Shown: positions 1 through 64,000 of the stretch, piece by piece
Layout of the letters: each line of letters opens with the position of its first letter
Numbering within the stretch: the first letter of the stretch is position 1
Source: Deltaproteobacteria bacterium
Lineage (GTDB): Bacteria; Desulfobacterota; GWC2-55-46
DNA: 64,000 bases
Direction of reading: 5' to 3'
NCBI GenBank assembly: GCA_016213015.1
Contig: JACRCE010000063.1
Coordinates: 39 to 64,038, forward strand
Notes under the pieces: generated by a model
Seen by the model: only the letters and a program-made list of their open reading frames with translations
Databases searched by the model: none
Told to the model about the DNA's origin: nothing
Made by a program: the position numbers and the translations under genes

Positions 1-72
1 GACGTCGCTAACGGAGCCATTTACGTCAATGGAGTAAGAGTGAAAAAGGTCGAAATGGAGATAGCCGCCTGA
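1..72 (+). CDS. 3' end of a gene truncated by the window edge; the C-terminal peptide ...GAIYVNGVRVKKVEMEIAA resembles an S4-like RNA-binding domain tail
   Basis: Open frame from the window edge ending at TGA 70-72; the YVNG.RV motif is typical of S4 domains. Fragment only. Confidence 0.3.
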   Translation, partial: DVANGAIYVNGVRVKKVEMEIAA

Positions 73-95
73 TGCCTATTTACACACCTATTGAC

Positions 96-114
96 AAGAC
101 CTCCAATTTTTAGA
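96..114. repeat. Solo terminal-repeat-like copy (CCAATTTTTAGAGGCAATC) of the MITE-like element family seen at 7485-7698 and 21094-21392
   Basis: 16 of 18 identity to the reverse complement of the left terminus GTTGCCTCTAAAAATTGC of the full copies. Confidence 0.35.
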
Positions 115-712
115 GGCAATCTTCAAACCATGCCTTGAACTTTTTCAGCGCCTGCCCCCTGTGGCTTATCATGTTCTTCTCGTCAAGGCTTAATTGGGCA
201 ACTGTCTTTTGAAGGCTTGGGATGTAAAACACCGGGTCGTAGCCGAAACCGTTCGGCCCGGACGGAGCCTCGGCGATTGTTCCTTCAAGTGCGCCGTCAA
301 ACGTATGAACCGTTGCATCGGACTTGTCAGGCTTGGTAAACGCGACTACGCAGACAAAACGCGCTGTTCTTTTGCCGGGCGGGACCCCGGACAGCTCTGC
401 AAGGAGCTTCCTCCAATTATCCTCATCGGTTGCGCCCTCTCCGGCGTATCTCGCGGAATACACGCCGGGAGCGCCTAAGAGATAGTCAACCTCAAGCCCT
501 GAGTCGTCGGCAAGGCACTCGCACTGAAGAGCCTCGGCGACAAAGCGCGCCTTTGCAGTTGCGTTGGCCGCAAAGGTGGTCCCTGTTTCAGGCGGGAGTT
601 CAAGGATCGCAAAGTCGAGCATGGAGAGCACTTGGACCCCAGCGGGTTCAAGAAGCCTTTTTATCTCAGCGGCTTTGCCTTTGTTTTTCGTGGCAACGAC
701 AATCTTGTTCAA
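110..712 (-). CDS. rdgB: Non-canonical purine NTP pyrophosphatase (RdgB/HAM1 family, dITP/XTP pyrophosphatase)
   Basis: 200 aa. The N-terminal VVATKNKGKAAE, FGYDPVF, and the C-terminal RGQA motif and overall length match the Ham1/RdgB family. Confidence 0.9.
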   Translation of the reverse strand: MNKIVVATKNKGKAAEIKRLLEPAGVQVLSMLDFAILELPPETGTTFAANATAKARFVAEALQCECLADDSGLEVDYLLGAPGVYSARYAGEGATDEDNWRKLLAELSGVPPGKRTARFVCVVAFTKPDKSDATVHTFDGALEGTIAEAPSGPNGFGYDPVFYIPSLQKTVAQLSLDEKNMISHRGQALKKFKAWFEDCL

Positions 713-721
713 GGGGTTTGA

Positions 722-1513
722 TTATTTCGCGCCTTTTGCGAGTTGAGCGGACGTCTTCAGAAAGACCTCTATGCCGTTGTATAACGATTGGGCGATGCGC
801 GTTTGCTCGGCCTCCTGCTTTAATCTCTTTTCATCGGCCTTGTTCGATATGAAGCCTATCTCCACGAGCGCGGCGGGCATGGCCGCGCCGTTCAAGACTA
901 TGAAGGGCGCCTGTTTTACGCCGCGGTCCGGGCTGCCGCCTCCGGCAAGAAGGCTTGTCTGCACGGCCTCCGCAAGCCGCGCGCTTTCATGGTGCGCCCC
1001 GGTTATGACGAGGTCGAGGAGTATGTCATTCAGATCGTCGGATGTAACGGAAGGGTTCTTCATCGCCCCTGCGGAATTTTCAAAATCGGCAAGGCGTTGC
1101 GCCTCGGCGTCCGTGGCGTCAACGCTCAGGAAAAACGTCTCCACCCCGGTTGCCGCCTTCCTGCGCGCCGCGTTGACGGGGATGCTCACGAACAGGTCGG
1201 CGTTAAGCGCGTTGGCAACGGCAACGCGCTTGGCAAGCGGTACGAATGTGTCGTCTGCGCGGGTAAGCGTTACGTCGCAAAGCGTCTTGGCCTTTATCAG
1301 TTCAGCGGTCTTTTTCGCCACGGCGAGCGTTACGTCCTTTTCATTGACGCCGGCAGGGCCAGTTGCGCCGGTGTCCTCCCCGCCGTGTCCGGGGTCAAGA
1401 ACCACGACGCAAGCCCTGTCAACGGGCAATGCAATAGGGTCAAGCGCAAGGGCAACGCGGCTGAATAGAAAAACGGCCGCAACAACGGGAAAGACGATCA
1501 GCAACCTTTTCAT
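722..1513 (-). CDS. N-acetylmuramoyl-L-alanine amidase (Amidase_3, AmiC-like), secreted
   Basis: 263 aa with an N-terminal signal peptide. VVLDPGHGGEDTGA is the zinc-binding motif of Amidase_3, and the C-terminal catalytic region is conserved. Confidence 0.85.
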   Translation of the reverse strand: MKRLLIVFPVVAAVFLFSRVALALDPIALPVDRACVVVLDPGHGGEDTGATGPAGVNEKDVTLAVAKKTAELIKAKTLCDVTLTRADDTFVPLAKRVAVANALNADLFVSIPVNAARRKAATGVETFFLSVDATDAEAQRLADFENSAGAMKNPSVTSDDLNDILLDLVITGAHHESARLAEAVQTSLLAGGGSPDRGVKQAPFIVLNGAAMPAALVEIGFISNKADEKRLKQEAEQTRIAQSLYNGIEVFLKTSAQLAKGAK

Positions 1514-1790
1514 GAGGGTATTTTAGGATTTGCGGCGGGGTATGTCAACCCGCCTTTTTTGCGGGGGGTAAAGGAATAGATAGAACCGAACTCTTTATTA
1601 TCATTTTGGCTGGACATGGGAAAAACAGCAACAATGCCCCACCGGCATATATGCGTCGAAATCACCGCCATCAGATGGCGGTCTTTACGGCAAGTCAACT
1701 CTAATTGTTGAGGATAATAGAGTCGTTAAACAGCGGCTGTAGTCGTTATTGCAGGTGTACGATAAGTTCAGCCACATTATATGAATTTAC

Positions 1791-1818
1791 TTGACAAAAG
1801 ATTGGGGGGGGGTAAAAT
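1791..1818 (+). promoter_or_regulatory. Sigma70-like promoter TTGACA-N16-TAAAAT whose spacer contains a G9 homopolymer (1804-1812)
   Basis: Near-consensus -35 and -10 hexamers are visible directly. The 16-nt spacer is made largely of nine G residues. The promoter faces the downstream + strand secreted and repeat-protein genes. Confidence 0.5.
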
Positions 1819-1969
1819 AGCGACGAAAAATAAGAGATAAATATGTGAAGCCGTTTCTTCATGGACGGCGTTGCCAACTACGGACAAAATCCGGTTTGAC
1901 AGTTAAAACGATATCTATGGGGTTGCCCTGAGAGGGTAATCGTGAAAGACCAAAGAAAATGAGAAGAAC

Positions 1970-2236
1970 ATGAAAATCATTACAAGCATTGCTGTTTCGC
2001 TTTTGCTGACACTAACTGCATTTTCACCTGCCGGAGCGTCGGATCTGCTCGTGCAAGCACCGATTCTGTTTCCGACACAGGAACAATCTGATGATGCCAT
2101 TTTAACCGAGACTAATGGAGTGGTGGAGGAAACAAGAAACACTGAAATACCCGCCGAAAGAATAGATGAGCCAACAGCGGCAACTAGCGTGCATGGCAAA
2201 GTGCCCGAATTGCCGTCCCATACCTACATGAAATAA
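1970..2236 (+). CDS. Small secreted acidic protein of unknown function
   Basis: 88 aa ORF with a clear signal peptide (MKIITSIAVSLLLTLTAFSPAGA), preceded by an RBS-like GAGAAG, in a low-GC region. Confidence 0.5.
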   Translation: MKIITSIAVSLLLTLTAFSPAGASDLLVQAPILFPTQEQSDDAILTETNGVVEETRNTEIPAERIDEPTAATSVHGKVPELPSHTYMK

Positions 2237-2242
2237 TAATAT

Positions 2243-3214
2243 ATGAGGAGGCGACTGAACATGAAAAAGCATATAGTTTTAGCGGCATTGTTCATACTGC
2301 TGATACCGGCGCTTGGCTTTGCCGCTTTCTATGCGGATACCGATGGCGACGGATATACGGACCAGGTTTATGCGTGCGGCAGCCCTGTTCAGGTATGTAT
2401 ATATCATCCTCGCACAGGCGTGACAACGATGTACCGCAACGGTGCGGCCTCTTCTTTCAGTATCAATTCGGTTGTGGACACGGATGGGGTTGCAGGCGCT
2501 GAAGTAGTGGTTGTATGGACATCCACGTATGGTAATCCAAAGGGGATAGATATCATCAGGGACAGAAACCGTACCACAACGACATACGATTATACAAACA
2601 ACCCTTCCTTCAACATCAATTCGGTTGTGGACACGGATGGCAATGTTGGAGGTGAAATTGTCGTGCTATGGACATATGCCGGGGGCCCAAACCATGGGCT
2701 TGATGTGATCCATGATGCACAACGCAACAAGTACACATACGACTACTCTACAGCCTCTTCCTTTTCCATCAACTCGGTGGTTGACACGGACAATACGGCA
2801 GGCTGAGAAATAATAGTCCTATACACAACAACATGGGGCGAGAGAGGCATACATGCCATACATGACAGGACAAGGACAAGAAATGTCTATCTCTATACCT
2901 ATAAGGGTACCTTTGAGATCGCATCGGTTTCAGACACTGATGGAGTCGGCGGTATGGAGATCATAGTGAAATATCCGACAGGCACATATTCAACTGGCGC
3001 AACAAAGGGCATAGATGTAATCCATGACATAAACCGGACAACGAATATCTATGACTTCACAAGCCAATACTTTTTCAGCATACAAGCAATCAGAAACTAT
3101 GATGGCATCTCAGGCAACGAGGTTTGCAGCTATTGGGAAAGATACCCAAGCTACGGGTACAAGCTGATTACCGACAGGACAAGGAGCTTTCAGGATCGCG
3201 CCAATTGCAACTGA
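2243..3214 (+). pseudogene. Secreted repeat protein (about five copies of a 48-aa unit SINSVVDTDG..G.E.VV.WT...G..GID.I.D..R.T.TYDY; FG-GAP/VCBS-like calcium-binding DxDxDG motifs) interrupted by an in-frame TGA at 2804-2806
   Basis: ORFs 2243-2806 and 2954-3214 are in the same frame, and the repeat unit continues uninterrupted across the TGA and through 2807-2953. The stop aligns with an Ala/Gly/Met position of the repeat. A signal peptide is present. Confidence 0.6.
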
Positions 3215-3306
3215 CGGCATCTCGTATGGAAACGACTGACATATGTTTTCAGGCAATATATTTTTCTTGCTTCAAGCGCGGCCTTGTGTAACATGAATAG
3301 GGCAAT

Positions 3307-3759
3307 ATGCGGTTTTTTATAAAGAAATATGGAGGTGAGGCGATGCAACGAATCATCAATGGCGCGGTCAACAAGGCTGTGTTCTTGCTTTTTTTTCTTT
3401 CATTTTTCATTCCGAGCGGCTCTGGTGCGAACGGCAACGACATCATAAAATGCAAGTCATTGGATACAAGGGAGTTCGGACTGATAAACGACGGCAACAT
3501 AGGCGAGCCGTGGAGCGAAGCGCAGATTATTGATAAATACGGGCAGCCATGTCAGATAATAAACATGGGAGAGGTCTTTGTAACGAAAAGCCATGTAAAA
3601 ATAATTGAACTGGATGCTAAGACCGGCGCGCAAGGCAAAACAACCTCTGGAGAAATTGCCGTGAAAAAGCAGTTTGTCTATAAGGGAGACTATTCAAACA
3701 AGGCCACGATAATCACAATTGTTGGCGGTGTTGTTGTAAAAACAGAAAGGATAGATTAG
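3307..3759 (+). CDS. Secreted hypothetical protein
   Basis: 150 aa ORF (probable start MQRIINGAV at 3343) with a hydrophobic signal segment, in a low-GC region. No recognisable domain. Confidence 0.45.
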   Translation: MRFFIKKYGGEAMQRIINGAVNKAVFLLFFLSFFIPSGSGANGNDIIKCKSLDTREFGLINDGNIGEPWSEAQIIDKYGQPCQIINMGEVFVTKSHVKIIELDAKTGAQGKTTSGEIAVKKQFVYKGDYSNKATIITIVGGVVVKTERID

Positions 3760-3950
3760 CTGTCCCGTCATATCTCCGCTGGAATACCAATCCTTTAATA
3801 TTGACCGCATCGTTTTATACCTCCATTCACACTAAAATCGCTACCCGTTTCCATAGCGCCATTACACTCTTTCCTTCAAGAACGCCGCGCACCGTGGTAT
3901 ACTAAAAAATTCTGGTTTTTCGGACGGCTAATCCATAGCGACACAAGAGC

Positions 3951-6900
3951 ATGCTCCAAAAAGATACAATCGAGTCTAACGACGGCCCTTGTTCCATGAA
4001 GGCGCTCCTGCCGCGCTTGATCGCGCTTGGCGCGTTTGACCGCAACGAGGCCGTTACGGTTTCCGTGCTTTTCGGCTCGTCAAAGGCGCTGCTCATAGCT
4101 TCGGTTTTTCGAGGAGGGGCAAAGCCGCACCTTGTCATTCTCAAGGACGAGGAAGCGGCCTCTGAGATGGCCGTTGACCTCCGGTTTTTCCTCGGCAAGG
4201 ACAGCGTACTTTTTTATCCGTCCACCGAGACATTACCGTTTGAACTCGACCCGCCGCATGAGGACATAAGCGCCGAGAGGGTCGCCGCGCTCCACAGCTT
4301 TACGCTTGGATCGTCGGTCGTCGTGGTTGCGGCTGTCTCTACGCTTATGCAACGCCTGCCGCCTAAGGCTGACTTTACGGCCAAGGCGCTGAACCTTCGC
4401 GTTGGGGGGGAGTATCCGAGGGAGGCGCTCATCGAGACCCTGAGCAACATGGGCTACGCGAGGATGAGCATGGTTGAGGAGCGCGCCGAGATGAGCGCGC
4501 GCGGAGGCATCCTTGATATATTTCCGCCCGCGAAAGATCGTCCGCTGAGGCTGGAGTTTTTCGGCGACGAGCTCGAATCGATCAGGAGTTTCGACATCGC
4601 CACGCAAAGGTCGCTCACGGAACTCAAGGAGGCGCTTATCCTGGCGGCACGGGAGGCCTCGCCCGACAAAGAGATACTTTCAACGGCCAGAGATAGGCTT
4701 ATCGACAGGGCCGATGCGCTCGGGTTGGACAGGCTTTCATGGGAGGCGCTCTCGGACAGGCTCAAGGCGGGCGCGTCAGGTCTTGGCCTGTCGCCGCTCT
4801 TGCCGTTGTTGTACGACAGGCTCGACACTATTTTCGACTATCTTGGGTCAAACGCCGTCATTACGGTAGTTGACCCCGAGGCTGTTAAAACCGCGGCTCA
4901 GGGTTTTGCCAAGGATGTGTCCGCTATAGCCGCAAAGGCCGTTGAAAAGAGGCGTTTTTTCGCGGAGCCGGCCGAGTTGTATATCTCTCCCGACGCCTTT
5001 TTGAAGGCGATAAACGTCTTTTCGCTTATCAACGTGGAGCCTGTGATGGAGGCTGGTTTCGTCATCGGCGCAAGCGCGAGATTAAATATCGCCATGCGGC
5101 ATGACCTGAATGTTTCAATCGGTGGAAAGGGAAGTACGGTTCTTGAGACCCCGCTTGCCCCTCTTGCTTCGATGCTCAAAGACAGGCTTGAGGCCGGATG
5201 CCGCGTCTGGATCAGCGCCCACAACAAGGGACAGGCCGAGCGCACAAAGGAGTTGCTTGAAGGCTATGGTCTGGCCGTCAGCCAAGGGTTTTCCTTTGAC
5301 GTGGACCCGCTCAACGCGCCTCTTGGCGCGCTTTGCGTGGTCATCGGCTCGATAACGTCCGGGTTTTATCTTGAAATGGACCGTTTCTGGCTCATATCCG
5401 AGGAGGAGGTTTTCGGGGAGCGCGTAAAGGCAAGGACACCTCCTGCAAGAAAGCTTGACGCCTTTTTAAGACAGTTGCAGGAGTTGTCCGACGGCGACCT
5501 TGTGGTGCACAAAGACCACGGCATCGGCCTTTGCAGGGGTCTTAAAAGGCTGGGCATTGACGACGTTGAGAATGATTTTCTCCTGCTTGAGTACAGGGAT
5601 GGCGACAAGCTCTACCTGCCGGTATGGAGGCTTGATCTTATAAGCAGGTACAAGGGTTCGGGAGGACAAACCCCTGAGCTTGACAAGCTTGGGGCAAAGA
5701 ATTGGGAAAAGAGAAAAAAGAAGGTCGGGGCAGCCGTTGAAAGATTCGCGGGGGAACTCTTGAATCTCTACGCTCAAAGACAGAGCGCCGTGGGCTTCAG
5801 CTTCTCGCCTCCCGACAGAATATTCGAGGAGTTCGAGGCGGGCTTCGACTTCGAAGAAACGCCGGATCAGAAAAACGCCATTGCCGAGACGCTTGCGGAT
5901 ATGAGAAGCGACAGGCCTATGGACAGGCTTATCTGCGGCGACGTGGGCTACGGCAAGACCGAGGTTGCGATGCGGGCCGCCTTCAAGGCCGCCCTTGACA
6001 ACAAGCAGACCGCGATCCTCGTGCCCACGACGATATTGGCCGATCAGCACTTCAACACATTTTCGAGAAGGTGCGCGCCGTTCCCGGTAAAGATCGGCGT
6101 CCTGTCCCGCTTCAAGACGGCAAAGGAGCAAAGGGAGACGATCGCTTCAATAGCGCTGGGCGAGGTCGACATCGTCATCGGCACGCACAGGCTTTTACAA
6201 AAAGACGTAACGTTCAAGGACTTGGGCCTTATAGTAATCGACGAGGAGCATCGTTTCGGCGTGGCGCATAAGGAACGCTTGAAACACCTGAGAAAAAACG
6301 TAGACTGCCTGACGCTTACGGCCACGCCCATACCGAGAACCCTGAACTTGTCCATTGCGAGCATAAGGGAGTTGTCCATCATAAGCACCCCGCCGGTAGA
6401 CAGGCTTGCGATAAAGACCAGCGTGGCGAGGTTCGATCCCGAAATAATAGCCGAGGCGCTGGAGCGGGAGTTCAAGCGCGGGGGACAGGTCTTCTTCGTT
6501 CATAACAGGGTCGAGTCCATCGGCGCGATGGAGAGGTTTCTAAGGGAGGTTGCGCCAAAGGCGCGCATAGCCGTGGCGCACGGGCAGATGAAGGAGCACG
6601 AGCTTGAGCGAAAGATGCTCGGCTTCGTCAACAAGGACTACGACTTGCTGTTGTGCACCACCATAATAGAGTCCGGCCTCGACATACCGTCGGCCAACAC
6701 CATCATAATAAACCGCGCCGACAGGTTCGGTCTGGCCGAGTTGTACCAGTTGAGGGGAAGGGTCGGCAGAAGCAGCCACAGGGCATACGCCTATCTTTTA
6801 TGCCCTGATTCGGGATCCATGAGCGCTGACGCCGTAAAGCGTCTGGAGGTGATACGCGAGCTTGCCGAACCGGGTTCGGGCTTCTCTCTCGCCTCTTATG

Positions 6901-7472
6901 ACCTTGAGATACGCGGGGCGGGCGAGCTGCTTGGACAGGCGCAGGCCGGCCAGTTCGCGGACGTGGGCTTTGACATGTACGCGACCCTCCTTGAAGACGC
7001 GGTAAGGGAGTTGAGGGGCGAAGCGTTGCCCGACAGCAGCGAGCCGGACGTAAACCTGAGGGTGTCGCAGTATATACCCGAGGAGTACATCCCCGACGCA
7101 AGGGAGAGGCTCGGCCTTTACCAGAGGCTCTCAAGTATTGCGACGGACGACGATATATATCTCCTGAACGATGAGTTGAGCGACAGGTACGGGGACCCTC
7201 CAGCGCTCGTGGGCAACCTCCTTCGCACCGCTTCGTTAAGGATCGTCCTGAAGCGTCTCAAGGCAACGGAGTTCAAGCAGATAGGAGATAGACTGTATAT
7301 AACCTTTGCCAAAGGCGTTGGCCCGGAGATAGGCGATAGGGCGTTAAACCTCGTCAAGAAAGAACCAAAGCGATACAGGATAGCGCCGGATTCAAGGCTG
7401 ATAATCTCCATAGACAAGGACGCGGACCCGCTTGAGACGGCGAAATTTGTGTTGAAAGAGTTGGAGGGCTGA
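3951..7472 (+). CDS. mfd: Transcription-repair coupling factor Mfd (superfamily 2 helicase)
   Basis: 1173 aa. The UvrB-homology N-terminus, the RNAP-interaction domain, helicase motifs (GDVGYGKTEVA, DEEHRFGV, TATPIPRTL, QLRGRVGR) and the TRCF C-terminal domain are present. The true start may be the internal Met at about 3996. Confidence 0.95.
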   Translation: MLQKDTIESNDGPCSMKALLPRLIALGAFDRNEAVTVSVLFGSSKALLIASVFRGGAKPHLVILKDEEAASEMAVDLRFFLGKDSVLFYPSTETLPFELDPPHEDISAERVAALHSFTLGSSVVVVAAVSTLMQRLPPKADFTAKALNLRVGGEYPREALIETLSNMGYARMSMVEERAEMSARGGILDIFPPAKDRPLRLEFFGDELESIRSFDIATQRSLTELKEALILAAREASPDKEILSTARDRLIDRADALGLDRLSWEALSDRLKAGASGLGLSPLLPLLYDRLDTIFDYLGSNAVITVVDPEAVKTAAQGFAKDVSAIAAKAVEKRRFFAEPAELYISPDAFLKAINVFSLINVEPVMEAGFVIGASARLNIAMRHDLNVSIGGKGSTVLETPLAPLASMLKDRLEAGCRVWISAHNKGQAERTKELLEGYGLAVSQGFSFDVDPLNAPLGALCVVIGSITSGFYLEMDRFWLISEEEVFGERVKARTPPARKLDAFLRQLQELSDGDLVVHKDHGIGLCRGLKRLGIDDVENDFLLLEYRDGDKLYLPVWRLDLISRYKGSGGQTPELDKLGAKNWEKRKKKVGAAVERFAGELLNLYAQRQSAVGFSFSPPDRIFEEFEAGFDFEETPDQKNAIAETLADMRSDRPMDRLICGDVGYGKTEVAMRAAFKAALDNKQTAILVPTTILADQHFNTFSRRCAPFPVKIGVLSRFKTAKEQRETIASIALGEVDIVIGTHRLLQKDVTFKDLGLIVIDEEHRFGVAHKERLKHLRKNVDCLTLTATPIPRTLNLSIASIRELSIISTPPVDRLAIKTSVARFDPEIIAEALEREFKRGGQVFFVHNRVESIGAMERFLREVAPKARIAVAHGQMKEHELERKMLGFVNKDYDLLLCTTIIESGLDIPSANTIIINRADRFGLAELYQLRGRVGRSSHRAYAYLLCPDSGSMSADAVKRLEVIRELAEPGSGFSLASYDLEIRGAGELLGQAQAGQFADVGFDMYATLLEDAVRELRGEALPDSSEPDVNLRVSQYIPEEYIPDARERLGLYQRLSSIATDDDIYLLNDELSDRYGDPPALVGNLLRTASLRIVLKRLKATEFKQIGDRLYITFAKGVGPEIGDRALNLVKKEPKRYRIAPDSRLIISIDKDADPLETAKFVLKELEG

Positions 7473-7484
7473 TGCTATCCTAAT

Positions 7485-7698
7485 GTTGCCTCTAAAAATT
7501 GCTATTTTTTCCGATTTCGGCGTCAGGGCGAAAATAAAAATGCTCACATATTATCATATATGCTCCGCTTTTTATTTCCGCTTCCATCGCCCAGCACCAC
7601 TTTGGATTACGAAAGGATGTTGTTTCCCAAGTCTCTTCGTGCAACAAAGTGGTGCTGAGGCTTGAACTCGAAAAAACTATCTAATTTTTTGAGGCAAC
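7485..7698. mobile_element. MITE-like non-autonomous element, copy 1 (about 214 bp) with terminal inverted repeats GTTGCCTCTAAAAATTGCTATTTTT ... CTAATTTTTTGAGGCAAC and an internal hairpin (CGCCCAGCACCACTT / AAGTGGTGCTG)
   Basis: Shares its termini and internal blocks (GCTCACATATTA..TATATGCT.CGCTTTTTATTT, CCCAGCACCACTT) with the 21094-21392 copy. Intergenic between mfd and the surA-like gene, and no ORF with coding signal. Confidence 0.6.
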
Positions 7699-7709
7699 AT
7701 CGAGTGGCT

Positions 7710-8645
7710 ATGAACCTCATCGCCAAAACCTTCATGCCGTTCATGCTTGCGTTTGCGCTCGTATGCGGGCAATCGTGCTCGCGTGAGCCGGACAGGTCAA
7801 GAGCCGTGCTGGCCAAGGTTGGGGGAAGGGTGATAACGCTGAAGGAGTATGAGGACGCCTTTTCAAGGCTCTTGCCTCCGGGAGCAACGGACGCCAAAGA
7901 GGAGTTGCATCTCCTGAAGAAGGAACTCCTGAATCAGCTTATAGAGGAGTCCTTGATGCTGGACGAGGCAAGCCGTATGGGCGTGTTCGTGAACGATGAA
8001 GAGCTTGCACGGGAGATAGAGGGCATAGAAAAAGAGTACGGCTCTCCTTCCTTCAAGGACGCTATAGCGGCGCGTTACGGCGATCTGGCGGTATGGAAGG
8101 AAGAGATCAGGAGAAAGCTCGTTCTGAGAAAGGTCATGGACAAGGTCAACGCGTCGTCCAAGGGGCGCGCCCCTAATGAGGAAGCGATAAAAAGATATTA
8201 TGACGAGCATATAAAGGACTATGACCTGCCTGAGCAGGCGCGGGCAAGGATGATAGTGGTGAGCGCCGAGGATGAGGCGCTCAAGATACGAAAGCGTCTG
8301 ACGAGGGAGAACTTCGCAGCCACGGCAAAGGAGGTCTCTTTAAGCCCCGAGGCCAAGCGCGGAGGAGACTTGGGTTTTTTTGGACGCTCCGATATGCCGA
8401 GGGAGTTCGAGGACGCCGTATTCAAGCTCAAGGTCGGCGAGATAAGCAAGGTCGTAAAGACGAGCTACGGATACCATCTCTTTGTGCTTGAGGAAAGACG
8501 CAAAGAGAGGAGGCTCAGGTTTGACGAGGTAAGTGAGAAGATACGCGCAGGGCTCGTGCTTGAGGCCGCTGACGCCCAGTGGAGCAAGTGGTTGGAAGGT
8601 CTGAAGGCCAACGCGAATATAGAGATAAACGAGGAGATGCTGTGA
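7710..8645 (+). CDS. Peptidyl-prolyl cis-trans isomerase, parvulin type (SurA/PrsA/PpiD-like), exported
   Basis: The parvulin signature GGDLGFF...F..AVF.LK.GEIS.VV.T..GYHL is present. N-terminal hydrophobic signal with Cys (possible lipoprotein). Start assigned to ATG 7710 just outside the repeat element. Confidence 0.8.
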   Translation: MNLIAKTFMPFMLAFALVCGQSCSREPDRSRAVLAKVGGRVITLKEYEDAFSRLLPPGATDAKEELHLLKKELLNQLIEESLMLDEASRMGVFVNDEELAREIEGIEKEYGSPSFKDAIAARYGDLAVWKEEIRRKLVLRKVMDKVNASSKGRAPNEEAIKRYYDEHIKDYDLPEQARARMIVVSAEDEALKIRKRLTRENFAATAKEVSLSPEAKRGGDLGFFGRSDMPREFEDAVFKLKVGEISKVVKTSYGYHLFVLEERRKERRLRFDEVSEKIRAGLVLEAADAQWSKWLEGLKANANIEINEEML

Positions 8646-9616
8646 ATCGAAGACATGAAAATACCGTGAAGACGAGATGGTCTCTAAAGCGCATCGTTTC
8701 CGTTACTATCTTGCTTTCCGTGTTTTTACAGACGACTTGCCGCGCCGAGGTGATTGACCGCGTGATAGCGGTGGTAAACGACGCCATCATCACGCTCTCC
8801 GAGCTTAACGCGGCGGCAGCCGCGGCGCTTGACAAACTTCCGGCAAGCGAAAAAAAGGACGCTGAAAAGACGGCGGGGCTGCGCGTTGCCATGCTTGACT
8901 CGCTCGTTGAGCAAAAGCTCGTGAAACAGGCCGCCGACAAGGCCGGCATCGAGATAAGCGAGCGCGAGATAGACAACGCGGTGGACGACGTTATGAAAAG
9001 AAATAACCTTACAAAGGACACTCTGCTTCTGGCCCTTGCCAACAGCGGCCTGACGCACAGGGAGTACAGGGAGCAGCTCAAGGAGCAGATACGGCAGGTC
9101 AAGTTCATAAACAAGGAGTTCAGGTCCAAGATATCTCCAAGACCCGAGGATATAGAGGATTACTACCGCCAGAATCAGGACGAGTTCAAGGCCGGGCAAT
9201 CCTACAGGGTCGAGATCATACTTATCCCCGACTCGGTTGACGATAAAACAACGGCCGCGACGATCAAGGCCGTTCAGGACGGCATTGCGGACGGCGAGGC
9301 GTTTGAAGCGCTTAGCCGGCGATATTCCGGCGGGGCAGGTGCGGGAGAAGAGCTTGTAATCGCCTCGGGAGAGGTCGGCAAGGCCATGATTGATGCGCTC
9401 TCAAGGCTCGAAATCGGCAAACCGAGCAAGGCCGTGCGCCTTGCCCAAGGGGTTTATTTTTTCAAGCTCAAGGAGCGGATACAAGGCCGGATAAGGCCGA
9501 TCGAGGAGGCAAGGGAGGAGATACACGAAAGGCTCTTCAAAAAGGCGATGGATGAGCGTTTCACCTTCTGGCTCATAGAGGCAAAAAAGAAGGCGCATAT
9601 AGAGGTAAGGCTTTGA
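8642..9616 (+). CDS. SurA-like periplasmic chaperone (SurA N-terminal domain plus a degenerate parvulin domain)
   Basis: Signal peptide then IDRVIAVVND.IIT.SEL, typical of the SurA N-domain. GTG start at 8642 with a GAGGAG RBS, overlapping the upstream stop. It is in tandem with the other PPIase and precedes pdxA, as in the classic surA-pdxA arrangement. Confidence 0.7.
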   Translation: MNRRHENTVKTRWSLKRIVSVTILLSVFLQTTCRAEVIDRVIAVVNDAIITLSELNAAAAAALDKLPASEKKDAEKTAGLRVAMLDSLVEQKLVKQAADKAGIEISEREIDNAVDDVMKRNNLTKDTLLLALANSGLTHREYREQLKEQIRQVKFINKEFRSKISPRPEDIEDYYRQNQDEFKAGQSYRVEIILIPDSVDDKTTAATIKAVQDGIADGEAFEALSRRYSGGAGAGEELVIASGEVGKAMIDALSRLEIGKPSKAVRLAQGVYFFKLKERIQGRIRPIEEAREEIHERLFKKAMDERFTFWLIEAKKKAHIEVRL

Positions 9617-10602
9617 TTGACAAGCCCCGGATCGCCATAACCATGGGAGACCCGGCTGGGGTCGGCCCTGAGCTTATCCTTGCCGCCTTGTCGGACAAGA
9701 GGGTAACAAACGCCGTAACCCCTTTCGTCCTTGGCGACGCAGGGTTTTTTGGGTTTATGGCAAAGAGGCTGAAACTGAAGGCCATCGAACCGTCTTCGCT
9801 CATAAGCCTGTCCGATATCTCCCCAAAGACGATTAAACCCGGCTCTCCGACAAAGGAGTCCGGACTGGCTATGATACGGTATATCGAAGAGGCGGTCTGC
9901 ATGGCCGAGGCAGGGGTCGTTGACGCGGTTGTTACCGCGCCGATAAGCAAGGCGGCGGCTAAAAAGGCGGGCTTCAAATTTCCCGGACACACCGAGTTCA
10001 TAGCTCATCTTACCGGATGCAAAGATTTTCGCATGATGCTTGGCGGCCGCGACCTCAAGGTCGTCCTCGTTACCATACACGAGCCTTTAAGCAGGGTTCC
10101 GCGCCTGATAACGCGGGAGAACGTCTTTATGACCATAAAGATAGCGCATGAGGCGCTTAAGAGGGACTTTGGATTGAGAAGCCCGAGGATTGCCGTTGCC
10201 GGCTTGAATCCTCACGCCGGAGAGCACGGGATGTTCGGGAATGAGGAGGCGCGCGTTATACTGCCCGCCGTTAAAAAGGCGGTCGGCCTCGGCATCCGCG
10301 CAACAGTGCCCTTGCCGCCTGACACGGTTTTTTACAGGGCGGTGAGGAAAAAGGAGTTCGACTGCGTCGTGTGCATGTATCACGATCAGGGGCTTGGGCC
10401 GCTAAAACTCCTTCATTTCGAGGACGGCGTGAACGCCACGCTCGGGCTTCCGATCATCAGAACCTCGGTTGACCACGGCACGGCTTACGACATCGCATGG
10501 AAGGGAAAGGCAAGCAGGGAGAGCCTCGTGGCGGCGATTGAAATGGCCGCGCTCATGTCGAGGGCGCGGCGGTGCGTCGTGTTGACGCGGGAAAGGCCGT
10601 GA
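9613..10602 (+). CDS. pdxA: 4-hydroxythreonine-4-phosphate dehydrogenase
   Basis: 329 aa. GDPAGVGPE, GHTEF..H and VDHGTA.DIAWKG motifs; 4-bp overlap with the upstream surA-like gene. Confidence 0.9.
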   Translation: MIDKPRIAITMGDPAGVGPELILAALSDKRVTNAVTPFVLGDAGFFGFMAKRLKLKAIEPSSLISLSDISPKTIKPGSPTKESGLAMIRYIEEAVCMAEAGVVDAVVTAPISKAAAKKAGFKFPGHTEFIAHLTGCKDFRMMLGGRDLKVVLVTIHEPLSRVPRLITRENVFMTIKIAHEALKRDFGLRSPRIAVAGLNPHAGEHGMFGNEEARVILPAVKKAVGLGIRATVPLPPDTVFYRAVRKKEFDCVVCMYHDQGLGPLKLLHFEDGVNATLGLPIIRTSVDHGTAYDIAWKGKASRESLVAAIEMAALMSRARRCVVLTRERP

Positions 10603-10632
10603 TGCGCCGAGTAGATTCAATTCCTTGAATCC

Positions 10633-10668
10633 CCCTTATCAGGGGGACTTCTAAATTTTTATTCGGAG
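10633..10668 (+). terminator. Rho-independent terminator hairpin (CCCCCTTATCAGGGGGA followed by a T-rich run) after pdxA
   Basis: A GC stem with a loop, followed by TTCTAAATTTTTATT, seen directly. Confidence 0.5.
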
Positions 10669-10697
10669 CGCATCCGATCCGGAAAAGAACAACGGTT

Positions 10698-11111
10698 CTA
10701 TTTTGCCATAAGGAAACCCTTTGCCTTTGCGGCAAATTCATGGACATCCGGGATATTCTTTTTGACGGTTACTACGTTTTGCCAGTTCATTTTAAGATAC
10801 TGATGGATCGTCTCGTTTCTATGTTTTGTCAAGGGCGCTATTCTTAAAACTATTTCTCCGAGGAGTTCGTGGCAGGCTAAAACCGTATCTTTATAGGTGT
10901 CTGGAATTGACAGTTTCTTGTTCTTCAGGCATTCTTCGGCGATATCCACAATGCTAAGGATCAAGTCGTTCACTGTTTTATCGAGTATATTTCTGCTGTC
11001 CCGGTCCGCAAAATATCTGTCTCTGTCGATGTTTTCGGCTTTGACGATGAAATATACGGCTGTTTCTTCAAGAAATGCAATGAGCCTTTCCGCTTTGATT
11101 TCAGGCTTCAT
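10698..11111 (-). CDS. hepT: HepT-family HEPN toxin (DUF86, nucleotidyltransferase substrate-binding protein-like) of a HepT/MntA toxin-antitoxin pair
   Basis: The R-x4-H-x-Y HEPN motif (KHRNETIHQY) lies near the C-terminus; about 137 aa from Met MKPEIK. It overlaps the upstream mntA-like gene by about 11 bp. Confidence 0.75.
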   Translation of the reverse strand: MKPEIKAERLIAFLEETAVYFIVKAENIDRDRYFADRDSRNILDKTVNDLILSIVDIAEECLKNKKLSIPDTYKDTVLACHELLGEIVLRIAPLTKHRNETIHQYLKMNWQNVVTVKKNIPDVHEFAAKAKGFLMAK

Positions 11112-11496
11112 ACGCCGTTTCTCTCCTGAACCTGATACCTTCCGATTCGTGCAGAACACGGTCGCTTAATTCATACAACTTATCCCTGTCCGGCTCTATC
11201 AAAGGTCTTCCTTTTAGCGCCTCCTGAATGACAAACGGCGATTCGTCGCCATCGTCCAAAAAAAGTATCTCGACTTCCTTGTCAGAGGCCATCAATATCC
11301 TGTCAACGGCCTCTATCCTCGCGTCTTCGTCTTGACTGTTCAGGTAAACTGCAATGTCTATGTCGGAGCGCAAATGCGCTTTGCCCTTGGCATAAGAGCC
11401 GTACAGATATGCAAGCAGGATTGCCCCTTCTCTCTGCAATTCCTCCAAGACTCGTTTTATCCGTTGTATTTCATCTTTTTCAGCGGTTATGTCCAT
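11101..11496 (-). CDS. mntA: MntA-type minimal nucleotidyltransferase antitoxin
   Basis: GSYAKG...SDIDIAV is the G-S-x(n)-D-x-D motif of minimal nucleotidyltransferases; about 130 aa from Met MDITAEK. It lies upstream of hepT, as is typical. Confidence 0.75.
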   Translation of the reverse strand: MDITAEKDEIQRIKRVLEELQREGAILLAYLYGSYAKGKAHLRSDIDIAVYLNSQDEDARIEAVDRILMASDKEVEILFLDDGDESPFVIQEALKGRPLIEPDRDKLYELSDRVLHESEGIRFRRETAYEA

Positions 11497-11598
11497 GGCC
11501 GGAAAATAACATATGGACGTAAATATTACAAGTGGAACATAAGGAGGAAACACCCGTTGCCGCTGTACAAGACGGCATCTGCTCCAGTTGTTGCGTAT

Positions 11599-13575
11599 TC
11601 AAGCCGCCGCTCTCAGCATCTCAAAGGCCGCGTGCAGTTCGGCATGGCTTCCGAGCACGACCAGTATGTCTCCCGCCTCTATCGTAAACTGCTCTGGAGG
11701 GTTGGTCTTTGCCTCTCCGTTTCTGACCACGGCTATTACCGTCGCGCCGGTCTGTTTTCGTATCCCGAGCTTCTCAAGTGTTTTCCCGGCCAAGGGGTTT
11801 GCCTCGTCAACGAAGAAGGTGTCGGTAAGGCTTTTTTCAAGCACCGCGGCGAGGCTTTGAAGCTTCTCTCCGGTGATTGACGGGTTCCTGAGCATCGCAT
11901 AACCCTCCTGCCGCACAAGGTCTATCTGATTTTGTATTATGTTGCCGGGTATCCTGTACTCCTTCAATACCCTTGCGAATATCTCGACCGAGGTCTCGAA
12001 CTCCTCGGGTATGACCTGATTGGCCCCCAACTTGTAAAGCTCCTCCACCTCCCTTATGGAGCGCGTCCTTACGAGCACGAATACCGTAGGATTCAAATCC
12101 CTCGACGATTTTACTATCCTTCTCGCGGTTATCGGGTCTGATATGGCTACAACTATCATACTGGCCTTGTCAATGGCCATCTTTCGCAGTATCTCCGGGT
12201 GAGCCGGGTCTCCGAAGTACGCCTTGTGGCCGGCCGCTTTAGCCTCGTGCACCCTGTCCACGTTCACGTCGATGATGAGGTGGGCGATGGCGGTCTCCTT
12301 CAGGACGCGGGCAAGGTTCCGTCCGTTAAGTCCGTAGCCCACGATTATCACGTGGTTTTGCAGGGCGATTTTTTTATGCGGATCGCGGCCCGCGCCCTTT
12401 GTGAAGACGCGCATGGCGTCCATTGCGGCGCGGGACGACCACTTGTGCATGAAGGGCGTTGCGGCCATGCTCATGATGGATACGGCGAGAAGCGATTGAT
12501 AGAGTCCGACGCTCAAAAGCGCGTACTCATGTCCCATATTGATGAGGATGAAGGAGAACTCCCCTATCTGCGCCAGATTCAGGCCTACTATCATGGATAA
12601 CCGGAGCGGATATCTCAAGACCTGGCCGACCCCTATTATGACCACGGCTTTTACGGCTATGGTCGCCGCAAGAAGGATGACGAGCCATCCGATGTTGGCG
12701 ATGAAGAACTGAACGTCGAGGAGCATGCCGATGGACACGAAAAACAGGCTTGAGAAGGTGTCCCGGAACGGAATGACCTCGGCTACGATCTGGTTGGAGT
12801 ATTCGGACTCGGATATTGCGAGGCCCGCGATGAATGCGCCGAGGGCGAGGGAAAGCCCGAAAAGGGAGGTAAGCCACGCCGTGCCGAGGCAGACTAAGAC
12901 GATGGTGAGGATGAATACCTCTCTGTTTCTGAGCTTGACTATGCGCGCGAATATGCGCGGGATTATGTAGGCCACGGCAACCACGATGACGACGAAGGCG
13001 ACGAGCGCCAGAGAGACGTTTTTGGCGATGTTCATGCCCCCTGCGTTGCTTGACCCGCCCAAGCCCTGTATGACCATGACCATGAGCACCACGCAAATAT
13101 CCTGAAACAGCAGTATACCGAGGGAAAGGTTGCCGTGCGCTGAATGTATCTCTCCCCTGTCCATGAGGAGTTTTAAGACGATGACCGACGAGGAAAGGCT
13201 TATGATGAAGCCGAGAAGGAGCGCGACTGAAAAACTCTGGTTGAGCGCCAGAGCGACGCCAAGCACGGCAAGCACGGTAGCCCCCACCTGAAGGCCGCCG
13301 CCCAACATCCCTTCGCGCCTTATGTCCAACATGCGGGTTATGGAGAACTCCAGCCCGATGGTGAAGAGTAAAAGCACCACGCCAATCTGCGAAAGGGTCT
13401 CGACCGTGTTCATCTCGGTAACGAGCCTGAAGCCGTACGGGCCGATAATGACGCCCGTAACGAGGTAGCCGACAATGGCCGGAATCCCGGCCTTTGAAAG
13501 AACGATGATGATGGGCAGTGTAATCGCCATGACGATTACGATGTCTTTGAGCAGGGGTATGTTGTCCATGATCAC
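11599..13575 (-). CDS. Monovalent cation:proton antiporter-2 (CPA2, KefB/KefC-like) with a C-terminal RCK (TrkA-N plus TrkA-C) domain
   Basis: 658 aa with about 12 TM helices, then the Rossmann motif VIIVGYGLNGRNLA and a TrkA-C-like tail. Confidence 0.85.
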   Translation of the reverse strand: MIMDNIPLLKDIVIVMAITLPIIIVLSKAGIPAIVGYLVTGVIIGPYGFRLVTEMNTVETLSQIGVVLLLFTIGLEFSITRMLDIRREGMLGGGLQVGATVLAVLGVALALNQSFSVALLLGFIISLSSSVIVLKLLMDRGEIHSAHGNLSLGILLFQDICVVLMVMVIQGLGGSSNAGGMNIAKNVSLALVAFVVIVVAVAYIIPRIFARIVKLRNREVFILTIVLVCLGTAWLTSLFGLSLALGAFIAGLAISESEYSNQIVAEVIPFRDTFSSLFFVSIGMLLDVQFFIANIGWLVILLAATIAVKAVVIIGVGQVLRYPLRLSMIVGLNLAQIGEFSFILINMGHEYALLSVGLYQSLLAVSIMSMAATPFMHKWSSRAAMDAMRVFTKGAGRDPHKKIALQNHVIIVGYGLNGRNLARVLKETAIAHLIIDVNVDRVHEAKAAGHKAYFGDPAHPEILRKMAIDKASMIVVAISDPITARRIVKSSRDLNPTVFVLVRTRSIREVEELYKLGANQVIPEEFETSVEIFARVLKEYRIPGNIIQNQIDLVRQEGYAMLRNPSITGEKLQSLAAVLEKSLTDTFFVDEANPLAGKTLEKLGIRKQTGATVIAVVRNGEAKTNPPEQFTIEAGDILVVLGSHAELHAAFEMLRAAA

Positions 13576-13585
13576 TAAAAGACTT

Positions 13586-13921
13586 TCAACGGTCTTTTTT
13601 GACGGCGACGCTCACCGGCGTAGTCTTCGGCCTTGCCTGAATCTCCGATAGCGCGTCAAGGAGGAGCTTTTTTTCCGCCTCAAGCTTGTGCGCCGCGGCG
13701 ATCAGCTTTAACACCCCCGGCTTAGAGAGCGGGTTGTCCCACGGCGCGCTTGAGGCGGCAAAGACCTCTGAGCCTATTTCGGCAAAGAGCCTCACTTGAG
13801 TTTTTTGCAGAGTATACAGGCGAAGCCTGAGATTTGCCATCCGTCCGGCGTCCTTTATCGCTGTCCATGTTTCATTTGCCGCGTCCTTTATATCGTCATT
13901 GAGTTTATCGAAAATCCCCAT
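13586..13921 (-). CDS. Hypothetical protein
   Basis: 111 aa ORF separated by 10 bp from the antiporter gene. Helical, no recognisable motif. Confidence 0.4.
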   Translation of the reverse strand: MGIFDKLNDDIKDAANETWTAIKDAGRMANLRLRLYTLQKTQVRLFAEIGSEVFAASSAPWDNPLSKPGVLKLIAAAHKLEAEKKLLLDALSEIQARPKTTPVSVAVKKDR

Positions 13922-13940
13922 TACGGCCTCCGATTTGATA

Positions 13941-14135
13941 GTATGGCAGTTTCGATGATAACGGCTGAGGCCGTTGGTGTCAAGAAAGATGGTTATCAGT
14001 TATCGGTTATAAGTTATCCGTTTAAGGATAATTGTCTTTTACCTTCACCGATAACCGATAAGCGGCAACGGTTATCAGTAGTCGGTAATCGGTTAAGGAA
14101 AATTTCCATAACTATTTACCGATAACCGGTAACCG
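13941..14135. promoter_or_regulatory. Array of about 10 CGGTTAT / ATAACCG heptamer motifs (direct and inverted, some forming CCGATAACCGGTAACCGATATCGG-type palindromes) in the divergent intergenic region upstream of folD
   Basis: Motif copies seen directly: GATAACGG, GGTTATCAG, TTATCGGTTATAAG, CCGATAACCGATAAGCGG, CGGTTATCAG, CGGTAATCGG, CCGATAACCGGTAACCGATATCGG. Confidence 0.45.
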
Positions 14136-14150
14136 ATATCGGCCTTTGAG

Positions 14151-14179
14151 TTGCAATCACCATTGCATTACAGTATAAT
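14151..14179 (+). promoter_or_regulatory. Near-consensus sigma70 promoter TTGCAA-N17-TATAAT upstream of folD
   Basis: Hexamers and 17-nt spacing seen directly; about 38 nt upstream of the folD ATG. Confidence 0.5.
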
Positions 14180-14216
14180 CATAAAATTAATCGTAAATTG
14201 TGAGAATAGAAGGCGC

Positions 14217-15086
14217 ATGAAGAGACACAACAACGCTTTTATAATCAACGGCAAGGAGGTCGCGGCAAGGATACGCGATGAGTTAAAGGCCGTCGTCTCG
14301 GTAATGAAAAGCGATACGGGACGCGCCCCTGGTCTTGCGGTGGTGCTTGTCGGTGAAAATCAGGCATCGAAGGTCTACGTCAGAAACAAGGCGAGGGCGT
14401 GCGAAGAGGTGGGCATAAGGTCTTTTCAGCATAGCCTGCCTGAGAATGTGGGGCAGAGCGAATTGCTCGCCCTTATCTCCGAACTCAACGCCTCGGATGA
14501 TGTCCACGGCATACTCGTGCAACTGCCGCTCCCGGGTCATATAGACGACGCGCTCATACTTGAGGCCATATCCCCGGCCAAGGACGTTGACGGGTTTCAC
14601 CCTTGCAACATGGGGCGTCTTGCCATAGGCTCTCCGCTGTTAAGCCCGTGCACCCCTCTTGGCGTGATGAAGCTCCTCGATTCCATAGGCATGGACATTA
14701 GCGGCAAGGAGGCGGTCATCGTCGGCAGGAGCAACATCGTCGGAAAGCCCGTTGCCCTCATGCTCCTTAAAAGAAACGCCACGGTCAGCATCTGCCATTC
14801 AAAGACAACGGACCTCCAAGGAAAGGTATTGGCCGCGGACATCGTTATAGCGGCGATCGGCAGGGAGAGATACATCAAGGGCGAGTGGATAAAGGACGGC
14901 GCAATCGTGATTGACGTCGGCATAAACCGCGCCAAGGATGGGACGCTCACGGGAGACGTTGACTTCGAGGGGGCCTCGAAACACGCCTCCTACATAACCC
15001 CGGTTCCGGGCGGGGTAGGGCCTATGACCATAGCCATGTTGCTTTCAAACACAGTGGACGCGGCGCGTCGCCTTGTGAAAAAATAA
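14217..15086 (+). CDS. folD: Bifunctional methylenetetrahydrofolate dehydrogenase / methenyltetrahydrofolate cyclohydrolase
   Basis: Start at [16 protein letters not shown]. The signature regions [15 protein letters not shown] and GGVGPMT are present. Confidence 0.9.
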
Positions 15087-15090
15087 AAAA

Positions 15091-15774
15091 ATGATAATCA
15101 CTAAAAAGAAGGACATAAACGACATAGCCGCCTCCCTCGAAGGGAAAAAGACGGTCTATCTCCTTGGCTGTTCGTCTTGCGCCGAACAGTGCGCCACCGG
15201 AGGGGAAAAAGAGGTCAGGGAGATGAAAGGCTCGCTTGAGGAACGGGGCTTTACCGTAACGGGCACGGCCTGCCTGCCTGAGACCTGTTATAGACAGTAT
15301 GTATTGAGGCAGTATCGCCACTGTCCTGAGACAGGAAGCGCGGACGCGGTGCTTGTGCTTGCCTGCGGCGCGGGCGTAAGCGCTACCGCCGAGGCCGCCG
15401 GGCAGACTCAGCCTGTCTTGCCGGCGCTGGACTCCATGTTTCTGGCGACTGTTGAGCGGCAGGGCAGGTTCTTTGAAGGATGCTCTTTGTGTTCCGAATG
15501 CGTCCTCGCCTCGACCGGCGGGATATGTCCGCACACCGAATGCCCCAAAGGGCTCTTGAACGGCCCGTGCGGGGGCGTGGCGCACGGCTTATGCGAGGTG
15601 GACATGGAAAAGGAGTGCGCGTGGGTGAGGATATACGCCCGCCTGAAGGCGCAGGGCAGACTCCACCTGATGAAGAAGATCGCCCCGGCCAAAGACCACT
15701 CCAGCGGCACGCGGCCAAGAAAGGTCTTGCTCAGGAACCCGGCCGGTCCCGTTGCTATTGTCGGCAAAGGCTGA
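15091..15774 (+). CDS. Methylenetetrahydrofolate reductase C-terminal-domain-like Cys-rich protein (MetV-like)
   Basis: 227 aa with several Cys clusters including CP.TECPKGLLNGPCGG, which resembles the zinc-ribbon-like MTHFR_C domain. It lies immediately downstream of folD. Confidence 0.55.
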   Translation: MIITKKKDINDIAASLEGKKTVYLLGCSSCAEQCATGGEKEVREMKGSLEERGFTVTGTACLPETCYRQYVLRQYRHCPETGSADAVLVLACGAGVSATAEAAGQTQPVLPALDSMFLATVERQGRFFEGCSLCSECVLASTGGICPHTECPKGLLNGPCGGVAHGLCEVDMEKECAWVRIYARLKAQGRLHLMKKIAPAKDHSSGTRPRKVLLRNPAGPVAIVGKG

Positions 15775-15788
15775 AGGTGTCGACGCGC

Positions 15789-17339
15789 ATGGTTTGCCCT
15801 CTAAAACTCTTTCGTCTTCAGTCTTCAGCCTTCAGTCTATCTACCTTCAGCCTAAACACCTTTATCCTTGCAATCGCGCTTTTTGCGGCTTCAACGGCCT
15901 TGGCGCAGGACGAGCCTCAAAGGAAGCCCTTGTCCCTGAGGGAAGGCGCCGCAGCCGTGCTGGAAAATAATCTCGATCTGATCGTCGAAAGGGTTGCGCC
16001 GCTCGTGGCCGCGCTTGACGTCGATTCCGCGCGCGCCGTGTACGACCCGGAGACCTTCACGCTGCTCAAACGCACAGAGGCAAAGACTCCTCTAAGCGCG
16101 CGTTCGCAAACCGCCGCTGGCGGGCTTTCTTCAAGCGAGTCGGAAGGATATACGCTTGAGGCCGGAGTGGAAGGCAGACTCGCGCTTGGCGCGAAATATA
16201 CGCTTGAGGTCAAGGAGGAGCGGACCGCCGACACCTTCAACAGATTCGAGCCGCAGTTTGCCTCGTTCGCCGGATTGAAGCTGACCCAGCCGCTGTTCAA
16301 GAACCTTGGCAGAGAGGCAACGGAATACCAGATAAACGTCGCCGGAAAAAACAGGGATATCTCCGTACACAAGTTAAAGGGCCGCCTCCTTGAAACCCTG
16401 TCCGAGTACTGCGGTGTCTACTGGGACCTCTTACAACTCAGGGAGGAGTTGAAGGTGCGGGAAGAGTCGCTGAGGCTCGCCGAAACCCTCCTTGAACTGA
16501 ATCGCAAAAAATTCAGGGCCGGCGTAATGTCGGCTCTCGACGTGAGCCACGCCGAGAGCGCCGCCGCGGCCAGACTCGATCAGGTGTTGATTGCGAGAAG
16601 GGGCGTTAAGGACAAGGAGGCGGCCTTGAAACTCCTCATATCCGGCGACGTCTATGGCATAAAGGACGTTGAACTGACGCCTTCCGAGGAGGCATCGGTG
16701 GAGCCTGTCGAGGCCAAGCTCGACGACGCGCTCAAGACCGCGTTTTCCAAGAGGCCCGACTATCTTGAGCTGAAATCCGAGATCGAAAAAAGCCGCTTGA
16801 GGATACGCTACGCCGAAAATCAAAGATACCCGCTCATCGACCTCGAGGCAAGCTACGGCTTTAACGGATTGGGGGAGACAGCGGGTCAATCATGGCGCTC
16901 CCTTGACTCCAATCCCGAATGGAGCCTTGGGGTGCGCTTCAAAATGCCGCTTGAGGGAACGGGCGCTCAGGCTGAACTCGCCGGTGCGCGGCTTGCCTCC
17001 TCTCAATCGCTTTTGAAGCTCAAAAGGCTTGAGCAGAGGACGATTATAAAGACCGACCTGATAATAAAAGACCTCAGGGACTGCTTGATAAGGGCCATGA
17101 ACGCGAAACGCTCCACCGCGCTGGCTAAAAACACGCTCAAGGCCGAGGAGGAGAAGTTGAACGCAGGACTGTCCACCACCTATTCGGTGCTCAAGGTTCA
17201 AGACGACCTTTCGATGGCGCGGCTCAACGAGATAGGCGCGTCGATAGACTACAACAAGACCCTTGTCCGGTATAATATGGAAAAGGGCACGCTGCTTGAG
17301 GCGCTTGGATTGAAGTTTGGCGACGAGACAGGCCGCTGA
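15789..17339 (+). CDS. TolC-like outer membrane efflux protein (OEP family)
   Basis: Signal peptide, then two tandem OEP repeats with alpha-helical and beta-barrel segments; 516 aa from ATG 15789. The longer ORF from 15480 overlaps the upstream gene and is not credible. Confidence 0.8.
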   Translation: MVCPLKLFRLQSSAFSLSTFSLNTFILAIALFAASTALAQDEPQRKPLSLREGAAAVLENNLDLIVERVAPLVAALDVDSARAVYDPETFTLLKRTEAKTPLSARSQTAAGGLSSSESEGYTLEAGVEGRLALGAKYTLEVKEERTADTFNRFEPQFASFAGLKLTQPLFKNLGREATEYQINVAGKNRDISVHKLKGRLLETLSEYCGVYWDLLQLREELKVREESLRLAETLLELNRKKFRAGVMSALDVSHAESAAAARLDQVLIARRGVKDKEAALKLLISGDVYGIKDVELTPSEEASVEPVEAKLDDALKTAFSKRPDYLELKSEIEKSRLRIRYAENQRYPLIDLEASYGFNGLGETAGQSWRSLDSNPEWSLGVRFKMPLEGTGAQAELAGARLASSQSLLKLKRLEQRTIIKTDLIIKDLRDCLIRAMNAKRSTALAKNTLKAEEEKLNAGLSTTYSVLKVQDDLSMARLNEIGASIDYNKTLVRYNMEKGTLLEALGLKFGDETGR

Positions 17340-17342
17340 CAA

Positions 17343-17470
17343 AAGCGCATCTGCTTTGTTGTCTCGTCGCTCCTCAACTAGCGACGCACAACAAAGTGCG
17401 TCTTGTATTCGTCGCTTCCCTATTGCATAGGGGCCGCGCATCTGCGGCTTTTTGAGCGGCCTGTTTGAAA
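17343..17470. repeat. REP-like intergenic element, copy A (GCATCTGCTTTGTTGTCTCGTCGCTCCTCA ... GCGCACAACAAAGTGCG ... TTCGTCGCTTC ... GCATCTGCGGCTTTTTGAGCGGCC)
   Basis: Nearly identical to 38166-38280. Both copies lie immediately 3' of outer-membrane protein genes. An internal inverted repeat TTTGTTGT/ACAACAAA is present. Confidence 0.55.
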
Positions 17471-17505
17471 TTAGAGTTTTTCGATAAACTGTCAGAGGCA
17501 ATAAA

Positions 17506-18663
17506 ATGAAAAAGAAACGCCTCATATTTGTCGTTGCGGGGGGGATAGCCGCAGTCATCGTTGCAAGCGCGGTTTTTTTCTCCGTTCGCAGTAACGGCTT
17601 CGATGCGCCTGCATATAAGATCATAAAGGCCGCTAAGGGCGAGCTTAGGATTGAAGTCCTTGCGACCGGGGTCGTCGTGCCTGAGACCGAGGTGGTCGTC
17701 AAGAGCAAGGCCGGCGGCGAGATAACGCGCTTTCCCTTCCACGAGGGAGACCTGCTTGAAAAGGGCGTAGTCGTGGCGAGGCTCGACCCCAAGACCGAGC
17801 TTGCAAGGAAGAATCAGGCCGAGGCGAATCTTTTGGTAACTCAGGCGCGCCTCAACAAGGCGCGCATTTCCTATAAAGACGCGGACATGCGCCTCAAGCG
17901 CCAGAATAAGCTTTTTGAGGACGGCATAATCTCCAGACAAGACCTTGACGACGCCGAGATCGCCTTTGAAAAGGCCGGAAGCGACGTAAAGATCGCGGAG
18001 GCCGAGCTGAGCCAATCGCAAGAGGCGCTCAACGAGGAACGGGAGCGTCTTGCGGACACCGAGATAAAGGCGCCGTTTACCGGAACCATGCTGAGGAAGT
18101 TCGTTGACGCGGGGCAGGTCATATCCTCGTCCATGTCCTCCTTTTCGGACGGGACTCAGCTTTTCAGCATGGCCAACCTTGAAAAGATATACGTTGACGC
18201 GATGGTTGACGAGGTTGACATAGGCAGGGTCATCGCCGGTCAGGAGGCAAGCGCGACGATTGAATCGCTTCCCGGCGTAATATTCAGCGGCACGGTGGAG
18301 CGCATATCTCCAAAGGGCGAGGTCCAGCGCACGGTAACGGTCTTCAAGGTCTTTGTGCGCGTAAACGACAAGAACAAGGCCATGCTCAGGCCCGGCATGA
18401 CCGCCGACGTGAGGATACTTGCCGGACTCAGCAAGGATTCGCTCCTCATACCCAACGAGGCGTTGAAGCTCAAGAACGGCAAGAGCGGCATCTATGTCCT
18501 TGCGGGAGATGAGCCCGCGTGGCGCGAGATAAAGACCGGAAAGACCGACGGCCTTCAGACCGAGGTGACAAGCGGGCTCAAGGAAGGCGAGATCGTAGTA
18601 ACCTCCGGCATGATTAATGACGCGGCACATAAGGCACAGAGGAGGCGGTTCGTGATATTTTAG
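17506..18663 (+). CDS. macA: Efflux transporter periplasmic adaptor subunit (membrane fusion protein, MacA/HlyD family)
   Basis: N-terminal TM anchor, biotinyl-lipoyl-like and coiled-coil hairpin regions, and beta-barrel domains. Confidence 0.85.
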   Translation: MKKKRLIFVVAGGIAAVIVASAVFFSVRSNGFDAPAYKIIKAAKGELRIEVLATGVVVPETEVVVKSKAGGEITRFPFHEGDLLEKGVVVARLDPKTELARKNQAEANLLVTQARLNKARISYKDADMRLKRQNKLFEDGIISRQDLDDAEIAFEKAGSDVKIAEAELSQSQEALNEERERLADTEIKAPFTGTMLRKFVDAGQVISSSMSSFSDGTQLFSMANLEKIYVDAMVDEVDIGRVIAGQEASATIESLPGVIFSGTVERISPKGEVQRTVTVFKVFVRVNDKNKAMLRPGMTADVRILAGLSKDSLLIPNEALKLKNGKSGIYVLAGDEPAWREIKTGKTDGLQTEVTSGLKEGEIVVTSGMINDAAHKAQRRRFVIF

Positions 18664-18715
18664 CGGGCTACCCGAAAGTCTTGCGTTTTTATAGATATGC
18701 AAATATAATCACTTT

Positions 18716-19453
18716 ATGAAAAAATATTCGAAGGCGCCCATTGAAGAGGCCGTTTTTGACATCAAAATAGACCCTGCCCTATCTATTGAAGGCAAGGATT
18801 TGGAGTCCTTGTACACAAAGGTTTCAGACCGCTATCCTATAAAGGAAATTCTAAGAACATCCGAGGTAATTAGTGAAGTAAAGGATGGAGAATTAGCAAA
18901 TGTTCAGGCAAGAAGCAAGGGAGTGGTGGGTTTTCGTTTTTGGGATAAAGAACGTAAGCAGGTATGCAATTTCGGATTGGACGGTTTCAATTTCAGCCGT
19001 TTGAGGCCATATAGCGGATGGGAAGACTGTTTTCCAGAGGCGATGAGATTATGGGGTGTTTATAAAGCGGACTTCAACCTCCATCATATCAAGCGGGTCG
19101 CCGTTCGATTCATCAATATTATCAAAATTACGGAAACTCGATTTGAACTTGCCGATTATTTTAATAACCCGCCAGCCCCCCCGACAGGGCTTCCGCAGGA
19201 TTTGACGGAATTTTTTTCACGTTTAAGAGTACGATATGAGGACGGTTATTTTGCAATTATTACCCTTGCCATACAAATGCCCGCTGAGCCAAATACCGCC
19301 TCGATACTGTTGGACATAGACGTATGCACGGAGACGCCTTTTGAAGCGGTTGATGAAGGCCGGCTTGAAAAAATCTTTGAACGCCTCCGGCATATCAAAA
19401 ATGATGTCTTTGATAAGAGCATCACACAAAAAACCAAGGAACTCATAAAATGA
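18716..19453 (+). CDS. Hypothetical protein, first gene of a low-GC three-gene cassette (the N-terminus KAPIEEAVFDIKID is reminiscent of the uncharacterised TIGR04255-type family)
   Basis: 245 aa; GC is visibly lower (about 42-45%) than the flanking genes; its stop overlaps the next start (ATGA). Confidence 0.55.
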   Translation: MKKYSKAPIEEAVFDIKIDPALSIEGKDLESLYTKVSDRYPIKEILRTSEVISEVKDGELANVQARSKGVVGFRFWDKERKQVCNFGLDGFNFSRLRPYSGWEDCFPEAMRLWGVYKADFNLHHIKRVAVRFINIIKITETRFELADYFNNPPAPPTGLPQDLTEFFSRLRVRYEDGYFAIITLAIQMPAEPNTASILLDIDVCTETPFEAVDEGRLEKIFERLRHIKNDVFDKSITQKTKELIK

Positions 19454-19947
19454 TAGACATGGCGCTTGTCCAAGTTGCTTTTAACCGTGACAATGCAAGA
19501 CCTGTAGTTGTTTGCGAAGCGGCAAAAGGAACCAACGACGAGCTTTTCCGTAGCGCGTTCCTTGACACGCCTTCAATACTCTTTAGCTGGCGTTTAAGGC
19601 TTAAAAACAGGATATACACCTTAGCTAAGGACTGTTCTTCCGAAGGGTGGAATGGCGAGGGCGCTTTTCCTATGTCAAGTGAGGCGATTAACGCGGCCGA
19701 GCGTTTTATAGACCTTTTGCCGGAAGGCGTTATGGAACCGTCCATCACCGTTGAAAACACAGGCGATATGGCATTCGATTGGGACATCGGAGCGGATATG
19801 ACCTTTACCGTTATCGTATCAAGAGACCGCGCCGTTTATGCCGGTATATTCGGCGATTCAAGACGACGCGGCACGGAAAGGATTCACAGCGAACTCCCCG
19901 GCACAATCAAAGACGTGCTGTTGGCGTACTTTAGAAAGAAAACCTGA
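19450..19947 (+). CDS. Hypothetical protein, second gene of the cassette
   Basis: 165 aa, translationally coupled on both sides; no recognisable motif. Confidence 0.5.
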   Translation: MIDMALVQVAFNRDNARPVVVCEAAKGTNDELFRSAFLDTPSILFSWRLRLKNRIYTLAKDCSSEGWNGEGAFPMSSEAINAAERFIDLLPEGVMEPSITVENTGDMAFDWDIGADMTFTVIVSRDRAVYAGIFGDSRRRGTERIHSELPGTIKDVLLAYFRKKT

Positions 19948-20369
19948 TGCCCGAACCCGCTCTTTCCTTAAAGGAGCCGGTTGAAGACGATGAGGCCATT
20001 TCCAGGTTTTTAACCGATGAAGATTCATTTTATCGGAAGACGGAAAGGGTTCATCACTCGGCCTTTAAGCTCCCGCGAGGGCACAACGCCATCTCCGTAT
20101 ATCGCACAAAAGATATGGTTGACCGCGCGATATGGGATATGGCGCGAAGATTTGTTACGGAACTCAGACCTGACCGCAAAGAGGTCTTGGCAAGGGCGGA
20201 ACTTAAAGCCGGCGACTATAAAGGGCTTCATTTAAAGTTTAGCTGGGATGGAAAACCGCATCCGAGGCATGTGAATATCGAAGGGTGGCCTTCAAGCGTA
20301 GAAGACATGCTTGCAGTAAGAAAAGAGCTTGCAAACAAAGCCCGCCTGATCAGCAAATCGGCAAATTAA
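19947..20369 (+). CDS. Hypothetical protein, third gene of the cassette
   Basis: 140 aa, start overlapping the upstream stop (TGATG); basic, with conserved-looking His/Arg patches (ERVHHSAFKLPRGH, PRHVNIEGWP) of unknown meaning. Confidence 0.5.
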   Translation: MPEPALSLKEPVEDDEAISRFLTDEDSFYRKTERVHHSAFKLPRGHNAISVYRTKDMVDRAIWDMARRFVTELRPDRKEVLARAELKAGDYKGLHLKFSWDGKPHPRHVNIEGWPSSVEDMLAVRKELANKARLISKSAN

Positions 20370-20435
20370 TCCATTTGCGCTTTGTCATGCCTTTGCCGTG
20401 TCCATTGTTGCGTCAGAGGAACTTTACGCATCGCC

Positions 20436-21092
20436 ATGATCGAGCTTATTGACATCAAAAAATCATACCGCATGGGGGCATCGTCGGTCGACGCCCTCAA
20501 GGGCATAAGCCTTGTTGTCAAGAAGGGCGAGTATGCGGCCATAATGGGGCCTTCGGGCAGCGGCAAGTCTACCCTAATGAACATCATCGGTTGCCTTGAC
20601 AGGCCCACTCACGGCTCTTACACGCTCTCTGGGGTAAGGGTGGACGCCATGACCGAGGACGAGCTTGCCCGGCTGCGAAACACGCACATCGGCTTCGTTT
20701 TCCAGACCTTCAACCTGCTTTCAAGGCACACGGCGCTTGAGAACGTGGAACTGCCTCTGCTGTACGCGGGAGAGGCCGATACCGAAGGCCGGGCAATGGC
20801 CGCGCTTGAGGCAGTGCGGCTTGGGGCGAGGGCCGGACACAGGCCCAATGAGCTTTCAGGCGGAGAGCGCCAGAGGGTCGCGATCGCCCGGGCGCTTGTT
20901 TCAAACCCGTCTATAATACTAGCGGATGAGCCTACCGGAAACCTCGACAGCGTCAGCGGCGCCGAGATACTCAGGATATTCGACGAACTTCACGCCAACG
21001 GCGCGACCATCGTCCTCGTTACGCACGACGCGGACGTCGCCGGAAGGACCCAAAGGACCATAACCATCCGCGACGGCTTGGCAACGGTTTGA
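20436..21092 (+). CDS. macB: ABC transporter ATP-binding protein (MacB/LolD-type ATPase)
   Basis: Walker [13 protein letters not shown] signature LSGGERQR and Walker [12 protein letters not shown]; start at MIELIDIKK. Confidence 0.9.
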
Positions 21093-21093
21093 G

Positions 21094-21392
21094 GTTGCCT
21101 CTAAAAATTGCTATTTTTCCCGATTTCCTTGTCATGGCAAAAATACACCGGTTGCCCGTCGGCTTGCGCCCAGCACCACTTCGTGCCGAAAAAGTGTATC
21201 GTTTGACAAGTCTCGTATTGCGAAGTGGCGCTGGGCGCAATAAGACGGGCTTCAAAGAGAGCGTGAGCTTCCTTACCGGGGCTAACCGCGCTTTTGCGGT
21301 TGGCCCAATGCTCACATATTAGTGTATATGCTACGCTTTTTATTTTTGCCCTTCCTCGAACTCGGAACAACTTTCTAATTTTTAGAAGCAAC
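21094..21392. mobile_element. MITE-like non-autonomous element, copy 2 (about 299 bp), with the same terminal inverted repeats as 7485-7698
   Basis: GTTGCCTCTAAAAATTGCTATTTTTCCCGATTTC at the left end and CTAATTTTTAGAAGCAAC at the right; the internal CGCCCAGCACCACTT ... AAGTGGCGCTGGGCG hairpin. Inserted between the ATPase and permease genes of the macB system. Confidence 0.6.
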
Positions 21393-21414
21393 CTTGAAAT
21401 GATAGGGATTAGTT

Positions 21415-22623
21415 ATGCTGCTCTTGAAAACCATGCAGGTCGCCTTCAGGGCCATACTGGCCAACAAGATGCGAACCGGGCTGACCATGCTCGGCATCGT
21501 CATCGGCGTGGCCGCGATAATCGCCATGATCTCCATCGGCGAGGGCGCGAAGGCTCAGGTCGTTGAGTCCATAACGAGGTTCGGCACCAATTCGCTGAGG
21601 GTGCGCCCGGGCGCGGCGCGCCTCGGACACATACAGACGGGCGCGGTAGAGACCCTTACCATAGAGGACGCGGACGTCATAAGGGCGTCGGTCGCCGACG
21701 TGGCCTATGCAAGCCCGGCTATATCCGGCACCTATCAGGTAAAGTACGCCAACAAGAACTCCACCACGCTCATTACCGGCACTACGCCCGAGTACATGAC
21801 CATCAACAATTTTCCGGTCGACACCGGACGTCTCTTCGACGCAACGGACTTAAAACTCGTAAAGCGCGTGGCGATGCTCGGCACGACCGTCAAAAAAGAG
21901 CTGTTTGGCGACGGCCCGGCGATCGGCTCCGAGATCAAGGTCTCTGGCATGAGTTTTCTCGTCATCGGCGTCATGCAGACAAAGGGGCAGACCTCGTGGT
22001 ACGACCCGGACGATCAGGTCTTCATACCCATAACCACGTCGCAAAAGCGGCTTTCAAATCAGGATCATATTAACGACGTCTACATACAAGTCGCAACGGT
22101 TGACGCGATACCCAAGGTAAAGGCCGAGGTTGAAAAACTCCTTCGCGCAAGGCACAGGATAGCCGCGGACGCGGAGTCGGACTTCAGCATAAGGGACTTC
22201 AGCGAGTTCGTGCGGACGCTCAAGCAGACGGTGAGGACGTTTTCCATCTTATTGTCCGGCATCGCCGCGGTGTCGCTCCTCGTGGGCGGCATAGGCGTGA
22301 TGAACATAATGCTCGTGTCCGTTACCGAGCGCACGAGGGAGATAGGCATCCGCATGGCCGTGGGCGCGCGCAGAGCCGACATACTGAGGCAGTTCCTGAT
22401 AGAGGCGGTTTCGATAACGATTACCGGCGGCGCTATCGGCGTAGGTCTGGGGATGCTGATAAGCAAATTCATCTCATGGTTCGGCGAATGGCAGACCATA
22501 ATAACGCCGTATTCGGTCTTGCTCGGCTTTTTTTTCGCGGTTGCGATAGGCATCATCTTCGGCATCTATCCGGCCAGAAAGGCTTCTCTTTTGGATCCTA
22601 TAGAGGCGCTGAGATATGAGTAA
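21415..22623 (+). CDS. ABC transporter permease (MacB/FtsX family, with a large periplasmic domain)
   Basis: 402 aa with an N-terminal TM, a periplasmic domain of about 200 aa, and three C-terminal TM helices with the FtsX-like motif. Confidence 0.85.
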   Translation: MLLLKTMQVAFRAILANKMRTGLTMLGIVIGVAAIIAMISIGEGAKAQVVESITRFGTNSLRVRPGAARLGHIQTGAVETLTIEDADVIRASVADVAYASPAISGTYQVKYANKNSTTLITGTTPEYMTINNFPVDTGRLFDATDLKLVKRVAMLGTTVKKELFGDGPAIGSEIKVSGMSFLVIGVMQTKGQTSWYDPDDQVFIPITTSQKRLSNQDHINDVYIQVATVDAIPKVKAEVEKLLRARHRIAADAESDFSIRDFSEFVRTLKQTVRTFSILLSGIAAVSLLVGGIGVMNIMLVSVTERTREIGIRMAVGARRADILRQFLIEAVSITITGGAIGVGLGMLISKFISWFGEWQTIITPYSVLLGFFFAVAIGIIFGIYPARKASLLDPIEALRYE

Positions 22624-22760
22624 AACCGCCTTTGTATATTCCGACAAATTCGGCTCGTTCTACTACGGCCTTGACCATCCGATGCGGGTCAAAGACGTTT
22701 CTGCCGTTTGTGCGGGCGTGGCCTTTCTCAGGACAGAGGTTTTGCCGCTTGCACAAAGGC
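22617..22760 (+). pseudogene. Possible 5' remnant (48 codons) of a histone-deacetylase/AcuC-family gene, truncated by the downstream restriction-modification insertion
   Basis: The ATG overlaps the macB permease stop (ATGAGTAA); the peptide MSKTAFVYSDKFGSFYYGLDHPMRV resembles an HDAC-family N-terminus. The ORF terminates after 48 codons and is followed by the promoter of the methyltransferase. Confidence 0.3.
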
Positions 22761-22840
22761 GCTGAAACGGAAAGATCAGGCTTGACTGCTTGCGGCGATA
22801 TTAATAATATGAAGGCGGTTCTCAGCCACGGAAGGATGCC

Positions 22841-23704
22841 ATGAAGATACCGGTTGAACTATTGCTCGGCGACTGCAAAGAGGCGCTCAAAAACCTCTCC
22901 GATGATTCAATAGACCTGATATTCACCTCTCCGCCCTACGCCGACAGCCGCAAAAACAGCTACGGCGGAATTCATCCTGATAGGTACGTTTCATGGTTCC
23001 TGCCGGCATCGAAGGAGTTGTTAAGGGTCTTAAAACCGGCGGGGACGTTTGTCTTAAACATAAAGGAAAAGGTGGTTGAGTCCGAACGCCACACCTACGT
23101 CTGCGAACTGATACTTGAGATGAAAAAACAGGGATGGCTTTGGACCGAAGAGTTCATCTGGCACAAGAAAAATTGCTACCCCGGCAAATGGCCCAACAGA
23201 TTTCGTGATTCATGGGAGAGGCTTTTGCAGTTTAACAAGCAAAAGAGGTTCAACATGTATCAGGAGGCCGTCATGGTTCCGACTGGAGACTGGGCAAAGG
23301 ACAGGTTAAGGAATCTGAGCGAAACCGACAGGACCCGCGATAATGCTAAAAACGGCAGCGGATTCGGAAAAAACGTTTCCAATTGGCTCAACAGGGACAG
23401 GGCATATCCAACGAATGTCCTGTATCTGGCGACCGAGTGCGGCAATAAAAACCATAGCGCGGCATTTCCCAAGGCGCTTCCCGAATGGTTTATAAAACTT
23501 TTCACAAAGCAGGGAGATTCGGTGCTCGACCCCTTCATGGGTTCGGGAACAACCGTGCTCACGGCATGCGGCATGAACAGGAGGGCAATCGGGATTGAGA
23601 TTCACCCGCAATACTATAAATCCGTTCAAAACATGCTGAGTCTGCAAAAAAAAACCGCGCCGGAAAGAGCCAATGAGAAGATCCAGATCGCTCTCTTTAG
23701 ATGA
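22841..23704 (+). CDS. Site-specific DNA methyltransferase, beta-class (N4-cytosine or N6-adenine), of a type II restriction-modification system
   Basis: Catalytic motif DLIFTSPPY near the N-terminus and AdoMet motif VLDPFMGSGTT near the C-terminus. Confidence 0.85.
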   Translation: MKIPVELLLGDCKEALKNLSDDSIDLIFTSPPYADSRKNSYGGIHPDRYVSWFLPASKELLRVLKPAGTFVLNIKEKVVESERHTYVCELILEMKKQGWLWTEEFIWHKKNCYPGKWPNRFRDSWERLLQFNKQKRFNMYQEAVMVPTGDWAKDRLRNLSETDRTRDNAKNGSGFGKNVSNWLNRDRAYPTNVLYLATECGNKNHSAAFPKALPEWFIKLFTKQGDSVLDPFMGSGTTVLTACGMNRRAIGIEIHPQYYKSVQNMLSLQKKTAPERANEKIQIALFR

Positions 23705-24434
23705 CATAACGGCCTATGTTAAAAAGAACGTGGGGGTGTTTCATGAAAACCGCCTGCGGAGTCTTCAAGGTTTGAAGCTGAATAGTGTAATCCCTCGGAA
23801 AAACCCATACCTTTTCAAAGCCAAGCATATCCTGAGCGCGAACGATTTTGTAAAGCTGATACTTGACGCGCATCTGTCATCGCAGGAAGAAACCATATTT
23901 GGAGACTTTCTCGAAGGTCTGTCCATCCATGTTTGCAGTAAGGTTTACGGCGGCAGGAAATCTTCCGCCGAAGGCATTGATTTGGAATTGGAAAAGGGCG
24001 GCAATAGATATATAGTGGCCATAAAATCCGGGCCTAACTGGGGAAACAGCTCTCAAATAAGAAAGATGCGGGAAGATTTCAAACGCGCAAAAAAGATTAT
24101 AAGGACCTCCGCGCCGTCAACGGCCGATGAAAACATCGTGGCCGTAAATGGCTGCTGTTACGGCAGGGACTCATCCCCGGACAAGGGCGACTATTTCAAG
24201 CTCTGCGGTCAGAGATATTGGGAGTTTATCTCCGGACGCTGTGATTTATTTACGACGATAATCGAGCCGCTTGGCGCCAAGGCTAAAGAGAAAAACGAGA
24301 AGTTCGTACGCGCCTACTCAAGGATGATAAACAAGTTTACCGCATCGTTTATACGCGATTTTTGCATAGACGGACGGATAAACTGGGAAGGCATCGTGAA
24401 GTTTAACTCGGCGGTTGAAAGATCGGATATTTAG
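23673..24434 (+). CDS. Putative cognate type II restriction endonuclease (PD-(D/E)XK-like)
   Basis: 253 aa overlapping the methyltransferase gene by 32 bp; a candidate PD...(D/E)xK core GIDLELEK; lower GC than the backbone. Confidence 0.5.
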   Translation: MRRSRSLSLDDITAYVKKNVGVFHENRLRSLQGLKLNSVIPRKNPYLFKAKHILSANDFVKLILDAHLSSQEETIFGDFLEGLSIHVCSKVYGGRKSSAEGIDLELEKGGNRYIVAIKSGPNWGNSSQIRKMREDFKRAKKIIRTSAPSTADENIVAVNGCCYGRDSSPDKGDYFKLCGQRYWEFISGRCDLFTTIIEPLGAKAKEKNEKFVRAYSRMINKFTASFIRDFCIDGRINWEGIVKFNSAVERSDI

Positions 24435-24441
24435 CGAATTT

Positions 24442-25542
24442 ATGATAATCGGCATCCCAAAAGAGATAAAAGAGAACGAACATCGTGTCGGCTGCGTTCC
24501 ATCCGGCGTAAGGGCGCTTGTTGACGCCGGGCACAAGGTTATAGTCGAGTCCGGGGCAGGCTCTGGCAGTTCCATAACCGATGATGAGTATGCGGCATCA
24601 GGCGCTGAGATCGCCCAGTCGGCAACCGAGGTCTACGGACGCGCCGCACTTATCGTAAAGGTAAAGGAGCCGAGGCCGGTGGAGTATAGTCTTATCCGTC
24701 CCGGCCAGACGATATTCACCTTTTTGCACCTTGCCGCAAACCCTGCCCTTGCAGACGGGCTCATAGAAAAAGGCGCAACCGCCATTGCCTATGAAACCGT
24801 TGAGCTTGAGAATGGAACCCTGCCTTTATTGCACCCCATGAGCGAGGTTGCCGGAAGGCTTGCCGTGCTTGCGGGCGCTCACGCCCTTATGAAGCACTAC
24901 GGCGGAAGGGGAGCGCTCCTCAGCGGCGTACCGGGTGTTGCGCCCGGAAACGTGGTCATACTCGGCGCAGGGGTTGCCGGGCACAACGCGGCAAGGGTCG
25001 CCGTTGGCATAGGCGCAGACGTTACGATCATGGACATGAACTTATCGCGCCTTCGCGCCATTGACGATACATTCCAAGGACGCATTAAAACCGTCGCGTC
25101 AAACGCATACAATATTGAAGCCGCCTTGAAAAGATGCGACCTGCTCATCGGCGCGGTGCATATACCCGGGGCAAGGACGCCAAGATTGGTAACAAGACGG
25201 ATGCTTGGTTCCATGAAAAAGGGCGCGGTCATCGTGGACGTATCGGTTGATCAGGGCGGGTGCGTTGAGACCATACGTCCGACGACCCACTCCGACCCGA
25301 CCTACGAGGTTGACGGCATAGTGCACTACGGAGTCGCCAACATGCCCGGCGCGGTTCCGAGGACCGCGACCTTTGCCCTTACGAACGCGACCCTGCCTTA
25401 CGTCCTTGCGCTCGCTAATAAGGGGTTGAAAGAGGCATGCGTTGTCATGCCGGGCCTTGCAAAAGGCGTAAACCTGCATAACGGCCTTGTTACCCATCCG
25501 TCGGTTGCCAAGGCGATCAACAGGGATTTTACGCCGCTCTGA
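24442..25542 (+). CDS. ald: Alanine dehydrogenase
   Basis: MIIGIPKEIK.NE.RV N-terminus and the NAD-binding motif VVILGAGVAG; about 367 aa. Confidence 0.9.
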   Translation: MIIGIPKEIKENEHRVGCVPSGVRALVDAGHKVIVESGAGSGSSITDDEYAASGAEIAQSATEVYGRAALIVKVKEPRPVEYSLIRPGQTIFTFLHLAANPALADGLIEKGATAIAYETVELENGTLPLLHPMSEVAGRLAVLAGAHALMKHYGGRGALLSGVPGVAPGNVVILGAGVAGHNAARVAVGIGADVTIMDMNLSRLRAIDDTFQGRIKTVASNAYNIEAALKRCDLLIGAVHIPGARTPRLVTRRMLGSMKKGAVIVDVSVDQGGCVETIRPTTHSDPTYEVDGIVHYGVANMPGAVPRTATFALTNATLPYVLALANKGLKEACVVMPGLAKGVNLHNGLVTHPSVAKAINRDFTPL

Positions 25543-26157
25543 TTATTGTCCTTGCCGCCCCTTCTTATCCAAATCGAACGGCATCTCCTTCCACTTGCCG
25601 GATTCGAGGTCTCCAAGTTCCCATTGGCCCACGCACACCCTAATGAGACGGAGCGTCGGGAGGCCCACGGCCGCTGTCATGCGGCGCACCTGCCTGTTCC
25701 TGCCCTCGATTATCGTCAACTTGAGCCACGCGGTAGGTATTTCTTTCCTATAGCGTATGGGCGGCACACGCGGCCAGATGACGTTCCCACGCTGGAGCGT
25801 GGGAACGATAGGGGCTTCGACAACCTCTGCCGTTGCGGGCAGGGTCATGCCGTCGTTCAAAGAGACTCCGCGGCAGAGTTTTTCAATGGCCTCGTCACAC
25901 GGGACGCCTTCCACCTGTGCAAGGTAGGTCTTGGGGAGTTTGTGGCGCGGGTCCGAGATGCGATGCTGTAAAGACCCGTCGTTGGTGAGCACGACGAGTC
26001 CTTCGCTGTCATAATCGAGACGGCCCGCGGCGTACACGTCCGGGACGGGTATGTAATCCGAGAGGGTTCTTCGCCCCTCCTTGTCCATGAACTGACATAG
26101 CACGTGGAAGGGCTTATTGAAGAGTATGAGCCGCGGCTTGGAGCACGGTTTTTTCAA
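25543..26157 (-). CDS. rRNA pseudouridine synthase (RsuA/RluE family)
   Basis: LILFNKP..V..., the catalytic GRLD..SEGL..LTNDG and the RluE-like C-terminus. Confidence 0.8.
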
Positions 26158-26220
26158 GTATGGCCTCTTTTTTTACTCTTGCTTGTGATTTTGCCCTGTT
26201 TGTAATATCGTAAACGCATT

Positions 26221-29061
26221 ATGCCCTTATCGTTAAACGAAATCAAAGACCGGGCGAACGCCTTCTCCCGCGAGTGGGAGGGCGAACGTTCCGAGAAGGC
26301 CGAGGCCCAGACCTTCTGGAACGATTTTTTCAACGTCTTCGGCGTAACAAGGAGGCGCATAGCGAGCTTTGAAGAGCCGGTTCAACGGGCGAGGAGTCGT
26401 TTTGAGGCAACGGGCGGAAAAGGCGGCTTCATAGACCTTTTCTGGCGCGGTACGCTTATCGCCGAGCACAAGTCTCTGGGGCGCGATCTCGACTCCGCTT
26501 ACAAGCAGGCGCTTGAATACTTTGAAGGCCTCCCAGACCGCGATCTGCCCCGCTACGTCATAGTGTCGGACTTCGCCCGCATCCGTCTTTACGACCTCGA
26601 TACCGGCAAGCACGATGAACTGCCGCTCAAAGACCTGTACAAGCACATAAAGCTCTTCGGTTTCATCGCGGGCTATGCCACGCAACGGATAACGGCGCAG
26701 GACCCGGTGAACGTCAAGGCCGCCGAGCGCATGGGAAAGCTCCATGACCGCTTGCGCTCCGCCGGTTATGAGGGGCACGTCCTTGAAGTGCTCTTGGTGC
26801 GCCTCTTATTCTGTCTCTTTGCCGAGGACACCACGCTCTTTGAGCCGCTGGGTTCGTTCCGTGATTTTCTTGAGAATAACACAAGCGAAGACGGCGCGGA
26901 CTTGGGGCCGCAACTATCGCTTCTCTTTCAGGTGCTCGATACCGTTGAGGGCAAACGCCAGAAGGGGCTCGATGAGACGTTCGCCGCGTTCCCTTACGTG
27001 AACGGGCGGCTCTTTGAAGAGACTCTTCCCATATCCGCATGCGACAAGACGATGCGCGCCCTGCTCCTCGACTGTTGCGGCCTCGACTGGGGGCGCATAT
27101 CTCCTGCCATATTCGGCGCGCTATTCCAGTGCGTCATGGACGAGGAAGGCTCTGCCCGGCGAAGAAACCTCGGCGCGCACTACACCAGCGAAGAGAACAT
27201 CTTAAAGCTCATCAAGCCCTTGTTCCTCGACGGCCTTTATGCCGAGTTCGAGGCCGCAAGGCGCAACACCAACAAGCTCTTTGATCTGCACAAAAAAATA
27301 TCGCGCTTGAAATTTCTCGATCCCGCCTGCGGGTGCGGAAACTTCCTTGTCATCGCTTACCGCGAATTGCGATTGCTTGAGCTTGAAATCCTCCGCTCCG
27401 TCCGCGCAACGGGTCAGAGGCATATTGATATATTCCAGCTCGTGCAGGTGAACGTGAACCAGTTCTACGGCATAGAGATAGAGGAGTTCCCGGCCCAGAT
27501 CGCGCAGGTCGCGCTCTGGCTCACGGACCATCAGATGAACATGCGCGTTTCCGAGGAGTTCGGCCAGTACTTCCGCAGACTGCCGCTCGTCAATTCGGCC
27601 TCCATCCGTTGCGCCAACGCCCTGCAACTGGACTGGAACGAGGTAATATCCGCTGAGCGGGTGGACTACATACTCGGCAATCCGCCGTTCGTGGGGTCTA
27701 AATTCCTGAACGACTCGCAACGCGAGGACATGGAGCTTGTGTTCGGCAAGGTCAAGGGCGCGGGCGTGCTTGATTATGTTACGGCATGGTATATGAAGGC
27801 CACGCATTATTTGCGCGGCGACGATAAGATTGACGCGCTTCTCGATAATATGCCGTCAGCGCGCAAACCTCCTCGCGAGCGGGTAAAGGTCGCCTTTGTC
27901 TCGACAAACTCAATCACGCAAGGCGAACAGGTGGGCGTAATATGGTCGGAACTGTTAAGGCTTGGGGTAAAAATCCATTTTGCCCATCGCACATTCAGTT
28001 GGAGCAACGAGGCGCGGGGCAAGGCGGCTGTACATTGCGTGATCATCGGTTTTGCCTTGCACGATACCGCCAAAAAGGTTATCTACGATTATGAGGACAT
28101 CAAGGGCAATGCCCATGCCTTGGAGGCGGGGAATATCAATCCGTATCTGGTGGATGCGGTGGATATGGTTTTGGAAAAACAAACAAAACCAATATGCACA
28201 GTACCGGAAATGAAATTTGGAAATCAGCCTATTGATGGCGGCTTCTTACTATTCACTTCTGAAGAAAAAGTAGCCTTTGTAAACGAAGCACCTACTGCTA
28301 AAAAATACTTTAGGCGATTTTTCGGGGCCGAGGAATTTATTAATGGCATTGAACGCTGGTGTCTTTGGCTCAAGAATGCAAAACCTGAAGAATTGCGCGA
28401 GATTCCAGCTATTATGAATAGATTGGAGAAGGTGAGACAATTTCGACTTTCAAGTAAACGTCCCGCGACAAACGCTCTCGCCTCAACACCGACATTGTTT
28501 GCCTTTATCTCCCATCACGAGGGAAAATATCTTCTTGTCCCAAGTGTTTCTTCCGAACGCCGTGCTTATATTCCCATCGGTTTCATGTCGTCAGAGGTAA
28601 TCGCCAGCAATCTGTGTCTTATCATCCCAAATGCCACGCCCTTCCATTTTGGTATTCTCACTTCCGCCATGCACATGGCTTGGGTGCGTCAAGTCTGTGG
28701 GCGGCTTGAAAGCCGTTATCGCTACTCGGCTCAAATCGTCTACAACAACTTCCCGTGGCCGGACAACCCCACGGACAAACAGCGCAAGGCCATTGAACAG
28801 GCCGGTCAAATCGTGCTCGACGCCCGCGCCAAACACCCCGGCTCTTCGCTCGCCGACCTCTACGACCCGGTTGCCATGCCGCCGGATCTTCGCAAGGCGC
28901 ACCAGACGCTTGACAAGGCGGTTGACGTTGCTTATGGCAAAAAGACCTTCACCTCCGACGCCGAGCGCGTTGTCTTCCTCTTTGAGCTTTACCCCAGATA
29001 CACAAGCCTGTTTCCCGGCCCAAAGGTTCGGAAGAAACGCGGAAAGAGTGCGTTGAAGTAG
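26221..29061 (+). CDS. MmeI-family type IIL single-chain restriction endonuclease / N6-adenine DNA methyltransferase
   Basis: 946 aa. The N-terminal D-x9-E-x-K nuclease motif (IDLFWRGTLIAEHK), the central gamma-class methyltransferase with NPPF (LGNPPFVGSKF) and the C-terminal target-recognition region have MmeI-like architecture and length. Confidence 0.8.
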   Translation: MPLSLNEIKDRANAFSREWEGERSEKAEAQTFWNDFFNVFGVTRRRIASFEEPVQRARSRFEATGGKGGFIDLFWRGTLIAEHKSLGRDLDSAYKQALEYFEGLPDRDLPRYVIVSDFARIRLYDLDTGKHDELPLKDLYKHIKLFGFIAGYATQRITAQDPVNVKAAERMGKLHDRLRSAGYEGHVLEVLLVRLLFCLFAEDTTLFEPLGSFRDFLENNTSEDGADLGPQLSLLFQVLDTVEGKRQKGLDETFAAFPYVNGRLFEETLPISACDKTMRALLLDCCGLDWGRISPAIFGALFQCVMDEEGSARRRNLGAHYTSEENILKLIKPLFLDGLYAEFEAARRNTNKLFDLHKKISRLKFLDPACGCGNFLVIAYRELRLLELEILRSVRATGQRHIDIFQLVQVNVNQFYGIEIEEFPAQIAQVALWLTDHQMNMRVSEEFGQYFRRLPLVNSASIRCANALQLDWNEVISAERVDYILGNPPFVGSKFLNDSQREDMELVFGKVKGAGVLDYVTAWYMKATHYLRGDDKIDALLDNMPSARKPPRERVKVAFVSTNSITQGEQVGVIWSELLRLGVKIHFAHRTFSWSNEARGKAAVHCVIIGFALHDTAKKVIYDYEDIKGNAHALEAGNINPYLVDAVDMVLEKQTKPICTVPEMKFGNQPIDGGFLLFTSEEKVAFVNEAPTAKKYFRRFFGAEEFINGIERWCLWLKNAKPEELREIPAIMNRLEKVRQFRLSSKRPATNALASTPTLFAFISHHEGKYLLVPSVSSERRAYIPIGFMSSEVIASNLCLIIPNATPFHFGILTSAMHMAWVRQVCGRLESRYRYSAQIVYNNFPWPDNPTDKQRKAIEQAGQIVLDARAKHPGSSLADLYDPVAMPPDLRKAHQTLDKAVDVAYGKKTFTSDAERVVFLFELYPRYTSLFPGPKVRKKRGKSALK

Positions 29062-29128
29062 TGAAGCCCACTTGCTTGTCCAATATTGTTATTGTCCTAA
29101 GTTACCCCTCCCCGCCTTATCCCCGGCA

Positions 29129-29156
29129 TTGACTTTTGTATATGACTGTCATATAC
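29129..29156 (+). promoter_or_regulatory. Promoter TTGACT-N17-TATACT with an embedded palindrome GTATATGAC-N1-GTCATATAC (probable BrnA autoregulation operator)
   Basis: Seen directly, 10-35 nt upstream of brnT. Confidence 0.45.
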
Positions 29157-29165
29157 TGATAAGGC

Positions 29166-29471
29166 ATGGATACGCTTGACCTTCTTCAGGAATGCACGGG
29201 GTTTGAGTGGGACGCTCACAACGCCGAGAAGAACTGGCGGAAGCACGGCGTCATGCCGTCGGAGTGCGAGCAGATATTCTTTAACCGCCCTCTCGTGGTT
29301 GCGGACGATGTAAGGCATTCCGAGAAGGAAGGACGTTTCTATGCCCTTGGGCATACGGACGGAGACAGAATGCTCTTTGTTGTGTTTACCGTGCGGCGCG
29401 ACAAGATACGGGTAATATCGGCAAGGGACATGAACCGCAGGGAAAGGGAGGCATATAAATCCCATGAATAA
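29166..29471 (+). CDS. brnT: BrnT toxin (DUF497, RelE-like ribonuclease)
   Basis: FEWD..K...N..KHGV N-terminal signature; 101 aa; the toxin gene precedes the antitoxin gene as in BrnTA. Confidence 0.8.
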   Translation: MDTLDLLQECTGFEWDAHNAEKNWRKHGVMPSECEQIFFNRPLVVADDVRHSEKEGRFYALGHTDGDRMLFVVFTVRRDKIRVISARDMNRREREAYKSHE

Positions 29472-29733
29472 GAAAATACCGAAATTCAGGAGCGAGGACG
29501 AGGAAAGGGAGTTCTGGGCAACCCATGACTCCGCTGATTACGTTGACTGGAACAAGGCGAGGCGGGTTGTGTTGCCTGAACTCAGGCCGTCGCTAAAGAC
29601 CATATCCTTGAGGTTGCCGGAGGCGATGATTGAAGAACTAAAGCTCATTGCCCATAAAAAGGACGTGCCCTACCAATCGCTTATGAAGATTTTTTTATCG
29701 GAAAAGATAAACGAAGAGATCAAGGCGCGCTGA
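29464..29733 (+). CDS. brnA: BrnA antitoxin (CopG/RHH-like)
   Basis: 89 aa overlapping brnT by 8 bp; conserved EFW..HDS.DY and C-terminal RHH-like region. Confidence 0.75.
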   Translation: MNKKIPKFRSEDEEREFWATHDSADYVDWNKARRVVLPELRPSLKTISLRLPEAMIEELKLIAHKKDVPYQSLMKIFLSEKINEEIKAR

Positions 29734-29739
29734 CCTCTC

Positions 29740-30144
29740 TTACCCGCCCCTTGCCTCGAACTTCCAGAAATCCGTTGGAGTAAGTATCTTTATCCCGCGA
29801 TAATCCTTTAGGATAAGCAGGTCGTTGTCGCCTGTAACGATGCACACCGCCTTGCCGGCGAGCGCGGCCGCAAGGACGTTGTCGTCGTCCGCGTCGCGGC
29901 AGACTTTTTCAACCAAGCCGTCAGTGCGCGTCATCTCGGCGTTGCCCATGACAAGGGCGACGACGCCCTTAACCTCGGACTTTGAAAAGTGGAATCTGCC
30001 TGAGAGTTTTTCTTCAAGCTCGTCAACTATCCATTGCGACGTGATCATTTCATGTTCGGAGAGGCAATGCTCGAAGACCTCGCTGGAGTTGCCTCTGGCG
30101 ATAAAGGCGGCGATAAGGACGTTCGTGTCGAGGAGCACCCTCAC
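29740..30144 (-). CDS. vapC: PIN-domain toxin (VapC-like)
   Basis: LLDTNVLI.A N-terminal PIN motif with acidic residues at the conserved positions (D..E..D); 134 aa. Confidence 0.8.
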   Translation of the reverse strand: MRVLLDTNVLIAAFIARGNSSEVFEHCLSEHEMITSQWIVDELEEKLSGRFHFSKSEVKGVVALVMGNAEMTRTDGLVEKVCRDADDDNVLAAALAGKAVCIVTGDNDLLILKDYRGIKILTPTDFWKFEARGG

Positions 30145-30359
30145 GAGACCTTTTTGAACACGTCTTCGTCCGTAAAGACTCCAATGCGCCCGGCCTTGGG
30201 CGCCATTATTCCGCGTAGTCTTTGGAACTCCTCCCTCACAAAATACTGGCGCAGGGCCTCGCGCACGATATCGCTTCTGTTGGTGTGCCCTTGCCTTACG
30301 GCCTCGGTCAGCTTCTTCTTAAGCGCCGGAGGAAGGCTTATCGTCATAGTCTGTCTCAT
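30141..30359 (-). CDS. vapB: Ribbon-helix-helix (CopG-like) antitoxin, VapB-like
   Basis: 72 aa immediately upstream of the PIN gene with a 4-bp overlap; TISLPPALKKKL...RSDIVREAL is a typical RHH N-terminus. Confidence 0.7.
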   Translation of the reverse strand: MRQTMTISLPPALKKKLTEAVRQGHTNRSDIVREALRQYFVREEFQRLRGIMAPKAGRIGVFTDEDVFKKVS

Positions 30360-30593
30360 TGATTACACCTCTGTAAGACAATATAATACAGAAGACGGCG
30401 CATGTCAAGCTCGACCGACGTTTAATCCGTGCAGGGTTTTATCGCCGGGCCCTTTTCCATCTCCGCGCAAACCCCAAGCCTTCAAACCCCTTGAAAATAC
30501 GCGCTTATCTCTTGACTCTCCCCGTTAAATAAGTTAACTTCATATATTCACAAATCCGGCAAGCCGGACAACATCGTAAGGACATAAAGCGTC

Positions 30594-32099
30594 ATGGAAA
30601 AGGAAGATAGACCCCCGTTTGAGACACGTGAGGGCAGGAGCGCGGAGTTCAAGAGCCGTCTTGAAAAACTCGCCTCGATGGCCGCTGACGGCATTGATGC
30701 GTACCCGAACGACTTTAAGCCGCTCCATAGCGCAGCCGATATAAACGCTGAATACGGCATGGCGGCCGTTCAGGAGCTTGAGGCAAAGGGCGTGAGCGTC
30801 TCGATTGCGGGCAGGATAATGGCTATCCGCGACTTCGGGAAGGCCAGTTTCATACAGCTTCAGGACAACGGCGCAAGGCTTCAGGCGTATGTCAAAAAAG
30901 ATATTGCCCCCGGCGCTTACGACGTCTTCAAAAGATGCGACATGGGCGACATCGTTGGCGTTACCGGGCGTCTTTTCAGGACAAAGACCAACGAGCTTAC
31001 CGTTGAGGTTCAGACCTTTCGCCTCCTTGCCAAGGGGCTTCACCCTCTGCCTGAGAAGTGGCACGGCCTTACCGACGTCGAGGCAAGGTACAGACAGCGG
31101 TATCTTGACCTGATGGTCAACCCGGAGGTAAGGGACGTATTCCTCAAAAGATGTGCCATCGTCAAGTACATCCGCGACTTTCTGTCCTCACGCGGGTACA
31201 TCGAGGTTGAAACGCCCATGCTTCAACCCATTCCGGGCGGGGCCGCGGCAAAGCCGTTCAAGACCTTTCATAACGCCCTTGGGTGCGAGCTTTACATGAG
31301 GATCGCGCCTGAGCTTTACCTGAAAAGGCTCATAGTCTCCGGCTTCAACCGCGTATTCGAGATAAACAGGAATTTTAGAAACGAGGGGATTTCAACTCAG
31401 CATAACCCCGAGTTCACCATGCTGGAGTTTTACGAGGCATACGCGACTTACGAAGACCTTATCGCGCTTACCGAGGAGATGATAAGCGGCCTTGTAAGAC
31501 ATATACACGGCTCCACGAAGATAAACTATCAGGGCACAGAGCTGGAGTTTGCCTCGCCGTGGCAAAGGATCTCGGTAAAAGATGCCATACTCAAATACTC
31601 CAACGCCTCTGAGGACATATTCGGCGACAGGGACAAGGCGTTCGCGTTCGCAAAGGGGCTTGGCCTTTCCATACCTGACGGTTTGAGCCACGGGAAGGCG
31701 CTCATCGAGATATTCGAGAAGGTGAGCGAGCCGCGTTTTATCCAGCCCACGTTCATCACGCACTTTCCGCTGGACGTGTCCCCGCTTTCAAGAAAGAACG
31801 CGGTTGACCAGTCCGTGGTGGATCGCTTTGAACTTTTGGTGATGGGCAAGGAGATTGCCAACGCATTCTCGGAGCTTAACGACCCCGTTGACCAGCGCGA
31901 GCGCTTTGAGGCGCAGATGAAGGAGAGAGGCGCGGGAGACGCGGAGGCGCACCAGATGGACGAGGAGTTCGTAAGGGCGCTTGAGCACGGGATGCCGCCG
32001 ACGGCCGGAGAGGGCATAGGCATTGACAGGCTCGTGATGCTCCTCACAAACTCGGCCTCGATACGCGACGTCATCCTTTTTCCGGCGCTCAAGAGATAA
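30594..32099 (+). CDS. lysS: Lysine--tRNA ligase, class II
   Basis: 501 aa with the OB-fold anticodon-binding domain and class II motifs 1-3 (FRNEG, GGAAAKPF, GIGIDRLVM). Confidence 0.95.
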   Translation: MEKEDRPPFETREGRSAEFKSRLEKLASMAADGIDAYPNDFKPLHSAADINAEYGMAAVQELEAKGVSVSIAGRIMAIRDFGKASFIQLQDNGARLQAYVKKDIAPGAYDVFKRCDMGDIVGVTGRLFRTKTNELTVEVQTFRLLAKGLHPLPEKWHGLTDVEARYRQRYLDLMVNPEVRDVFLKRCAIVKYIRDFLSSRGYIEVETPMLQPIPGGAAAKPFKTFHNALGCELYMRIAPELYLKRLIVSGFNRVFEINRNFRNEGISTQHNPEFTMLEFYEAYATYEDLIALTEEMISGLVRHIHGSTKINYQGTELEFASPWQRISVKDAILKYSNASEDIFGDRDKAFAFAKGLGLSIPDGLSHGKALIEIFEKVSEPRFIQPTFITHFPLDVSPLSRKNAVDQSVVDRFELLVMGKEIANAFSELNDPVDQRERFEAQMKERGAGDAEAHQMDEEFVRALEHGMPPTAGEGIGIDRLVMLLTNSASIRDVILFPALKR

Positions 32100-32104
32100 C
32101 GGCC

Positions 32105-33358
32105 ATGTCCTATGAACTGTTCATAGGTCTTAGATACCTCAAGGCCAAGAGAAAGCAGACCTTCATATCCGTCATCTCCTTCATATCCGTGCTCGGCATC
32201 ACCGTGGGCGTAACCGCGCTGATAATCGTCCTGTCCGTGATGACAGGGTTCGAGGAAAATCTGAAGGAAAAGATACTCGGCGTAAACGCCAACGTGGTCG
32301 TTACGAGTTTCGGCAAGGGCATACAGGATTATGACCGCGTTACGACTGAGGTCAAAAAGGTAAAAGGCGTAGTCGGCGCCACTCCGTTCACGTACAATCA
32401 GGCCATGCTGAGCGGCCCGTCCGGCGTCATCGGCGCGGTCGTGCGCGGCATAGACTCCAAGACAGCGGGTGATGTTACGGTCCTGCCGGAGCGCGTCAAG
32501 CAAGGCTCCCTTGAAGGGATAGACTCTCCCTTCGAGGCCGGAGCCCCGGGCATAGTCCTCGGCAAGGAGCTTGCAAGAAACATCGGGGCAGGCGTCGGGG
32601 ACATGGTCAACGTCATCTCTCCCACCGGCACAATGACCGTTGCCGGGGCGATTCCGAGGATGGCGGCCTTCAAGGTAGCGGGCATATTCGAGGTCGGCAT
32701 GTACGAATACGACTCGTCGCTGGCCTTTGTCTCCCTTGTCAACGCCCAGAAGTTTTTCAGGCTCTCAGGCGCGGCAAGCGGGGTCGAGGTCAAGGTTATA
32801 GACATATACAAGGCCGGGGAGGTTGCCGCTGAGATAACCACGGCGTTGAAAGGCTCGTACTGGACACGGACGTGGATGGAGATGAACAGGAACCTTTTTT
32901 CAGCCCTGAGGCTTGAAAAGGCCGCTATGTTCATCATACTGACGCTGATAATAGTCGTTGCCGCGCTCAACATAATATCCACGCTCATCATGGCGGTGAT
33001 GGAAAAGGGCAAGGACATAGCGATACTTAAAAGCCTTGGGGCCACGTCAGGCGGCATCATGAGGATATTTATGATAGAGGGGGTAATCATAGGCGTTGCC
33101 GGAACCGCCCTCGGCACGATAATCGGCGTCGGAGCGGCCATGAACCTTGAAAAGATAGTCGCCCTCGTGGAGCGCATATTCCATTTCAAGGTGCTGCCTC
33201 CGAGCGTTTATTACATCGACAAGTTTCCGTCGCAGGTGGAGCCGGCCTTCGTCATAGTCATCGTCGTAATCTCCATAAGCATCAGTTTTCTCGCCACGCT
33301 CTATCCGTCGTGGCAGGCGTCGCGCTTCGATCCGGTGGAGGGTTTGCGCTATGAGTGA
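32105..33358 (+). CDS. lolC: Lipoprotein-releasing system permease (LolC/LolE, FtsX family)
   Basis: 417 aa with four TM helices and a periplasmic domain; LRYLKAKRKQTFIS N-terminus; followed in the cluster by lolD. Confidence 0.8.
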   Translation: MSYELFIGLRYLKAKRKQTFISVISFISVLGITVGVTALIIVLSVMTGFEENLKEKILGVNANVVVTSFGKGIQDYDRVTTEVKKVKGVVGATPFTYNQAMLSGPSGVIGAVVRGIDSKTAGDVTVLPERVKQGSLEGIDSPFEAGAPGIVLGKELARNIGAGVGDMVNVISPTGTMTVAGAIPRMAAFKVAGIFEVGMYEYDSSLAFVSLVNAQKFFRLSGAASGVEVKVIDIYKAGEVAAEITTALKGSYWTRTWMEMNRNLFSALRLEKAAMFIILTLIIVVAALNIISTLIMAVMEKGKDIAILKSLGATSGGIMRIFMIEGVIIGVAGTALGTIIGVGAAMNLEKIVALVERIFHFKVLPPSVYYIDKFPSQVEPAFVIVIVVISISISFLATLYPSWQASRFDPVEGLRYE

Positions 33359-33382
33359 GAGGCAGCCTGAGGGGACAACGCA

Positions 33383-34687
33383 ATGGCCATAGATGCGGCA
33401 ACCGCGTCAATAGTCAAGGACAAGGCCGAGGCCCTTTTCGACAAGGGCAGGTTTTCCGAGGCGTTTGACGCCTACGAGAAGATAAAGCCTTACGGAGATA
33501 AGGACCCTCGCGTCTATCTCAGGATGGGCGATATCGCAAGGAAGCTTGGCGACAACGCCGCCGCCCTATCCTGTTATAAGGACGCAGTGCGGAGCTTTAC
33601 GAAGCTCGGCTTCGTGATCAAGGCCATAGCGGTATGCAAGATAATAATCGCCATCGATCCGGGACAGCAGGGCATACACGATAAGCTGGCGGAGTTGTAC
33701 GCAGGGCAGGGCGCCGTTGCGCCGCCAAAGGCCACTGTCGTTATCGCGTCCCCCGTTGCCGCGCCGGAGCCGGCAGCGGCGCCGGCTCAAGAGCTTCCGA
33801 AGGTTTCAAAGGCAACGGATAAGGCCGAGGATGACGACGATATCGAGGTCATCCAGCCCATGAAACTGCCGCGTGTCCCGCTCTTTTCGGACTTCAACGA
33901 GGAGGAGTTTTTAGCGGTCATCAGGAAGGTGCGCTCGCATGATTTTGCGCCGGGGGAATACGTCTTTCGTGAAGGAGACGCTGGGGATTCCATTTTCATC
34001 ATAGCCGAGGGCGCGGCAAAGGTCATAGGCCGGGCAAAGGACGGCAACGAGGTGAGCCTTGCGACCCTTACCGAGGGGGCGATATTCGGCGAGTTCGGGT
34101 TCTTTTCCAACGCCAAGAGAACCACGGACATCAAGGCCGTTGACTCGTCAACGATCCTTGAACTGACCAAGACCGACCTTGACGAGATAATCAAGAAACA
34201 CAAGCGCGTCGAGGAGGTGCTCTTCAAATTCTACAAGGAGCGAGTCGTGGACAGGCTCATGGGGCTTTCCGACATATTCAGGCCCATAGCCAAGCCGGAC
34301 AGGGCCGAGATACTCTCAAGGCTTCAATTGACGCGGTTTTTGAAGGGAAGCGTCATCGTCAGGGAGGGCGAAAAGGGCGACATCATGTATCTCATCAAGA
34401 CCGGGGCCGTGTCGGTTTGGACCGCGGATAAGGGCGGGAAGGCTCATAACCTCTCCGAATTGAGGGAGGGCGACTTTTTCGGAGAGATAGCCCTTGCCAC
34501 GAGCAGGCCCCGCGTAGCGAACATCACGGCCATTGAAAACACGGAACTGGTGGCCTTCTCGAGGCCGTTGATAAAAGACATCCTCATGAAGTATCCGGCG
34601 GTCAAGGAAGTATTGGAGCGCGTGATCAAGGAGCGGGTTATAGAGTCCGCAAAGGCCAAGGAGAGGTTTTCCTTGGCGCTGGTCTGA
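33383..34687 (+). CDS. Tandem cyclic-nucleotide-binding-domain protein with an N-terminal TPR-like region and an Ala/Pro-rich linker
   Basis: Two cNMP-binding signatures (FGEFGFF...KRTTDIKA and FGEIAL.TSRPRVANITA); no C-terminal HTH detected; sits between lolC and lolD. Confidence 0.75.
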   Translation: MAIDAATASIVKDKAEALFDKGRFSEAFDAYEKIKPYGDKDPRVYLRMGDIARKLGDNAAALSCYKDAVRSFTKLGFVIKAIAVCKIIIAIDPGQQGIHDKLAELYAGQGAVAPPKATVVIASPVAAPEPAAAPAQELPKVSKATDKAEDDDDIEVIQPMKLPRVPLFSDFNEEEFLAVIRKVRSHDFAPGEYVFREGDAGDSIFIIAEGAAKVIGRAKDGNEVSLATLTEGAIFGEFGFFSNAKRTTDIKAVDSSTILELTKTDLDEIIKKHKRVEEVLFKFYKERVVDRLMGLSDIFRPIAKPDRAEILSRLQLTRFLKGSVIVREGEKGDIMYLIKTGAVSVWTADKGGKAHNLSELREGDFFGEIALATSRPRVANITAIENTELVAFSRPLIKDILMKYPAVKEVLERVIKERVIESAKAKERFSLALV

Positions 34688-34706
34688 TTGACGGGGAATA
34701 TAGGCT

Positions 34707-35381
34707 TTGAATCTGATAACCATAAAAGGTCTATACAAGTCCTACGGCGGTGTCGCTAAAAAGGTGGAGGTCTTGAGAGGCATTGACCTCGTCATAAAAA
34801 AAGGGGAGACCGTTGCCATCCTTGGGGCGTCAGGGGCCGGCAAGTCAACGCTCCTGAATATCATGGGCACGCTCGACAGGCCGAGCTCCGGCGAGGTGTC
34901 GTACGGCGACGAGACGGTCTTCAACCGCGACGACGCGCGGCTTGCGGCCTTCAGGAATAAGAATATAGGCTTTGTCTTCCAGTTTCACCATCTTCTGCCG
35001 GAGTTCACGGCGGTTGAGAACGTCATGCTTCCGGGCCTTATAGGAGGTTTGACCAAGGAAGCGGCGTGGACGAGAGCGTCAGCCCTGCTAGATGAAGTCG
35101 GTCTTGCAACAAGGGGCAATCACAAGCCCGGCGAGTTGTCCGGCGGAGAGCAACAAAGGACCGCGCTTGTCAGGGCGCTCATGCAACAGCCGGAGGTCTT
35201 GCTTGCCGACGAGCCGACCGGCAACCTCGACACGAAAACCGGCGACGAGGTATTCGACCTGCTCATGGCGCTCAACAGGGACAAGGGCACGACGCTGGTC
35301 ATCGTTACCCATAACGAAAGACTTGCCTCGCGCCTGCAAAGAAACTTCAGGATGGCCGACGGCCTAATGAGCGAGGTTTGA
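34707..35381 (+). CDS. lolD: Lipoprotein-releasing system ATP-binding protein
   Basis: Walker [18 protein letters not shown] and Walker [12 protein letters not shown]; 224 aa. Confidence 0.85.
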
Positions 35382-35421
35382 CGCGACGGACCGTTACTAT
35401 TGAAAGGGGCTTATACATCAG

Positions 35422-38151
35422 TTGACAGCATCACGCAACGCATTAATCGTTATCTTATTCATTACGTGCATATTTTCCGTTGCGATGAGGCACACTGCCT
35501 CAGCCGCCGATAGGCGCCTCGAAGTGCTTATCATGCCGTTCGACGTCAAGGATGGGGAGGGCCTATCCCTGTCCATCGAGCGCAGGGAGGCGATGGAGGC
35601 AATGGCGCAAAGGCTTGATAGGAGCGGCATCGCCATCGTCGGCATTGACGTCATCAAGGACATGGTGCTTAAGGAAGGGCGCAAAGCTCTTGCCGAGCAG
35701 GACGCGATAGCCGTGTCCGGCAAGGTTGCCGTTGACTTTGCCGTGCTTGGCGAGGTATCGAAGTCCGCGGATGCCATACAAGTTTCATGGCGCGTGATGG
35801 ATATGAAGACGCGCGCAACTATTGCTTCATATTCGGCCGCGGAGCGCGATATCCCGGCTCTGATAAAGGCGGTTGACAAAGTATCGGGCCGGATGCTTGA
35901 AAAGATGAAAACCGCCGCGTCTTCCAGTCAGGCCCCAAGGACAGGGGTCATCGGGAGGATCGAGGTCAAGGGCAACAGACGGGTGGACGCCGAGGCCGTG
36001 TTACGCAAGATAACGAGCAAGGTCGGAGAGCCTCTCTCGCCGGACGACGTAAAGGATGACATACGCGCCATCTACTCCACCGGGTTTTTCGACGACGTGT
36101 CCGTTGACTTGTCTGAGGCTCAGGCCGGAGGTTCAACGCTCACCTACGCGGTCAAGGAGATGCCCTTCATCAGAAGGATAGCCTTCAAAGGCAATTCCGA
36201 GCTTAACGAGGACAAGCTCAAAGAGGCGATAACGATAAAGGCCAACACCGTTCTCGACCGCGCCGTGCTTGCCTCCAACGTTGACAAGATAAAGGCCGCG
36301 TATGCGGAAAAGGGCTATTATTCAGCCGCTGTAAAGCCGGTAATCGAAACGGACAAGGAGACCTTCGAGGCTGAGGCTGCGGTCGTCTTTGATATAAACG
36401 AGGGGCCGGAGGTAAAGATAAAACGCATAACCGTCATAGGCGGGAATCATTTTTCAGAGGGCGACGTCAAGGGGCACATGACTACAAAGGAAGCCGGGAT
36501 ATTCTCGTTCCTTACGGGTTCGGGAAAGTTCAATGACCTTGTCTTCCAAAACGATTTAAGTATAGTCCTCGGCAAATACTACGACGACGGATACATAAAC
36601 GCGGATATACTCGATCATCGCGTGCTCCTCAGCGAGGATAAGAGATACTTCCTTATTACTTTATACGTCAGCGAGGGCGATCGGTTCACCGTCGGAACGA
36701 TAGACGTAACCGGCGACATGCTCGATGATTCCCCCAAGGAAGAACTCCTTGGGAAGATAAAACTCGAGAAGGGCGATACATTCAACAGGAGCAAGTTTGC
36801 AAAGGGTCTTGAGGCCATATCCGACATATACGGGGATAAGGGTTATGCCTACGCCGACGTAAGGCCGGGCACGCGCGTAGACGCGGAAAAAAAGGTCGTT
36901 GACATTGTAATCGAAATAAAGAAGAACGAGCTTGCCTTTGTCGAGCGTATAGACATACAGGGCAACGTGAGGACGCGGGACAAGGTCATAAGGCGCGAGG
37001 TGGAACTTGCTGAGGGAGACCTGTACTCCTCTTCGGCGATGAGAAGGAGCAGGAATAACCTAAGACGCCTCGGCTACTTCGAAGACGTAAAGGTGAGTCA
37101 GGCGCAGGGCGGGGGGCCGGATAAGATAAAGCTTGACGTTAACGTCAAGGAGAGGCCGACAGGCGCGGTATCGGTAGGCGCGGGCTATTCCTCCGTGGAC
37201 AAGGTGATAGGCACGGCCTCCATTTCGCAGTCGAATCTGCTCGGCACTGGCCTGAGGCTCGACCTTTCAGGCACGGTGAGCGCGACCAGTTCCAAGTACG
37301 TCCTCGGTTTTACCGAGCCTTGGCTCATGGACAAGCCCCTGTCGGCCGGGTTCGACGTCTACAAGACGGATAAGGATTACCCGGACTACAAGGTTGGAAA
37401 GACCGGCTTTGACGTAAGGTTCGGTTTTCCCGTGATGGACAGGTACACGCGCGGAACCATAACGTACAGGCTCGAAGACGTGCGTATCCGCGACGTGGCC
37501 GCGGGCGCGCCCGTTGATGTAAAGGATCAGGAAGGAAAGCGCAAGGAGAGCAGCGTAAGGACGGCGCTCAAGAGGGACACGAGGGACGACGCCTTTTTTC
37601 CAACGGAGGGCGCGGTTGCGTCGGCTTCGATCGAGTATGCCGGAGGGGTTATAGGCGGGTCCACGAACTACGTCAAATACGAGGCCGACGCTATAAAGTA
37701 CGTGCCGTTGATATGGGACACGACCGTCTCCCTTCGCGGCTCCGCAGGCTACGTGCACAGCTACGGTGGAAAGGCGATCCCCATATACGAACGCTACTAT
37801 CTCGGCGGAATAAACAGTCTGAGGGGTTATAGGACGCGCTCTTTGGGCCCCAAGGATACGGCAACCGGAGCCGTGGTAGGCGGTAACAAGATGGTTCTTG
37901 CGAGCGCGGAGCTCGTGTTTCCGCTCTTTCCCGAACAAGGATTGAGAGGCGTCCTGTTCTACGACATCGGCGGCGCGTACAACGACACTATAGATTCGGG
38001 AGACCTCAGGGAGCTACGGCAGGGCTGGGGCGTTGGGCTTAGGTGGTTCTCTCCCATAGGGCCTCTGAGGCTTGAATTCGGTATGCCGCTCGGCAGACGC
38101 GAGGAGGAAAAGGCGCATCAGTGGGATTTTACCATCGGTTCGGCTTTTTAA
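35422..38151 (+). CDS. bamA: Outer membrane protein assembly factor BamA (POTRA repeats plus a C-terminal beta-barrel) with an N-terminal extension of about 150 aa
   Basis: 909 aa with POTRA-like repeats from about residue 175, a C-terminal Omp85 barrel and a terminal aromatic residue (SAF). Confidence 0.9.
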   Translation: MTASRNALIVILFITCIFSVAMRHTASAADRRLEVLIMPFDVKDGEGLSLSIERREAMEAMAQRLDRSGIAIVGIDVIKDMVLKEGRKALAEQDAIAVSGKVAVDFAVLGEVSKSADAIQVSWRVMDMKTRATIASYSAAERDIPALIKAVDKVSGRMLEKMKTAASSSQAPRTGVIGRIEVKGNRRVDAEAVLRKITSKVGEPLSPDDVKDDIRAIYSTGFFDDVSVDLSEAQAGGSTLTYAVKEMPFIRRIAFKGNSELNEDKLKEAITIKANTVLDRAVLASNVDKIKAAYAEKGYYSAAVKPVIETDKETFEAEAAVVFDINEGPEVKIKRITVIGGNHFSEGDVKGHMTTKEAGIFSFLTGSGKFNDLVFQNDLSIVLGKYYDDGYINADILDHRVLLSEDKRYFLITLYVSEGDRFTVGTIDVTGDMLDDSPKEELLGKIKLEKGDTFNRSKFAKGLEAISDIYGDKGYAYADVRPGTRVDAEKKVVDIVIEIKKNELAFVERIDIQGNVRTRDKVIRREVELAEGDLYSSSAMRRSRNNLRRLGYFEDVKVSQAQGGGPDKIKLDVNVKERPTGAVSVGAGYSSVDKVIGTASISQSNLLGTGLRLDLSGTVSATSSKYVLGFTEPWLMDKPLSAGFDVYKTDKDYPDYKVGKTGFDVRFGFPVMDRYTRGTITYRLEDVRIRDVAAGAPVDVKDQEGKRKESSVRTALKRDTRDDAFFPTEGAVASASIEYAGGVIGGSTNYVKYEADAIKYVPLIWDTTVSLRGSAGYVHSYGGKAIPIYERYYLGGINSLRGYRTRSLGPKDTATGAVVGGNKMVLASAELVFPLFPEQGLRGVLFYDIGGAYNDTIDSGDLRELRQGWGVGLRWFSPIGPLRLEFGMPLGRREEEKAHQWDFTIGSAF

Positions 38152-38165
38152 GAAGGCCGCTGAAA

Positions 38166-38280
38166 AAGCCGCATCTGCTTTGTTGTCTCGTCGCTCCTCA
38201 CTGAGGCGCACAACAAAGTGCGCCTCATTCGTCGCTTCTCGCCGCCTCGCATCTACGGCTTTTTGAGCGGCCATCGTCAG
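38166..38280. repeat. REP-like intergenic element, copy B (same family as 17343-17470)
   Basis: GCATCTGCTTTGTTGTCTCGTCGCTCCTCA...GCGCACAACAAAGTGCGCC...TTCGTCGCTTCTCGCC...GCATCTACGGCTTTTTGAGCGGCC, immediately 3' of bamA. Confidence 0.55.
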
Positions 38281-38335
38281 TATTGGGTTTTTCGTAGCCT
38301 GTTAAGAAGGTTATTAATAATCAAGGGGGAATTGC

Positions 38336-38866
38336 ATGAAAAAGATAATCATGTCGTTTATCTTCGTTGCCGCATTTGTTATGGCCGGGACGGCCTCTGC
38401 AAAGGAGATGAAGCTGGCGCACGCCAATCTGCAGAAGGCATTAAACGACAGCGCCGCCGGGACAGCGGCCAAGAACGCGCTTCAGGAAGAGGCCAAGAAG
38501 CTCGAAGAACAGCTCAACGTAAAGCAGGAGAGCTTGAAGAAGATGAAGTCCGAGATGGACAAGATGGCCGCGGTCTGGACAAAGGAGGCGCGCGATCTGA
38601 AGGAGGCCGAGTTCAGGGTCAAGAACCAGGAGTTTCAGAAACAGTACATGGACTTTGGCGAAGAATTAAATAAGAAAAAGCAGGAGCGCGAGGCGCAGAT
38701 AATAAACGAGTTGCGCGCCATCGTAGAGGATATGGCGAAGAAGAAGGGTTATACCTACGTCTTTGAAAGGTCGCTTGGCGGACTGCTCTACGCGCCGTCT
38801 CAGGACGACATTACCGATGAAGTGATAAAACTCTACGACGAGCGTTTCAAGTCCGGCGGGAAGTAA
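38336..38866 (+). CDS. skp: OmpH/Skp periplasmic chaperone
   Basis: 176 aa with a signal peptide and a coiled-coil-rich body, conserved between bamA and lpxD. Confidence 0.8.
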   Translation: MKKIIMSFIFVAAFVMAGTASAKEMKLAHANLQKALNDSAAGTAAKNALQEEAKKLEEQLNVKQESLKKMKSEMDKMAAVWTKEARDLKEAEFRVKNQEFQKQYMDFGEELNKKKQEREAQIINELRAIVEDMAKKKGYTYVFERSLGGLLYAPSQDDITDEVIKLYDERFKSGGK

Positions 38867-38874
38867 CGAAGACG

Positions 38875-39912
38875 ATGAAAAAAACGGTTGAACAACTCGT
38901 GGAGATAACGGGCGGACGTCTTATCGGCGACGGAAACGTCGTCATAAGGGACGTTGCGTCTCTTGAGGAGGCGGGACCGGGCGAGATAACCTTTATCTTG
39001 GACAAGGCCAAGTTAAAGCTCCTGCCCTCCATAAAGGCGGGTGCAATCATCGTCCCGGAAGGCGACTATCAGCCGGGCGCAGGCAACCTTATCGCAACGC
39101 GGAATCCGCAGATCGCCTTTGCCAAGGCAATGGATGTCTTCAGACCGGCTTTGTTGCCGGGGCCGGGCATACACCCCAAGGCTGAGGTGAGCGCAAGGGC
39201 AAGCGTAGGCGAGGGCGTTTCGATTCAGGCTTATGCCGTAGTGGAAAAGGGCGCGACAATCGGGCCGCGCACCGTCGTCTATCCGGGCGTTTACATCGGG
39301 CAGGACGCAAGGATCGGCGCTGACTGCATCATATATTCAGGCGTGGCGATACGCGAGGGTTGCATTATCGGCGACAGGGTCATCGTACATTGCAACACGG
39401 TAATCGGCAGCGACGGATTCGGTTACGCTTGGGACAACGACTTGAACGGCTACAGAAAGTTGCCGCAAAGGGGCATCGTTCGGATAGATGATGATTGCGA
39501 GCTTGGCGCGTGCGTGACGGTTGACAGGGCCGCCATAGGCGAGACGGTCATAGGGTCAGGCTCCAAGATAGACAACCTCGTGCAGGTGGCGCACAACGTA
39601 AAGATAGGCGAACACGCGATAATCGTGGCGCAGGTGGGCATAGCCGGGAGTGTGCGGGTCGGAGACCGCGTACAGATAGGCGGTCAGGTTGGGATAGTCG
39701 GCCACATCGACATCGGCGACGGCGCGATGATCGGGGCGCAGTCCGGCATATCCGGCCCGGTGCCTTCAAAGGCCATATACTCGGGCACTCCGGCCATACC
39801 GCACCACGACTGGCTCAAGGCGTCCGTCATATTCGCAAAGCTCCCTGAACTGAAAAAAAAGATAAACGAGCTTGAAAAAAGGCTTGCCGAGATCGAGGGG
39901 AAAAAGGGTTAA
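38875..39912 (+). CDS. lpxD: UDP-3-O-(3-hydroxyacyl)glucosamine N-acyltransferase
   Basis: 345 aa with left-handed beta-helix hexapeptide repeats and the LpxD N-terminal domain; synteny. Confidence 0.9.
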   Translation: MKKTVEQLVEITGGRLIGDGNVVIRDVASLEEAGPGEITFILDKAKLKLLPSIKAGAIIVPEGDYQPGAGNLIATRNPQIAFAKAMDVFRPALLPGPGIHPKAEVSARASVGEGVSIQAYAVVEKGATIGPRTVVYPGVYIGQDARIGADCIIYSGVAIREGCIIGDRVIVHCNTVIGSDGFGYAWDNDLNGYRKLPQRGIVRIDDDCELGACVTVDRAAIGETVIGSGSKIDNLVQVAHNVKIGEHAIIVAQVGIAGSVRVGDRVQIGGQVGIVGHIDIGDGAMIGAQSGISGPVPSKAIYSGTPAIPHHDWLKASVIFAKLPELKKKINELEKRLAEIEGKKG

Positions 39913-39940
39913 AGGCCGTGACCGCGAACCGTGACCGTGA
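39913..39940. repeat. CCGTGAC/GTCACGG heptamer repeat cluster (GGCCGTGACCGCGAACCGTGACCGTGA)
   Basis: Tandem or near-tandem heptamers directly after the lpxD stop; same family as 45281-45343, 51134-51217 and 62340-62400. Confidence 0.4.
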
Positions 39941-39963
39941 AAGACGTAAGGAGACATCTCGCT

Positions 39964-40392
39964 ATGATAGACATTAAGGAGATTCAGACCATACTTCCCC
40001 ACCGCTACCCGTTTCTGCTCATTGACAAGATAGTCGAGTTGGACCCGGGCAAATACGCGAAGGGGATAAAAAACGTTACCATAAACGAGCCGTTTTTCCC
40101 GGGGCATTTTCCGGGGCATCCGATAATGCCGGGCGTCCTCATAGTCGAGGCAATGGCGCAGGTCGGGGGGGTGCTGGCCTTCAAGTCCGCCGACGTTTCC
40201 AACAAGGTCGTATACTTCATGGGCATTGACAAGGCGCGGTTCAGAAAGCCGGTGCTCCCTGGGGATACGCTTGAACTGTCGCTCACCGTGACTAAGTGCA
40301 GGGGCAGCATCTGGGGCTTTAAGGGCGAGGGGCGCGCCGCGGGCGTCCTCGTCGCCGAGGCCGAGTTTCTTGCGACCATCATGGAAAGGTAA
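39964..40392 (+). CDS. fabZ: 3-hydroxyacyl-ACP dehydratase
   Basis: Start MIDIKEI..LPHRYPFLLIDKI; hotdog-fold motifs. Confidence 0.9.
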   Translation: MIDIKEIQTILPHRYPFLLIDKIVELDPGKYAKGIKNVTINEPFFPGHFPGHPIMPGVLIVEAMAQVGGVLAFKSADVSNKVVYFMGIDKARFRKPVLPGDTLELSLTVTKCRGSIWGFKGEGRAAGVLVAEAEFLATIMER

Positions 40393-40401
40393 CTCATAGA
40401 G

Positions 40402-41250
40402 ATGAACGGGACTTTGAAGTCGCAAACCCGGACGCGCATACATCCTACCGCCTCCATACATCCCGGCGCCGAGATAGATACCGGCGTCGAGATAGGCCCG
40501 TATACGGTCATTGCCGAGGACGTCCGCATAGGCAAGAACACGAAGATAGGTCCGCACGTGGTCATTGACAGGTGGACCACGATAGGGGCCGACTGCAACA
40601 TCTTCCAGTTCACCTCCATAGGCGCTCCGCCGCAGGATTTGGGATACAAGGGCGAGAAGACGGAGGTCGTCATCGGGAACAACAACGTCATAAGGGAGTT
40701 CGTTACCATACACAGGGCCACCACCAAACAACAGCGCAAGACCGTGTGCGGCAACGGGAACCTTTTCATGAACTACGTCCATATCGCGCACGATTGCAAT
40801 CTCGGAGACAACATCATAATGGCCAACTCCGCCACGCTTGCCGGGCACGTTTCCATCGCGGACCACGCCATAGTCGGCGGCCTCGTGGCCATACATCAGC
40901 ACGTCCGCATCGGCGCGTACTGCATCATAGGCGGGGCCACTGCCGTCAGCAAGGACATCCCGCCTTACGTCATGGCCGTTGGCAACAGGGCCAAGCTCTA
41001 CGGCTTGAACAGCGTGGGCTTGAGGAGACAAGGCTTTACACGCGCCGCGCTCGAGGAGATAAAAAGGTCTTACAACATCGTCTTCCGCTCGTCCCTTACG
41101 CTTTCCGAGGCAATTGAAAGACTTAAAACGGAACTGCCCGATTCGCCTCACGCGAAAAGATTCGTTGACTTCATAACGGCCTCCAAGCGCGGCCTTGCCC
41201 GCGAGCGGAGCAGAAGAAAGAGCGACGCACATGAAGAAGACCATGAATAA
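40402..41250 (+). CDS. lpxA: Acyl-ACP--UDP-N-acetylglucosamine O-acyltransferase
   Basis: IHPTA.I..GA.I hexapeptide repeats and the LpxA C-terminal helical domain; 282 aa. Confidence 0.9.
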   Translation: MNGTLKSQTRTRIHPTASIHPGAEIDTGVEIGPYTVIAEDVRIGKNTKIGPHVVIDRWTTIGADCNIFQFTSIGAPPQDLGYKGEKTEVVIGNNNVIREFVTIHRATTKQQRKTVCGNGNLFMNYVHIAHDCNLGDNIIMANSATLAGHVSIADHAIVGGLVAIHQHVRIGAYCIIGGATAVSKDIPPYVMAVGNRAKLYGLNSVGLRRQGFTRAALEEIKRSYNIVFRSSLTLSEAIERLKTELPDSPHAKRFVDFITASKRGLARERSRRKSDAHEEDHE

Positions 41251-42220
41251 AATCAGAGCCGGCGTAATCGGCGTCGGATACCTTGGGGCCATACACGCGC
41301 AAAAGTACGCGGCATTGGCCGCGACCGGGGCGGTTGAGTTCATCGGGGTTTTTGACGCGGATCAGGCAAGGGCGCGCGAAATCGCATCGGCCAATAACGC
41401 CATGCGTTTCGCCTCAGTGGACGCGTTGCTTTCGTGCGTTGACGCGGTAAGCATCGCAACGCCGACGGCCCACCACTTCACTCTTGGTATGCGCGCCATC
41501 GAGGCCGGCAAGGACGTGCTCGTGGAAAAGCCGATAACGACCACGGCGCTTGAGGCCAAAGAACTGGTAAAGGCCGCCGAGAAGGCGAATACCATACTTC
41601 AGGTGGGTCATCTTGAGAGGTTCAACGCCGCAGTTGTAGCCCTTGAGGGCGTTCCATACAAGCCCGTCTTTATACAGGCGCAAAGGCTCTCTCCCTTTCC
41701 GAACCGGTCAACCGACGTTGACGTGGTGCTTGACCTGATGATCCACGACATCGACATAATATTGAATCTCGTAAAGTCGGAGATAGAGTCAATTGACGCG
41801 GTAGGCACACCGGTCGTGTCGGACAAGGTAGACGTCGCAAACGCAAGGATACGGTTTGTAAACGGCTGCGTGGCCGACGTAACGGCCTCCCGCGTGTCAA
41901 GCGAGCGCGTGAGAAGGATTCAACTGTTCGAGTCGAGCGGATACATCACCATTGACTACGCGGCCCAGCATATCTTTATCGCGCGTCCGGCAATGGGCGC
42001 TTCTCAAGCCTCTCCAGCGATTGAAGTTGAGCAGCTTGACATAGAAAAACGCGACTCTCTTCTGGAGGAGATACGTTCCTTCATCGGTTGCTGCGCCCGA
42101 CGCACCCCGCCCCTTGTGTCCGGCGTTGACGGCCTCCGCGCGCTGGAGGCCGCCGAGACGATACAAAACAGCATGGCAAGGAACGCGGAGCGGGTTGAAT
42201 CTCAAGGCGTCCGGCGTTAA
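41231..42220 (+). CDS. Gfo/Idh/MocA-family NAD-dependent oxidoreductase (possibly GnnA-like UDP-GlcNAc 3-dehydrogenase)
   Basis: N-terminal Rossmann motif AGVIGVGYLG..HA; located between lpxA and lpxB, the position occupied by gnnA in some bacteria. Confidence 0.75.
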   Translation: MKKTMNKIRAGVIGVGYLGAIHAQKYAALAATGAVEFIGVFDADQARAREIASANNAMRFASVDALLSCVDAVSIATPTAHHFTLGMRAIEAGKDVLVEKPITTTALEAKELVKAAEKANTILQVGHLERFNAAVVALEGVPYKPVFIQAQRLSPFPNRSTDVDVVLDLMIHDIDIILNLVKSEIESIDAVGTPVVSDKVDVANARIRFVNGCVADVTASRVSSERVRRIQLFESSGYITIDYAAQHIFIARPAMGASQASPAIEVEQLDIEKRDSLLEEIRSFIGCCARRTPPLVSGVDGLRALEAAETIQNSMARNAERVESQGVRR

Positions 42221-42255
42221 AACAAACGGCGAGCGCCGGTTGATAAATACTACTG

Positions 42256-43950
42256 ATGGACGTCACGCGCAATATGGATAGTCCGAAACTCCAGAACCTC
42301 ATCCGCGAACTTGTTTCTCTTCCTAACGAAACAGAGTGGCTTGAGTTCAAGAAAAACCATTGCGAACCGCAATTGCTGGGAAAGTACCTCTCAGCCCTGT
42401 CAAATTCCGCGTGTCTTCATGACAAGCCAAAGGGCTATCTTATCTTTGGTATCGAAGATAAGACTCACGCGGTAATAGGGACGGACTTCAACCCGGCCAA
42501 AACCAAGGCCAAAGGCAATCAGGACCTTAGCATATGGCTTTCGACCCGCTTACGTCCGAATGTTGGTTTTGACATATCCACTCTTGAATATGACGGCAAG
42601 CCGACAGTGATATTTGCCGTTAATCCCGCCATTGATCAGCCCGTTACTTTTTGCGGAACGGCTTACATACGCATCAGTTCGAACACGACGGAACTGGCAA
42701 AATATCCGGTAAAAGAGCGCGAAATCTGGAATCGTAGACACAGGGTGGATTGGTCGGCCGGGGTATGCGAAAAGGCGGCGATAGATGACTTGGACCCGGA
42801 GGCTATAAAGAAGGCCCGTGTTGAATACATAACCAAGTTCCCATCAAAAGCATCTGAAGTAAACGGATGGGATGACATGCAATTCCTAAACAAGATAAAA
42901 CTAACTATCAAGGGCAAGATCGCCAATTCCGCGGTTTTGTTGCTTGGCAAGTCGGAATCCGCGCCGCTCATCAATCCAGCCGTCGCGAAAATCACATGGG
43001 TTTTGAAAGACGAGAAAAATATGGAGAAGGATTATGAGCATTTTGGCCCGCCTTTCATATTGAATGTCGAACGCGCCTTTGCCAAAATCAGAAACCTGAC
43101 TTACCGGCATATGCCGAGCGGCACGCTTTTTCCCATTGAAGTAACACAGTACGACCGTTGAGTCATAAGAGAGGCGCTTCACAACTGTATTGCTCACCAA
43201 GATTATAGTATGTCTGGACGGATCAATCTGGTGGAGACTCCTACATCTCTGACGTTGACGAACATGGGGAGCTTTCTTCCCGGAAGCGTTGAAAATGTAA
43301 TCAGGCAAGATGCCCCTCCTGAGACTTATCGGAATCTATTTCTTGCGGATGCCATGGTCAATTTGAACATGATTGACACTCAGGGCGGAGGCATCAAGAA
43401 GATGTTTCAGACCCAGATGAAGCGGTACTTTCCAATGCCCGATTACGACCTTGGCCAACCCGACCGAGTGGTTGTGAAGATTCAGGGTCAGGTGCTTGAT
43501 GAAAGATATACACGGCTTTTGATGGAGCGCACCGATCTTGACCTTTGGACAGTGATACTTTTGGATAAGGTACAAAAAAGAATCCGCATATCGCTGGAAG
43601 AATGTAAAAAGCTCAAGGGTATCAGAGCAGTTGAAGGGAGATACCCAAACATTTTTGTTTCATCATCCGTTGCGGCCGCAACGGATGATGAAGCACAGCA
43701 TATACGGAATAAAGGGTTGGAAACAACATATTATAAGCAGATTATAATACAACTCATTCAAGAGCACGGCCCTGTGAGCCGTGAAAAAATAGATCAACTT
43801 CTTTTGGATAAATTGCCGGAAGTGCTTACTGAAAAACAGAAGAAGAGCAGGATAAGCAACTACCTTACGAATCTTATCGGCGAAGGGATTATTGAAAATA
43901 CAGGCACAAATAGGTATCCGCAATGGCTTATGAAGAATAATAAAAAATAA
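42256..43950 (+). pseudogene. AlbA_2 (Schlafen-like divergent AAA) plus HATPase_c_4 protein (putative ATP-dependent DNA-binding regulator) interrupted by an in-frame TGA at 43159-43161
   Basis: ORFs 42256-43161 and 43210-43950 are in the same frame. Translation continues directly after the TGA with VIREALHNCIAHQDY, the conserved (RE)A..N...H.DY motif that normally lies mid-protein. Lower GC; AT-rich flank. Confidence 0.6.
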
Positions 43951-44120
43951 AAAAATAATAAAACCATTTGCAAATCAATTAAAAGCGTTGACACTTCAAC
44001 CAGTTGGCTTATTTTTATTTTTTTTTGGGACATATTAGAAAAAATAAGAAAATTATAAGCGGCAAGGAACGCTGAGCGGCTATAGCGATTTGCCGGTCAA
44101 GTACCCCGTTAAATATCACA

Positions 44121-45272
44121 ATGCCCAACTCCATCTTCATCATAGGCGGCGAGGAGTCAGGGGACGGCCACGGGGCCTCCCTCATAACCGCGCTCAAAAA
44201 GCTGATGCCGGGTCTAAGTGTCGAGGGCATGGGCGGGGCAAGGATGCGCGAGGCCGGGCTCATTGGTCTTGATTCAAGGGAGGTCTCGGTTGTAGGCGTC
44301 GTCGAGGTGATCGAAAAACTGCCGACGCTCTGGCGCTCGTATGCGACGCTTAAAAGGCGGCTTGCCGAGGGGTCTTTCGACGCGGTTGTGCTCATTGACT
44401 TCCCGGACTTCAACCTCCGTATCGCAAAGGCTGCGAAAAAACTCGGCATCCCTGTCATTTATTATATAAGTCCTCAAGTATGGGCATGGAGAAGGGGCAG
44501 GATAAAGACCATCGCGGCCCTTGTTAAAAAGATGCTCGTGGTTTTTCCGTTCGAGGTGGAGTTTTACAAGAAGGCCGGGGTTGACGTGGAGTACGTGGGC
44601 CATCCGCTGGGGGATCGCGTAAGGTGCGAACTCACCAGACAAGAGGCCAGAGAGCAATTGGGGATCGCCCCTGATGCGCCGGTCATCGCGCTTTTGCCGG
44701 GAAGCAGAACCAGCGAGGTGGAGCGCATCCTGCCGGTCATGCTTCAAGCCGCCAAACTCATACAAGACGGCCTTGGCCTTGGAAAGAAGCGGGCGGTATT
44801 TCCGATAATAGCCGCCAATAGCGTAGAGGGCGCCCTGCTTGACAAGCACTTGAAAGAACAGGCGCTCCTTGGCATTGACGCGCCGATAGTCCGCGACAAT
44901 ATGTACCCGTGCCTTCGCGCCGTGGACGCGGCGATAGTAACCTCCGGCACGGCCACCCTTGAGACGGCGCTCGTCGGCGCGCCGATGGTAATCGTCTACA
45001 GGCTCTCAGGCCTGACCTACTGGATAGCCCGCGTCATGGTAAAAGGAACCTATGCGGGACTCCCTAACATAATCGCGGGCAAAGGCATCGTGCCGGAATT
45101 GATGCAGGACGCGGCAAAGCCTCAGGCCATCGCGGATAAGATACTCGGCATCCTTAAAGACCTTCCGCTACGCGAACGGATGATACGGGACTTGCAGGAG
45201 ATGCGCGAAAAGATAGCCGGCGGCGCGTCCGAAAGGGCGGCGCGGGCGATAAAATCGATTATAAGGCCATAA
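44121..45272 (+). CDS. lpxB: Lipid-A-disaccharide synthase
   Basis: 383 aa with the N-terminal IFIIGGE.SGD and the GT-B fold. Confidence 0.9.
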   Translation: MPNSIFIIGGEESGDGHGASLITALKKLMPGLSVEGMGGARMREAGLIGLDSREVSVVGVVEVIEKLPTLWRSYATLKRRLAEGSFDAVVLIDFPDFNLRIAKAAKKLGIPVIYYISPQVWAWRRGRIKTIAALVKKMLVVFPFEVEFYKKAGVDVEYVGHPLGDRVRCELTRQEAREQLGIAPDAPVIALLPGSRTSEVERILPVMLQAAKLIQDGLGLGKKRAVFPIIAANSVEGALLDKHLKEQALLGIDAPIVRDNMYPCLRAVDAAIVTSGTATLETALVGAPMVIVYRLSGLTYWIARVMVKGTYAGLPNIIAGKGIVPELMQDAAKPQAIADKILGILKDLPLRERMIRDLQEMREKIAGGASERAARAIKSIIRP

Positions 45273-45280
45273 AGGCCGTG

Positions 45281-45343
45281 TCCATTGACCGTGTAAAAGA
45301 AAAATCTTTTCACGGTCACGGGTCACGGTCACGGGTCACGGTT
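45281..45343. repeat. Heptamer-hairpin element: CCGTGTAAAAGAAAAATCTTTTCACGG followed by (GTCACGG)x4
   Basis: An inverted repeat with an A/T-rich loop, then a four-fold tandem heptamer; lies between lpxB and msbA. Confidence 0.5.
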
Positions 45344-45348
45344 TATAA

Positions 45349-47115
45349 ATGAACACCTATATCCGTCTCCTCAGACTCCTGCCGCCGTACAAGGTAACGC
45401 TGTTTTTCGCGTTCCTCTGCATGGTGGGCTTTGCCGCGTCCAACGGGGCAATGGCCTACCTCATCGGCCCTGTCATGAAGTTTTTGTTCGCCTCGGACAA
45501 CGGGAAGGGCATTAAGCTCATCCCTTTTGACATCATGATCGTGTCAAAGGAAAACATGCTCGTCGCCATCCCGATAGTCATAATCATCGTCGCAATCGTC
45601 AAGGGCCTGAGTTCCTACGGGCAGTCTTACTTCATGGGATATGTGGGGCAGGGCGTGGTTCGGGACATAAGGAAGCGGCTCTACGAACATATACTGAGCC
45701 TGCCGACCGGCTACTTCACGGCAAACCCGACCGGCATCCTGATATCGCGTCTCACCAACGACGTAAACCTTCTGCAAACGGCCACGTCAGAGGCCATAGC
45801 CACGGTCTTGAAGCAGAGCCTTACCATCATCGTCCTTGCTGGCGTGGTTATAAGCCTTGACTGGAAACTTGCGCTCGCGGCCTCGGTCGCGCTCCCGCTC
45901 TCGGTCTATCCAATGAGGCAACTCGGCAAGCGGATGAAGCGCATCTCCACGCGCGGGCAGGTGAGCATGGGCGCGATGACCACGCTCCTGCATGAGGCCA
46001 TAGCCGGCATAAGGATCGTCAAGGCTTTTTGCATGGAGCGATATGAAGCCGGGCGTTTTCATAATGAGAACGAGCGCTACAACAGGAACATAATAAAGCA
46101 GATAACGGTAAGAAGCATCTCGTCCCCCTTGATGGAGACGCTCGGCGCGGTGGGCTTTGCCGTTACGATATGGTACGCGGCCCACAGGATCAACGCCGGG
46201 ACCCTACAGCCCGACACTTTCATATCCTTTTTTGCGGCGGTCATCATGTTCTACCAGCCCATAAAGGCGTTGAACGGCGTAAACATGTACATACAGCAGG
46301 GCATGGCCGCGGCGGACAGGGTCTTTAACGTCATTGATACACCCTCGGAGGTTGACAAGAAGGAAGGCGGCGTTCCGATAACCGGCCTGCTCGACTCGGT
46401 GGAGTTTAAGAAGGTCTCGTTCAAATACGGCGGCAACTGGGTGCTCAAGGAGTTAGACCTCAAGGTCTCGAAGGGCGAGGTGCTTGCGATAGTAGGTTCG
46501 TCGGGAGGCGGCAAGACCACGTTCGTTAATCTCATACCGCGCTTTTACGACGTGAGCGAAGGTGCGATCCTGTTCGACGGAGTTGACCTGCGCGAGATAA
46601 GGCTTGCCTCGTTGCGTTCGCAAATCGCCTTGGTATCCCAACAGGTGGTGTTGTTCAACGACACGGTTAGGAAAAATATAGCCTACGGCGACATCGAGAT
46701 AAGCGATGAGGAGATGATAAAGGCCGCCAAGGCCGCCAATGCCCATGATTTTATTTTGAGACTGCCTGATGGGTATGATACCGTTATCGGCGAAGGCGGG
46801 GTGCGTCTATCAGGCGGCGAGAGGCAGAGGCTCTCCATAGCCCGCGCCATATTGAAGAACGCGCCGGTGCTGATACTTGACGAGGCGACGAGCGCCCTTG
46901 ACACGGAAAGCGAGCGCGAGGTGCAAAAGGCGCTCACGAATCTCATGGAGGGGCGCACGACCTTTGTGATAGCCCACAGGCTCTCCACGGTGAGGAACGC
47001 GGACAGGATAATCGTCCTCGGGGGAGGCGGCATAAGGGAGATGGGCGCTCACGACGCGCTCCTGACAAAGGGCGGCGAGTACGCGAGGCTGTATTCGCTC
47101 CAGTTCAACGCATGA
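45349..47115 (+). CDS. msbA: Lipid A export ABC transporter MsbA (fused permease/ATPase)
   Basis: 588 aa with six TM helices and the NBD motifs [17 protein letters not shown] and ILDEATSALD. Confidence 0.9.
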   Translation: MNTYIRLLRLLPPYKVTLFFAFLCMVGFAASNGAMAYLIGPVMKFLFASDNGKGIKLIPFDIMIVSKENMLVAIPIVIIIVAIVKGLSSYGQSYFMGYVGQGVVRDIRKRLYEHILSLPTGYFTANPTGILISRLTNDVNLLQTATSEAIATVLKQSLTIIVLAGVVISLDWKLALAASVALPLSVYPMRQLGKRMKRISTRGQVSMGAMTTLLHEAIAGIRIVKAFCMERYEAGRFHNENERYNRNIIKQITVRSISSPLMETLGAVGFAVTIWYAAHRINAGTLQPDTFISFFAAVIMFYQPIKALNGVNMYIQQGMAAADRVFNVIDTPSEVDKKEGGVPITGLLDSVEFKKVSFKYGGNWVLKELDLKVSKGEVLAIVGSSGGGKTTFVNLIPRFYDVSEGAILFDGVDLREIRLASLRSQIALVSQQVVLFNDTVRKNIAYGDIEISDEEMIKAAKAANAHDFILRLPDGYDTVIGEGGVRLSGGERQRLSIARAILKNAPVLILDEATSALDTESEREVQKALTNLMEGRTTFVIAHRLSTVRNADRIIVLGGGGIREMGAHDALLTKGGEYARLYSLQFNA

Positions 47116-47782
47116 AAAAAAAGATACTTGACACCATAGGCGTATCCGTAATACCGTGCGTCGCCTTCTGGCTGATGAGGGCGCTGAGGGCCACCATGCG
47201 CCTTGAGCGCGTCAACTTCGGGTGGTATCAATCGCGGGTCAGAAGCGGCGCCAACTGCATCCTCGCCTTCTGGCACGGCAGGCTGATGATGATGCCGTTC
47301 GCCTATGAGGGGCGCGGCATAACCATCCTTGCCAGCGCATCGCGGGACGGCGAGCTTGTCAGTAAAACCCTTGCCGGATTCGGCATTGACACGGTGCGCG
47401 GCTCCACGAGCAGAGGGGCCTTCAGCGGATTGAAGGGTATACTTTCGGCGGCGCGCGCGGGCAGGGACATCGCCATTACGCCGGACGGCCCAAGGGGGCC
47501 TGCATTCAAGGCGCAGATGGGCGTGATTCAGCTTGCCAAGGCAACCGGCCTGCCCATACTGCCCGTTTCTTTCAGCGCCTCAAAAAAAAAACTGTCAACA
47601 GCTGGGACGGTTTTATTGCGCCATATCCGTTTTCAAGAGGGGTCTATATCCTCGGCGCGCCCTTGTTGGTGAAGCGTGACGCAAGCCCTGAGGAGATGGA
47701 GGAGGGCAGGGCTGAACTCGAAAACAGGCTTAACAGGCTTACCGCCGAAGCCGATGGCTACTTCAACCGCAAATCAACTTAA
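47112..47782 (+). CDS. DUF374-family lysophospholipid-acyltransferase-like protein (commonly found beside waaA), disrupted by a frameshift in an A10 homopolymer (47582-47591)
   Basis: The N-terminal part reads in frame to ...LPVSFSASKKK. The conserved C-terminus (SWDGFIAPYPFSRGVYILGAPLLV...EADGYFNRKST) is in the other frame and would be restored by one extra A. Confidence 0.6.
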
Positions 47783-47800
47783 TATCTCTCTTTTCGCGCC

Positions 47801-49117
47801 ATGAAATACCGTCTTTACGACATCCTCCTTCACGTTGCCCTTGTAGCAGCCCTCCCGTTTTTTATAATCAAGATGCTAACCGTAAAAAAATACAGGGAAG
47901 GACTGGCCGAGCGGTTCGGCTGTATCGGCCTTGACAAGCTCAACCGGCTCAAGGGCGGCCAGATCGTCTGGTTTCACGCAATATCCGTGGGCGAGACAAA
48001 GGCGGTTGTTCCGGTGCTCCGTTTGTTCAAAGAGAGCCATCCAGATATGAAGGTCGTTTTTTCCACGGTAACGATGACCGGCAACAGGTGCGCCCTCAAG
48101 GAGTGCTCCGGCCTTGTTGACGCGCTGATATACTTTCCGCTTGACCTGTCGTGGGTCGTCAACAGGACGATAAGACTCGTAAATCCTCGTGCGCTCATCG
48201 TGGTGGAAAAGGAGATATGGCCTAACATGATATTGAGCCTTTCGAGACGCGCCGTGCCGGTGATTATCGTCAACGGCACTATATCCGAGCGTTCATTCAA
48301 ACGATTCATGCGATTCGGTTTTTTGTTCAGAGAGGTCTTTTCCGCGCTTGGTTATTTCGCGGCAAGGACTAAGGAGGATTGCGAACGGGCGATAAGGGCG
48401 GGCGTGCCCCATGAGCGCGCCGGGAACGTGGGGAATATAAAGTACGACATGGCCCCGCCGGATTCAACCTCTGAGCACAGGGTGCGGTTGTTGTCATCAA
48501 TGGCCCTATTGCCGGAGGATCTCGTTATAGTCGCGGGCAGCACCCATAAAGGCGAGGAGGAGATGATACTCAGGGCTTATGCCGGGCTCAAGCCGCGTTT
48601 CAAGACGCTCAAGCTCGTGCTCGTCCCAAGGCATCCCGAAAGATTCAACGAGGTGGAGGCGCTGATTAGAAATACGGGCAGCGCCTTTTGCAGACGCTCC
48701 AATATTACGGCGGGAGCTGAAATCATACTGCTTGACACGGTCGGCGAACTTATGAACGTATACTCCATTGCCGCGATAGCGTTCGTGGGTGGGAGCCTTG
48801 TAAAGGGCGTTGGGGGGCATAATCTCCTTGAACCCGCGCTTCATGCAAAGCCCGTTATCTATGGAGGGCATCTTACGACCTACCTTGGCATGGCCGAACT
48901 GCTTGAGGCAAATGGGGGCGGGATCAGAGTGCCGGACGAAACCTCGCTTGAGGCGGTAATCGCCGGACTTCTTTCCGACGGCGCTATGAGGGCGGCCATG
49001 GGCGAGGCCGCAAAAAAGGCGGTTGAGGCGAATCGCGGGGCCGCAAGGCGCACGGCGAGCATAATTGACGGACTGCTCCTGCCTTTTTTGAAAAAAAGGC
49101 AGGCCAAAAAACCTTAA
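47801..49117 (+). CDS. waaA: 3-deoxy-D-manno-octulosonic acid (Kdo) transferase
   Basis: 438 aa with the N-terminal TM, the WFHA.SVGE motif and a GT-B fold. Confidence 0.9.
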   Translation: MKYRLYDILLHVALVAALPFFIIKMLTVKKYREGLAERFGCIGLDKLNRLKGGQIVWFHAISVGETKAVVPVLRLFKESHPDMKVVFSTVTMTGNRCALKECSGLVDALIYFPLDLSWVVNRTIRLVNPRALIVVEKEIWPNMILSLSRRAVPVIIVNGTISERSFKRFMRFGFLFREVFSALGYFAARTKEDCERAIRAGVPHERAGNVGNIKYDMAPPDSTSEHRVRLLSSMALLPEDLVIVAGSTHKGEEEMILRAYAGLKPRFKTLKLVLVPRHPERFNEVEALIRNTGSAFCRRSNITAGAEIILLDTVGELMNVYSIAAIAFVGGSLVKGVGGHNLLEPALHAKPVIYGGHLTTYLGMAELLEANGGGIRVPDETSLEAVIAGLLSDGAMRAAMGEAAKKAVEANRGAARRTASIIDGLLLPFLKKRQAKKP

Positions 49118-49201
49118 TTAGGAATAGACATCAAGGCTGACGATTATCAATGCCGCCTGCGGCGTTTCGCACCCTTTCTTGGAAGGAAGCATGGTCAGGA
49201 T

Positions 49202-50269
49202 ATGAAGATCGGCGCCCGCGTTGAAAAACTGATGCGCGAGGACAGGGTGCGTGGAATGGCGCACCTCATGCTCCTTTTGCTGTCTTATCTATACGGTCTT
49301 GCGGTATGGATAAGGGGGAAGCTGTACAGCCTCCGCGTCCTCAAGGCGATCAAACTCCCCTGCCGCGTAATATCCATAGGCAACATGACGGTCGGCGGCA
49401 CAGGCAAGACGCCGATGGCCATACACGCCGCGCACCTGCTCCGCGCCGCCGGCAAAAAGTGTGTAATATTAAGCAGGGGCTACAAAAGGGAGTCCAAGGG
49501 CATGATGCTCGTCTCGGACATGAATGAACTGCTTGTCGACGCCGGAGCCGCCGGGGACGAACCGTATCTCATGGCAAAGCGTCTTGGCGGCGTACCCGTG
49601 ATAGTCGCTGAAGACAGGGCGGCCGCGGGGCGATATGCCGTAACCAAATTCGCGCCGGATTATATAATACTCGACGACGGTTATCAGCACAGGCGATTGG
49701 TGAGAGACGTAAATCTACTGCTCGTTGACGCAAAGGAAGGCTTTGGCAACGGGCATCTCCTCCCAGCCGGGATACTGAGAGAACCGATCTCAGGCATACG
49801 GCGCGCAAGTTTTGCCATTGTCAAGAATCCGCCGCTCAAGGATCGAGACGCGGCCCGCCTTGCCGAGTTCGGCATCCCGGCAATCGGTTTTAGCTTCAAG
49901 CCGGTTTGTCTTGTCAATCTGAGCGACGGCGGCCAGACGCCTCTGTCCGCGCTGAGCGGCAAAAAAGTGTTTGCCTTTGCGGGCCTTGCGCGCGCAGCTT
50001 CGTTTTTTGAAAGTTTTGACCCGCTTGGAGCGCGTCTGACAAGGACGCTTGAGTATCGGGATCATCACGCCTATACGCAAAGCGACATCAAGGACATATC
50101 GGCCGCTTCCAGCGGCGCGGATTACGTCGTTACAACCGAGAAGGACGGCGTAAAGGTTCAGGCATTGGAGCCGCGCTCTCCGATATACGCGCTTCGCATC
50201 ACCACTGTCATCGAGGATGAGAAGGGCTTTGCAAGGCTTTTAGAGGCCCGGCTTCCACCTAAAGTATAG
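49202..50269 (+). CDS. lpxK: Tetraacyldisaccharide 4'-kinase
   Basis: P-loop SIGNMTVGGTGKTP, typical of LpxK; 355 aa. Confidence 0.85.
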   Translation: MKIGARVEKLMREDRVRGMAHLMLLLLSYLYGLAVWIRGKLYSLRVLKAIKLPCRVISIGNMTVGGTGKTPMAIHAAHLLRAAGKKCVILSRGYKRESKGMMLVSDMNELLVDAGAAGDEPYLMAKRLGGVPVIVAEDRAAAGRYAVTKFAPDYIILDDGYQHRRLVRDVNLLLVDAKEGFGNGHLLPAGILREPISGIRRASFAIVKNPPLKDRDAARLAEFGIPAIGFSFKPVCLVNLSDGGQTPLSALSGKKVFAFAGLARAASFFESFDPLGARLTRTLEYRDHHAYTQSDIKDISAASSGADYVVTTEKDGVKVQALEPRSPIYALRITTVIEDEKGFARLLEARLPPKV

Positions 50270-50270
50270 A

Positions 50271-51155
50271 ATGTTGCCCATCGCCAAACTCATAGCCTTT
50301 ATCATCGGCCATCTGCCGCTTTGCCTCGTTCGCGTTCTCGGCAAGGCGCTTGGCCGTATTGCTTTTCGTTTCGACAAACGACACGCGAAGACCGCGCTTG
50401 AAAACATGACTCTGGCGTACAAGGGTTCGCTGAGTGAAGACGCCATGACCACCATTGCCCGCGGCGTCTTTGAAAATCTTGCCATAACCGGCCTTGAGTT
50501 CATGAGGATACCGTGGCTCACGAAGACCGGTCTCAACGGTTACGTGGAGTTCAAGGGCATTGAAAATCTCGAAAGGGCGCTTGAGCGCAAGAAAGGCGCA
50601 ATCCTTTTTACCGCGCACTTCGGAAACTGGGAGCTTATGGCCGCGGCTTACGGCCTTTCGGGCTTCCCGATTGACATAGTGGTGCGCGAGCTCGACTCTC
50701 CGGTTGCCGAGGCATTTACAGCGTGGGTCAGGATTGCCTCCGGTAACAGGCTCGTTGAAAAAAACAGGTCAATGCGAAAGCTCATCAAGACGCTCTCCGT
50801 GAACGGCATCGCGGGAATCCTGCTTGATCAGAACGTGGCGGACGTGGAAGGCGTGTTCGTTGATTTTTTCGGCACAAGCGCATGCACCAACAAGGGCCCG
50901 GCGTTGCTGGCGCAGATGACCGGGGCCGCAATGCTGCCGACCTTTATCGTCAGGCACGGGAAGGGACACACGATAGTCGTCGGCGAGCAGGTGGAGCTTA
51001 TCGATACCGGAGACAAACACGCCGACGCAATCGAGAACACGGCCAGATGCACGAAAATAATCGAGGGGCAGGTCAGGGCGCATCCTGAGCAGTGGTTCTG
51101 GGTGCACAGGAGGTGGAAGACGAGGCCGTCAAAAGCCGTGAACCGTGAACCGTGA
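50271..51155 (+). CDS. lpxL: Lipid A biosynthesis late acyltransferase (LpxL/HtrB/LpxM family)
   Basis: HFGNWE catalytic motif; 294 aa. The C-terminal residues KAVNREP are encoded by the CCGTGAA heptamer repeats. Confidence 0.8.
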   Translation: MLPIAKLIAFIIGHLPLCLVRVLGKALGRIAFRFDKRHAKTALENMTLAYKGSLSEDAMTTIARGVFENLAITGLEFMRIPWLTKTGLNGYVEFKGIENLERALERKKGAILFTAHFGNWELMAAAYGLSGFPIDIVVRELDSPVAEAFTAWVRIASGNRLVEKNRSMRKLIKTLSVNGIAGILLDQNVADVEGVFVDFFGTSACTNKGPALLAQMTGAAMLPTFIVRHGKGHTIVVGEQVELIDTGDKHADAIENTARCTKIIEGQVRAHPEQWFWVHRRWKTRPSKAVNREP

Positions 51156-51217
51156 CCGTGAAAAGATAAAGACCGGAGAACGTGCAAAAAATTTTTTTAC
51201 GGCCACGGACACGGCCT
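51134..51217. repeat. Heptamer-hairpin element: (CCGTGAA)x2-CCGTGACCGTGAAAAG ... TTTTTTTACGGCCACGGACACGGCC
   Basis: Tandem heptamers overlapping the last codons of lpxL, with complementary copies about 50 bp downstream; same family as 45281-45343. Confidence 0.5.
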
Positions 51218-51261
51218 TTAACGCTGTTGACTTCCTCTTTCAAACCTATTAATATCCTGCA

Positions 51262-52122
51262 ATGCACATCAAGAAAGCGGTATTCCCGGCCGCCGGGTTC
51301 GGCACAAGGTTCCTACCGGCCACAAAGGCCATACCAAAGGAGATGCTTCCCCTTGTGGACAAGCCGCTTATCCAGTACGCGGTCGAGGAGGCCAAGCTCT
51401 CCGGTCTTGAGGAGATCATCATCGTAACCGGAATGGGCAAGACCGCGATAGAAGACCATTTCGACACATCCTTCGAGCTTGAGATACTCCTTAAGGAGCG
51501 CGGTAAAAAAGAGCTCCTCAAGATGATGGAGGAAGTATCCGGCCTCGTGCACTTCGCCTATACGCGCCAGAAAAAACCCCTCGGGCTCGGACACGCCATC
51601 GGCATAACGAAAAACCTCATAAACGACGAGCCGTTTGCGGTTTTTTTGGGTGATGATATAATTGACGCAAAGGTTCCGGCCATGAAGCAGATGCTCGACG
51701 TGTACGCAAGGCACAAGTCCAGCGTGCTCGCGGTCCAAAGGGTTGCCCGTTCGCAGGCGCACAAGTACGGCATGATCAAGGGCGAGAAGGTGGGCCCAAG
51801 GGTCTGGCGGGTTACCGACCTTGTTGAAAAACCCAAGTTGAATCCGCCGAGCGACCTTGCCATCATCGGCAGATATATCCTTACCCCCGGCATATTTTCC
51901 GCTCTGGAGCGGACGACGCCCGGAAGCGGCGGGGAGATTCAGCTTACCGACGCCTTGAAGACGCTCGCAAAGGATGAGGAGATTTACGCTTACGAGTTCG
52001 AGGGGCGACGCTACGACGCCGGAGACAAGCTGGGGTTCATACAAGCCAACATATCGTTCGCGCTCAAGCGCCCGGAGTTGAAAAAAGAGTTGAAGCGGTT
52101 CTTAAAAAGTTTGAAACTGTAA
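51262..52122 (+). CDS. galU: UTP--glucose-1-phosphate uridylyltransferase
   Basis: KAVFPAAGFGTRFLPATKA.PKEMLP...KP N-terminus; 286 aa. Confidence 0.9.
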   Translation: MHIKKAVFPAAGFGTRFLPATKAIPKEMLPLVDKPLIQYAVEEAKLSGLEEIIIVTGMGKTAIEDHFDTSFELEILLKERGKKELLKMMEEVSGLVHFAYTRQKKPLGLGHAIGITKNLINDEPFAVFLGDDIIDAKVPAMKQMLDVYARHKSSVLAVQRVARSQAHKYGMIKGEKVGPRVWRVTDLVEKPKLNPPSDLAIIGRYILTPGIFSALERTTPGSGGEIQLTDALKTLAKDEEIYAYEFEGRRYDAGDKLGFIQANISFALKRPELKKELKRFLKSLKL

Positions 52123-52177
52123 AGGATGCCGTGTATAGTCGGCTGTATGGGAGCAGTCCAAGGCCGTCATGTTGAAT

Positions 52178-52209
52178 CAAAATTCTCCGCCATGAATGGC
52201 GTAGAATTT
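52178..52209. promoter_or_regulatory. Inverted repeat AAAATTCTCCGCCATGAATGGCGTAGAATTTT with 15-bp arms (14 of 15 complementary, two-base centre) upstream of the hsp20-lon cluster (candidate heat-shock operator)
   Basis: Seen directly about 100 bp upstream of the hsp20 start; it matches neither CIRCE nor HAIR. Confidence 0.4.
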
Positions 52210-52308
52210 TGTTGGCAAGGTAATTACGATCAAGATCGCCCGCCTTGACCCGCCGATAAAGCGGCGGGATTGCGGCGGATACTCCATTCAAAGCGAGAAG
52301 AGGTGTTG

Positions 52309-52770
52309 ATGGCAAAGTTTTCCAAAAAACCGCCTGAGACGAAGCCGGCTGCTCAGGATGATCCGGTGATGCAGTTTATCTTCGAGGGACTCAAGGAGGC
52401 CGGAGCCGAGGAGCGCGGCGAGACCGCTCAGCCGACGCACGTCCCCAGCATAGACATGTTTTCGACGCCGTCCGCGCTCATCATCGAAATCGAGATGCCC
52501 GGAGTAAAAAAAGACGAGCTTGACGTAACCGTGATGAGGAATACGCTTACCGTCAAGGCGGTCAAGTTCGAATGTTTCGACGAAGGCAAGATCAACTACG
52601 TCTGCATGGAGAGGTCTTTCGGCAGGCTCATCCGTCAGATAGATCTGCCGTTTCCGGTGGATACCGGCAGGATAAAGGCGCTCTATTGCAACGGAGTGCT
52701 TACCGTAACGCTTCCGAGGGTCGCCGATAAGCGCGGCACGCCGAGGCGCGTTGACGTCGAAGATAAATAA
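52309..52770 (+). CDS. Hsp20/alpha-crystallin family small heat-shock protein
   Basis: Start MAKFSKKPP; alpha-crystallin domain (PSIDMF..P...I.EIEMPGV.K.EL.V.V..N.LTVKA); 153 aa. Confidence 0.85.
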   Translation: MAKFSKKPPETKPAAQDDPVMQFIFEGLKEAGAEERGETAQPTHVPSIDMFSTPSALIIEIEMPGVKKDELDVTVMRNTLTVKAVKFECFDEGKINYVCMERSFGRLIRQIDLPFPVDTGRIKALYCNGVLTVTLPRVADKRGTPRRVDVEDK

Positions 52771-52802
52771 TCCGAAAAATACCGGTTCACAAGGACAGGC
52801 AA

Positions 52803-55247
52803 ATGGCTGAAGAAAAAAAAGAGGAAGCGAAAAAAGACGACGAACAGCTCATAATACCGGACGTACTGCCGCTCCTGCCCGTAAGGGACGTCGTGATATT
52901 CCCGTTCATGATAGTGCCGCTGTTCGTGGGCAGGGAACGATCCATCAACGCCGTCGACGCGGCGTTGACCAAGGACAGGCTCATATTCGCCGCGACGCAA
53001 AAGGACATAACAAAGGACGACCCTGATCCCGAGGATCTGTATCATTCCGGCACGGTCTGCATGATTATGAGGATGCTCAAGCTCCCCGACGGCAGGGTAA
53101 AGATACTCGTCCAGGGACTTGCCAGGGCCACGCTCAATTCATTTCTTCAGACCAGACCATCCTATTCGGTGAGCATCGCCAAGGTGAAGGAAGCTGCAAC
53201 GCCGTTGCATGGACTCGAGGTCGAGGCCCTTATGAGGAACGTCAAGGAGCAGCTTGAAAAACTCTCCACCCTCGGCAAGGTGGTGTTTCAGGAAGTAATG
53301 ATGGTGCTCGACAACATCAACGATCCGGGGCGCATGGCCGATCTCGTCGCGGCCAATCTCGGGCTCAAGATTGAAGAGGCGCAGGCCGTGCTCGACATGC
53401 TCGATCCGGTAAAGAGGCTTGAGAAGGTGAGCGAGTATCTCGTCAAGGAACTTCAGGTCGCGCAGATGCAGGTCAAGATACAGACGCAGGCCAAGGAGGA
53501 GATGGACAAGAGCCAGCGCGAATATTTCCTGCGCGAGCAGTTGAGGGCGATAAAGAACGAACTTGGGGACATGGAAGAGTCCAACGAGGAGATGGAGGAG
53601 TTCAGGGAGAAGATAAAAAAGGCGAAGATGCCGGCCGAGGTGGAAAAGGAGTCGCTCAAACAGCTTGAGCGTCTTGAGATGATGCACCCGGACGCGGCAG
53701 AGGCCGCGCTTATCAGAACTTATCTTGAGTGGATAGTAGACCTGCCGTGGTCGCATCAGACCAAGGACACGTTGGACATCGAAAAGGCAAAGAAGGTGCT
53801 CGACACGGATCACTATGACCTTGAGAAGGTCAAGGAGCGCATCCTTGAGTATCTGGCCGTCAGGAAACTCCAGAAAAAGACCAAAGGGCCCATACTTTGT
53901 TTCGTAGGCCCGCCGGGCGTAGGCAAGACCTCGCTTGGCCGTTCCATTGCAAAGGCGATGGGCAGGAAGTTCGTGAGGATATCCCTTGGCGGCATAAAGG
54001 ACGAGGCCGAGATACGCGGCCACAGGAGGACTTACGTCGGCGCCCTGCCGGGCAGGATTATACAGGGCATAAAACAGGCCGGCACGTCCAACCCGGTCTT
54101 TATGATGGACGAGATAGACAAGATAGGCTCGGACTTCAGGGGAGACCCTTCGAGCGCCCTTCTTGAGGTGCTTGACCCGGAGCAGAACAACGCGTTCAGC
54201 GATCATTATCTCAATCTGCCCTATGACCTGTCGAAGGTCATGTTCATCACGACCGCGAACATGACGGACCCCATACCCGACGCGCTCATGGACAGGATGG
54301 AGGTCTTGAACATACCCGGCTATACCGAGGAGGAGAAGATCGAGATAGCGAGGACGTACATAGTCCCGCGCCAGATAGAGGAGCATGGGCTGACGAAAAA
54401 ACTGCTCGTATTGCCGGACGAGACGCTGAGGAAGGTCGCGAGCGAGTACACAAGGGAGGCCGGGCTTAGAAATCTCGAGCGCGAGATAGCCTCTCTTTGC
54501 CGGAAGGTGGCCAAGAACGTCGCGTCCGGGAAAAAGACGCTCACCGTTATAAATGCCGGCGACGTGCACGACTACCTTGGCGTGGAAAAGTATATGTCCG
54601 AGGCCGAACAGGAGGCCGACGAGATCGGCGTCGCCACGGGGCTTGCATGGACTCCGGTCGGGGGCGAGATACTGCACATAGAGACGACCGTAATGAACGG
54701 CAGGGGTCAACTTACCCTTACCGGCCACTTAGGCGACGTAATGAAGGAGAGCGCGCAGGCCGCGTTGAGTTATGCAAGATCAAAGGCCAAGGAACTCAAG
54801 ATGCCCGACGATTTTTACAAGACCAAGGACATACACATACACGTGCCGTCCGGCGCCATACCCAAGGACGGGCCGTCGGCGGGCATAACAATGGCCGCTT
54901 CCCTCATATCAGCCCTCACCAAGACGCCGATAGACAAGGACATAGCCATGACCGGAGAGCTTACCCTGAGGGGCAGGGTGCTCCCCATAGGCGGGCTCAA
55001 GGAGAAGTCGCTTGCCGCGCTTCGCGCGAATATGAAGACAGTGATAATCCCGGAGCGTAACAAGAAAGACCTTGAGGATATACCCGTGGACGTGCGGGCG
55101 AAATTGAATTTTATTCCGGTCACGCACATGGACGAGGTTATGAACATAGTCTACGGCAAGAAGGGGAAGAGCGCCTCGAAACCGAGTGCGGCCAAGAAGA
55201 AGATGAAGATCAAAACAAAACGCCGCAACGCAAGGGCGGTCTCCTGA
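52803..55247 (+). CDS. lon: ATP-dependent Lon protease
   Basis: 814 aa with the LON N-domain, AAA+ Walker A GPPGVGKTS, and a protease domain with catalytic PKDGPSAG. Confidence 0.95.
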   Translation: MAEEKKEEAKKDDEQLIIPDVLPLLPVRDVVIFPFMIVPLFVGRERSINAVDAALTKDRLIFAATQKDITKDDPDPEDLYHSGTVCMIMRMLKLPDGRVKILVQGLARATLNSFLQTRPSYSVSIAKVKEAATPLHGLEVEALMRNVKEQLEKLSTLGKVVFQEVMMVLDNINDPGRMADLVAANLGLKIEEAQAVLDMLDPVKRLEKVSEYLVKELQVAQMQVKIQTQAKEEMDKSQREYFLREQLRAIKNELGDMEESNEEMEEFREKIKKAKMPAEVEKESLKQLERLEMMHPDAAEAALIRTYLEWIVDLPWSHQTKDTLDIEKAKKVLDTDHYDLEKVKERILEYLAVRKLQKKTKGPILCFVGPPGVGKTSLGRSIAKAMGRKFVRISLGGIKDEAEIRGHRRTYVGALPGRIIQGIKQAGTSNPVFMMDEIDKIGSDFRGDPSSALLEVLDPEQNNAFSDHYLNLPYDLSKVMFITTANMTDPIPDALMDRMEVLNIPGYTEEEKIEIARTYIVPRQIEEHGLTKKLLVLPDETLRKVASEYTREAGLRNLEREIASLCRKVAKNVASGKKTLTVINAGDVHDYLGVEKYMSEAEQEADEIGVATGLAWTPVGGEILHIETTVMNGRGQLTLTGHLGDVMKESAQAALSYARSKAKELKMPDDFYKTKDIHIHVPSGAIPKDGPSAGITMAASLISALTKTPIDKDIAMTGELTLRGRVLPIGGLKEKSLAALRANMKTVIIPERNKKDLEDIPVDVRAKLNFIPVTHMDEVMNIVYGKKGKSASKPSAAKKKMKIKTKRRNARAVS

Positions 55248-55386
55248 TGAGCCTACCCGCGTCTGTCATGAAGGTCAGGCGCGGGTTGTTTGTCATGCCG
55301 CTGGAGAAGAAATTCTCCGATTGGATTTATGTATTGCCTTGCGTTCATTTTATCTTTAACGATCAGATGCCGCACGCCTTCTCCCC

Positions 55387-56400
55387 ATGCTTCTTAAAGA
55401 CCTCGGCGAAGATCATATCGTAAAACAATTGGCTTGTCGGCTTGGGCAGAAACATCCGCGTCTCATCAAAGGCATCGGCGACGATACGAGCGTAACCGTT
55501 CAGAGGACGGGACGCGCACTCCTTTCAACGACCGATACGCTCATAGAAGGCGTGCATTTTTCCCTTTCCTATGCCCCTGCCCGCCTTATCGGCAGAAAGT
55601 CCCTTTCAATATCCGTCTCAGACATAGCGGCAATGGGCGGGGTGCCGCTTTTCGGCCTTGTCTCCATTGCCATGCCGGGGCGCACGGAAAAAAGATTTCT
55701 TGACGAACTTTACAAAGGGCTTCAAGACGTTGCCCGCTCGTCAAAGCTCGTCATCGTCGGCGGCAACACGGCGCGGTTTGAAGGCGCGGTTATCGTCTCG
55801 ACGACGGTAATCGGAGAAGCGCCGGGCAAGATGATCGTGTACAGAAGCGGCGCAAGGCCGGGGGACATAATCTACGTAACCGGTACGCTTGGAGACAGCG
55901 CCCTTGGGTTAAGAGTCCTCCAAGAGCGCGGTATCGGGGCGTTAAAAAGCAGACTCAAAAAAGCGGTCATCAGGCATCTTGACCCTCAACCAAGGCTTGC
56001 GGCTGGAGTTGGGTTGTCCACAGCACGGCTTGCAAGTGCAATGATCGACGTAAGCGACGGGCTACTTCTCGACCTTAAAAGGCTTTGCGAGGCGAGCGCG
56101 GTTTCAGCCGTGGTTGAGCTTTCTCGCGTGCCCGTGTCAAGGACGCTTGAAGATTATTGCGGCAAAGAGGGCCTTGATGGCGCGCAATTTTCACTCTCCG
56201 GCGGAGAGGACTATGAACTCCTGTTTACCTCACCGCCGTCCGCCGCAAAGGCGATAGAGAGGCTTTCAAAACGTTTGAAGTTGAATATGACGCCGATAGG
56301 CAAGATTGCCCAGCCGACAAAAAAGGGAAGCCGTTTGAGGGTCTTGGATAAGGACGGCGCTTCGCTCAAGATAACAAGGATTGGGTTCGAGCATTTTTAA
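55387..56400 (+). CDS. thiL: Thiamine-monophosphate kinase
   Basis: AIR-synthase-related fold; G.GDD.S, TD.L.EGVHF and IGGN motifs; 337 aa. Confidence 0.8.
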   Translation: MLLKDLGEDHIVKQLACRLGQKHPRLIKGIGDDTSVTVQRTGRALLSTTDTLIEGVHFSLSYAPARLIGRKSLSISVSDIAAMGGVPLFGLVSIAMPGRTEKRFLDELYKGLQDVARSSKLVIVGGNTARFEGAVIVSTTVIGEAPGKMIVYRSGARPGDIIYVTGTLGDSALGLRVLQERGIGALKSRLKKAVIRHLDPQPRLAAGVGLSTARLASAMIDVSDGLLLDLKRLCEASAVSAVVELSRVPVSRTLEDYCGKEGLDGAQFSLSGGEDYELLFTSPPSAAKAIERLSKRLKLNMTPIGKIAQPTKKGSRLRVLDKDGASLKITRIGFEHF

Positions 56401-56497
56401 GCAAGGGTTGACTCCCGCTCAAGACTTTCCGCCGTTTTGCCGATATGGTAATTGACGCCGGCGACCGCTCTTGCAAAAAGGGCTTATCCTAGGCCGA

Positions 56498-56526
56498 TTG
56501 ACTTGGAGCAAGATTAATCCTATAAT
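56498..56526 (+). promoter_or_regulatory. Consensus sigma70 promoter TTGACT-N17-TATAAT upstream of the chemotaxis operon
   Basis: Seen directly about 25 nt upstream of the mcp start. Confidence 0.45.
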
Positions 56527-56552
56527 GATTTTACACTTCTTAGATAGAGGCT

Positions 56553-57818
56553 TTGGACATGCGGATACCCATTGGTTATAAGTTCATTCTCGGCTTCATG
56601 ATAGTCGTTGCCGCGGCCGCGTTCATTCCCGACGTTGTTGACGGTCTTGACATATATGAGTGGCTCAAAAAACCGGTAAGTTTTCTTTCGGCCATTCTGA
56701 TAGGGCTTATATTGGGTTCGGTATTTACCAAGGGTCTTACCAGACACTTCAAGCGTATAACCGATTTAGCCAGGAAGATAAGCGAAGGGGACTTGACCGG
56801 CTCGGACAACGCGGGCAGGAGAAAGTTTTTCGACGACGAGATGAGCGATCTTGAGCGCGGGGTCAGGTCGATGTCGGCGAGTCTGCGAGGACTTGTCGAG
56901 AGCTTGAAGCAGACGATCGAAAATCTGACCGATGCGCTCAAGGTCTACGGCGACGTTGCCGCAAAGGGGCAGGAGACCTCGCAGGAGCTTTCAGCCGGGG
57001 CAACCAGCATCTTTGACGGGGCGCTGATGCAGTCCAATCACATCGGGGACGCCTCGGCCGCGGTGAAATCAATGGCCGCGCTGGCCGACGAGATGGCCGG
57101 CAAGGTCAACGACAACGCCAACGCCTCGCAAAAGGTCAACTCGATGGTGCAAAGGGGCGCAACCGCCGCCACGAGCGCCATCGAGAAGATGGAGACCATG
57201 TTCAAGGGCGTCGAGAACACGGAGGCCGCGGCTGAGCGTCTGAAGGAGAAGATAAACGACATCCCAAAGATACTCGACGTCATTACGCACATATCGCGTC
57301 AGACAGATCTTCTTGCGCTCAACGCGACCATAGAGGCGTCAAAGGCCGGGGAGCACGGCAGGGGTTTTGCCATGGTGGCCGAGGAGGTAAGGAGATTCGC
57401 GGACAACACCAACAACAGCGTGCAGGACGTCTCCCTCATAGTAAAGGAGTTGAAGCTTGACGTTGAGCGCGCTGTCCTTTCCGCAAGCGAAGGAGTAGCC
57501 TACCTCAAGGGCGGCAGGGAGGATTTGAGGAAGATACGAGAGATATTGGTGGATATTACGAACTATACCGTCGGCGTGGCCGAGATGGGCGCGGTCATAC
57601 TTGAACTTACGCATAAACAGAAGGAAAAGGCCGACAAGACCGTTGATATAATAGGCGAGGTTGCCGGCATAGCGCACGAGAACCTGACGAGTACGGAGAA
57701 GGTGGAGTCCGCGCTGTCAAGGCATGAGACGGCGATAAACGAGACGCTGGAGGCGTCGAGAAAACTTGCTGAACTGTCGGAGGAACTCAGGGTTGTCGCG
57801 GCAAGGTTCTATCTCTGA
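56553..57818 (+). CDS. Methyl-accepting chemotaxis protein (two TM helices, HAMP, MCP signalling domain)
   Basis: 421 aa with an N-terminal TM pair, HAMP, and the highly conserved signalling hairpin (QTDLLALNATIEASKAGEHGRGFAMVAEEVRRFA). Confidence 0.85.
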   Translation: MDMRIPIGYKFILGFMIVVAAAAFIPDVVDGLDIYEWLKKPVSFLSAILIGLILGSVFTKGLTRHFKRITDLARKISEGDLTGSDNAGRRKFFDDEMSDLERGVRSMSASLRGLVESLKQTIENLTDALKVYGDVAAKGQETSQELSAGATSIFDGALMQSNHIGDASAAVKSMAALADEMAGKVNDNANASQKVNSMVQRGATAATSAIEKMETMFKGVENTEAAAERLKEKINDIPKILDVITHISRQTDLLALNATIEASKAGEHGRGFAMVAEEVRRFADNTNNSVQDVSLIVKELKLDVERAVLSASEGVAYLKGGREDLRKIREILVDITNYTVGVAEMGAVILELTHKQKEKADKTVDIIGEVAGIAHENLTSTEKVESALSRHETAINETLEASRKLAELSEELRVVAARFYL

Positions 57819-57853
57819 CCTTTGCGGCGAGACCGACGAGTCGGGAGCCGGTT

Positions 57854-58309
57854 ATGGATGCGGATAAGCTCACAATAGCGCTCGGCGGTCTGGAGCTTGC
57901 CCTTTATACCACCGACATAGCGGGCATATTGGAGCCGCGAAGGATACCCCGGCTGCCTTACGGCTCCGGTCTTGCAACGGGCGTTATCGGCATGAGGGGC
58001 GCCCCGATTGTAGTTATCGATCTCAGACGGGCATTTAACCTTCCCCCTCTTGGCAGGGACTTGGCGGCTTACCGACGCGTCGTAGTGGTAAAGACCAGGG
58101 GGCAACAGATCGGTCTTGACATAGGTACGGCCGGCCTCGGTTTTATCTGGGCTGAAGAGGCGTTGAACGGCAATACGGCCGAGGATAAGTCAGCCTTTAC
58201 AAGTTCAATCCTTGAGATGAACGGACGGAGGGTGCGCGTGATAGACTGCGCGGCGCTTTTTGACGAGACAGCGAGAATACTCTCAACGGAACTGACCAGT
58301 GATCAATAA
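57854..58309 (+). CDS. cheW: CheW-like chemotaxis coupling protein
   Basis: 151 aa with a CheW-like domain (LPYGSGLATGVIGMRGAPIVVIDLR). Confidence 0.8.
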   Translation: MDADKLTIALGGLELALYTTDIAGILEPRRIPRLPYGSGLATGVIGMRGAPIVVIDLRRAFNLPPLGRDLAAYRRVVVVKTRGQQIGLDIGTAGLGFIWAEEALNGNTAEDKSAFTSSILEMNGRRVRVIDCAALFDETARILSTELTSDQ

Positions 58310-58658
58310 GAGAATATTGATAGCGGACGACATGTCGTTTTATAGAACAGCGCTCAAGGACGTGCTTTCGCGTCATGCCTATGAGGTGGTCGGCGAGGCG
58401 GCGGACGGCGCTCAGGCCGTCAAGCTGGCCGCGGAGTTAAAGCCCGACATCGCCATACTCGATATCGTCATGCCCGTGAAGACCGGCCTTGACGCGGCCG
58501 CGGAGATAAGGGCGCTTAATCCGGCCATAAAGATAGTCATGTGCTCGTCGCTCGGCAACGACGCAATCGTCGCGGAGGCGCGTTCAACCGGCGCAAGCGG
58601 CTACATCATAAAGCCGTTTGACGACGAGGCCGTGCTTAAGGCGCTTAAAGGGTGTTAG
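58299..58658 (+). CDS. cheY: CheY-like response regulator receiver
   Basis: 119 aa with DD pocket, the phospho-acceptor Asp in ILDIVMP and a conserved Lys in IIKPF. Confidence 0.85.
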   Translation: MINKRILIADDMSFYRTALKDVLSRHAYEVVGEAADGAQAVKLAAELKPDIAILDIVMPVKTGLDAAAEIRALNPAIKIVMCSSLGNDAIVAEARSTGASGYIIKPFDDEAVLKALKGC

Positions 58659-58781
58659 TCGAAAGAATAATAGTCTTCAAGTGATGTCTCCCTGCCTTTG
58701 CGTCCAAATTCAAAGACGTCTTGAGCCGCATCGTTGAAACTTAGACCTGCGCGCCTTGCATCCGAAGCGGAGAGAGTCACG

Positions 58782-60380
58782 GTGGACACCTCAAAATACA
58801 GGGCGTTGTATCTGCAGGAGGCCGGCGAACATCTGCGCGGCATAGAGGATAAGCTCATCGCGCTTGAGAAAAACCCGGCTGACGAGGCCGTTGTAGACGC
58901 TCTGTTCAGGCATTATCATTCGATAAAAGGCATGTCCGCCTCGATGGGCTATGAGACCATCAAGAGCCTCTCTCACGCTCAGGAGGAGCTGCTTGACAAC
59001 GTGCGCCGGAAAAAGGTCGCATCCGCCGCAGGGTTTGCGCCGGCGCTGTTGGAGGGCCTTGACGTAATGAGGGCGCTTGTCAAGAAGGTAGAGGAAGGGA
59101 CAAGCCCGGACGCCGATATATCTCATTGTCTTGACGCGCTAAGGGATGCGCTTGCCGGAGGCGCCTTAAGCCGCCCCAAGCCGCCGGAGGAGCGCGTTCA
59201 TGAGTTGAAGCTTTCCAGCGTTATGAAGGTTGACGGCGCGGTGTTTGATGATCTTCTGTCCACGACCGGAGAGATGGTAATGTCGTTGTCCGCCGTAAGG
59301 CTCTCCTCTCAGCGGTTTCGTTCCATCGAGTTGAAGGACGGCATACATCAGCTCGGTAAGGAGATAAACCGGCTCTACGAGCGGATACTTGAGGCAAGGA
59401 TGCTCCCGGCTGAGACGCTTGTCGCGTCGCTTCCGAGGGTTATTAGGGATTTATCCGTTGCGAGCGGCAAGCAGGTGGAACTCTCCATGCAAGGGATCGA
59501 GCTCGGGCTTGATCGTTCCATACTCGAAGGTATTGCGCCCGCGCTCGTTCATATCATAAGGAATTGCGTGGATCACGGACTGGAGACTGCTTCTGAGCGC
59601 GAGAAGGCCGGCAAACCGGCCGTCGGCCGTATTTCGATAAAGGTGTACGCGAAAAAGGACAAGGTGGTCATCGAGGTTAGCGACGACGGCAAGGGTATAA
59701 ACGCGGCGAAGGTAAGGCTTGCGGCGCGCTCTAAGGGCTACGACGCGGAAAGGCTCAACGCCATGACGGATAAGGAGGCCTGCATGCTCGTTTGCCTTCC
59801 AGGTCTGTCCAGCGCGGATAAGGTTACGGATGTGTCGGGAAGAGGGGTCGGCATGGACGCGGTAAAGAGCGTCGTTGACGCGCTTCGCGGCGTTCTCGAT
59901 ATAGAATCCAGCCTTGGCAAGGGAACGACGATAAGGATGGAACTGCCGAGGACAACGGCGATAGTAAAGGCGCTCCTCGTGAACGTGGCCGATGAGCGGT
60001 ATCTTATGCCGGTGTCGGTTATCGAAAGGGTAGCGCTCGTGAGCGAGAAGGATATCTCAAGCGGCGCTTTTGTCTATGAGGGCGAGGCCATCCCGATAAT
60101 CCATCTTGCCGTTGCGTTCGGAATCGAGGCCGAATACGGGGAGGAGTCTCGTACGCTTATCATAGTGGAAGACAACGGCCTCGGCGCGTCTAAAAGACTC
60201 GTCGGATTCGTCGCGACCGGCTACGGCGAAGAGATGGACGCGTACATCAAGCCGCTTGTCCCGCCTGCTGCGAAACTCTGCGGCGTCTCCGGGATTGCGG
60301 TAATGGGCGACGGAACCCCTGTGTTTATGCTTGATCCTGAGAGAATAGCGGAACGCGCCTTTAGGCAGGCCATACGGTGA
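58782..60380 (+). CDS. cheA: Chemotaxis histidine kinase CheA
   Basis: Hpt domain with the phospho-His motif FRHYHSIKGMSASMG, a dimerisation region, HATPase (G1/G2 boxes GRGVGMD, GKGT) and a C-terminal CheW-like domain. GTG start with a GGAGAG RBS is favoured over the upstream ATG at 58734. Confidence 0.85.
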   Translation: MDTSKYRALYLQEAGEHLRGIEDKLIALEKNPADEAVVDALFRHYHSIKGMSASMGYETIKSLSHAQEELLDNVRRKKVASAAGFAPALLEGLDVMRALVKKVEEGTSPDADISHCLDALRDALAGGALSRPKPPEERVHELKLSSVMKVDGAVFDDLLSTTGEMVMSLSAVRLSSQRFRSIELKDGIHQLGKEINRLYERILEARMLPAETLVASLPRVIRDLSVASGKQVELSMQGIELGLDRSILEGIAPALVHIIRNCVDHGLETASEREKAGKPAVGRISIKVYAKKDKVVIEVSDDGKGINAAKVRLAARSKGYDAERLNAMTDKEACMLVCLPGLSSADKVTDVSGRGVGMDAVKSVVDALRGVLDIESSLGKGTTIRMELPRTTAIVKALLVNVADERYLMPVSVIERVALVSEKDISSGAFVYEGEAIPIIHLAVAFGIEAEYGEESRTLIIVEDNGLGASKRLVGFVATGYGEEMDAYIKPLVPPAAKLCGVSGIAVMGDGTPVFMLDPERIAERAFRQAIR

Positions 60381-61126
60381 ACGCGAAAACTGTTGAAAGG
60401 ATACTGCGAGAGGTGCGCTCCGGCGTCATGAGCGTTGAGGCCGCAGCCGAGCGTTTCAAGACTCTGCCCTTTGAAGACCTCGAGTTTGCCACATTGTACA
60501 CGCACAGGATGCTCCGCAGGGGCTTTTCAGAGGTCATCTACGGCCAAGGCAAGACCGTAGACCAGATAAAGGCCATTATAAAGGCAATGCTTTCCAGAAA
60601 GGAAAACTGCCTTGTAACAAGGGTGGACGAGGCAAAGGGCAAGGCGCTTAAAAAGACCTATCGCTCCGCGGATTACGACGCCGTGTCAAAGACCTTTTTC
60701 GTCAAATCTCATTCGGTAGAAATAAAGGGCAAGGGAACGATACTCGTCATAAGCGCCGGAACGTCCGACGTGCCGGTTGCCGAGGAGGCGGCAAGGGTGG
60801 CCGCTTACATGGGCAACCGCGTCGAGCGGCTTTATGACGTGGGGGTCGCGGGCATACACAGGCTTCTTATGAGGAACGACGAGTTGCGTAAAGCCAACGT
60901 CCTTGTCGTAGTCGCGGGCATGGAGGGCGCGCTTCCAAGCGTTGTTGCCGGGCTTGTGGACAGGCCGGTCATCGCCGTGCCGACAAGCGTGGGGTACGGC
61001 GCGAATCTCGGCGGCATTACGACGCTCATGGCGATGCTCAATTCCTGCGCCTCCGGCGTGTCCGTGGTCAACATAGACAACGGCTTCGGCGCGGCTTACG
61101 TCGCCTGCCTCATAAACAGGGTATAA
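60377..61126 (+). CDS. larB: Nickel-pincer cofactor biosynthesis protein LarB (PurE-like AIR-carboxylase family)
   Basis: 249 aa with a PurE-like fold (ILVISAGTSDVPVAEEA..., VVVAGMEGALPSVVAGL). Its start overlaps the cheA stop by 4 bp and it is directly followed by larC. Confidence 0.75.
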   Translation: MNAKTVERILREVRSGVMSVEAAAERFKTLPFEDLEFATLYTHRMLRRGFSEVIYGQGKTVDQIKAIIKAMLSRKENCLVTRVDEAKGKALKKTYRSADYDAVSKTFFVKSHSVEIKGKGTILVISAGTSDVPVAEEAARVAAYMGNRVERLYDVGVAGIHRLLMRNDELRKANVLVVVAGMEGALPSVVAGLVDRPVIAVPTSVGYGANLGGITTLMAMLNSCASGVSVVNIDNGFGAAYVACLINRV

Positions 61127-62326
61127 GTGAAGATACTTTATTTCGACTGTCCGATGGGCATAAGCGGCGACATGTTTCTCGGCGCGCTCATAGACCTCGG
61201 CGTGGACCTCAAGGAGATAGTTGCCGGGCTCGCCGCCATGCCGCTTGACGTGAACAATCCCGACAATCGTTTTGACCTGTCGGCTGCCAAGGTGCAGCGC
61301 CACTCCATTACGGCCACCACCTTTCGCGTAAAGTTTGCCCATTCCCATCACCACAGGACATACAGGGACATAAAGGAGCTTATAAAGGCAAGCGGCCTGA
61401 AAAAGGGCGTGAAGGAACTAAGCCTTGCCATATTCAAAACAATAGCCGTTGCCGAAGCAAGGATACACGGCATAAAGGCCGATGACGTGCACTTTCATGA
61501 GATCGGCGCACTGGATTCGATCGTGGACATAATCGGAGCGGCAATCGCGCTGGATACGCTCGGCATCGACAGGTTTGTTGCGTCCCCGATCGCCCTTGGC
61601 TCCGGTTGGGCAAAGACCATGCACGGCACTATCCCGATACCCGCGCCCGCCACCCTTGAGATATTGAAGGGTGTGCCGACAATTTCAGGCAACGCGCCGT
61701 TTGAGCTGACCACTCCGACCGGCGCGGCAATCGTAAAGACCGTTGCGTCCTCATTCGGCCCGATGCCCGCTATGGCCATTGAAAAGATCGGCTACGGCGC
61801 GGGCAAGAAAGATTTCAAGGATGCGGCAAACCTTTTGCGTATCGTCATCGGGAGCTTTGAGCCCAACGAGCCGAGGAATGAGAGGCAAACAGAGGGCCTT
61901 ATCGTCCTTGAGACGAATATAGACGACCAGACCCCTCAACTTTCAGGGTACATGATGGACGTGTTGTTGGAGGCGGGCGCGCTTGACGTCTATATCACGT
62001 CCGTACAGATGAAGAAGGACAGGCCGGGAATACTATTAACCGTGCTTGCGTCGCAACGAGACGGCTACGCTCTTACTGATATTATATTCAAGGAGTCCAG
62101 CGCCATAGGCGTGCGCTCGTATCCGGTTTCCCGGCGTTGCCTTGACAGACGCATTGAAAAGGTCAGGACGCGCTGGGGCGTCGCGCGCGTCAAGATCGCC
62201 TCCTTGAACGGGGTTGTATTGAACAGACAGCCGGAATACGAGGATTGCAAGGCGCTTGCGGAAAAGAAAGGCGTCCCGCTCAAGAAGGTGATGGAGGCCG
62301 TCATAGCCGCCATGAAGGACGGATAG
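61127..62326 (+). CDS. larC: Nickel-pincer cofactor biosynthesis nickel-insertion protein LarC (DUF111)
   Basis: N-terminus MKILYFDCPMGISGDMFLGALIDLGV, typical of LarC; 399 aa. Confidence 0.85.
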   Translation: MKILYFDCPMGISGDMFLGALIDLGVDLKEIVAGLAAMPLDVNNPDNRFDLSAAKVQRHSITATTFRVKFAHSHHHRTYRDIKELIKASGLKKGVKELSLAIFKTIAVAEARIHGIKADDVHFHEIGALDSIVDIIGAAIALDTLGIDRFVASPIALGSGWAKTMHGTIPIPAPATLEILKGVPTISGNAPFELTTPTGAAIVKTVASSFGPMPAMAIEKIGYGAGKKDFKDAANLLRIVIGSFEPNEPRNERQTEGLIVLETNIDDQTPQLSGYMMDVLLEAGALDVYITSVQMKKDRPGILLTVLASQRDGYALTDIIFKESSAIGVRSYPVSRRCLDRRIEKVRTRWGVARVKIASLNGVVLNRQPEYEDCKALAEKKGVPLKKVMEAVIAAMKDG

Positions 62327-62339
62327 GCGATAGGCTTAG

Positions 62340-62400
62340 AAGCCGTGATGAGGCCGCGAGCCGTGTGAAAAAGAAATCTTTTACGGTCACGGTTTACGGC
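62340..62400. repeat. Heptamer-hairpin element: CCGTGTGAAAAAGAAATCTTTTACGG-TCACGG-TTTACGG
   Basis: Near-identical to the core of 45281-45343; directly 3' of larC. Confidence 0.45.
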
Positions 62401-62486
62401 TTTTTTACAAAAAAGGGCGTGAAGCGCCGCAGGCAACAATAGTAATCGTCAGCCTTGGCGTCTATCCCCAACTAAAAGTTTTTTAG

Positions 62487-62512
62487 CTCACCTTTTTTGC
62501 AAAAAAGGTGAG
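62487..62512. promoter_or_regulatory. Perfect 12+12-bp inverted repeat CTCACCTTTTTT-GC-AAAAAAGGTGAG abutting a TTGACT-N16-TATATT promoter upstream of the MBL-fold hydrolase gene (terminator or operator)
   Basis: Palindrome and promoter-like hexamers seen directly; a T-run follows at 62522-62530. Confidence 0.4.
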
Positions 62513-62606
62513 TTGACTAACGGTTTTTTTGTGTTATATTCTGTGGTATACTTGATGATGTCGTACGTAATTCACATCGGATAACGCCGCGTCAAACAAG
62601 GACTTC

Positions 62607-63446
62607 ATGATAATACGTTGCTGGGGAGCAAGGGGATCCATAGCGGTATCCGGCAGGGAGTACCTCAAGTACGGCGGTGATACGGCGTGCATAGAGGTGA
62701 AGGGCAACGCCGGAGACCTCATCATAATAGACGCCGGCACCGGCATCAGGGCGCTCGGCAACGCCCTCGCGCACGAGAAGAAAAAGAAGATACACCTTTT
62801 GCTGACGCACGCACACTGGGACCATCTCTCAGGCTTTCCATTTTTCAAACCCGTCTACTCAAAGGACTGCTCCATCAAGGTCTACGGCCCGCAGGCGACT
62901 CAGCAGTCGGTGAAGAACATCATCTCAAAGGCCATGAGCGCCCCGTACTTTCCCATAGAGCTTGAGGACATAAACGCGGAGATAACCTTCCTCGGCATGG
63001 GCAACAAAAGTTACTCCATCGGCACGGTGAATATCACGACCGTGCCGCTCAGCCATCCGAATCAGGGCGTCGGTTATAAACTGGAGGAGGACGGCAAGAC
63101 GTTCGTCTTTATAACCGACAACGAGTTGACGCATCATCACACCGGCGGGCTTGATCACAAGGAATACGTCAATTTTGCAAGAGGGGCGGACGTCCTGTTT
63201 CACGACGCGGAATATTGCCGCGCCGAGTATAAGCATACCGAAGGCTGGGGGCACTCGGTTTACCTTGACACGCTTGACCTTGCGCTTGAGGCAGGCGTGA
63301 AGTGTCTCGGATTATTTCATCATAATCAGGACAGGACAGACGACGAGATAGACGGGATGGTTGAGGACTGCAGGCGCATTATCGCTGAGAAAGGTTCTAG
63401 GATGCAATGTTTCGCCGTTGCCACGGGCACGGAGATACAACTTTGA
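62607..63446 (+). CDS. MBL-fold metallo-hydrolase
   Basis: LLLTHAHWDH metal-binding motif; 279 aa. Confidence 0.8.
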   Translation: MIIRCWGARGSIAVSGREYLKYGGDTACIEVKGNAGDLIIIDAGTGIRALGNALAHEKKKKIHLLLTHAHWDHLSGFPFFKPVYSKDCSIKVYGPQATQQSVKNIISKAMSAPYFPIELEDINAEITFLGMGNKSYSIGTVNITTVPLSHPNQGVGYKLEEDGKTFVFITDNELTHHHTGGLDHKEYVNFARGADVLFHDAEYCRAEYKHTEGWGHSVYLDTLDLALEAGVKCLGLFHHNQDRTDDEIDGMVEDCRRIIAEKGSRMQCFAVATGTEIQL

Positions 63447-63464
63447 CGCGGCTCAAAAACCTCT

Positions 63465-63998
63465 TCACTCTCCCCGGACGTCCCTCGGCACACCCGCATT
63501 TGTCGCTTTTCTCAGAAGCTCCGTTCGTTGCTCTTTTAGCCTGACAAGTTGCGCTTCATCGGATGGTATCTCCGTCAAATACCTATCATAAGTCTCAAGG
63601 TCATTCTGATCGTATACAAGCTTGATGCGCTTTTGCTCCATGAATTTTGCACTGAACTGTTTTTTTTCGGCTATGGTCGCTTCAAGGCCGCTGAGCTCGT
63701 TTTTATTCATCACAAGCGCATCCCTCCACCATTCAAGCGGATGATCGCCGTATAACTCTTCAGAGGGCGGCGCTTGGGCGTCCCGCGCGGCTTCCGGCGC
63801 ATTGGTTTCAACGGATTGGGACGTTGGCGGTGGTGGTGTCTTCCGCGTTTTCATCTTGCCCCTGTACTCTTCAGGCACCTTATCAGGACTGTCCGTTATA
63901 TGCACCACGCCATTTTTATCCTTCCAGTGGTACAGATCGGCCTTTGCGTAGCCTGCGAAAAGGACGGTAAGCGCAACTATGACGATCAATGTCCTCAT
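63465..63998 (-). CDS. Secreted DUF4124-like protein
   Basis: Signal peptide, then YHWKDKNGVVHITDSPDKVP (DUF4124-like), a Pro-rich linker and a coiled-coil C-terminus; 177 aa. Confidence 0.6.
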   Translation of the reverse strand: MRTLIVIVALTVLFAGYAKADLYHWKDKNGVVHITDSPDKVPEEYRGKMKTRKTPPPPTSQSVETNAPEAARDAQAPPSEELYGDHPLEWWRDALVMNKNELSGLEATIAEKKQFSAKFMEQKRIKLVYDQNDLETYDRYLTEIPSDEAQLVRLKEQRTELLRKATNAGVPRDVRGE

Positions 63999-64000
63999 GC

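Follow-up and report, generated by a model that had tools for sequence, protein, structure and literature searches.

Within the 64,000-nucleotide stretch of DNA analysed here (hereafter the window), we identified a low-GC cluster of three genes that we read, at about even confidence, as an old acquired cluster with a sigma-70-type promoter, in which a poly-G tract serves as a lineage-level setting of promoter spacing and the main gene has recently been inactivated. Comparison across sister species indicates that the tract changes length over evolutionary time, and promoter spacing must therefore change with it; tract length is nevertheless fixed within each related species, leaving on/off switching unproven.

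The comparison drew on three sister species of groundwater Deltaproteobacteria, represented by metagenome-assembled genomes (MAGs), in each of which the cluster lies between amiC and mfd. Species A comprises the window genome together with an independent Logan assembly, L001 (n=2 assemblies), species B is represented by ten assemblies from several wells and runs, with at least five haplotypes (distinguished by SNPs, by the number of (CAG)n units and by a G4/G5 run), and species C by two assemblies. A more distant homologous operon, L003, was also used for comparison. Synonymous divergence between species A and B is ~0.45. The host is an uncultivated, free-living groundwater deltaproteobacterium.

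In the window, the low-GC segment occupies positions 1500-3900, between amiC (722-1513, minus strand) and mfd (3951-7472, plus strand), with a GC content of 0.43-0.50 compared with 0.55-0.63 on both flanks. The genes themselves agree: GC values are 0.44-0.47 and GC3 values 0.43-0.52 for the three cluster genes, whereas most window genes fall at 0.55-0.59 and 0.65-0.75, and both measures are low for the cluster genes of all three species, in keeping with an earlier sequence-only reading that the segment is AT-richer than its surroundings. The segment is one of five such low-GC patches in the window, the remainder of which carry a toxin-antitoxin pair, a restriction-modification system and Schlafen-type genes, all typical of acquired genes. 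That reading had also called the segment an island; its composition is indeed atypical, but a recent acquisition is ruled out since species A, B and C share the cluster in synteny, the same site being occupied in the latter two. In addition, a tRNA scan of the whole window returned none, and no integrase ORF adjoining the cluster was present among the window ORFs. The cluster is not strain-specific. It would represent an old accessory cluster, horizontally acquired and now vertically inherited in three sister species, whose three products, all predicted to be secreted, would be a small acidic protein, a beta-propeller of the PA5033 family and one further protein.

Three plus-strand ORFs (1970-2236, 2261-3214 and 3343-3759) possess signal-peptide-like N-termini as judged by eye (n=3), which agrees with the prior suggestion of three secreted-protein genes. 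The first, HY886_06400 (1970-2236), encodes an acidic protein of 88 aa with no known family. Its versions in species B and C are 82-85% identical to it, and L003 possesses a homologous partner of 80 aa (BLASTP E=7e-6), identifying this protein, from its sequence relatives, as a conserved partner of the propeller gene. The third (3343-3759) encodes a 138-aa protein, also with no known family, preceded by a good Shine-Dalgarno sequence (GGAGGTGA). Homologues of this protein elsewhere stand alone, with only a remnant of the last propeller blade ahead of them, and a promoter-like CTGACA-17-TATTTT (3236-3264) lies upstream of the gene in the window; the 138-aa gene is thus predicted to have, probably, a promoter of its own.

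The central gene (2261-3214, plus strand) is an interrupted reading frame of 317 codons encoding a repeat protein of the PA5033 family, predicted to be secreted and to fold as a six-bladed beta-propeller. When the window protein was queried with Gly in place of the stop codon, it scored 109.8 bits against NCBIfam model NF052506 ('PA5033 family'; cutoff 100), covering profile positions 33-283 of 284. Its N-terminus is hydrophobic and ends in FA-AF, resembling an export signal by eye, and is followed by six repeats; the combination by which the family is recognised, an export signal with tandem repeats of ~50 aa forming a propeller, is thus present, with the fold predicted from a model. Structure was modelled with AlphaFold2 on the homologue P0006 rather than on the window protein, yielding an all-beta model of 24 strands (pLDDT 91.9), for which the fold matches in the PDB were all beta-propellers, the best of them generic ones (prolyl oligopeptidase, sortilin and kelch) at TM-scores of 0.25-0.5. 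A sequence search of the PDB found no relative. The protein had previously been labelled FG-GAP/VCBS-like, a label that its match to Pfam FG-GAP_3 (PF13517) does not sustain (E=0.079; 14 bits against a gathering cutoff of 26.9). The orthologous protein is intact at 317 aa in species B and measures 266 aa in species C, and blade number varies from ~5 to 8 among relatives. Across species the gene is under strong purifying selection (omega ~0.1).

Contrary to the initial description of a protein of ~320 aa, an in-frame TGA at codon 182 (2804-2806, plus strand) cuts the ORF after codon 181. The same TGA is found in the independent assembly L001, while 12 related loci all have an uninterrupted gene with GGG (Gly) at this position. 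The codons past the stop remain conserved (omega 0.06; 12 synonymous versus 3 non-synonymous changes), and a hairpin beginning 12 nt past the TGA (z = -2.2) has been strengthened by a substitution specific to species A. Both features might be expected if the TGA were recoded, through selenocysteine insertion, glycine reassignment or programmed read-through, and the gene were functional here, a reading that we consider very improbable. TGA is the commonest stop codon among the long ORFs of the window (26 of 49) and so is taken as an ordinary stop; the aligned residue in all relatives is Gly rather than Cys; and a very recent nonsense mutation would predict low omega equally well. Typical bacterial SECIS loops contain G, which the loop of this hairpin (ACACAACAAC) lacks. 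On these grounds selenocysteine incorporation or other recoding was rejected, and sequence comparison identifies the propeller gene as a PA5033-family pseudogene in this MAG. The main gene would thus have been inactivated recently in this genome by a GGG to TGA change, accompanied by a weakening of the first gene's ribosome-binding site, whose Shine-Dalgarno sequence reads AATGAG in the window compared with AAGGAG in species B and C.

Ahead of the first gene, we found the promoter described from the sequence alone (TTGACA-N16-TAAAAT with G9 in its spacer) at exactly the positions reported. The -35 hexamer TTGACA (1791-1796, plus strand) is identical in species A, B, C and L003, and the -10 hexamer TAAAAT (1813-1818) is identical in species B, with TAGTAT/TATACT in its place in species C. 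Together they match the consensus at 11 of 12 positions. The G9 homopolymer (1804-1812), also present in L001, forms the 3' part of the 16-nt spacer (1797-1812), and falls within the porA-type pattern of a homopolymer or short repeat of ~7-8 units or more between -35 and -10. From composition alone, ~0.6 G/C runs of at least nine would be expected per 64 kb, and thus the G9 is not unusual by itself. Its setting is more telling. A scan of the window for matches of at least 11/12 with a spacer of 16-18 nt returned five, compared with 0.3 expected, and the four other best matches each have a spacer of 17 nt. Given that the tract lies inside one of these five strong promoters and is conserved in sister species, the combination is not due to chance. 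The divergent amiC promoter TTGACA-17-TAAAAT (1520-1548, minus strand) serves as an internal reference, consisting of the same two hexamers at normal 17-nt spacing; it is conserved in both other species, an insertion having shifted its position in species B. As the hexamers are identical in species A and B, and a similar set occurs in L003 at the same position, the view that the cluster hexamers behave like a real sigma-70-type promoter is supported, as a prediction from consensus match and conservation. A sigma-54 promoter, with its GG...GC spanning the tract, was rejected on inspection, the GC being missing in species C.

Tract lengths were read from consensus assemblies, in which minority lengths are hidden. 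Species A carries G9 and a spacer of 16 nt (2/2 assemblies), species B G8 and a spacer of 15 nt (10/10), and species C an interrupted G6-T-G8 and a spacer of 22 nt, the same in both assemblies; a 17-nt spacer is reached in none of the three. In L003, TTGACA-17-TAAAAA without a G tract precedes the homologous gene pair. Between species A and B, the core promoter differs in tract length alone, and one substitution and, further downstream, a 2-nt indel are the sole other differences in the promoter and adjacent 5' leader. An exact-pattern promoter scan of GTDB genomes recovered L004, a true relative that belongs to species B and carries G8, along with three chance matches lacking a G tract, while a scan of JGI metagenome contigs for the exact pattern gave no matches. 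A protein-guided metagenome scan recovered one distant locus, without the tract. The earlier interpretation as a whole is partly supported. Length differs between species (8, 9 and 6+T+8) and is constant within the assemblies of each.

These data bear directly on whether the locus undergoes true reversible phase variation, in which frequent slippage would maintain mixtures of cells with 15-, 16- and 17-nt spacers and the propeller operon would be expressed stochastically at low, medium or high levels. We regard this as a somewhat unlikely account. It would explain why the spacer of a strong and conserved promoter is precisely where a G8/G9 run is found, and why flanks are identical while length differs between sister species. 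Furthermore, the homopolymer is uninterrupted between species A and B despite their synonymous divergence, as selection for mutability would give, and the cargo genes are predicted to encode secreted proteins. The precedent of porA, in which transcription is altered by one G more or less (PMC3899988), also favours it, and assemblies would be expected to show only the dominant, mostly low state. Conversely, tract length is constant across the ten species B and two species A assemblies although other short repeats vary, the (CAG)n and G4/G5 runs differing among the very species B assemblies in which G8 stays constant, and no contig is broken at the tract. To reach 17 nt, species B would need two steps; species C is five steps away and T-interrupted. 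Several contingency tracts, as in porA-type genomes, were not found within the 64-kb window, which holds a single G/C run of at least eight and four G7/C7 runs, all within long ORFs and including G7 runs at 4404-4410, 17538-17544 and 40165-40171. None of the other PA5033-family loci examined has a G/C run of at least seven upstream. No selective regime for switching is known for the host, a free-living groundwater organism; the cargo is strongly constrained; and it was a nonsense codon rather than the tract that knocked out the propeller gene in the window genome.

Upstream of the promoter, a conserved non-coding block (1583-1790, plus strand) displays between-species identity of 86-96% for 1583-1700 and 79-87% for 1701-1790, as high as or higher than that of neighbouring coding DNA. 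The block comprises a hairpin or palindrome (ACCGCCAT-CAG-ATGGCGGT; 1664-1682), an 8-bp direct repeat (AGTCGTTA; 1721-1728 and 1741-1748) and an imperfect palindrome, AAGTTCA-N11-TGAATTT (1764-1788), that adjoins the -35 hexamer, and may contain putative regulator-binding sites. Alternative roles for the block were considered and rejected. An Rfam scan of 1400-4100 at E<=1 found nothing, neither riboswitch nor known sRNA; RNAalifold applied to the three species returned a positive (unfavourable) covariation term; and a hairpin at 1646-1660 is broken in species B. Inspection likewise argued against coding potential: a plus-strand ORF of 31 aa (1617-1712) has in-frame indels, but all three of its differences between species A and C are non-synonymous, and a minus-strand ORF of 62 aa is frameshifted in species B. 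Downstream of the promoter, the predicted leader (1819-1969, plus strand; ~145 nt if transcription starts near 1825, as the promoter would suggest) folds in an ordinary manner (z = -1.2) and matches no Rfam family.

The conserved block raises a further explanation, namely that the hexamers are not a working promoter, or not the sole one, with transcription starting upstream or depending fully on an activator, and that the tract is a leader, protein-binding or structural element whose length is irrelevant to spacing. Spacing is non-optimal in all three species (15, 16 and 22 nt) while the genes are strongly constrained, species C has not kept the -10 hexamer, and ~200 bp upstream are conserved with direct and inverted repeats, all of which would fit such an arrangement. 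The sole other promoter-like site at a shared position in the three species, a weakly conserved TAGATA-16-TATCAT (1577-1604), might supply the start, but matches the consensus at 8-9 of 12 positions only. Moreover, the hexamers in question form one of the five 11/12 sites where 0.3 were expected, and both recur in L003 at 17-nt spacing; a structured leader, for its part, has neither an RNA family nor covariation behind it. We consider this explanation doubtful.

Returning to the reading of the tract as a lineage-level setting, the first two genes would most likely be transcribed from the sigma-70-type promoter, in which, in this clade, a poly-G tract may have replaced the ordinary 17-nt spacer. 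Slipped-strand changes would then have reset the spacing in each lineage, giving 15 nt in species B, 16 nt in the window genome and, in species C, a T-interrupted 22 nt. From general promoter knowledge, all three spacings are expected to be sub-optimal, with the 16-nt state of the window genome predicted to be partly active. The strong constraint on the propeller gene (omega ~0.1) despite poor spacing in every species suggests that expression is achieved by a route other than an optimal core promoter. We therefore envisage a core promoter that the tract holds at low strength and that probably relies on factors binding the conserved upstream block, and a tract that would not act as a fast on/off switch detectable in population consensus sequences. 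Both the spacing and the -10 hexamer differ in species C, and one model for the three species may therefore be insufficient.

That a free-living aquifer clade possesses a true contingency promoter, in which a poly-G spacer stochastically switches a secreted PA5033-family propeller operon, we judge unlikely. Sister species would then represent different states of the switch (G8, G9 and a G6-T-G8 locked by its T interruption), with one lineage having silenced its cargo by a nonsense codon instead. Phase variation of the porA kind would extend from host-adapted pathogens to oligotrophic aquifer bacteria, and the PA5033 family might represent a costly or targeted surface or matrix factor, e.g. a phage or predator target. 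A switching tract would also rank among the few examples of simple-repeat phase variation in non-host-associated environmental bacteria, and would offer a functional handle on a family that is so far uncharacterised, being known only from the P. aeruginosa biofilm secretome and biofilm antibiotic-tolerance phenotypes. If there is no switching, the locus would be an unremarkable accessory cluster whose promoter spacer is fixed and unusual, and the gain would be one of better annotation: a PA5033-family pseudogene in a MAG, a conserved 88-aa partner, three-species synteny and variable blade number.

Among known systems, opc and Bordetella fim are further examples of repeat-in-spacer switches beside the two that most closely resemble the present locus. 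In Neisseria meningitidis porA, a poly-G tract lies between -35 and -10, and one G more or less shifts the spacing by 1 bp and alters transcription (PMC3899988). The window locus similarly combines a G homopolymer of comparable length, in a predicted sigma-70-type spacer, with a downstream gene for a predicted exported protein, and may be a new member of the porA-type class of poly-G promoters. However, porA lengths vary among isolates and within cultures, while here they are fixed within species in all assemblies available; no observed state reaches 17 nt, and the bearer is an uncultivated groundwater deltaproteobacterium. In Haemophilus influenzae hifA/hifB, TA repeats lie within an overlapping divergent promoter, and the spacing of promoter elements depends on how many repeats there are (PMC3899988). 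Here, in contrast, the divergent amiC promoter is separate, ~240 bp away, with a normal 17-nt spacer, and the tract therefore does not control both genes.

With respect to the cargo, Pseudomonas aeruginosa PA5033 is secreted, carries an export signal and has 6-7 repeats that recall a beta-propeller (PMC4334185; PMC3634840). The window protein resembles it in scoring above the NF052506 cutoff and in having a homologue modelled as all-beta with 24 strands. Unlike the window locus, PA5033 has an AraC-like regulator as its partner and is induced in biofilms; the window gene has no adjacent regulator, and its partners are the 88-aa and 138-aa proteins, both predicted to be secreted. Similarly to integrin-type FG-GAP/VCBS proteins, the window protein has repeats with DxDxDG-like loops (DTDGDG, DTDGVAG) and a predicted propeller fold, but differs from them in that its similarity to Pfam FG-GAP_3 is not significant and its best PDB fold matches are generic propellers.

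Relatives of the locus were collected through exact-protein look-ups and a pattern scan, revealing a gene order common to three lineages, rdgB-amiC-[88 aa, propeller, 138 aa]-mfd. Species A comprises the window and the 99.97% identical Logan contig L001; species B, at about 86% nucleotide identity, is represented by 10 assemblies (Hainich groundwater wells H32 and H52, three ERR38581xx runs, ENA ERZ1300416 and ERZ2470813, and one GenBank MAG), and species C by GCA_040960175 and SRR25508632. In the window the cluster is flanked by a Ham1/RdgB-family gene (110-712, minus strand), an Amidase_3 (AmiC-like) gene (722-1513, minus strand) and a 1173-aa ORF (3951-7472) whose orthologues carry Mfd/TRCF domains. 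A sequence-only reading had proposed a low-GC island here. The low GC is real (0.43-0.50 over ~1500-3900 vs 0.55-0.63 on both sides), but the cluster is low in GC and in the same place in all three species, which makes it ancestral to the clade and rules out a strain-specific island. Among four further low-GC patches (10698-11553, 22841-24434, 42256-43950 and 18716-19947), three encode, variously, a HepT-like RNase and nucleotidyltransferase (toxin-antitoxin) pair, an N6/N4 DNA methylase with an EcoO109I-type restriction enzyme, and Schlafen AlbA_2 and HATPase_c_4 proteins; here, then, a low GC content is a sign of acquired accessory DNA. In the fourth patch are two ORFs without family, the first containing a C7 run (19176-19182).

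The cluster comprises three plus-strand ORFs with hydrophobic, signal-peptide-like N-termini: an 88-aa ORF (1970-2236; identical to HY886_06400), the propeller ORF (2261-3214) and a 138-aa ORF (3343-3759; identical to HY886_06415), both HY886 proteins belonging to an NCBI ‘Deltaproteobacteria bacterium’ MAG. Three secreted-protein genes had been proposed, overlooking an in-frame TGA in the middle one (2804-2806), and the FG-GAP/VCBS-like label given to that gene was mistaken: its Pfam FG-GAP_3 match is not significant, whereas it scores 109.8 bits against NCBIfam NF052506 ‘PA5033 family’ (curated cutoff 100). PA5033 is enriched in the biofilm secretome and plays a part in biofilm-specific aminoglycoside tolerance (PMC4334185, PMC3634840). 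An AlphaFold2 model of the homologue P0006 (pLDDT 91.9, all-beta, 24 strands) fits six four-stranded blades, and its significant PDB fold matches are all beta-propellers, none of them close (TM-score 0.25-0.5). The family is small, with 619 cluster representatives out of 1.84 billion matching at E<=1e-3; relatives vary from 251 to 419 aa in length and from about 5 to 8 in blade number. The species C propeller (266 vs 317 aa) lacks exactly one 51-aa repeat (L018 4291-5091; L019 2406-3206), suggesting blade gain or loss via recombination between repeats. PA5033-family genes in Nitrospiraceae and other MAGs (L025-L030, L028, L031) have varied surroundings, lying beside TnsD, transposase-like (DUF772, DUF4096) and restriction-enzyme genes, and are followed by small genes without family match; it is suggested that the family travels on mobile DNA.

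The acidic 88-aa protein is a conserved partner of the propeller, having an 80-aa homologue (E=7e-6) in L003, a more distant homologous operon. The 138-aa gene also occurs alone elsewhere, so it probably has its own promoter; there, ~55 upstream codons (L020 ~4690-4860; L021 1-57; L022 ~150-315) match the propeller gene in nothing but its final blade and stop codon, which points to deletion of most of that gene in other lineages. L021 derives from SRR12113407, the sample that also yielded L001.

At the codon that is TGA in the window and L001, a Gly codon (GGG) stands in all 12 related loci. As an ordinary stop, TGA is used in the window more often than any other codon (26/49), and the genetic code is therefore standard. 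Omega relative to species B is similar before (0.04) and after the TGA (0.06; 12 synonymous and 3 non-synonymous differences), pointing to a recent nonsense mutation or, much less likely, read-through; the hairpin that begins 12 nt past the TGA lacks a SECIS-like loop. Truncation would leave the product with about three of its six blades. The Shine-Dalgarno sequence before the 88-aa gene is also weakened in species A.

Ahead of this operon, a consensus scan placed TTGACA-AAAGATTGGGGGGGGG-TAAAAT at 1791-1818 (plus strand; 11/12 match), its 16-nt spacer containing nine consecutive G residues (1804-1812) exactly as first described. Taken alone the G run is unremarkable, because ~0.6 G/C runs of at least 9 are expected per 64 kb from dinucleotide composition, and about three G8 words in shuffled sequence. 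Sites that match the promoter consensus at 11/12 or better over a 16-18 nt spacer number five in the window vs 0.3 expected, so that a consensus of the E. coli type carries meaning for this organism; four of the five have 17-nt spacers, the G-tract promoter being the sole exception. Another of the five, with the same hexamers (TTGACA-17-TAAAAT; 1548-1520, minus strand), is the divergent amiC promoter, which ends 6 nt before the ATG (TAAAAT-ACCCTC-ATG; 1513-1548, minus strand), so that the amidase mRNA may be leaderless. This arrangement is kept in species C; in species B the promoter still abuts amiC, and a ~130 bp insertion separates it from conserved DNA upstream of the G-tract promoter.

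Both species A assemblies carry G9 and all 10 species B assemblies G8. The latter represent at least five haplotypes, differing by SNPs, by a single CAG in a short triplet repeat and by the length of a leader G run (G4 or G5); the G8 therefore stays constant while other short repeats vary. The triplet run (CAG/CAA, window ~1626-1634) differs by one unit between L008 and L013. In two species B assemblies of ~4x coverage (L009 and L010, from ERZ1300416 and ERZ2470813), frameshifts interrupt the propeller gene (at a T5 run corresponding to window ~3068-3072), rdgB, mfd and pdxA. Assembly error is the probable cause, and homopolymer lengths there need caution, although the G8 is still present. The promoter cores of species A and B are the same except for one G, and the 44 nt of leader that follow contain one substitution and one 2-nt indel. 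Species C has G6-T-G8 and a diverged -10 region, with TTGACA 22 nt from TAGTAT or 25 nt from TATACT. Tract length has clearly changed by slippage as the three species diverged. In L003 (80-aa partner, propeller 73% identical) the arrangement is TTGACA-17 nt-TAAAAA, a TGn motif is present and the spacer is AT-rich and non-repetitive, which shows that the G tract is derived in the A/B/C clade; no G/C run of at least 7 was found upstream of other family members (L024, L025-L030, L031-L033). The L003 locus also supports the promoter assignment, and we consider it improbable that these hexamers are not the working promoter.

No gene of the neighbourhood is under stronger constraint than the propeller gene (omega ~0.1, dS 0.17-0.28; rdgB, amiC, mfd and the two partner genes, omega 0.17-0.31, dS 0.23-0.54), which argues that species B and C express the propeller and benefit from it despite core spacings of 15 and 22 nt. 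Conservation also covers some 200 bp upstream of the -35 hexamer and takes in an inverted repeat (8 bp, perfect), a direct repeat of 8 bp spaced 20 bp apart and an imperfect palindrome adjoining the hexamer, all putative regulator-binding sites. Identity between species is 86-96% over the non-coding block 1583-1700, where the inverted repeat ACCGCCAT-CAG-ATGGCGGT lies (1664-1682), and this block yielded no Rfam match, covariation or credible small ORF.

The sequence-only reading, largely correct in its observations apart from the missed stop codon and the protein family, interpreted the promoter as phase-variable, which is partly supported. Minority tract lengths cannot appear in consensus assemblies, and an uninterrupted G8/G9 kept across divergence would also be an outcome of selection for mutability. 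The assemblies give no sign of ongoing switching: every consensus of a species has the same tract length, no observed state is optimal, the species C tract is interrupted by T and far out of register, and the tract is unique within 64 kb; true phase variation is judged a less likely but serious rival, ahead of a misplaced promoter. At about even odds, we instead favour a lineage-level setting of promoter strength, in which the tract would keep the core promoter weak, and probably activator-dependent, ahead of a conserved accessory operon that would be decaying in this genome. The anatomy of the promoter matches that of porA-class poly-G spacer promoters (PMC3899988), and were phase variation real, the locus would represent a further switch of that class.

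Follow-up and report, generated by a model that had tools for sequence, protein, structure and literature searches.

A superfamily of whole-length-palindrome, MITE-like repeats in uncultured Deltaproteobacteria

Several kinds of dispersed repeat described in bacteria resemble the repeats that we report here. Correia elements (NEMIS), found in Neisseria, duplicate TA. ERIC sequences (IRU) are reportedly (Sharp and Leach, 1996; Wilson and Sharp, 2006) lengthened by internal insertions of ~70 bp and shortened by deletions. REPs, to our knowledge, have no target duplication, and we know of none that is left by HUH single-strand transposition. REPs are units of 20–40 bp with GTAG or CGTC tags (PMC3733652). 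Chunjie, from Geobacter uraniireducens, is 178–235 bp long, with 21-bp TIRs and 9-bp direct repeats (PMC3184786), and sigma-70-like promoters, together with an IHF site, are known from Correia elements (PMC10969869). Compared against a generic definition of bacterial MITEs (PMC3184786), the element described here shows inverted repeats, flanking direct repeats, small size, no transposase gene, and dispersed filled and empty sites. The kind is familiar (bacterial MITE, ERIC-like), but the family is new and amounts to a small superfamily.

In architecture and behavior, the element most resembles ERIC. Both ERIC / IRU (~127 bp) and the element are imperfect palindromes along their whole length and are similar in size; both are non-coding and intergenic, often lie at the 3' ends of genes, and form a long RNA hairpin; and both combine a short target duplication and high conservation between species with the lack of an identified transposase (PMC3184786, PMC10969869). 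They differ in host, the element occurring in uncultured Thermodesulfobacteriota rather than in Enterobacteriaceae or Vibrionaceae; in flank, which is a 4-bp TNNA for the element and has been reported as a TA motif for ERIC (PMC3184786); and in that the center of the element, not its ends, is most conserved. A plasmid collection rich in enterobacterial DNA contained no match to the element, and no similarity to E. coli-type repeats was seen. The element therefore falls outside ERIC / IRU on host, on sequence (as judged from the plasmid search), and on the TA flank. Correia elements are likewise MITEs, of 100–160 bp, with long inverted ends, positioned between genes, co-transcribed with their neighbors, and present or absent at the level of strains (PMC10969869, PMC3184786). 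In contrast to them, the element has TNNA as its target, is unrelated in sequence, and contains no promoter-like consensus. Chunjie shares with the element an A+T-rich composition, a deltaproteobacterial host lineage, intergenic and operon positions, a very stable fold, a variable size, and many partial copies (PMC3184786, PMC10969869); at ~140 bp, palindromic throughout, and with a 4-bp duplication, the element is not a member of that family. REP / REPIN sequences, which are mobilized by RAYT, are also hairpin-forming extragenic repeats with conserved paired structure. By contrast, the ends of the element, (A)GGNNNCC, are untagged, a duplication is present, and no ORF in the window has a Pfam match to RAYT.

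The window, i.e., the whole 64,000-nt stretch of DNA that was analyzed, has two full copies and one remnant of the repeat (Table 1). An 18-nt end motif, GTTGCCTCTAAAAATTGC, allowed up to three mismatches, matches the window five times, whereas 0.03 matches are expected from shuffled sequence and none of 100 shuffles gave five. BLAST aligns the two copies in three blocks: the left end (7485–7536 with 21094–21145, 88%), an A/T block (7539–7577 with 21307–21345, 90%), and the right end (7661–7698 with 21355–21392, 84%). A further hairpin, CCCAGCACCACTT...AAGTGGTGCTGGG, is found in both copies. A first-pass annotation of this DNA had proposed two copies with shared end repeats, a hairpin block, and an A/T-rich block; the BLAST blocks (84–90%), the excess of end motifs, and the coordinates of the hairpin arms bear this out. 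Its boundaries (7485–7698 and 21094–21392) also hold, except that the best boundaries lie one base further out on each side. It was right that the ends are inverted, although not in giving them ~25 bp: the left end aligns with the right end in reverse complement for ~57 nt at 79%, such that the inverted repeat spans the whole arms (~55–60 nt). The repeat strings that it quoted are hybrids of copy 1 and copy 2 sequences; the right end of copy 1 is ...CTAATTTTTTGAGGCAAC and that of copy 2 is ...CTAATTTTTAGAAGCAAC. The permease encoded 3' of copy 2 is of the MacB/FtsX type.

Table 1. Coordinates of the element, its parts, and the related family F2 in the window.
Feature	Coordinates	Strand	Description
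Remnant of the element	91..120	+	arm end with internal deletion (TTGACAAGACCTC-CAATTTTTAGAGGCAAT); motif match 103-120
Copy 1	7484..7699	+	216 bp; mfd stop codon (7470-7472) to start of SurA-like gene (7710)
Central core of copy 1	7540..7568	+	ATGCTCACATATTAnnnTATATGCTsCGC; tip of the long hairpin
Hairpin module H in copy 1	7582..7660	+	stems 7590-7602, 7647-7659; profile gap 101/107; -39.4 kcal/mol, z = -7.2
Left target-site duplication of copy 2	21089..21092	+	TTGA; includes ATPase stop codon TGA
Copy 2	21093..21393	+	301 bp; ABC ATPase stop codon (21090-21092) to start of MacB-type permease gene (21415)
Nested insertion in copy 2	21146..21306	+	module H (21154-21250) and hairpin with 10-bp stem (21280-21305)
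Central core of copy 2	21308..21336	+	A/T block shared in BLAST; core pattern; core conservation
Right target-site duplication of copy 2	21394..21397	+	TTGA
CCCAGCACCACTT hairpin arms, copy 1	7590-7602/7647-7659		
CCCAGCACCACTT hairpin arms, copy 2	21169-21181/21223-21235		
End-motif matches	7485, 21094	+	
End-motif matches	103, 7681, 21375	-	
F2 copies	17330-17462; 38154-38272		ends AGGCCGCTGAAAAAGC...GCTTTTTGAGCGGCCT

The two copies differ in length and in the apparent order of their blocks, which had been read as decay. A nhmmer profile built on canonical 140-bp copies (see below) indicates a different origin. In copy 1, model positions 3–101 correspond to 7483–7581 and positions 107–144 to 7661–7698, with a 79-nt insertion past position 101, in the right arm. 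In copy 2, positions 2–56 correspond to 21091–21145 and positions 59–145 to 21307–21393, with a 161-nt insertion past position 56, in the left arm (profile gap 56/59; −58.4 kcal/mol, z = −8.1). One hairpin, module H, is common to the two insertions; in copy 2 it includes an inverted repeat (21154–21183/21221–21250) that is 87% complementary. The copies differ in length and order because module H sits in opposite arms, i.e., it is nested on either side of the center; there has been no rearrangement or decay of blocks. The arms of both copies still pair around module H, with folding energies of −78.5 kcal/mol for copy 1 (z = −8.9) and −128 kcal/mol for copy 2 (z = −9.4), and module H alone also folds stably (z = −5.7 to −8.1). 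A third example of module H, at locus L024, occupies yet another position in the element. The idea that module H is an independent dispersed repeat was dropped, as it was found only within copies of the element. Other nested sequences are also seen: the left arms of three copies (L020, L028, and L036) contain a different module of ~70–85 nt, GCGCAGGGCCAAA...GCCCGTCCGGC, and two copies (L039 and L052) of subfamily B (see below) carry a CCCGAT-AAAA-ATCGGG mini-hairpin.

The remnant, next to the rdgB stop codon, had been described as a solo end at 96–114. It is indeed a fragment of the family; rather than a solo end, it is a deletion remnant spanning ~91–120 and overlapping the end of rdgB (110–712, minus strand). 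Comparable deletion derivatives occur at L022:12930–12981 and L023:6958–7000. The last three codons of rdgB and its TAA stop codon come from the remnant, whereas in a relative (L078) the remnant is absent and RdgB is 10 residues longer. The remnant has, in other words, re-coded the RdgB C-terminus.

The element extends well beyond this genome. A degenerate pattern of the ends, run on a genome collection, gave mostly chance matches and two true loci (L004 and L014), both in the MAG “Deltaproteobacteria bacterium H52-bin143_1”. One of them (L004) is a 140-bp version consisting of left arm, A/T block, and right arm, without the hairpin module; at the other (L014), the contig begins within an element, a typical assembly break at a repeat. 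The exact left-end 20-mer had no match in a metagenome collection; the lineage of the window has a GTTGCC...GCTA variant of the element end. The central pattern CTCACATATTANNNTATATGCT matched 55 metagenome stretches, nearly all of which are the 140-bp unit. In total, the element is present in at least 50 metagenome contigs and one related MAG. The canonical unit is a single imperfect palindrome of ~140 bp along its full length, without coding capacity, and has the layout (A)GG-NNN-CCTCTAAAAATTGCTCTTTTTCC, left arm, core (ATGCTCACATATTAnnnTATATGCTsCGC), right arm, GAAAAAATATCTAATTTTTAGAGG-NNN-CC(T), with GGNNNCCTCTAAAAATTG as the terminal box. In the units extracted from metagenomes, the arms flank the core and the outer ends are (A)GGNNNCCTCTAAAAATTGCTCTTTTTCC on the left and GAAAAAATATCTAATTTTTAGAGGNNNCC(T) on the right. 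A nhmmer profile built from 26 copies and searched against 455 kb of these loci plus the window gave 82 non-overlapping matches, 51 of them full length, representing 38 unique full-length copies. The profile orients the element unambiguously (~140 bits forward vs ~40 bits reverse), and copies can be as dense as three in 14 kb.

Between the metagenome loci and the window, the element is 83–98% identical while its flanks have no DNA similarity, and the one ortholog common to both is 49% identical in protein sequence. All hosts checked are, from the names of their proteins, uncultured “Deltaproteobacteria”/Thermodesulfobacteriota, including relatives of GWB2_55_19 and GWA2_55_10. The element has spread through uncultured, sulfate-reducer-like bacteria. 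The proposal of a novel element family stands, with the amendment that the family is wider than one genome, as the same 83–98% nucleotide identity is reached in distantly related hosts. ORFs across the copies are short, mechanical ones only. Nothing similar to the element was found among viral contigs, plasmids, or phages. Rfam 15 gave no match in the window at the gathering threshold, and a permissive search with the canonical copy gave, at best, a plant miRNA model (E = 0.27; 18 bits vs a threshold of 249). Scans for sigma-70 promoters and intrinsic terminators detected no such consensus inside the element, and full-text literature searches with strings of its sequence returned unrelated papers only. 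Two loci (L027 and L051) have identical right flanks and different left flanks, reflecting either a chimeric assembly across the repeat or recombination of one copy with another.

Target-site duplication was assessed for 21 copies, with the ends set as GG...CC, using 20,000 permutations. An exact 4-bp TNNA direct repeat surrounds 6 of the 21 copies (7 when copy 2 is correctly registered), against an expectation of 1.3 (permutation p = 0.0017), and 58 of 84 flank positions match, a number reached by none of the permutations. The two central bases are variable; flanks include TTGA, TCAA, TAAA, and TTAT. An exact duplication is kept in only about one-third of copies, and the flanks of copy 1 differ from each other (CTAA / TCGA). 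A TA or 3-bp TNA duplication was rejected, the best register being 4-bp TNNA or, equivalently, 2 bp in a T..A context. Insertion into a pre-existing palindromic target, under which the variable termini would belong to the host, was also dropped, since three empty sites have no such palindrome. The element inserts in a 4-bp TNNA target, mostly TTGA or TTAA, and duplicates it.

Close relatives provide direct comparisons of filled and empty sites. The site of copy 2 is empty in a relative with a 94% identical permease (L071), where 18 nt separate the ATPase and permease genes: ...ACGGT TTGA CAGGTTAAGGAG... in the relative, compared with ...ACGGT TTGA [GGTTGCC...GCAACC] TTGA AATGAT... in the window. 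In another relative (L078), the same junction reads TTGA GGCAGCC TTGA, i.e., two targets around a 7-nt terminal remnant, or footprint. TTGA thus occurs once in L071 and twice where it surrounds copy 2 or the L078 footprint. For the ATPase gene, L071 and L078 are closest to one another (93% nucleotide identity), with the window as the outgroup (88–90%). The three junctions therefore represent empty, footprint, and filled states of one site. At the site of copy 1, the mfd/SurA-like junction of L078 is 17 nt long, with TTAA at the corresponding point. Similarly, a strain pair (loci L041 and L047) with 97% DNA identity differs by one 145-bp copy, the empty allele reading TTC TAAA AGGATG and the filled allele TTC TAAA [GGCTACC...GGCAGCC] TAAA AAAGG. 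The element is polymorphic between close strains, can be lost leaving a footprint, and gathers nested insertions and deletions. The expectation that further copies and target-site duplications would be found (at least 50 copies and the 4-bp TNNA duplication) has been confirmed and, with the empty sites in relatives, so has the description of a dispersed, non-coding, inverted-repeat family. The ATPase–permease junction is a hotspot, with the footprint at L078:20560–20612 and a different palindrome at L075:9866–10000; in the latter relative (69% permease identity), this ~95-bp palindrome begins with a stop codon in TGAAAAAGC.

Since TGA and TAA stop codons fit TNNA, the upstream gene very often has the element directly on its stop codon. 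Where the two are co-oriented, a median of ~2 nt lies between stop codon and element, against ~70 nt between element and next start codon. Orientation relative to genes is ~2:1 (21 vs 11 including duplicates, ~18 vs 9 unique, based on greedy gene calls), which is not significant; a strict orientation, suggested by agreement among the first four cases, was abandoned with this larger set. Some insertion sites are inside operons, where the element parts genes that in relatives adjoin or overlap.

No copy of the element is present in two sets of syntenic relatives covering 92 kb (L071–L077) and 46 kb (L078–L081). These relatives also differ from the window in other respects. In the window, three ORFs (18716–20369), one encoding a TIGR04255-family protein and two without a family match, separate the efflux fusion-protein gene from the ABC ATPase gene; these flanking genes are adjacent in L072–L078, so this segment is a window-specific insertion. 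Two restriction-modification systems (22841–24434 and 26221–29061), one with an N6/N4 methylase and an EcoO109I-type endonuclease and the other an MmeI-like fused enzyme, occupy a region where the syntenic relatives have a histone-deacetylase-family gene beside the permease gene. Elsewhere in the window, short intergenic runs of the heptamer CCGTGA(A/C), at 39916–39942, 45304–45334, and 51142–51167, lie just upstream of a fabZ-like gene, an ABC exporter gene at 45349, and a nucleotidyl-transferase gene, respectively, in a lipid A gene cluster, and a common regulator could act at these runs. Three tandem 153-bp repeats (2451–2828; 64–79% identical) lie in or beside an ORF with a weak match to the PA5033 family.

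The canonical copy folds as a single long hairpin, with −53.5 kcal/mol as RNA (z = −7.6) and −29.1 kcal/mol as DNA (z = −5.6). Across 38 copies, 92% of cells in the 51-pair hairpin are paired. The arms covary: 13 pairs have changes on both sides, compared with 7.7 ± 1.4 in shuffles, of which 0 of 500 reach 13, and sliding the partners as a control gives 6–9 pairs. Some covarying pairs are 30–55 nt from the element ends. Examples include columns 33/119 (UA 20, CG 14), 50/102 (CG 15, UA 10), 56/97 (AU 31, GC 5), and 6/148 (GC 16, CG 8). The outermost 7 bp vary yet stay complementary, e.g., GGGTGCC/GGCACCC, GGCTGCC/GGCAGCC, GGTTGCC/GGCAACC, and GGCCACC/GGTGGCC. Conservation was also measured by region in nine copies that had been retrieved without the core pattern, and rises from 70% at the termini (70–75% for the outermost 7 bp) to 87% in the mid-arms, 96% in the AAAAATTG boxes, and 97.5% in the core stems. 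Conservation of the center over the termini is the opposite of what simple recognition of termini by a transposase predicts, and transposase binding alone leaves the internal covariation of the arms unexplained. RNA of the reverse strand folds more stably in all 38 copies (−59.1 vs −45.7 kcal/mol); because the copies share ancestry, this asymmetry is one inherited observation rather than 38.

The core (~30 nt) is found letter for letter in two further groups with arms different from those of subfamily A, namely subfamily B, at six loci, and subfamily C, at two. The arms of subfamily B are, in turn, homologous to those of a second palindromic family, F2, which has a different center, a GC-rich hairpin. 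F2 has two copies in the window (Table 1) and is also present at L019, L022, L043, L045, and L059, on the same metagenome contigs as the element studied here. The F2 copy at 17330 provides the TGA stop codon (17337–17339) of an outer-membrane-factor gene and parts it from a fusion-protein gene; the two genes overlap in L078.

Considering all of this evidence, we think it likely that these repeats belong to a non-autonomous transposable element, namely a bacterial MITE whose palindrome spans its whole length. The MITE model does not explain why subfamilies whose arms are unrelated have a core in common, or why module H is confined to the element. In another reading, the element would be a mobile hairpin that depends on its structure, with the apical core as determinant, as opposed to a classical MITE recognized by its TIRs; this reading draws on the 97.5% conservation of the core, its identity in subfamilies A, B, and C, and the arms common to subfamily B and F2. 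The arms would need only to pair, which would explain why they covary and why the termini vary yet stay complementary, and centers and arms would be exchangeable modules of a palindromic superfamily, with the core read by an enzyme or a host factor. We regard this as unlikely. In a rival model, a structure-specific enzyme of the REPIN/RAYT or IS200/IS605 kind would move the hairpin in single-stranded form, recognizing the pairing of the arms and the conserved core at the apex instead of terminal sequence. Significant covariation of the arms, including at internal positions, would fit such an enzyme, as would termini that vary while remaining complementary, a core that is the best-conserved part and common to subfamilies with unrelated arms, and the stable fold of the single-stranded DNA (z = −5.6). 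The 4-bp direct duplication around the element speaks against it, as does the form of the unit, one 140-bp palindrome instead of a pair of 20–40 bp REPs; moreover, the ends have no conserved GTAG or CGTC tag, and no RAYT or TnpA-like gene is found among the 59 ORFs of the window. On balance, single-strand mobility is quite improbable.

Very improbable, in our estimation, is a functional structured RNA or regulatory cassette that is under host selection (for example, a 3'-UTR stabilizer, an RNase target, or a protein-binding site), with mobility incidental or ancient. In its favor, the hairpin is preserved by compensatory changes, the core is near-invariant between hosts with only ~49% identical proteins, copies usually lie directly 3' of stop codons, and the reverse-strand RNA is the more stable in 38 of 38 copies; this last count reduces to a single observation through shared descent. 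Such a cassette would have to be reconciled with a presence that varies between 97%-identical strains, with absence from the 92 kb and 46 kb of syntenic sequence of close relatives, and with the existence of deletion derivatives and a footprint. The element also breaks up operon junctions at which the genes of relatives are tightly spaced or overlap, and it occurs in both orientations to genes (~2:1, not significant), Rfam has no match to it, and there is no promoter-like or terminator-like consensus inside it. As for a local regulatory duplication, or chance similarity, confined to this genome, its only attraction is that the 64-kb window has just two full copies. It is refuted by the core pattern, the profile search, and the duplication test, and we give it practically no credence: at least 50 further copies exist in unrelated genomic contexts, five end motifs are observed where shuffles give 0.03, and target duplications and empty sites were found. 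An integron attC origin was rejected on reading the sequence, as the polarity of the end motif is reversed (GTT...AAC on the outside, not AAC...GTT) and the genes on either side have housekeeping roles.

If the repeats are MITEs, a transposase encoded elsewhere would mobilize them in trans. The first-pass annotation noted that the window has no transposase, and Pfam scans of its 59 ORFs agree; with NCBIfam added for unassigned ORFs, these scans contained neither a transposase nor an autonomous partner with matching ends. The search that it recommended for a transposase with matching TIRs was equally negative for the 455 kb of related loci and for plasmids, phages, and viral contigs, none of which yielded an autonomous partner, and an all-against-all comparison of the loci gave syntenic duplicates only, with no IS-like repeat. 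With neither the window nor the 455 kb of related loci yielding a transposase, the mobilizing enzyme is something that we infer, and a trans-acting DDE transposase is pure conjecture. As a first guess, suggested by the 4-bp TNNA duplication and the GG...AAAAA ends, the enzyme may be IS5-family-like. These ends and the 4-bp T..A target presumably resemble those of IS5/IS903, which we take to have GG... ends and a YTAR-like duplication. Once inserted, copies later take nested insertions such as module H, undergo internal deletions, or are lost almost completely, leaving a footprint. Read-through transcripts would carry the long hairpin, which, by analogy with ERIC and Correia elements, probably alters the stability or processing of neighboring mRNA.

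With these repeats, the GWA2_55_10 / GWB2_55_19-like Thermodesulfobacteriota, an uncultured lineage that has been poorly studied, gain a well-defined superfamily of MITEs. The family affects genome assembly, since one MAG contig breaks inside the element. In the window, copy 2 separates an ABC ATPase gene from that of its permease and, because the element inserts on stop codons and inside operons, it probably affects translational coupling and mRNA fate. For the biology of mobile DNA, the inverted pattern of conservation, the covariation of the arms, and the apparent exchange of centers between subfamilies are testable oddities, and interest in the element would rise if the core proves to be a determinant of mobility or of a host function.

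Follow-up and report, generated by a model that had tools for sequence, protein, structure and literature searches.

The restriction enzymes EcoO109I and PmeII recognise RGGNCCY (PMC7337904) and GGWCC (bioRxiv 10.1101/2021.02.10.430591), respectively, and both the mechanism of MmeI (PMC2582602) and a specificity code for the MmeI family (PMC2731914, PMC4833311) have been described. Relatives of these enzymes lie close together, along with two toxin-antitoxin pairs, in the window, by which we mean the whole 64,000-nucleotide stretch of DNA that was analysed; its source is the metagenome-assembled genome (MAG) of an uncultured, sulfate-reducer-like bacterium of the Thermodesulfobacteriota ('Deltaproteobacteria').

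The first-pass annotation, which was made from the letters alone, reported five units within 22617-30360, and all five are present there with strong family matches; its open reading frames are as described, the sole minor slip being a 49-codon remnant that was counted as 48 codons. We consider it very likely that this part of the chromosome is a hotspot, and that defence and addiction genes of familiar types were inserted into both of the short spacers flanking ald. The locus illustrates a defence island neatly: it is made up of ordinary restriction enzymes and toxin-antitoxin pairs, and is not a new system.

Judging from relatives with empty sites, the ancestral gene order was macB-HDAC-ald-lysS-lolC. 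Contigs L081, L082 and L088 (MacB 72-75% identical) carry macB-HDAC-ald-lysS; L090, whose DNA is 83-91% identical to that of the window, carries macB-HDAC-ald; and L092, with a LysS 89% identical, carries HDAC, ald, a 318-bp spacer and lysS. It had been suggested that relatives be searched for intact HDAC-like orthologs adjoining macB, and these were found in all relatives examined: an intact gene of 378-381 aa stands directly after macB in L081, L082, L088, L090 and L087. In the last of these (MacB 94% identical) the gene overlaps the macB stop, and this 8-bp overlap is common to the window and its closest relatives, L087 and L090, which match window 21412-22686 at 91-92% (L090 7642-8916; L087 460-1734). 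The alanine dehydrogenase gene ald (24442..25542, + strand; NCBIfam TIGR00518, 518 bits against a cut-off of 392) is syntenic and 82-86% identical in DNA in L090, L091 and L092. Comparison with these empty sites thus supports the earlier proposal that the defence and addiction cluster came from outside the locus. Neither insertion is accompanied by an integrase, a transposase, a tRNA gene or long flanking repeats.

To the right of ald, homology with L092 stops at window position 25535 and resumes at 30449 (position 1436 of L092), and the interval holds a 4.9-kb block (25543..30448). This block stands in place of some 180 bp of the spacer that originally separated ald from lysS, and contains four units: an RluE-like gene, an MmeI-family enzyme, brnTA and a VapBC-like PIN/RHH pair. 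The view that the island is a mosaic built by successive insertions holds insofar as two or more distinct insertion sites and a distinct deletion can be recognised, whereas no intermediate haplotypes were found that would document stepwise growth of the 4.9-kb block. That its four modules came in together, already assembled into a mobile unit, and not through successive insertions, is a serious possibility that we place somewhat short of an even chance. There is a single pair of junctions relative to the empty site (25535 and 30449), little space separates the modules, and promoter-like sites within the block serve three of the four. Pointing the other way, though not decisively, composition is unequal among modules (GC is 0.48 in brnA and GC3 0.44 in the target-recognition domain, TRD, of the MmeI-like gene, against a GC3 of about 0.72 in rluE and PIN), close metagenome relatives of RluE never have these neighbours, and megablast gave no match to any plasmid. 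Because GC3 is host-like (0.69-0.72) in rluE, the MmeI backbone and the PIN/RHH pair, composition gives no sign of foreignness for these genes.

The first-pass annotation had also taken ald and the pseudouridine synthase gene next to it to be native, which is correct for ald and not for its neighbour. The RluE-like gene (25543..26157, - strand), whose stop codon abuts that of ald, is assigned to the inserted block because ald is followed directly by lysS in L081, L082, L088 and L092, across a spacer of 318-374 bp; at the ald-lysS position it is absent in all relatives. Its product exceeds the subfamily model TIGR00093 (176.9 bits, cut-off 109) and falls below the cut-off of the NCBIfam RluE model NF008487 (238.7 bits versus 284). 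Even its best homologues in metagenomes do not exceed 68% identity, and they have none of its neighbours.

To the left of ald, the HDAC-like remnant coupled to the macB stop proved to be real. This mini-ORF of 49 codons (22616..22765, + strand) overlaps the macB stop by 8 bp, and its ends align with both ends of the L090 HDAC protein. It keeps the first 24 and the last ~24 codons in frame around an internal deletion of ~978 bp, the junction of which is at 22686/22703; beyond it, window 22703-22758 corresponds, with the frame unchanged, to 3'-terminal sequence of the L090 gene (9911-9966, 86%). An in-frame deletion would accordingly be one event in the history of the locus, having cut the HDAC-family gene to a mini-ORF of its two ends that, to judge from the 8-bp overlap, is still translationally coupled to macB.

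The type II restriction-modification (R-M) pair had been thought to have landed inside the HDAC gene, but the cassette begins after the stop codon of the remnant. Between the deletion junction and the start of the cassette (~22781), some 65 bp from the 3' end of HDAC remain, stop region included, and because this 3' end persists and the fusion is in frame, the cassette is placed in the short HDAC-ald spacer and not in the gene. A history in which the pair entered within the HDAC gene and deleted most of it in one event, with both ald and rluE native, therefore seems to us improbable. The HDAC gene was indeed destroyed, no more than 20 bp separate the cassette from what is left of it, a single complex event could have given both an insertion and a nearby deletion, and the GC3 of rluE (0.72) is host-like; however, the retained 3' end and in-frame fusion contradict this history on the position of the cassette, and the absence of rluE between ald and lysS in four relatives contradicts it on the origin of that gene.

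We favour instead the entry of a self-contained 1.65-kb type IIP R-M cassette into the ~20-bp HDAC-ald spacer, which would be an event separate from the deletion. The cassette junctions are at ~22781 and 24439, and the homology of relatives has already ended where its promoter-like site stands. An 8-bp direct repeat, GAAAGATC, has its left copy at the cassette junction (22770..22777, + strand) and its right copy within the last codons of the endonuclease gene (24417..24424, + strand); the whole window contains only three + strand copies, two of which flank the cassette, a weak signal with a chance probability of ~2%.

If, on the other hand, the defence genes were ancestral to the clade and lost from all sampled relatives, the differences would represent deletions in those relatives. 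Defence islands are frequently lost, the relatives examined are only a handful, and the composition of rluE, the MmeI backbone and the PIN/RHH pair resembles that of the host. Nevertheless, we regard this history as highly unlikely: the compact order macB-HDAC-ald-lysS, with HDAC intact, occurs at three levels of divergence (94%, 88-89% and 72-75% protein identity), the window includes a broken resident gene, its R-M genes deviate in GC, and spacer sequence present in L092 is missing from it. Least probable of all is a binning or assembly chimera, since although the sequence comes from a MAG and the contigs of relatives L090 and L091 break just after ald, as at strain-variable sites, both flanks are colinear with relatives, reading frames, overlaps and promoters are intact, and an independent Logan assembly of another run (contig L089, run SRR12113407) reproduces the MTase-REase-ald-rluE junctions at 99.9% identity over 23116-25710. 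The rest of the 4.9-kb block, from the MmeI-like gene rightwards to RHH, was not seen in an independent assembly.

The R-M cassette would be read from its own promoter through a beta-class methyltransferase (MTase) to an endonuclease (REase) of the EcoO109I/PmeII family. A promoter-like site, TTGACT-17-TAATAT (22782..22810, + strand), stands at its left edge, upstream of the MTase gene (22841..23704, + strand), the product of which is a beta-class amino-methyltransferase of 287 aa (Pfam N6_N4_Mtase PF01555, E = 2.7e-44). The MTase contains DLIFTSPPY, with motif IV (SPPY) at residue 30 and motif I (FMGSG) at 232, and is probably N4-cytosine specific: its best PDB match is the N4-cytosine enzyme M.PvuII (1.5e-28, versus 1e-9 for the N6-adenine enzymes MboIIA and RsrI). 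The 253-aa type IIP REase (23673..24434, + strand) covers positions 2-198 of the 198 in Pfam RE_EcoO109I (PF14511, E = 6.5e-84). Two earlier observations on this pair were accurate, in that the genes overlap by exactly 32 bp and are lower in GC than their surroundings (GC 0.47-0.49 and GC3 0.56-0.63, versus 0.55-0.60 and ~0.71 in flanking genes).

There is no direct pairwise sequence match between the REase and EcoO109I, and none of the PADLOC and NCBIfam models recognises it; a profile built from the REase together with two homologues matches EcoO109I (1WTD, E = 1e-7), and E72/E73, D103 and K118 do not vary across these three aligned sequences. An overlapping M-R pair on the Aeromonas plasmid pO23AP2 encodes homologues 65% and 50% identical to the MTase and REase, respectively, plasmid genes 50% identical to the REase are annotated as 'PmeII family', and an Acinetobacter plasmid has the same M-R gene order; cassettes of this kind are carried by small mobilizable plasmids. 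A GGNCC/GGWCC-type site is the probable target of the REase, which presumably cuts it in incoming unmethylated DNA, the host being protected by the MTase; the pair would also act as an addiction module. The window has 43 GGWCC sites where 124 would be expected, an avoidance that is not specific, as CCWGG, TGCGCA, CTAG and many other palindromes are equally or more depleted. Relative to EcoO109I (RG^GNCCY; PDB 1WTD) and PmeII, the REase matches the RE_EcoO109I family end to end, and, as in plasmid homologues of this family, the M gene lies upstream of the R gene and overlaps it. The partner MTase differs: modification at PmeII sites in P. mendocina is m5C (bioRxiv 10.1101/2021.02.10.430591), whereas the window MTase is an amino-MTase nearest M.PvuII.

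The first toxin-antitoxin pair resembles the BrnTA prototype of Brucella abortus in its BrnT_toxin and CopG-type BrnA domains and in having the toxin gene first and the genes overlapping, here by 8 bp. The brnT gene (29166-29471, + strand; PF04365, E = 5.6e-28) encodes a relative of the PDB toxin 7VD7 (1.4e-10), and brnA (29464-29733, + strand; CopG_antitoxin PF12441, E = 2.2e-33) encodes a putative antitoxin that scores under the NCBIfam equivalog cut-off (51.5 against 60). The promoter-like site TTGACT-17-TATACT (29129..29157, + strand) contains, as previously noticed, a palindrome, the perfect 19-bp GTATATGACTGTCATATAC at 29138-29156. This is the presumed BrnA operator, as expected for autoregulation by an RHH antitoxin, and the pair would comprise a ribonuclease toxin and an RHH antitoxin that presumably represses at the palindrome.

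The second pair, correctly placed on the opposite strand by the first reading, is VapBC-like: the RHH antitoxin gene (30141-30359, - strand; RHH_1, E = 3e-9) lies upstream of the PIN-domain toxin gene (29740-30144, - strand) with a 4-bp overlap, and the PIN acidic residues are at the expected places (D6, E42, D84-88, D106/108). The differences from VapBC systems are that the toxin belongs to the PIN_3/TIGR00305 branch (PF13470, E = 1.5e-15; TIGR00305, 58.6 bits, cut-off 29) and falls just short of the canonical PIN model PF01850 (23.5 against 23.6 bits), and no PDB relative was found by sequence. Upstream of the operon, and within the inserted block, is a promoter-like site, TTGACA-17-TATATT (30380..30408, - strand), with 11 of 12 consensus matches.

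The MmeI-family (type IIL/IIG) single-chain enzyme of 946 aa (26221..29061, + strand) contains five MmeI Pfam domains (E 6e-92 to 5e-22), scores 1218.6 bits with PADLOC REase_MTase_IIG, and is 57.8% identical to MmeI itself (PDB 5HR4, 1171.6 bits). It is full length, with the nuclease and methyltransferase motifs initially reported (D72-x9-E82-x-K84 and NPPF at residue 487). By analogy with MmeI, the polypeptide would methylate, within an asymmetric 6-bp site, a single adenine of one strand and, with two sites bound, would cut ~20/18 nt downstream. When its residues are mapped, S775/N797 match NmeAIII and indicate C at position 3, L798/R834 indicate G at position 4, E830/R832 indicate C at position 6, and R747 is compatible with C at position 1; this gives NNCGAC (possibly CNCGAC) as the predicted site, not the TCCRAC of MmeI. 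A segment at codons ~640-810 (28140..28650, + strand), which corresponds to the TRD, has a GC3 of 0.28-0.45, against a background of 0.713 +/- 0.045 (minimum 0.58) in 200-codon windows. Because GC3 is 0.44 over the TRD and 0.72 in the rest of the gene, a recombinational swap is suggested, in which the TRD was grafted from a lower-GC homologue; the best TRD matches are just ~50-54% identical, and none identifies a donor.

Compared with MmeI of Methylophilus methylotrophus and other type IIL enzymes such as NmeAIII, this protein has the same full-length five-domain architecture, the same D-x9-E-x-K nuclease motif, motif I (DPACGCGNF) and motif IV (NPPF), and likewise no separate adjoining methyltransferase gene. 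The E/R pair specifying C at position 6 is kept, whereas the residues governing positions 1-4 differ from those of MmeI (R747/A761/F762, F666/Q669, S775, L798), the F/Q pair for position 2 being outside the combinations described for the family (PMC4833311). The window enzyme differs further in an 18-residue insertion within its MTase domain and in a TRD segment that is strongly deviant in codon composition.

The first-pass annotation had proposed a defence and addiction island at this locus, and every unit that it listed is present in the ORF list and in the Pfam, NCBIfam and PADLOC scans. A 287-aa DNA methyltransferase (MTase; 22841-23704, plus strand; Pfam N6_N4_Mtase, E = 2.7e-44) is followed by a 253-aa restriction endonuclease (REase; 23673-24434, plus strand), which matches RE_EcoO109I (PF14511) at E = 6.5e-84 over profile positions 2-198 of 198, and then by ald (24442-25542), which scores 518 bits against the alanine dehydrogenase equivalog (cut-off 392). 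The gene for an RluE-like pseudouridine synthase lies at 25543-26157 on the minus strand, and its NCBIfam score of 238.7 bits is below the equivalog cut-off of 284 but above that of the subfamily. The MmeI-like gene (26221-29061, plus strand) encodes a 946-aa product in which all five Pfam domains specific to MmeI are present. Beyond it are brnT (29166-29471; PF04365, 97.5 bits, cut-off 34.5) and brnA (29464-29733; PF12441, 115.3 bits, cut-off 28) and, on the strand opposite to brnTA, genes for a PIN_3/TIGR00305 toxin (29740-30144; PF13470, 58.4 bits, cut-off 27) and an RHH antitoxin (30141-30359; RHH_1, E = 3e-9).

The contigs that carry the closest homologues form a graded series of empty sites. 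Three of them (L081, L082 and L088, with MacB 72-75% identical) have the order macB-HDAC-ald-lysS, which continues in L081 with lolC-lolD-bamA. At closer range, L090 (Ald 88% and DNA 83-91% identical) has macB-HDAC-ald, and L092 (LysS 89%) runs from the 3' end of the HDAC gene through ald, a 318-bp spacer and lysS to lolC; because their ends share 81 bp at 100% identity, these two contigs can be read as one reference locus. In L087 (MacB 94%), macB is followed by an intact HDAC-family gene, a gene whose product is 378-381 aa long in the relatives. The next-closest MacB and LysS relatives carry the label Thermodesulfobacteriota, and a MacB search of genome contigs gave no close genome among the matches listed, all of which were at most 45% identical and reflected the conserved FtsX motif.

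As expected of a genomic island, the inserted content is absent from the same site in close relatives. However, the region is not a classical integrative island, since neither the ORF list nor Pfam revealed an integrase, transposase or other recombinase ORF within 22.6-30.5 kb, the whole window holds no tRNA gene, and no att-like flanking direct repeats were found, the sole repeat being one of 8 bp at the restriction-modification (R-M) cassette. An Rfam scan of the whole window also returned no family. A Logan contig from a different run (L089) is 99.9% identical to window positions 23116-25710 and independently confirms the MTase-REase-ald-rluE joins. Exact look-ups with the window MacB, a 100%-identical entry (P0001) and the PIN protein gave no match, so that the right half of the 4.9-kb block between ald and lysS (25543-30448) is without such independent assembly support.

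The junctions of both insertions can be placed, and the first insertion lies beside a collapsed gene. The DNA of the window is 91-92% identical to that of L087 and L090 up to position 22686, where identity is lost; it returns at 22703-22758, which match the final ~56 bp of the HDAC gene in L090 (86%) and keep its reading frame. Because identity breaks and then resumes in frame, the 49-codon ORF at 22616-22765 reads as HDAC-family codons 1-24 joined to the last ~24 codons, the in-frame loss amounting to about 978 bp (326 codons). The remnant begins 8 bp ahead of the macB stop, exactly as the HDAC-family gene of L087 does. The suggestion that an HDAC-family gene beside macB had been the casualty is borne out, given that intact copies adjoin macB in relatives; but the R-M pair did not land inside that gene, as had also been supposed, because the deletion is internal to the gene and the insertion is a separate one in the spacer downstream. 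The locus thus shows a resident gene shrinking to an in-frame mini-ORF.

The R-M cassette itself (1.65 kb) starts past the stop codon of the remnant. Homology to the HDAC-ald spacer of relatives fades at about 22781 and is back at 24440, 2 nt before the ald ATG. A promoter-like site at 22782-22810 opens the cassette, and there is no room between 22782 and 22841 for a C-protein or other regulator. The octamer GAAAGATC, which has three copies in all on the plus strand of the window, brackets the cassette at 22770 and 24417, a placement that hints weakly at microhomology or a target duplication.

Within the cassette, the MTase gene lies upstream and overlaps the REase gene by exactly 32 bp, as noted at first pass. 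Motif IV (DLIFTSPPY, residue 30) precedes motif I (FMGSG, residue 232), which on motif order makes the MTase a beta-class enzyme. Among solved structures its best match is M.PvuII, an N4-cytosine enzyme (1.5e-28), with N6-adenine beta-class enzymes at about 1e-9, and the SPPY motif is typical of N4-cytosine enzymes. A tblastn search of plasmids found REase homologues on small, mostly mobilizable-typed plasmids from Aeromonas, Klebsiella, Salmonella and other genera (46-51% identity), and one of 38% identity on an Acinetobacter plasmid; the genes are mostly annotated as 'PmeII family type II restriction endonuclease'. Because an overlapping MTase gene lies upstream of the REase gene on both of the plasmids inspected, Aeromonas pO23AP2 and the one from Acinetobacter, and because the pO23AP2 MTase is 65% identical to that of the window, the pair moves as a unit.

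A single-sequence search of the PDB with the REase gave no match even at E = 10, but a three-sequence profile matches EcoO109I (1WTD) at E = 1e-7. Residues E72/E73, D103 and K118, which are candidate catalytic residues of the PD-(D/E)XK type, are invariant among the three aligned homologues; in EcoO109I, the EID and SLK segments stand opposite D103 and K118. This EcoO109I/PmeII-family enzyme is missed by every PADLOC and NCBIfam model, and therefore pipelines built on these collections alone would see an MTase without its partner endonuclease.

EcoO109I cuts RG^GNCCY, the related AvaII cuts G^GWCC (PMC7337904), and the PmeII site is GGWCC (bioRxiv 10.1101/2021.02.10.430591); we infer that the pair in the window is a GGNCC/GGWCC-type system protected by m4C. 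The frequency of GGWCC in the window, at 0.35 of Markov expectation, is consistent with this but not diagnostic, because many other palindromes are equally rare. Indeed, palindromes are strongly avoided across the whole window (TGCGCA, 0 observed vs. 16 expected; CCWGG, 12 vs. 87; TTTAAA, 1 vs. 11.5; CTAG, 6 vs. 48), which suggests that exposure to many type II R-M systems goes back a long time.

The second restriction system belongs to the family of MmeI (PDB 5HR4), to which it aligns over its full length with 1171.6 bits and 57.8% identity across 917 aligned residues. MmeI_N, MmeI_hel, MmeI_Mtase, MmeI_TRD and MmeI_C all score above threshold in Pfam at near-complete coverage, so that a single polypeptide holds an N-terminal nuclease, a helical spacer, a gamma-class N6-adenine MTase, a target recognition domain (TRD) and a C-terminal domain, the type IIL/IIG architecture. 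The motifs reported at first pass are in place: D72-x9-E82-x-K84, aligned with D70/E80/K82 of MmeI, and NPPF at residue 487; MTase motif I is DPACGCG at residue 367. The gene is flanked by rluE and brnT and has no second MTase of its own; the only other MTase gene (22841) has an REase gene of its own as partner. MmeI acts as one chain: it methylates the adenine of its asymmetric site on the top strand only, that methylation blocks the enzyme, and cleavage 20/18 nt away takes place when two site-bound molecules interact (PMC2582602). By homology, the enzyme in the window would work in the same way.

Its target can be predicted by mapping onto it the experimentally validated residue code for specificity (PMC2731914; PMC4833311). 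At the third position of the site, the NmeAIII pair S775/N797 predicts C; at the fourth, L798/R834 predicts G only, as in MmeI A774L and NmeAIII; the fifth would be the methylated A; and at the sixth E830/R832 predicts C. At the first position R747 replaces A723 of MmeI, and Arg or Lys there correlates with C, although F762 is not the usual Glu; PMC4833311 does not describe the pair at the second position, F666/Q669. The prediction is hence NNCGAC, perhaps CNCGAC, and not TCCRAC. Site-avoidance statistics in the window were flat for all NNCGAC variants. This specificity would probably be new to the MmeI family and, as a candidate, could serve as a reagent.

The part of the gene that determines this specificity differs in composition from the remainder. 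Third-position GC (GC3) is 0.72 over codons 1-646 and 0.73 over codons 849-946, but 0.44 over the Pfam TRD (codons 647-848), and it drops as low as 0.28-0.45 from codon ~640 to codon ~810; for comparison, the mean over 200-codon stretches of 13 other window genes is 0.713 +/- 0.045 and the minimum 0.58. The low-GC3 segment holds L798 and the determinants of site positions 1-3, and E830, R832 and R834 are in host-like sequence. On the simplest reading, towards which we lean, recombination with a lower-GC homologue replaced part of the TRD. Among 127 family representatives compared domain by domain, backbone identity to the query shows no correlation with TRD identity (r = 0.01), and some have a TRD that is 50-51% identical on a backbone of only 34-37%; no donor was found among the 127. 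Composition provides evidence for natural TRD exchange in the MmeI family.

Homology to L092 ends with ald (25535) and returns 145 bp upstream of lysS (30449); between these points, 4.9 kb in the window takes the place of about 180 bp of spacer in L092. The exchanged block includes rluE, whose stop codon abuts that of ald. It had looked like a native housekeeping gene, a view that fails because ald adjoins lysS, without rluE, in four relatives. As a further possibility, rluE could be cargo of the defence block and functionally tied to it, rather than a displaced housekeeping gene; RluE might then modify rRNA or tRNA to resist the co-resident BrnT or PIN ribonucleases, or act in defence itself. 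The gene diverges from a 63-bp region that it shares with the MmeI-like gene. Its GC3 of 0.72 is host-like, the best metagenome homologues of its product are at most 68% identical, and none of the 78 loci scanned has MmeI, ald, toxin-antitoxin or other window genes as neighbours by local tblastn, except for a weak LysS-family match (24% identity) in one locus, L103. We regard a cargo role as very improbable; likelier is the proposal of a naturally chimeric MmeI-like enzyme, whose swapped TRD would give it a new NNCGAC-type specificity. The block has no recombinase, no flanking repeat and no megablast match to plasmids, and because no intermediate haplotype was found among relatives, it may have arrived either whole or stepwise.

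Both toxin-antitoxin pairs in the block seem to have promoters of their own. In the brnTA pair, brnT comes first and overlaps brnA by 8 bp in one operon; BrnA is below the NCBIfam cut-off. The upstream promoter-like site is TTGACT-17-TATACT, and the palindrome noticed there earlier is a perfect one of 19 bp (9+1+9), GTATATGACTGTCATATAC, at 29138-29156; it lies between and over the -35 and -10 hexamers, as an autoregulatory BrnTA operator should, and is a putative operator. In the other pair, the RHH antitoxin gene is upstream and overlaps the PIN toxin gene by 4 bp, behind a promoter-like site (TTGACA-17-TATATT) with 11 of 12 consensus matches. The PIN toxin scores 58.6 bits with TIGR00305 (cut-off 29) and 23.5 with the canonical PF01850 (cut-off 23.6); its acidic residues were picked out by eye.

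Short repeats and what looks like an older insertion occur around the locus. A 67-nt hairpin module of the L092 ald-lysS spacer has two copies in the window and one in L090, and intergenic repeat modules are shared between L092 (1348-1418 and 1256-1322) and the window (21234-21308, 49082-49143 and 62446-62512). Part of the L092 spacer replaced by the 4.9-kb block is 80% identical to the interior of a MITE-like element, copies of which lie at 21094-21392 and 7485-7698 in the window, with 16-bp terminal inverted repeats GTTGCCTC(T/A)AAAAATT and no Rfam match. The 299-bp copy separates the macB ATPase gene from the permease gene, in a spacer that measures only 16 bp in L087; it folds at -125.5 kcal/mol (z = -8.7) and includes a long hairpin, CCCAGCACCACTT...AAGTGGCGCTGGG. 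The 214-bp copy has its ends and a 39-nt module in common with the longer one but differs in the arrangement of its interior. Such short shared repeats may be recombination substrates at this hotspot. At 18716-20369, between the MFP and macB ATPase genes, are three co-directional ORFs (245, 165 and 140 aa) of low GC3 (0.43-0.52) with no Pfam match, nor, for the 140-aa ORF, a PADLOC match. L090 has them at 83% DNA identity (compared from window position 19001; called as 168, 101 and 140 aa), and the MFP and ATPase genes are adjacent without them in L081, L082 and L088, so they look like an older insertion into the same efflux operon. A second pair of intergenic direct repeats at 17330-17483 and 38154-38294 (47 nt at 94% identity and 51 nt at 76%), both just past long genes, may be a repeated terminator-like element. 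A repeat search also found three tandem copies of a 72-nt unit at 2451-2828 (153-bp spacing, 64-79% identical), inside or next to an ORF (2243-2806) that possibly encodes a repeat-domain protein.

The direct value of the locus is modest, but it offers a clean, base-resolved case of defence genes gathering in short spacers by a housekeeping gene without a recognisable recombinase. New details are the precise positions of the junctions, an HDAC-family gene collapsed in frame, the non-native rluE, the probably new MmeI-family specificity and the TRD seam; they are worth a note, and would not surprise a specialist. All of its units are members of described families, namely MmeI, EcoO109I/PmeII with a beta-class MTase, BrnTA and a VapBC-like PIN/RHH pair, and together they make up a typical cluster of defence and addiction genes.
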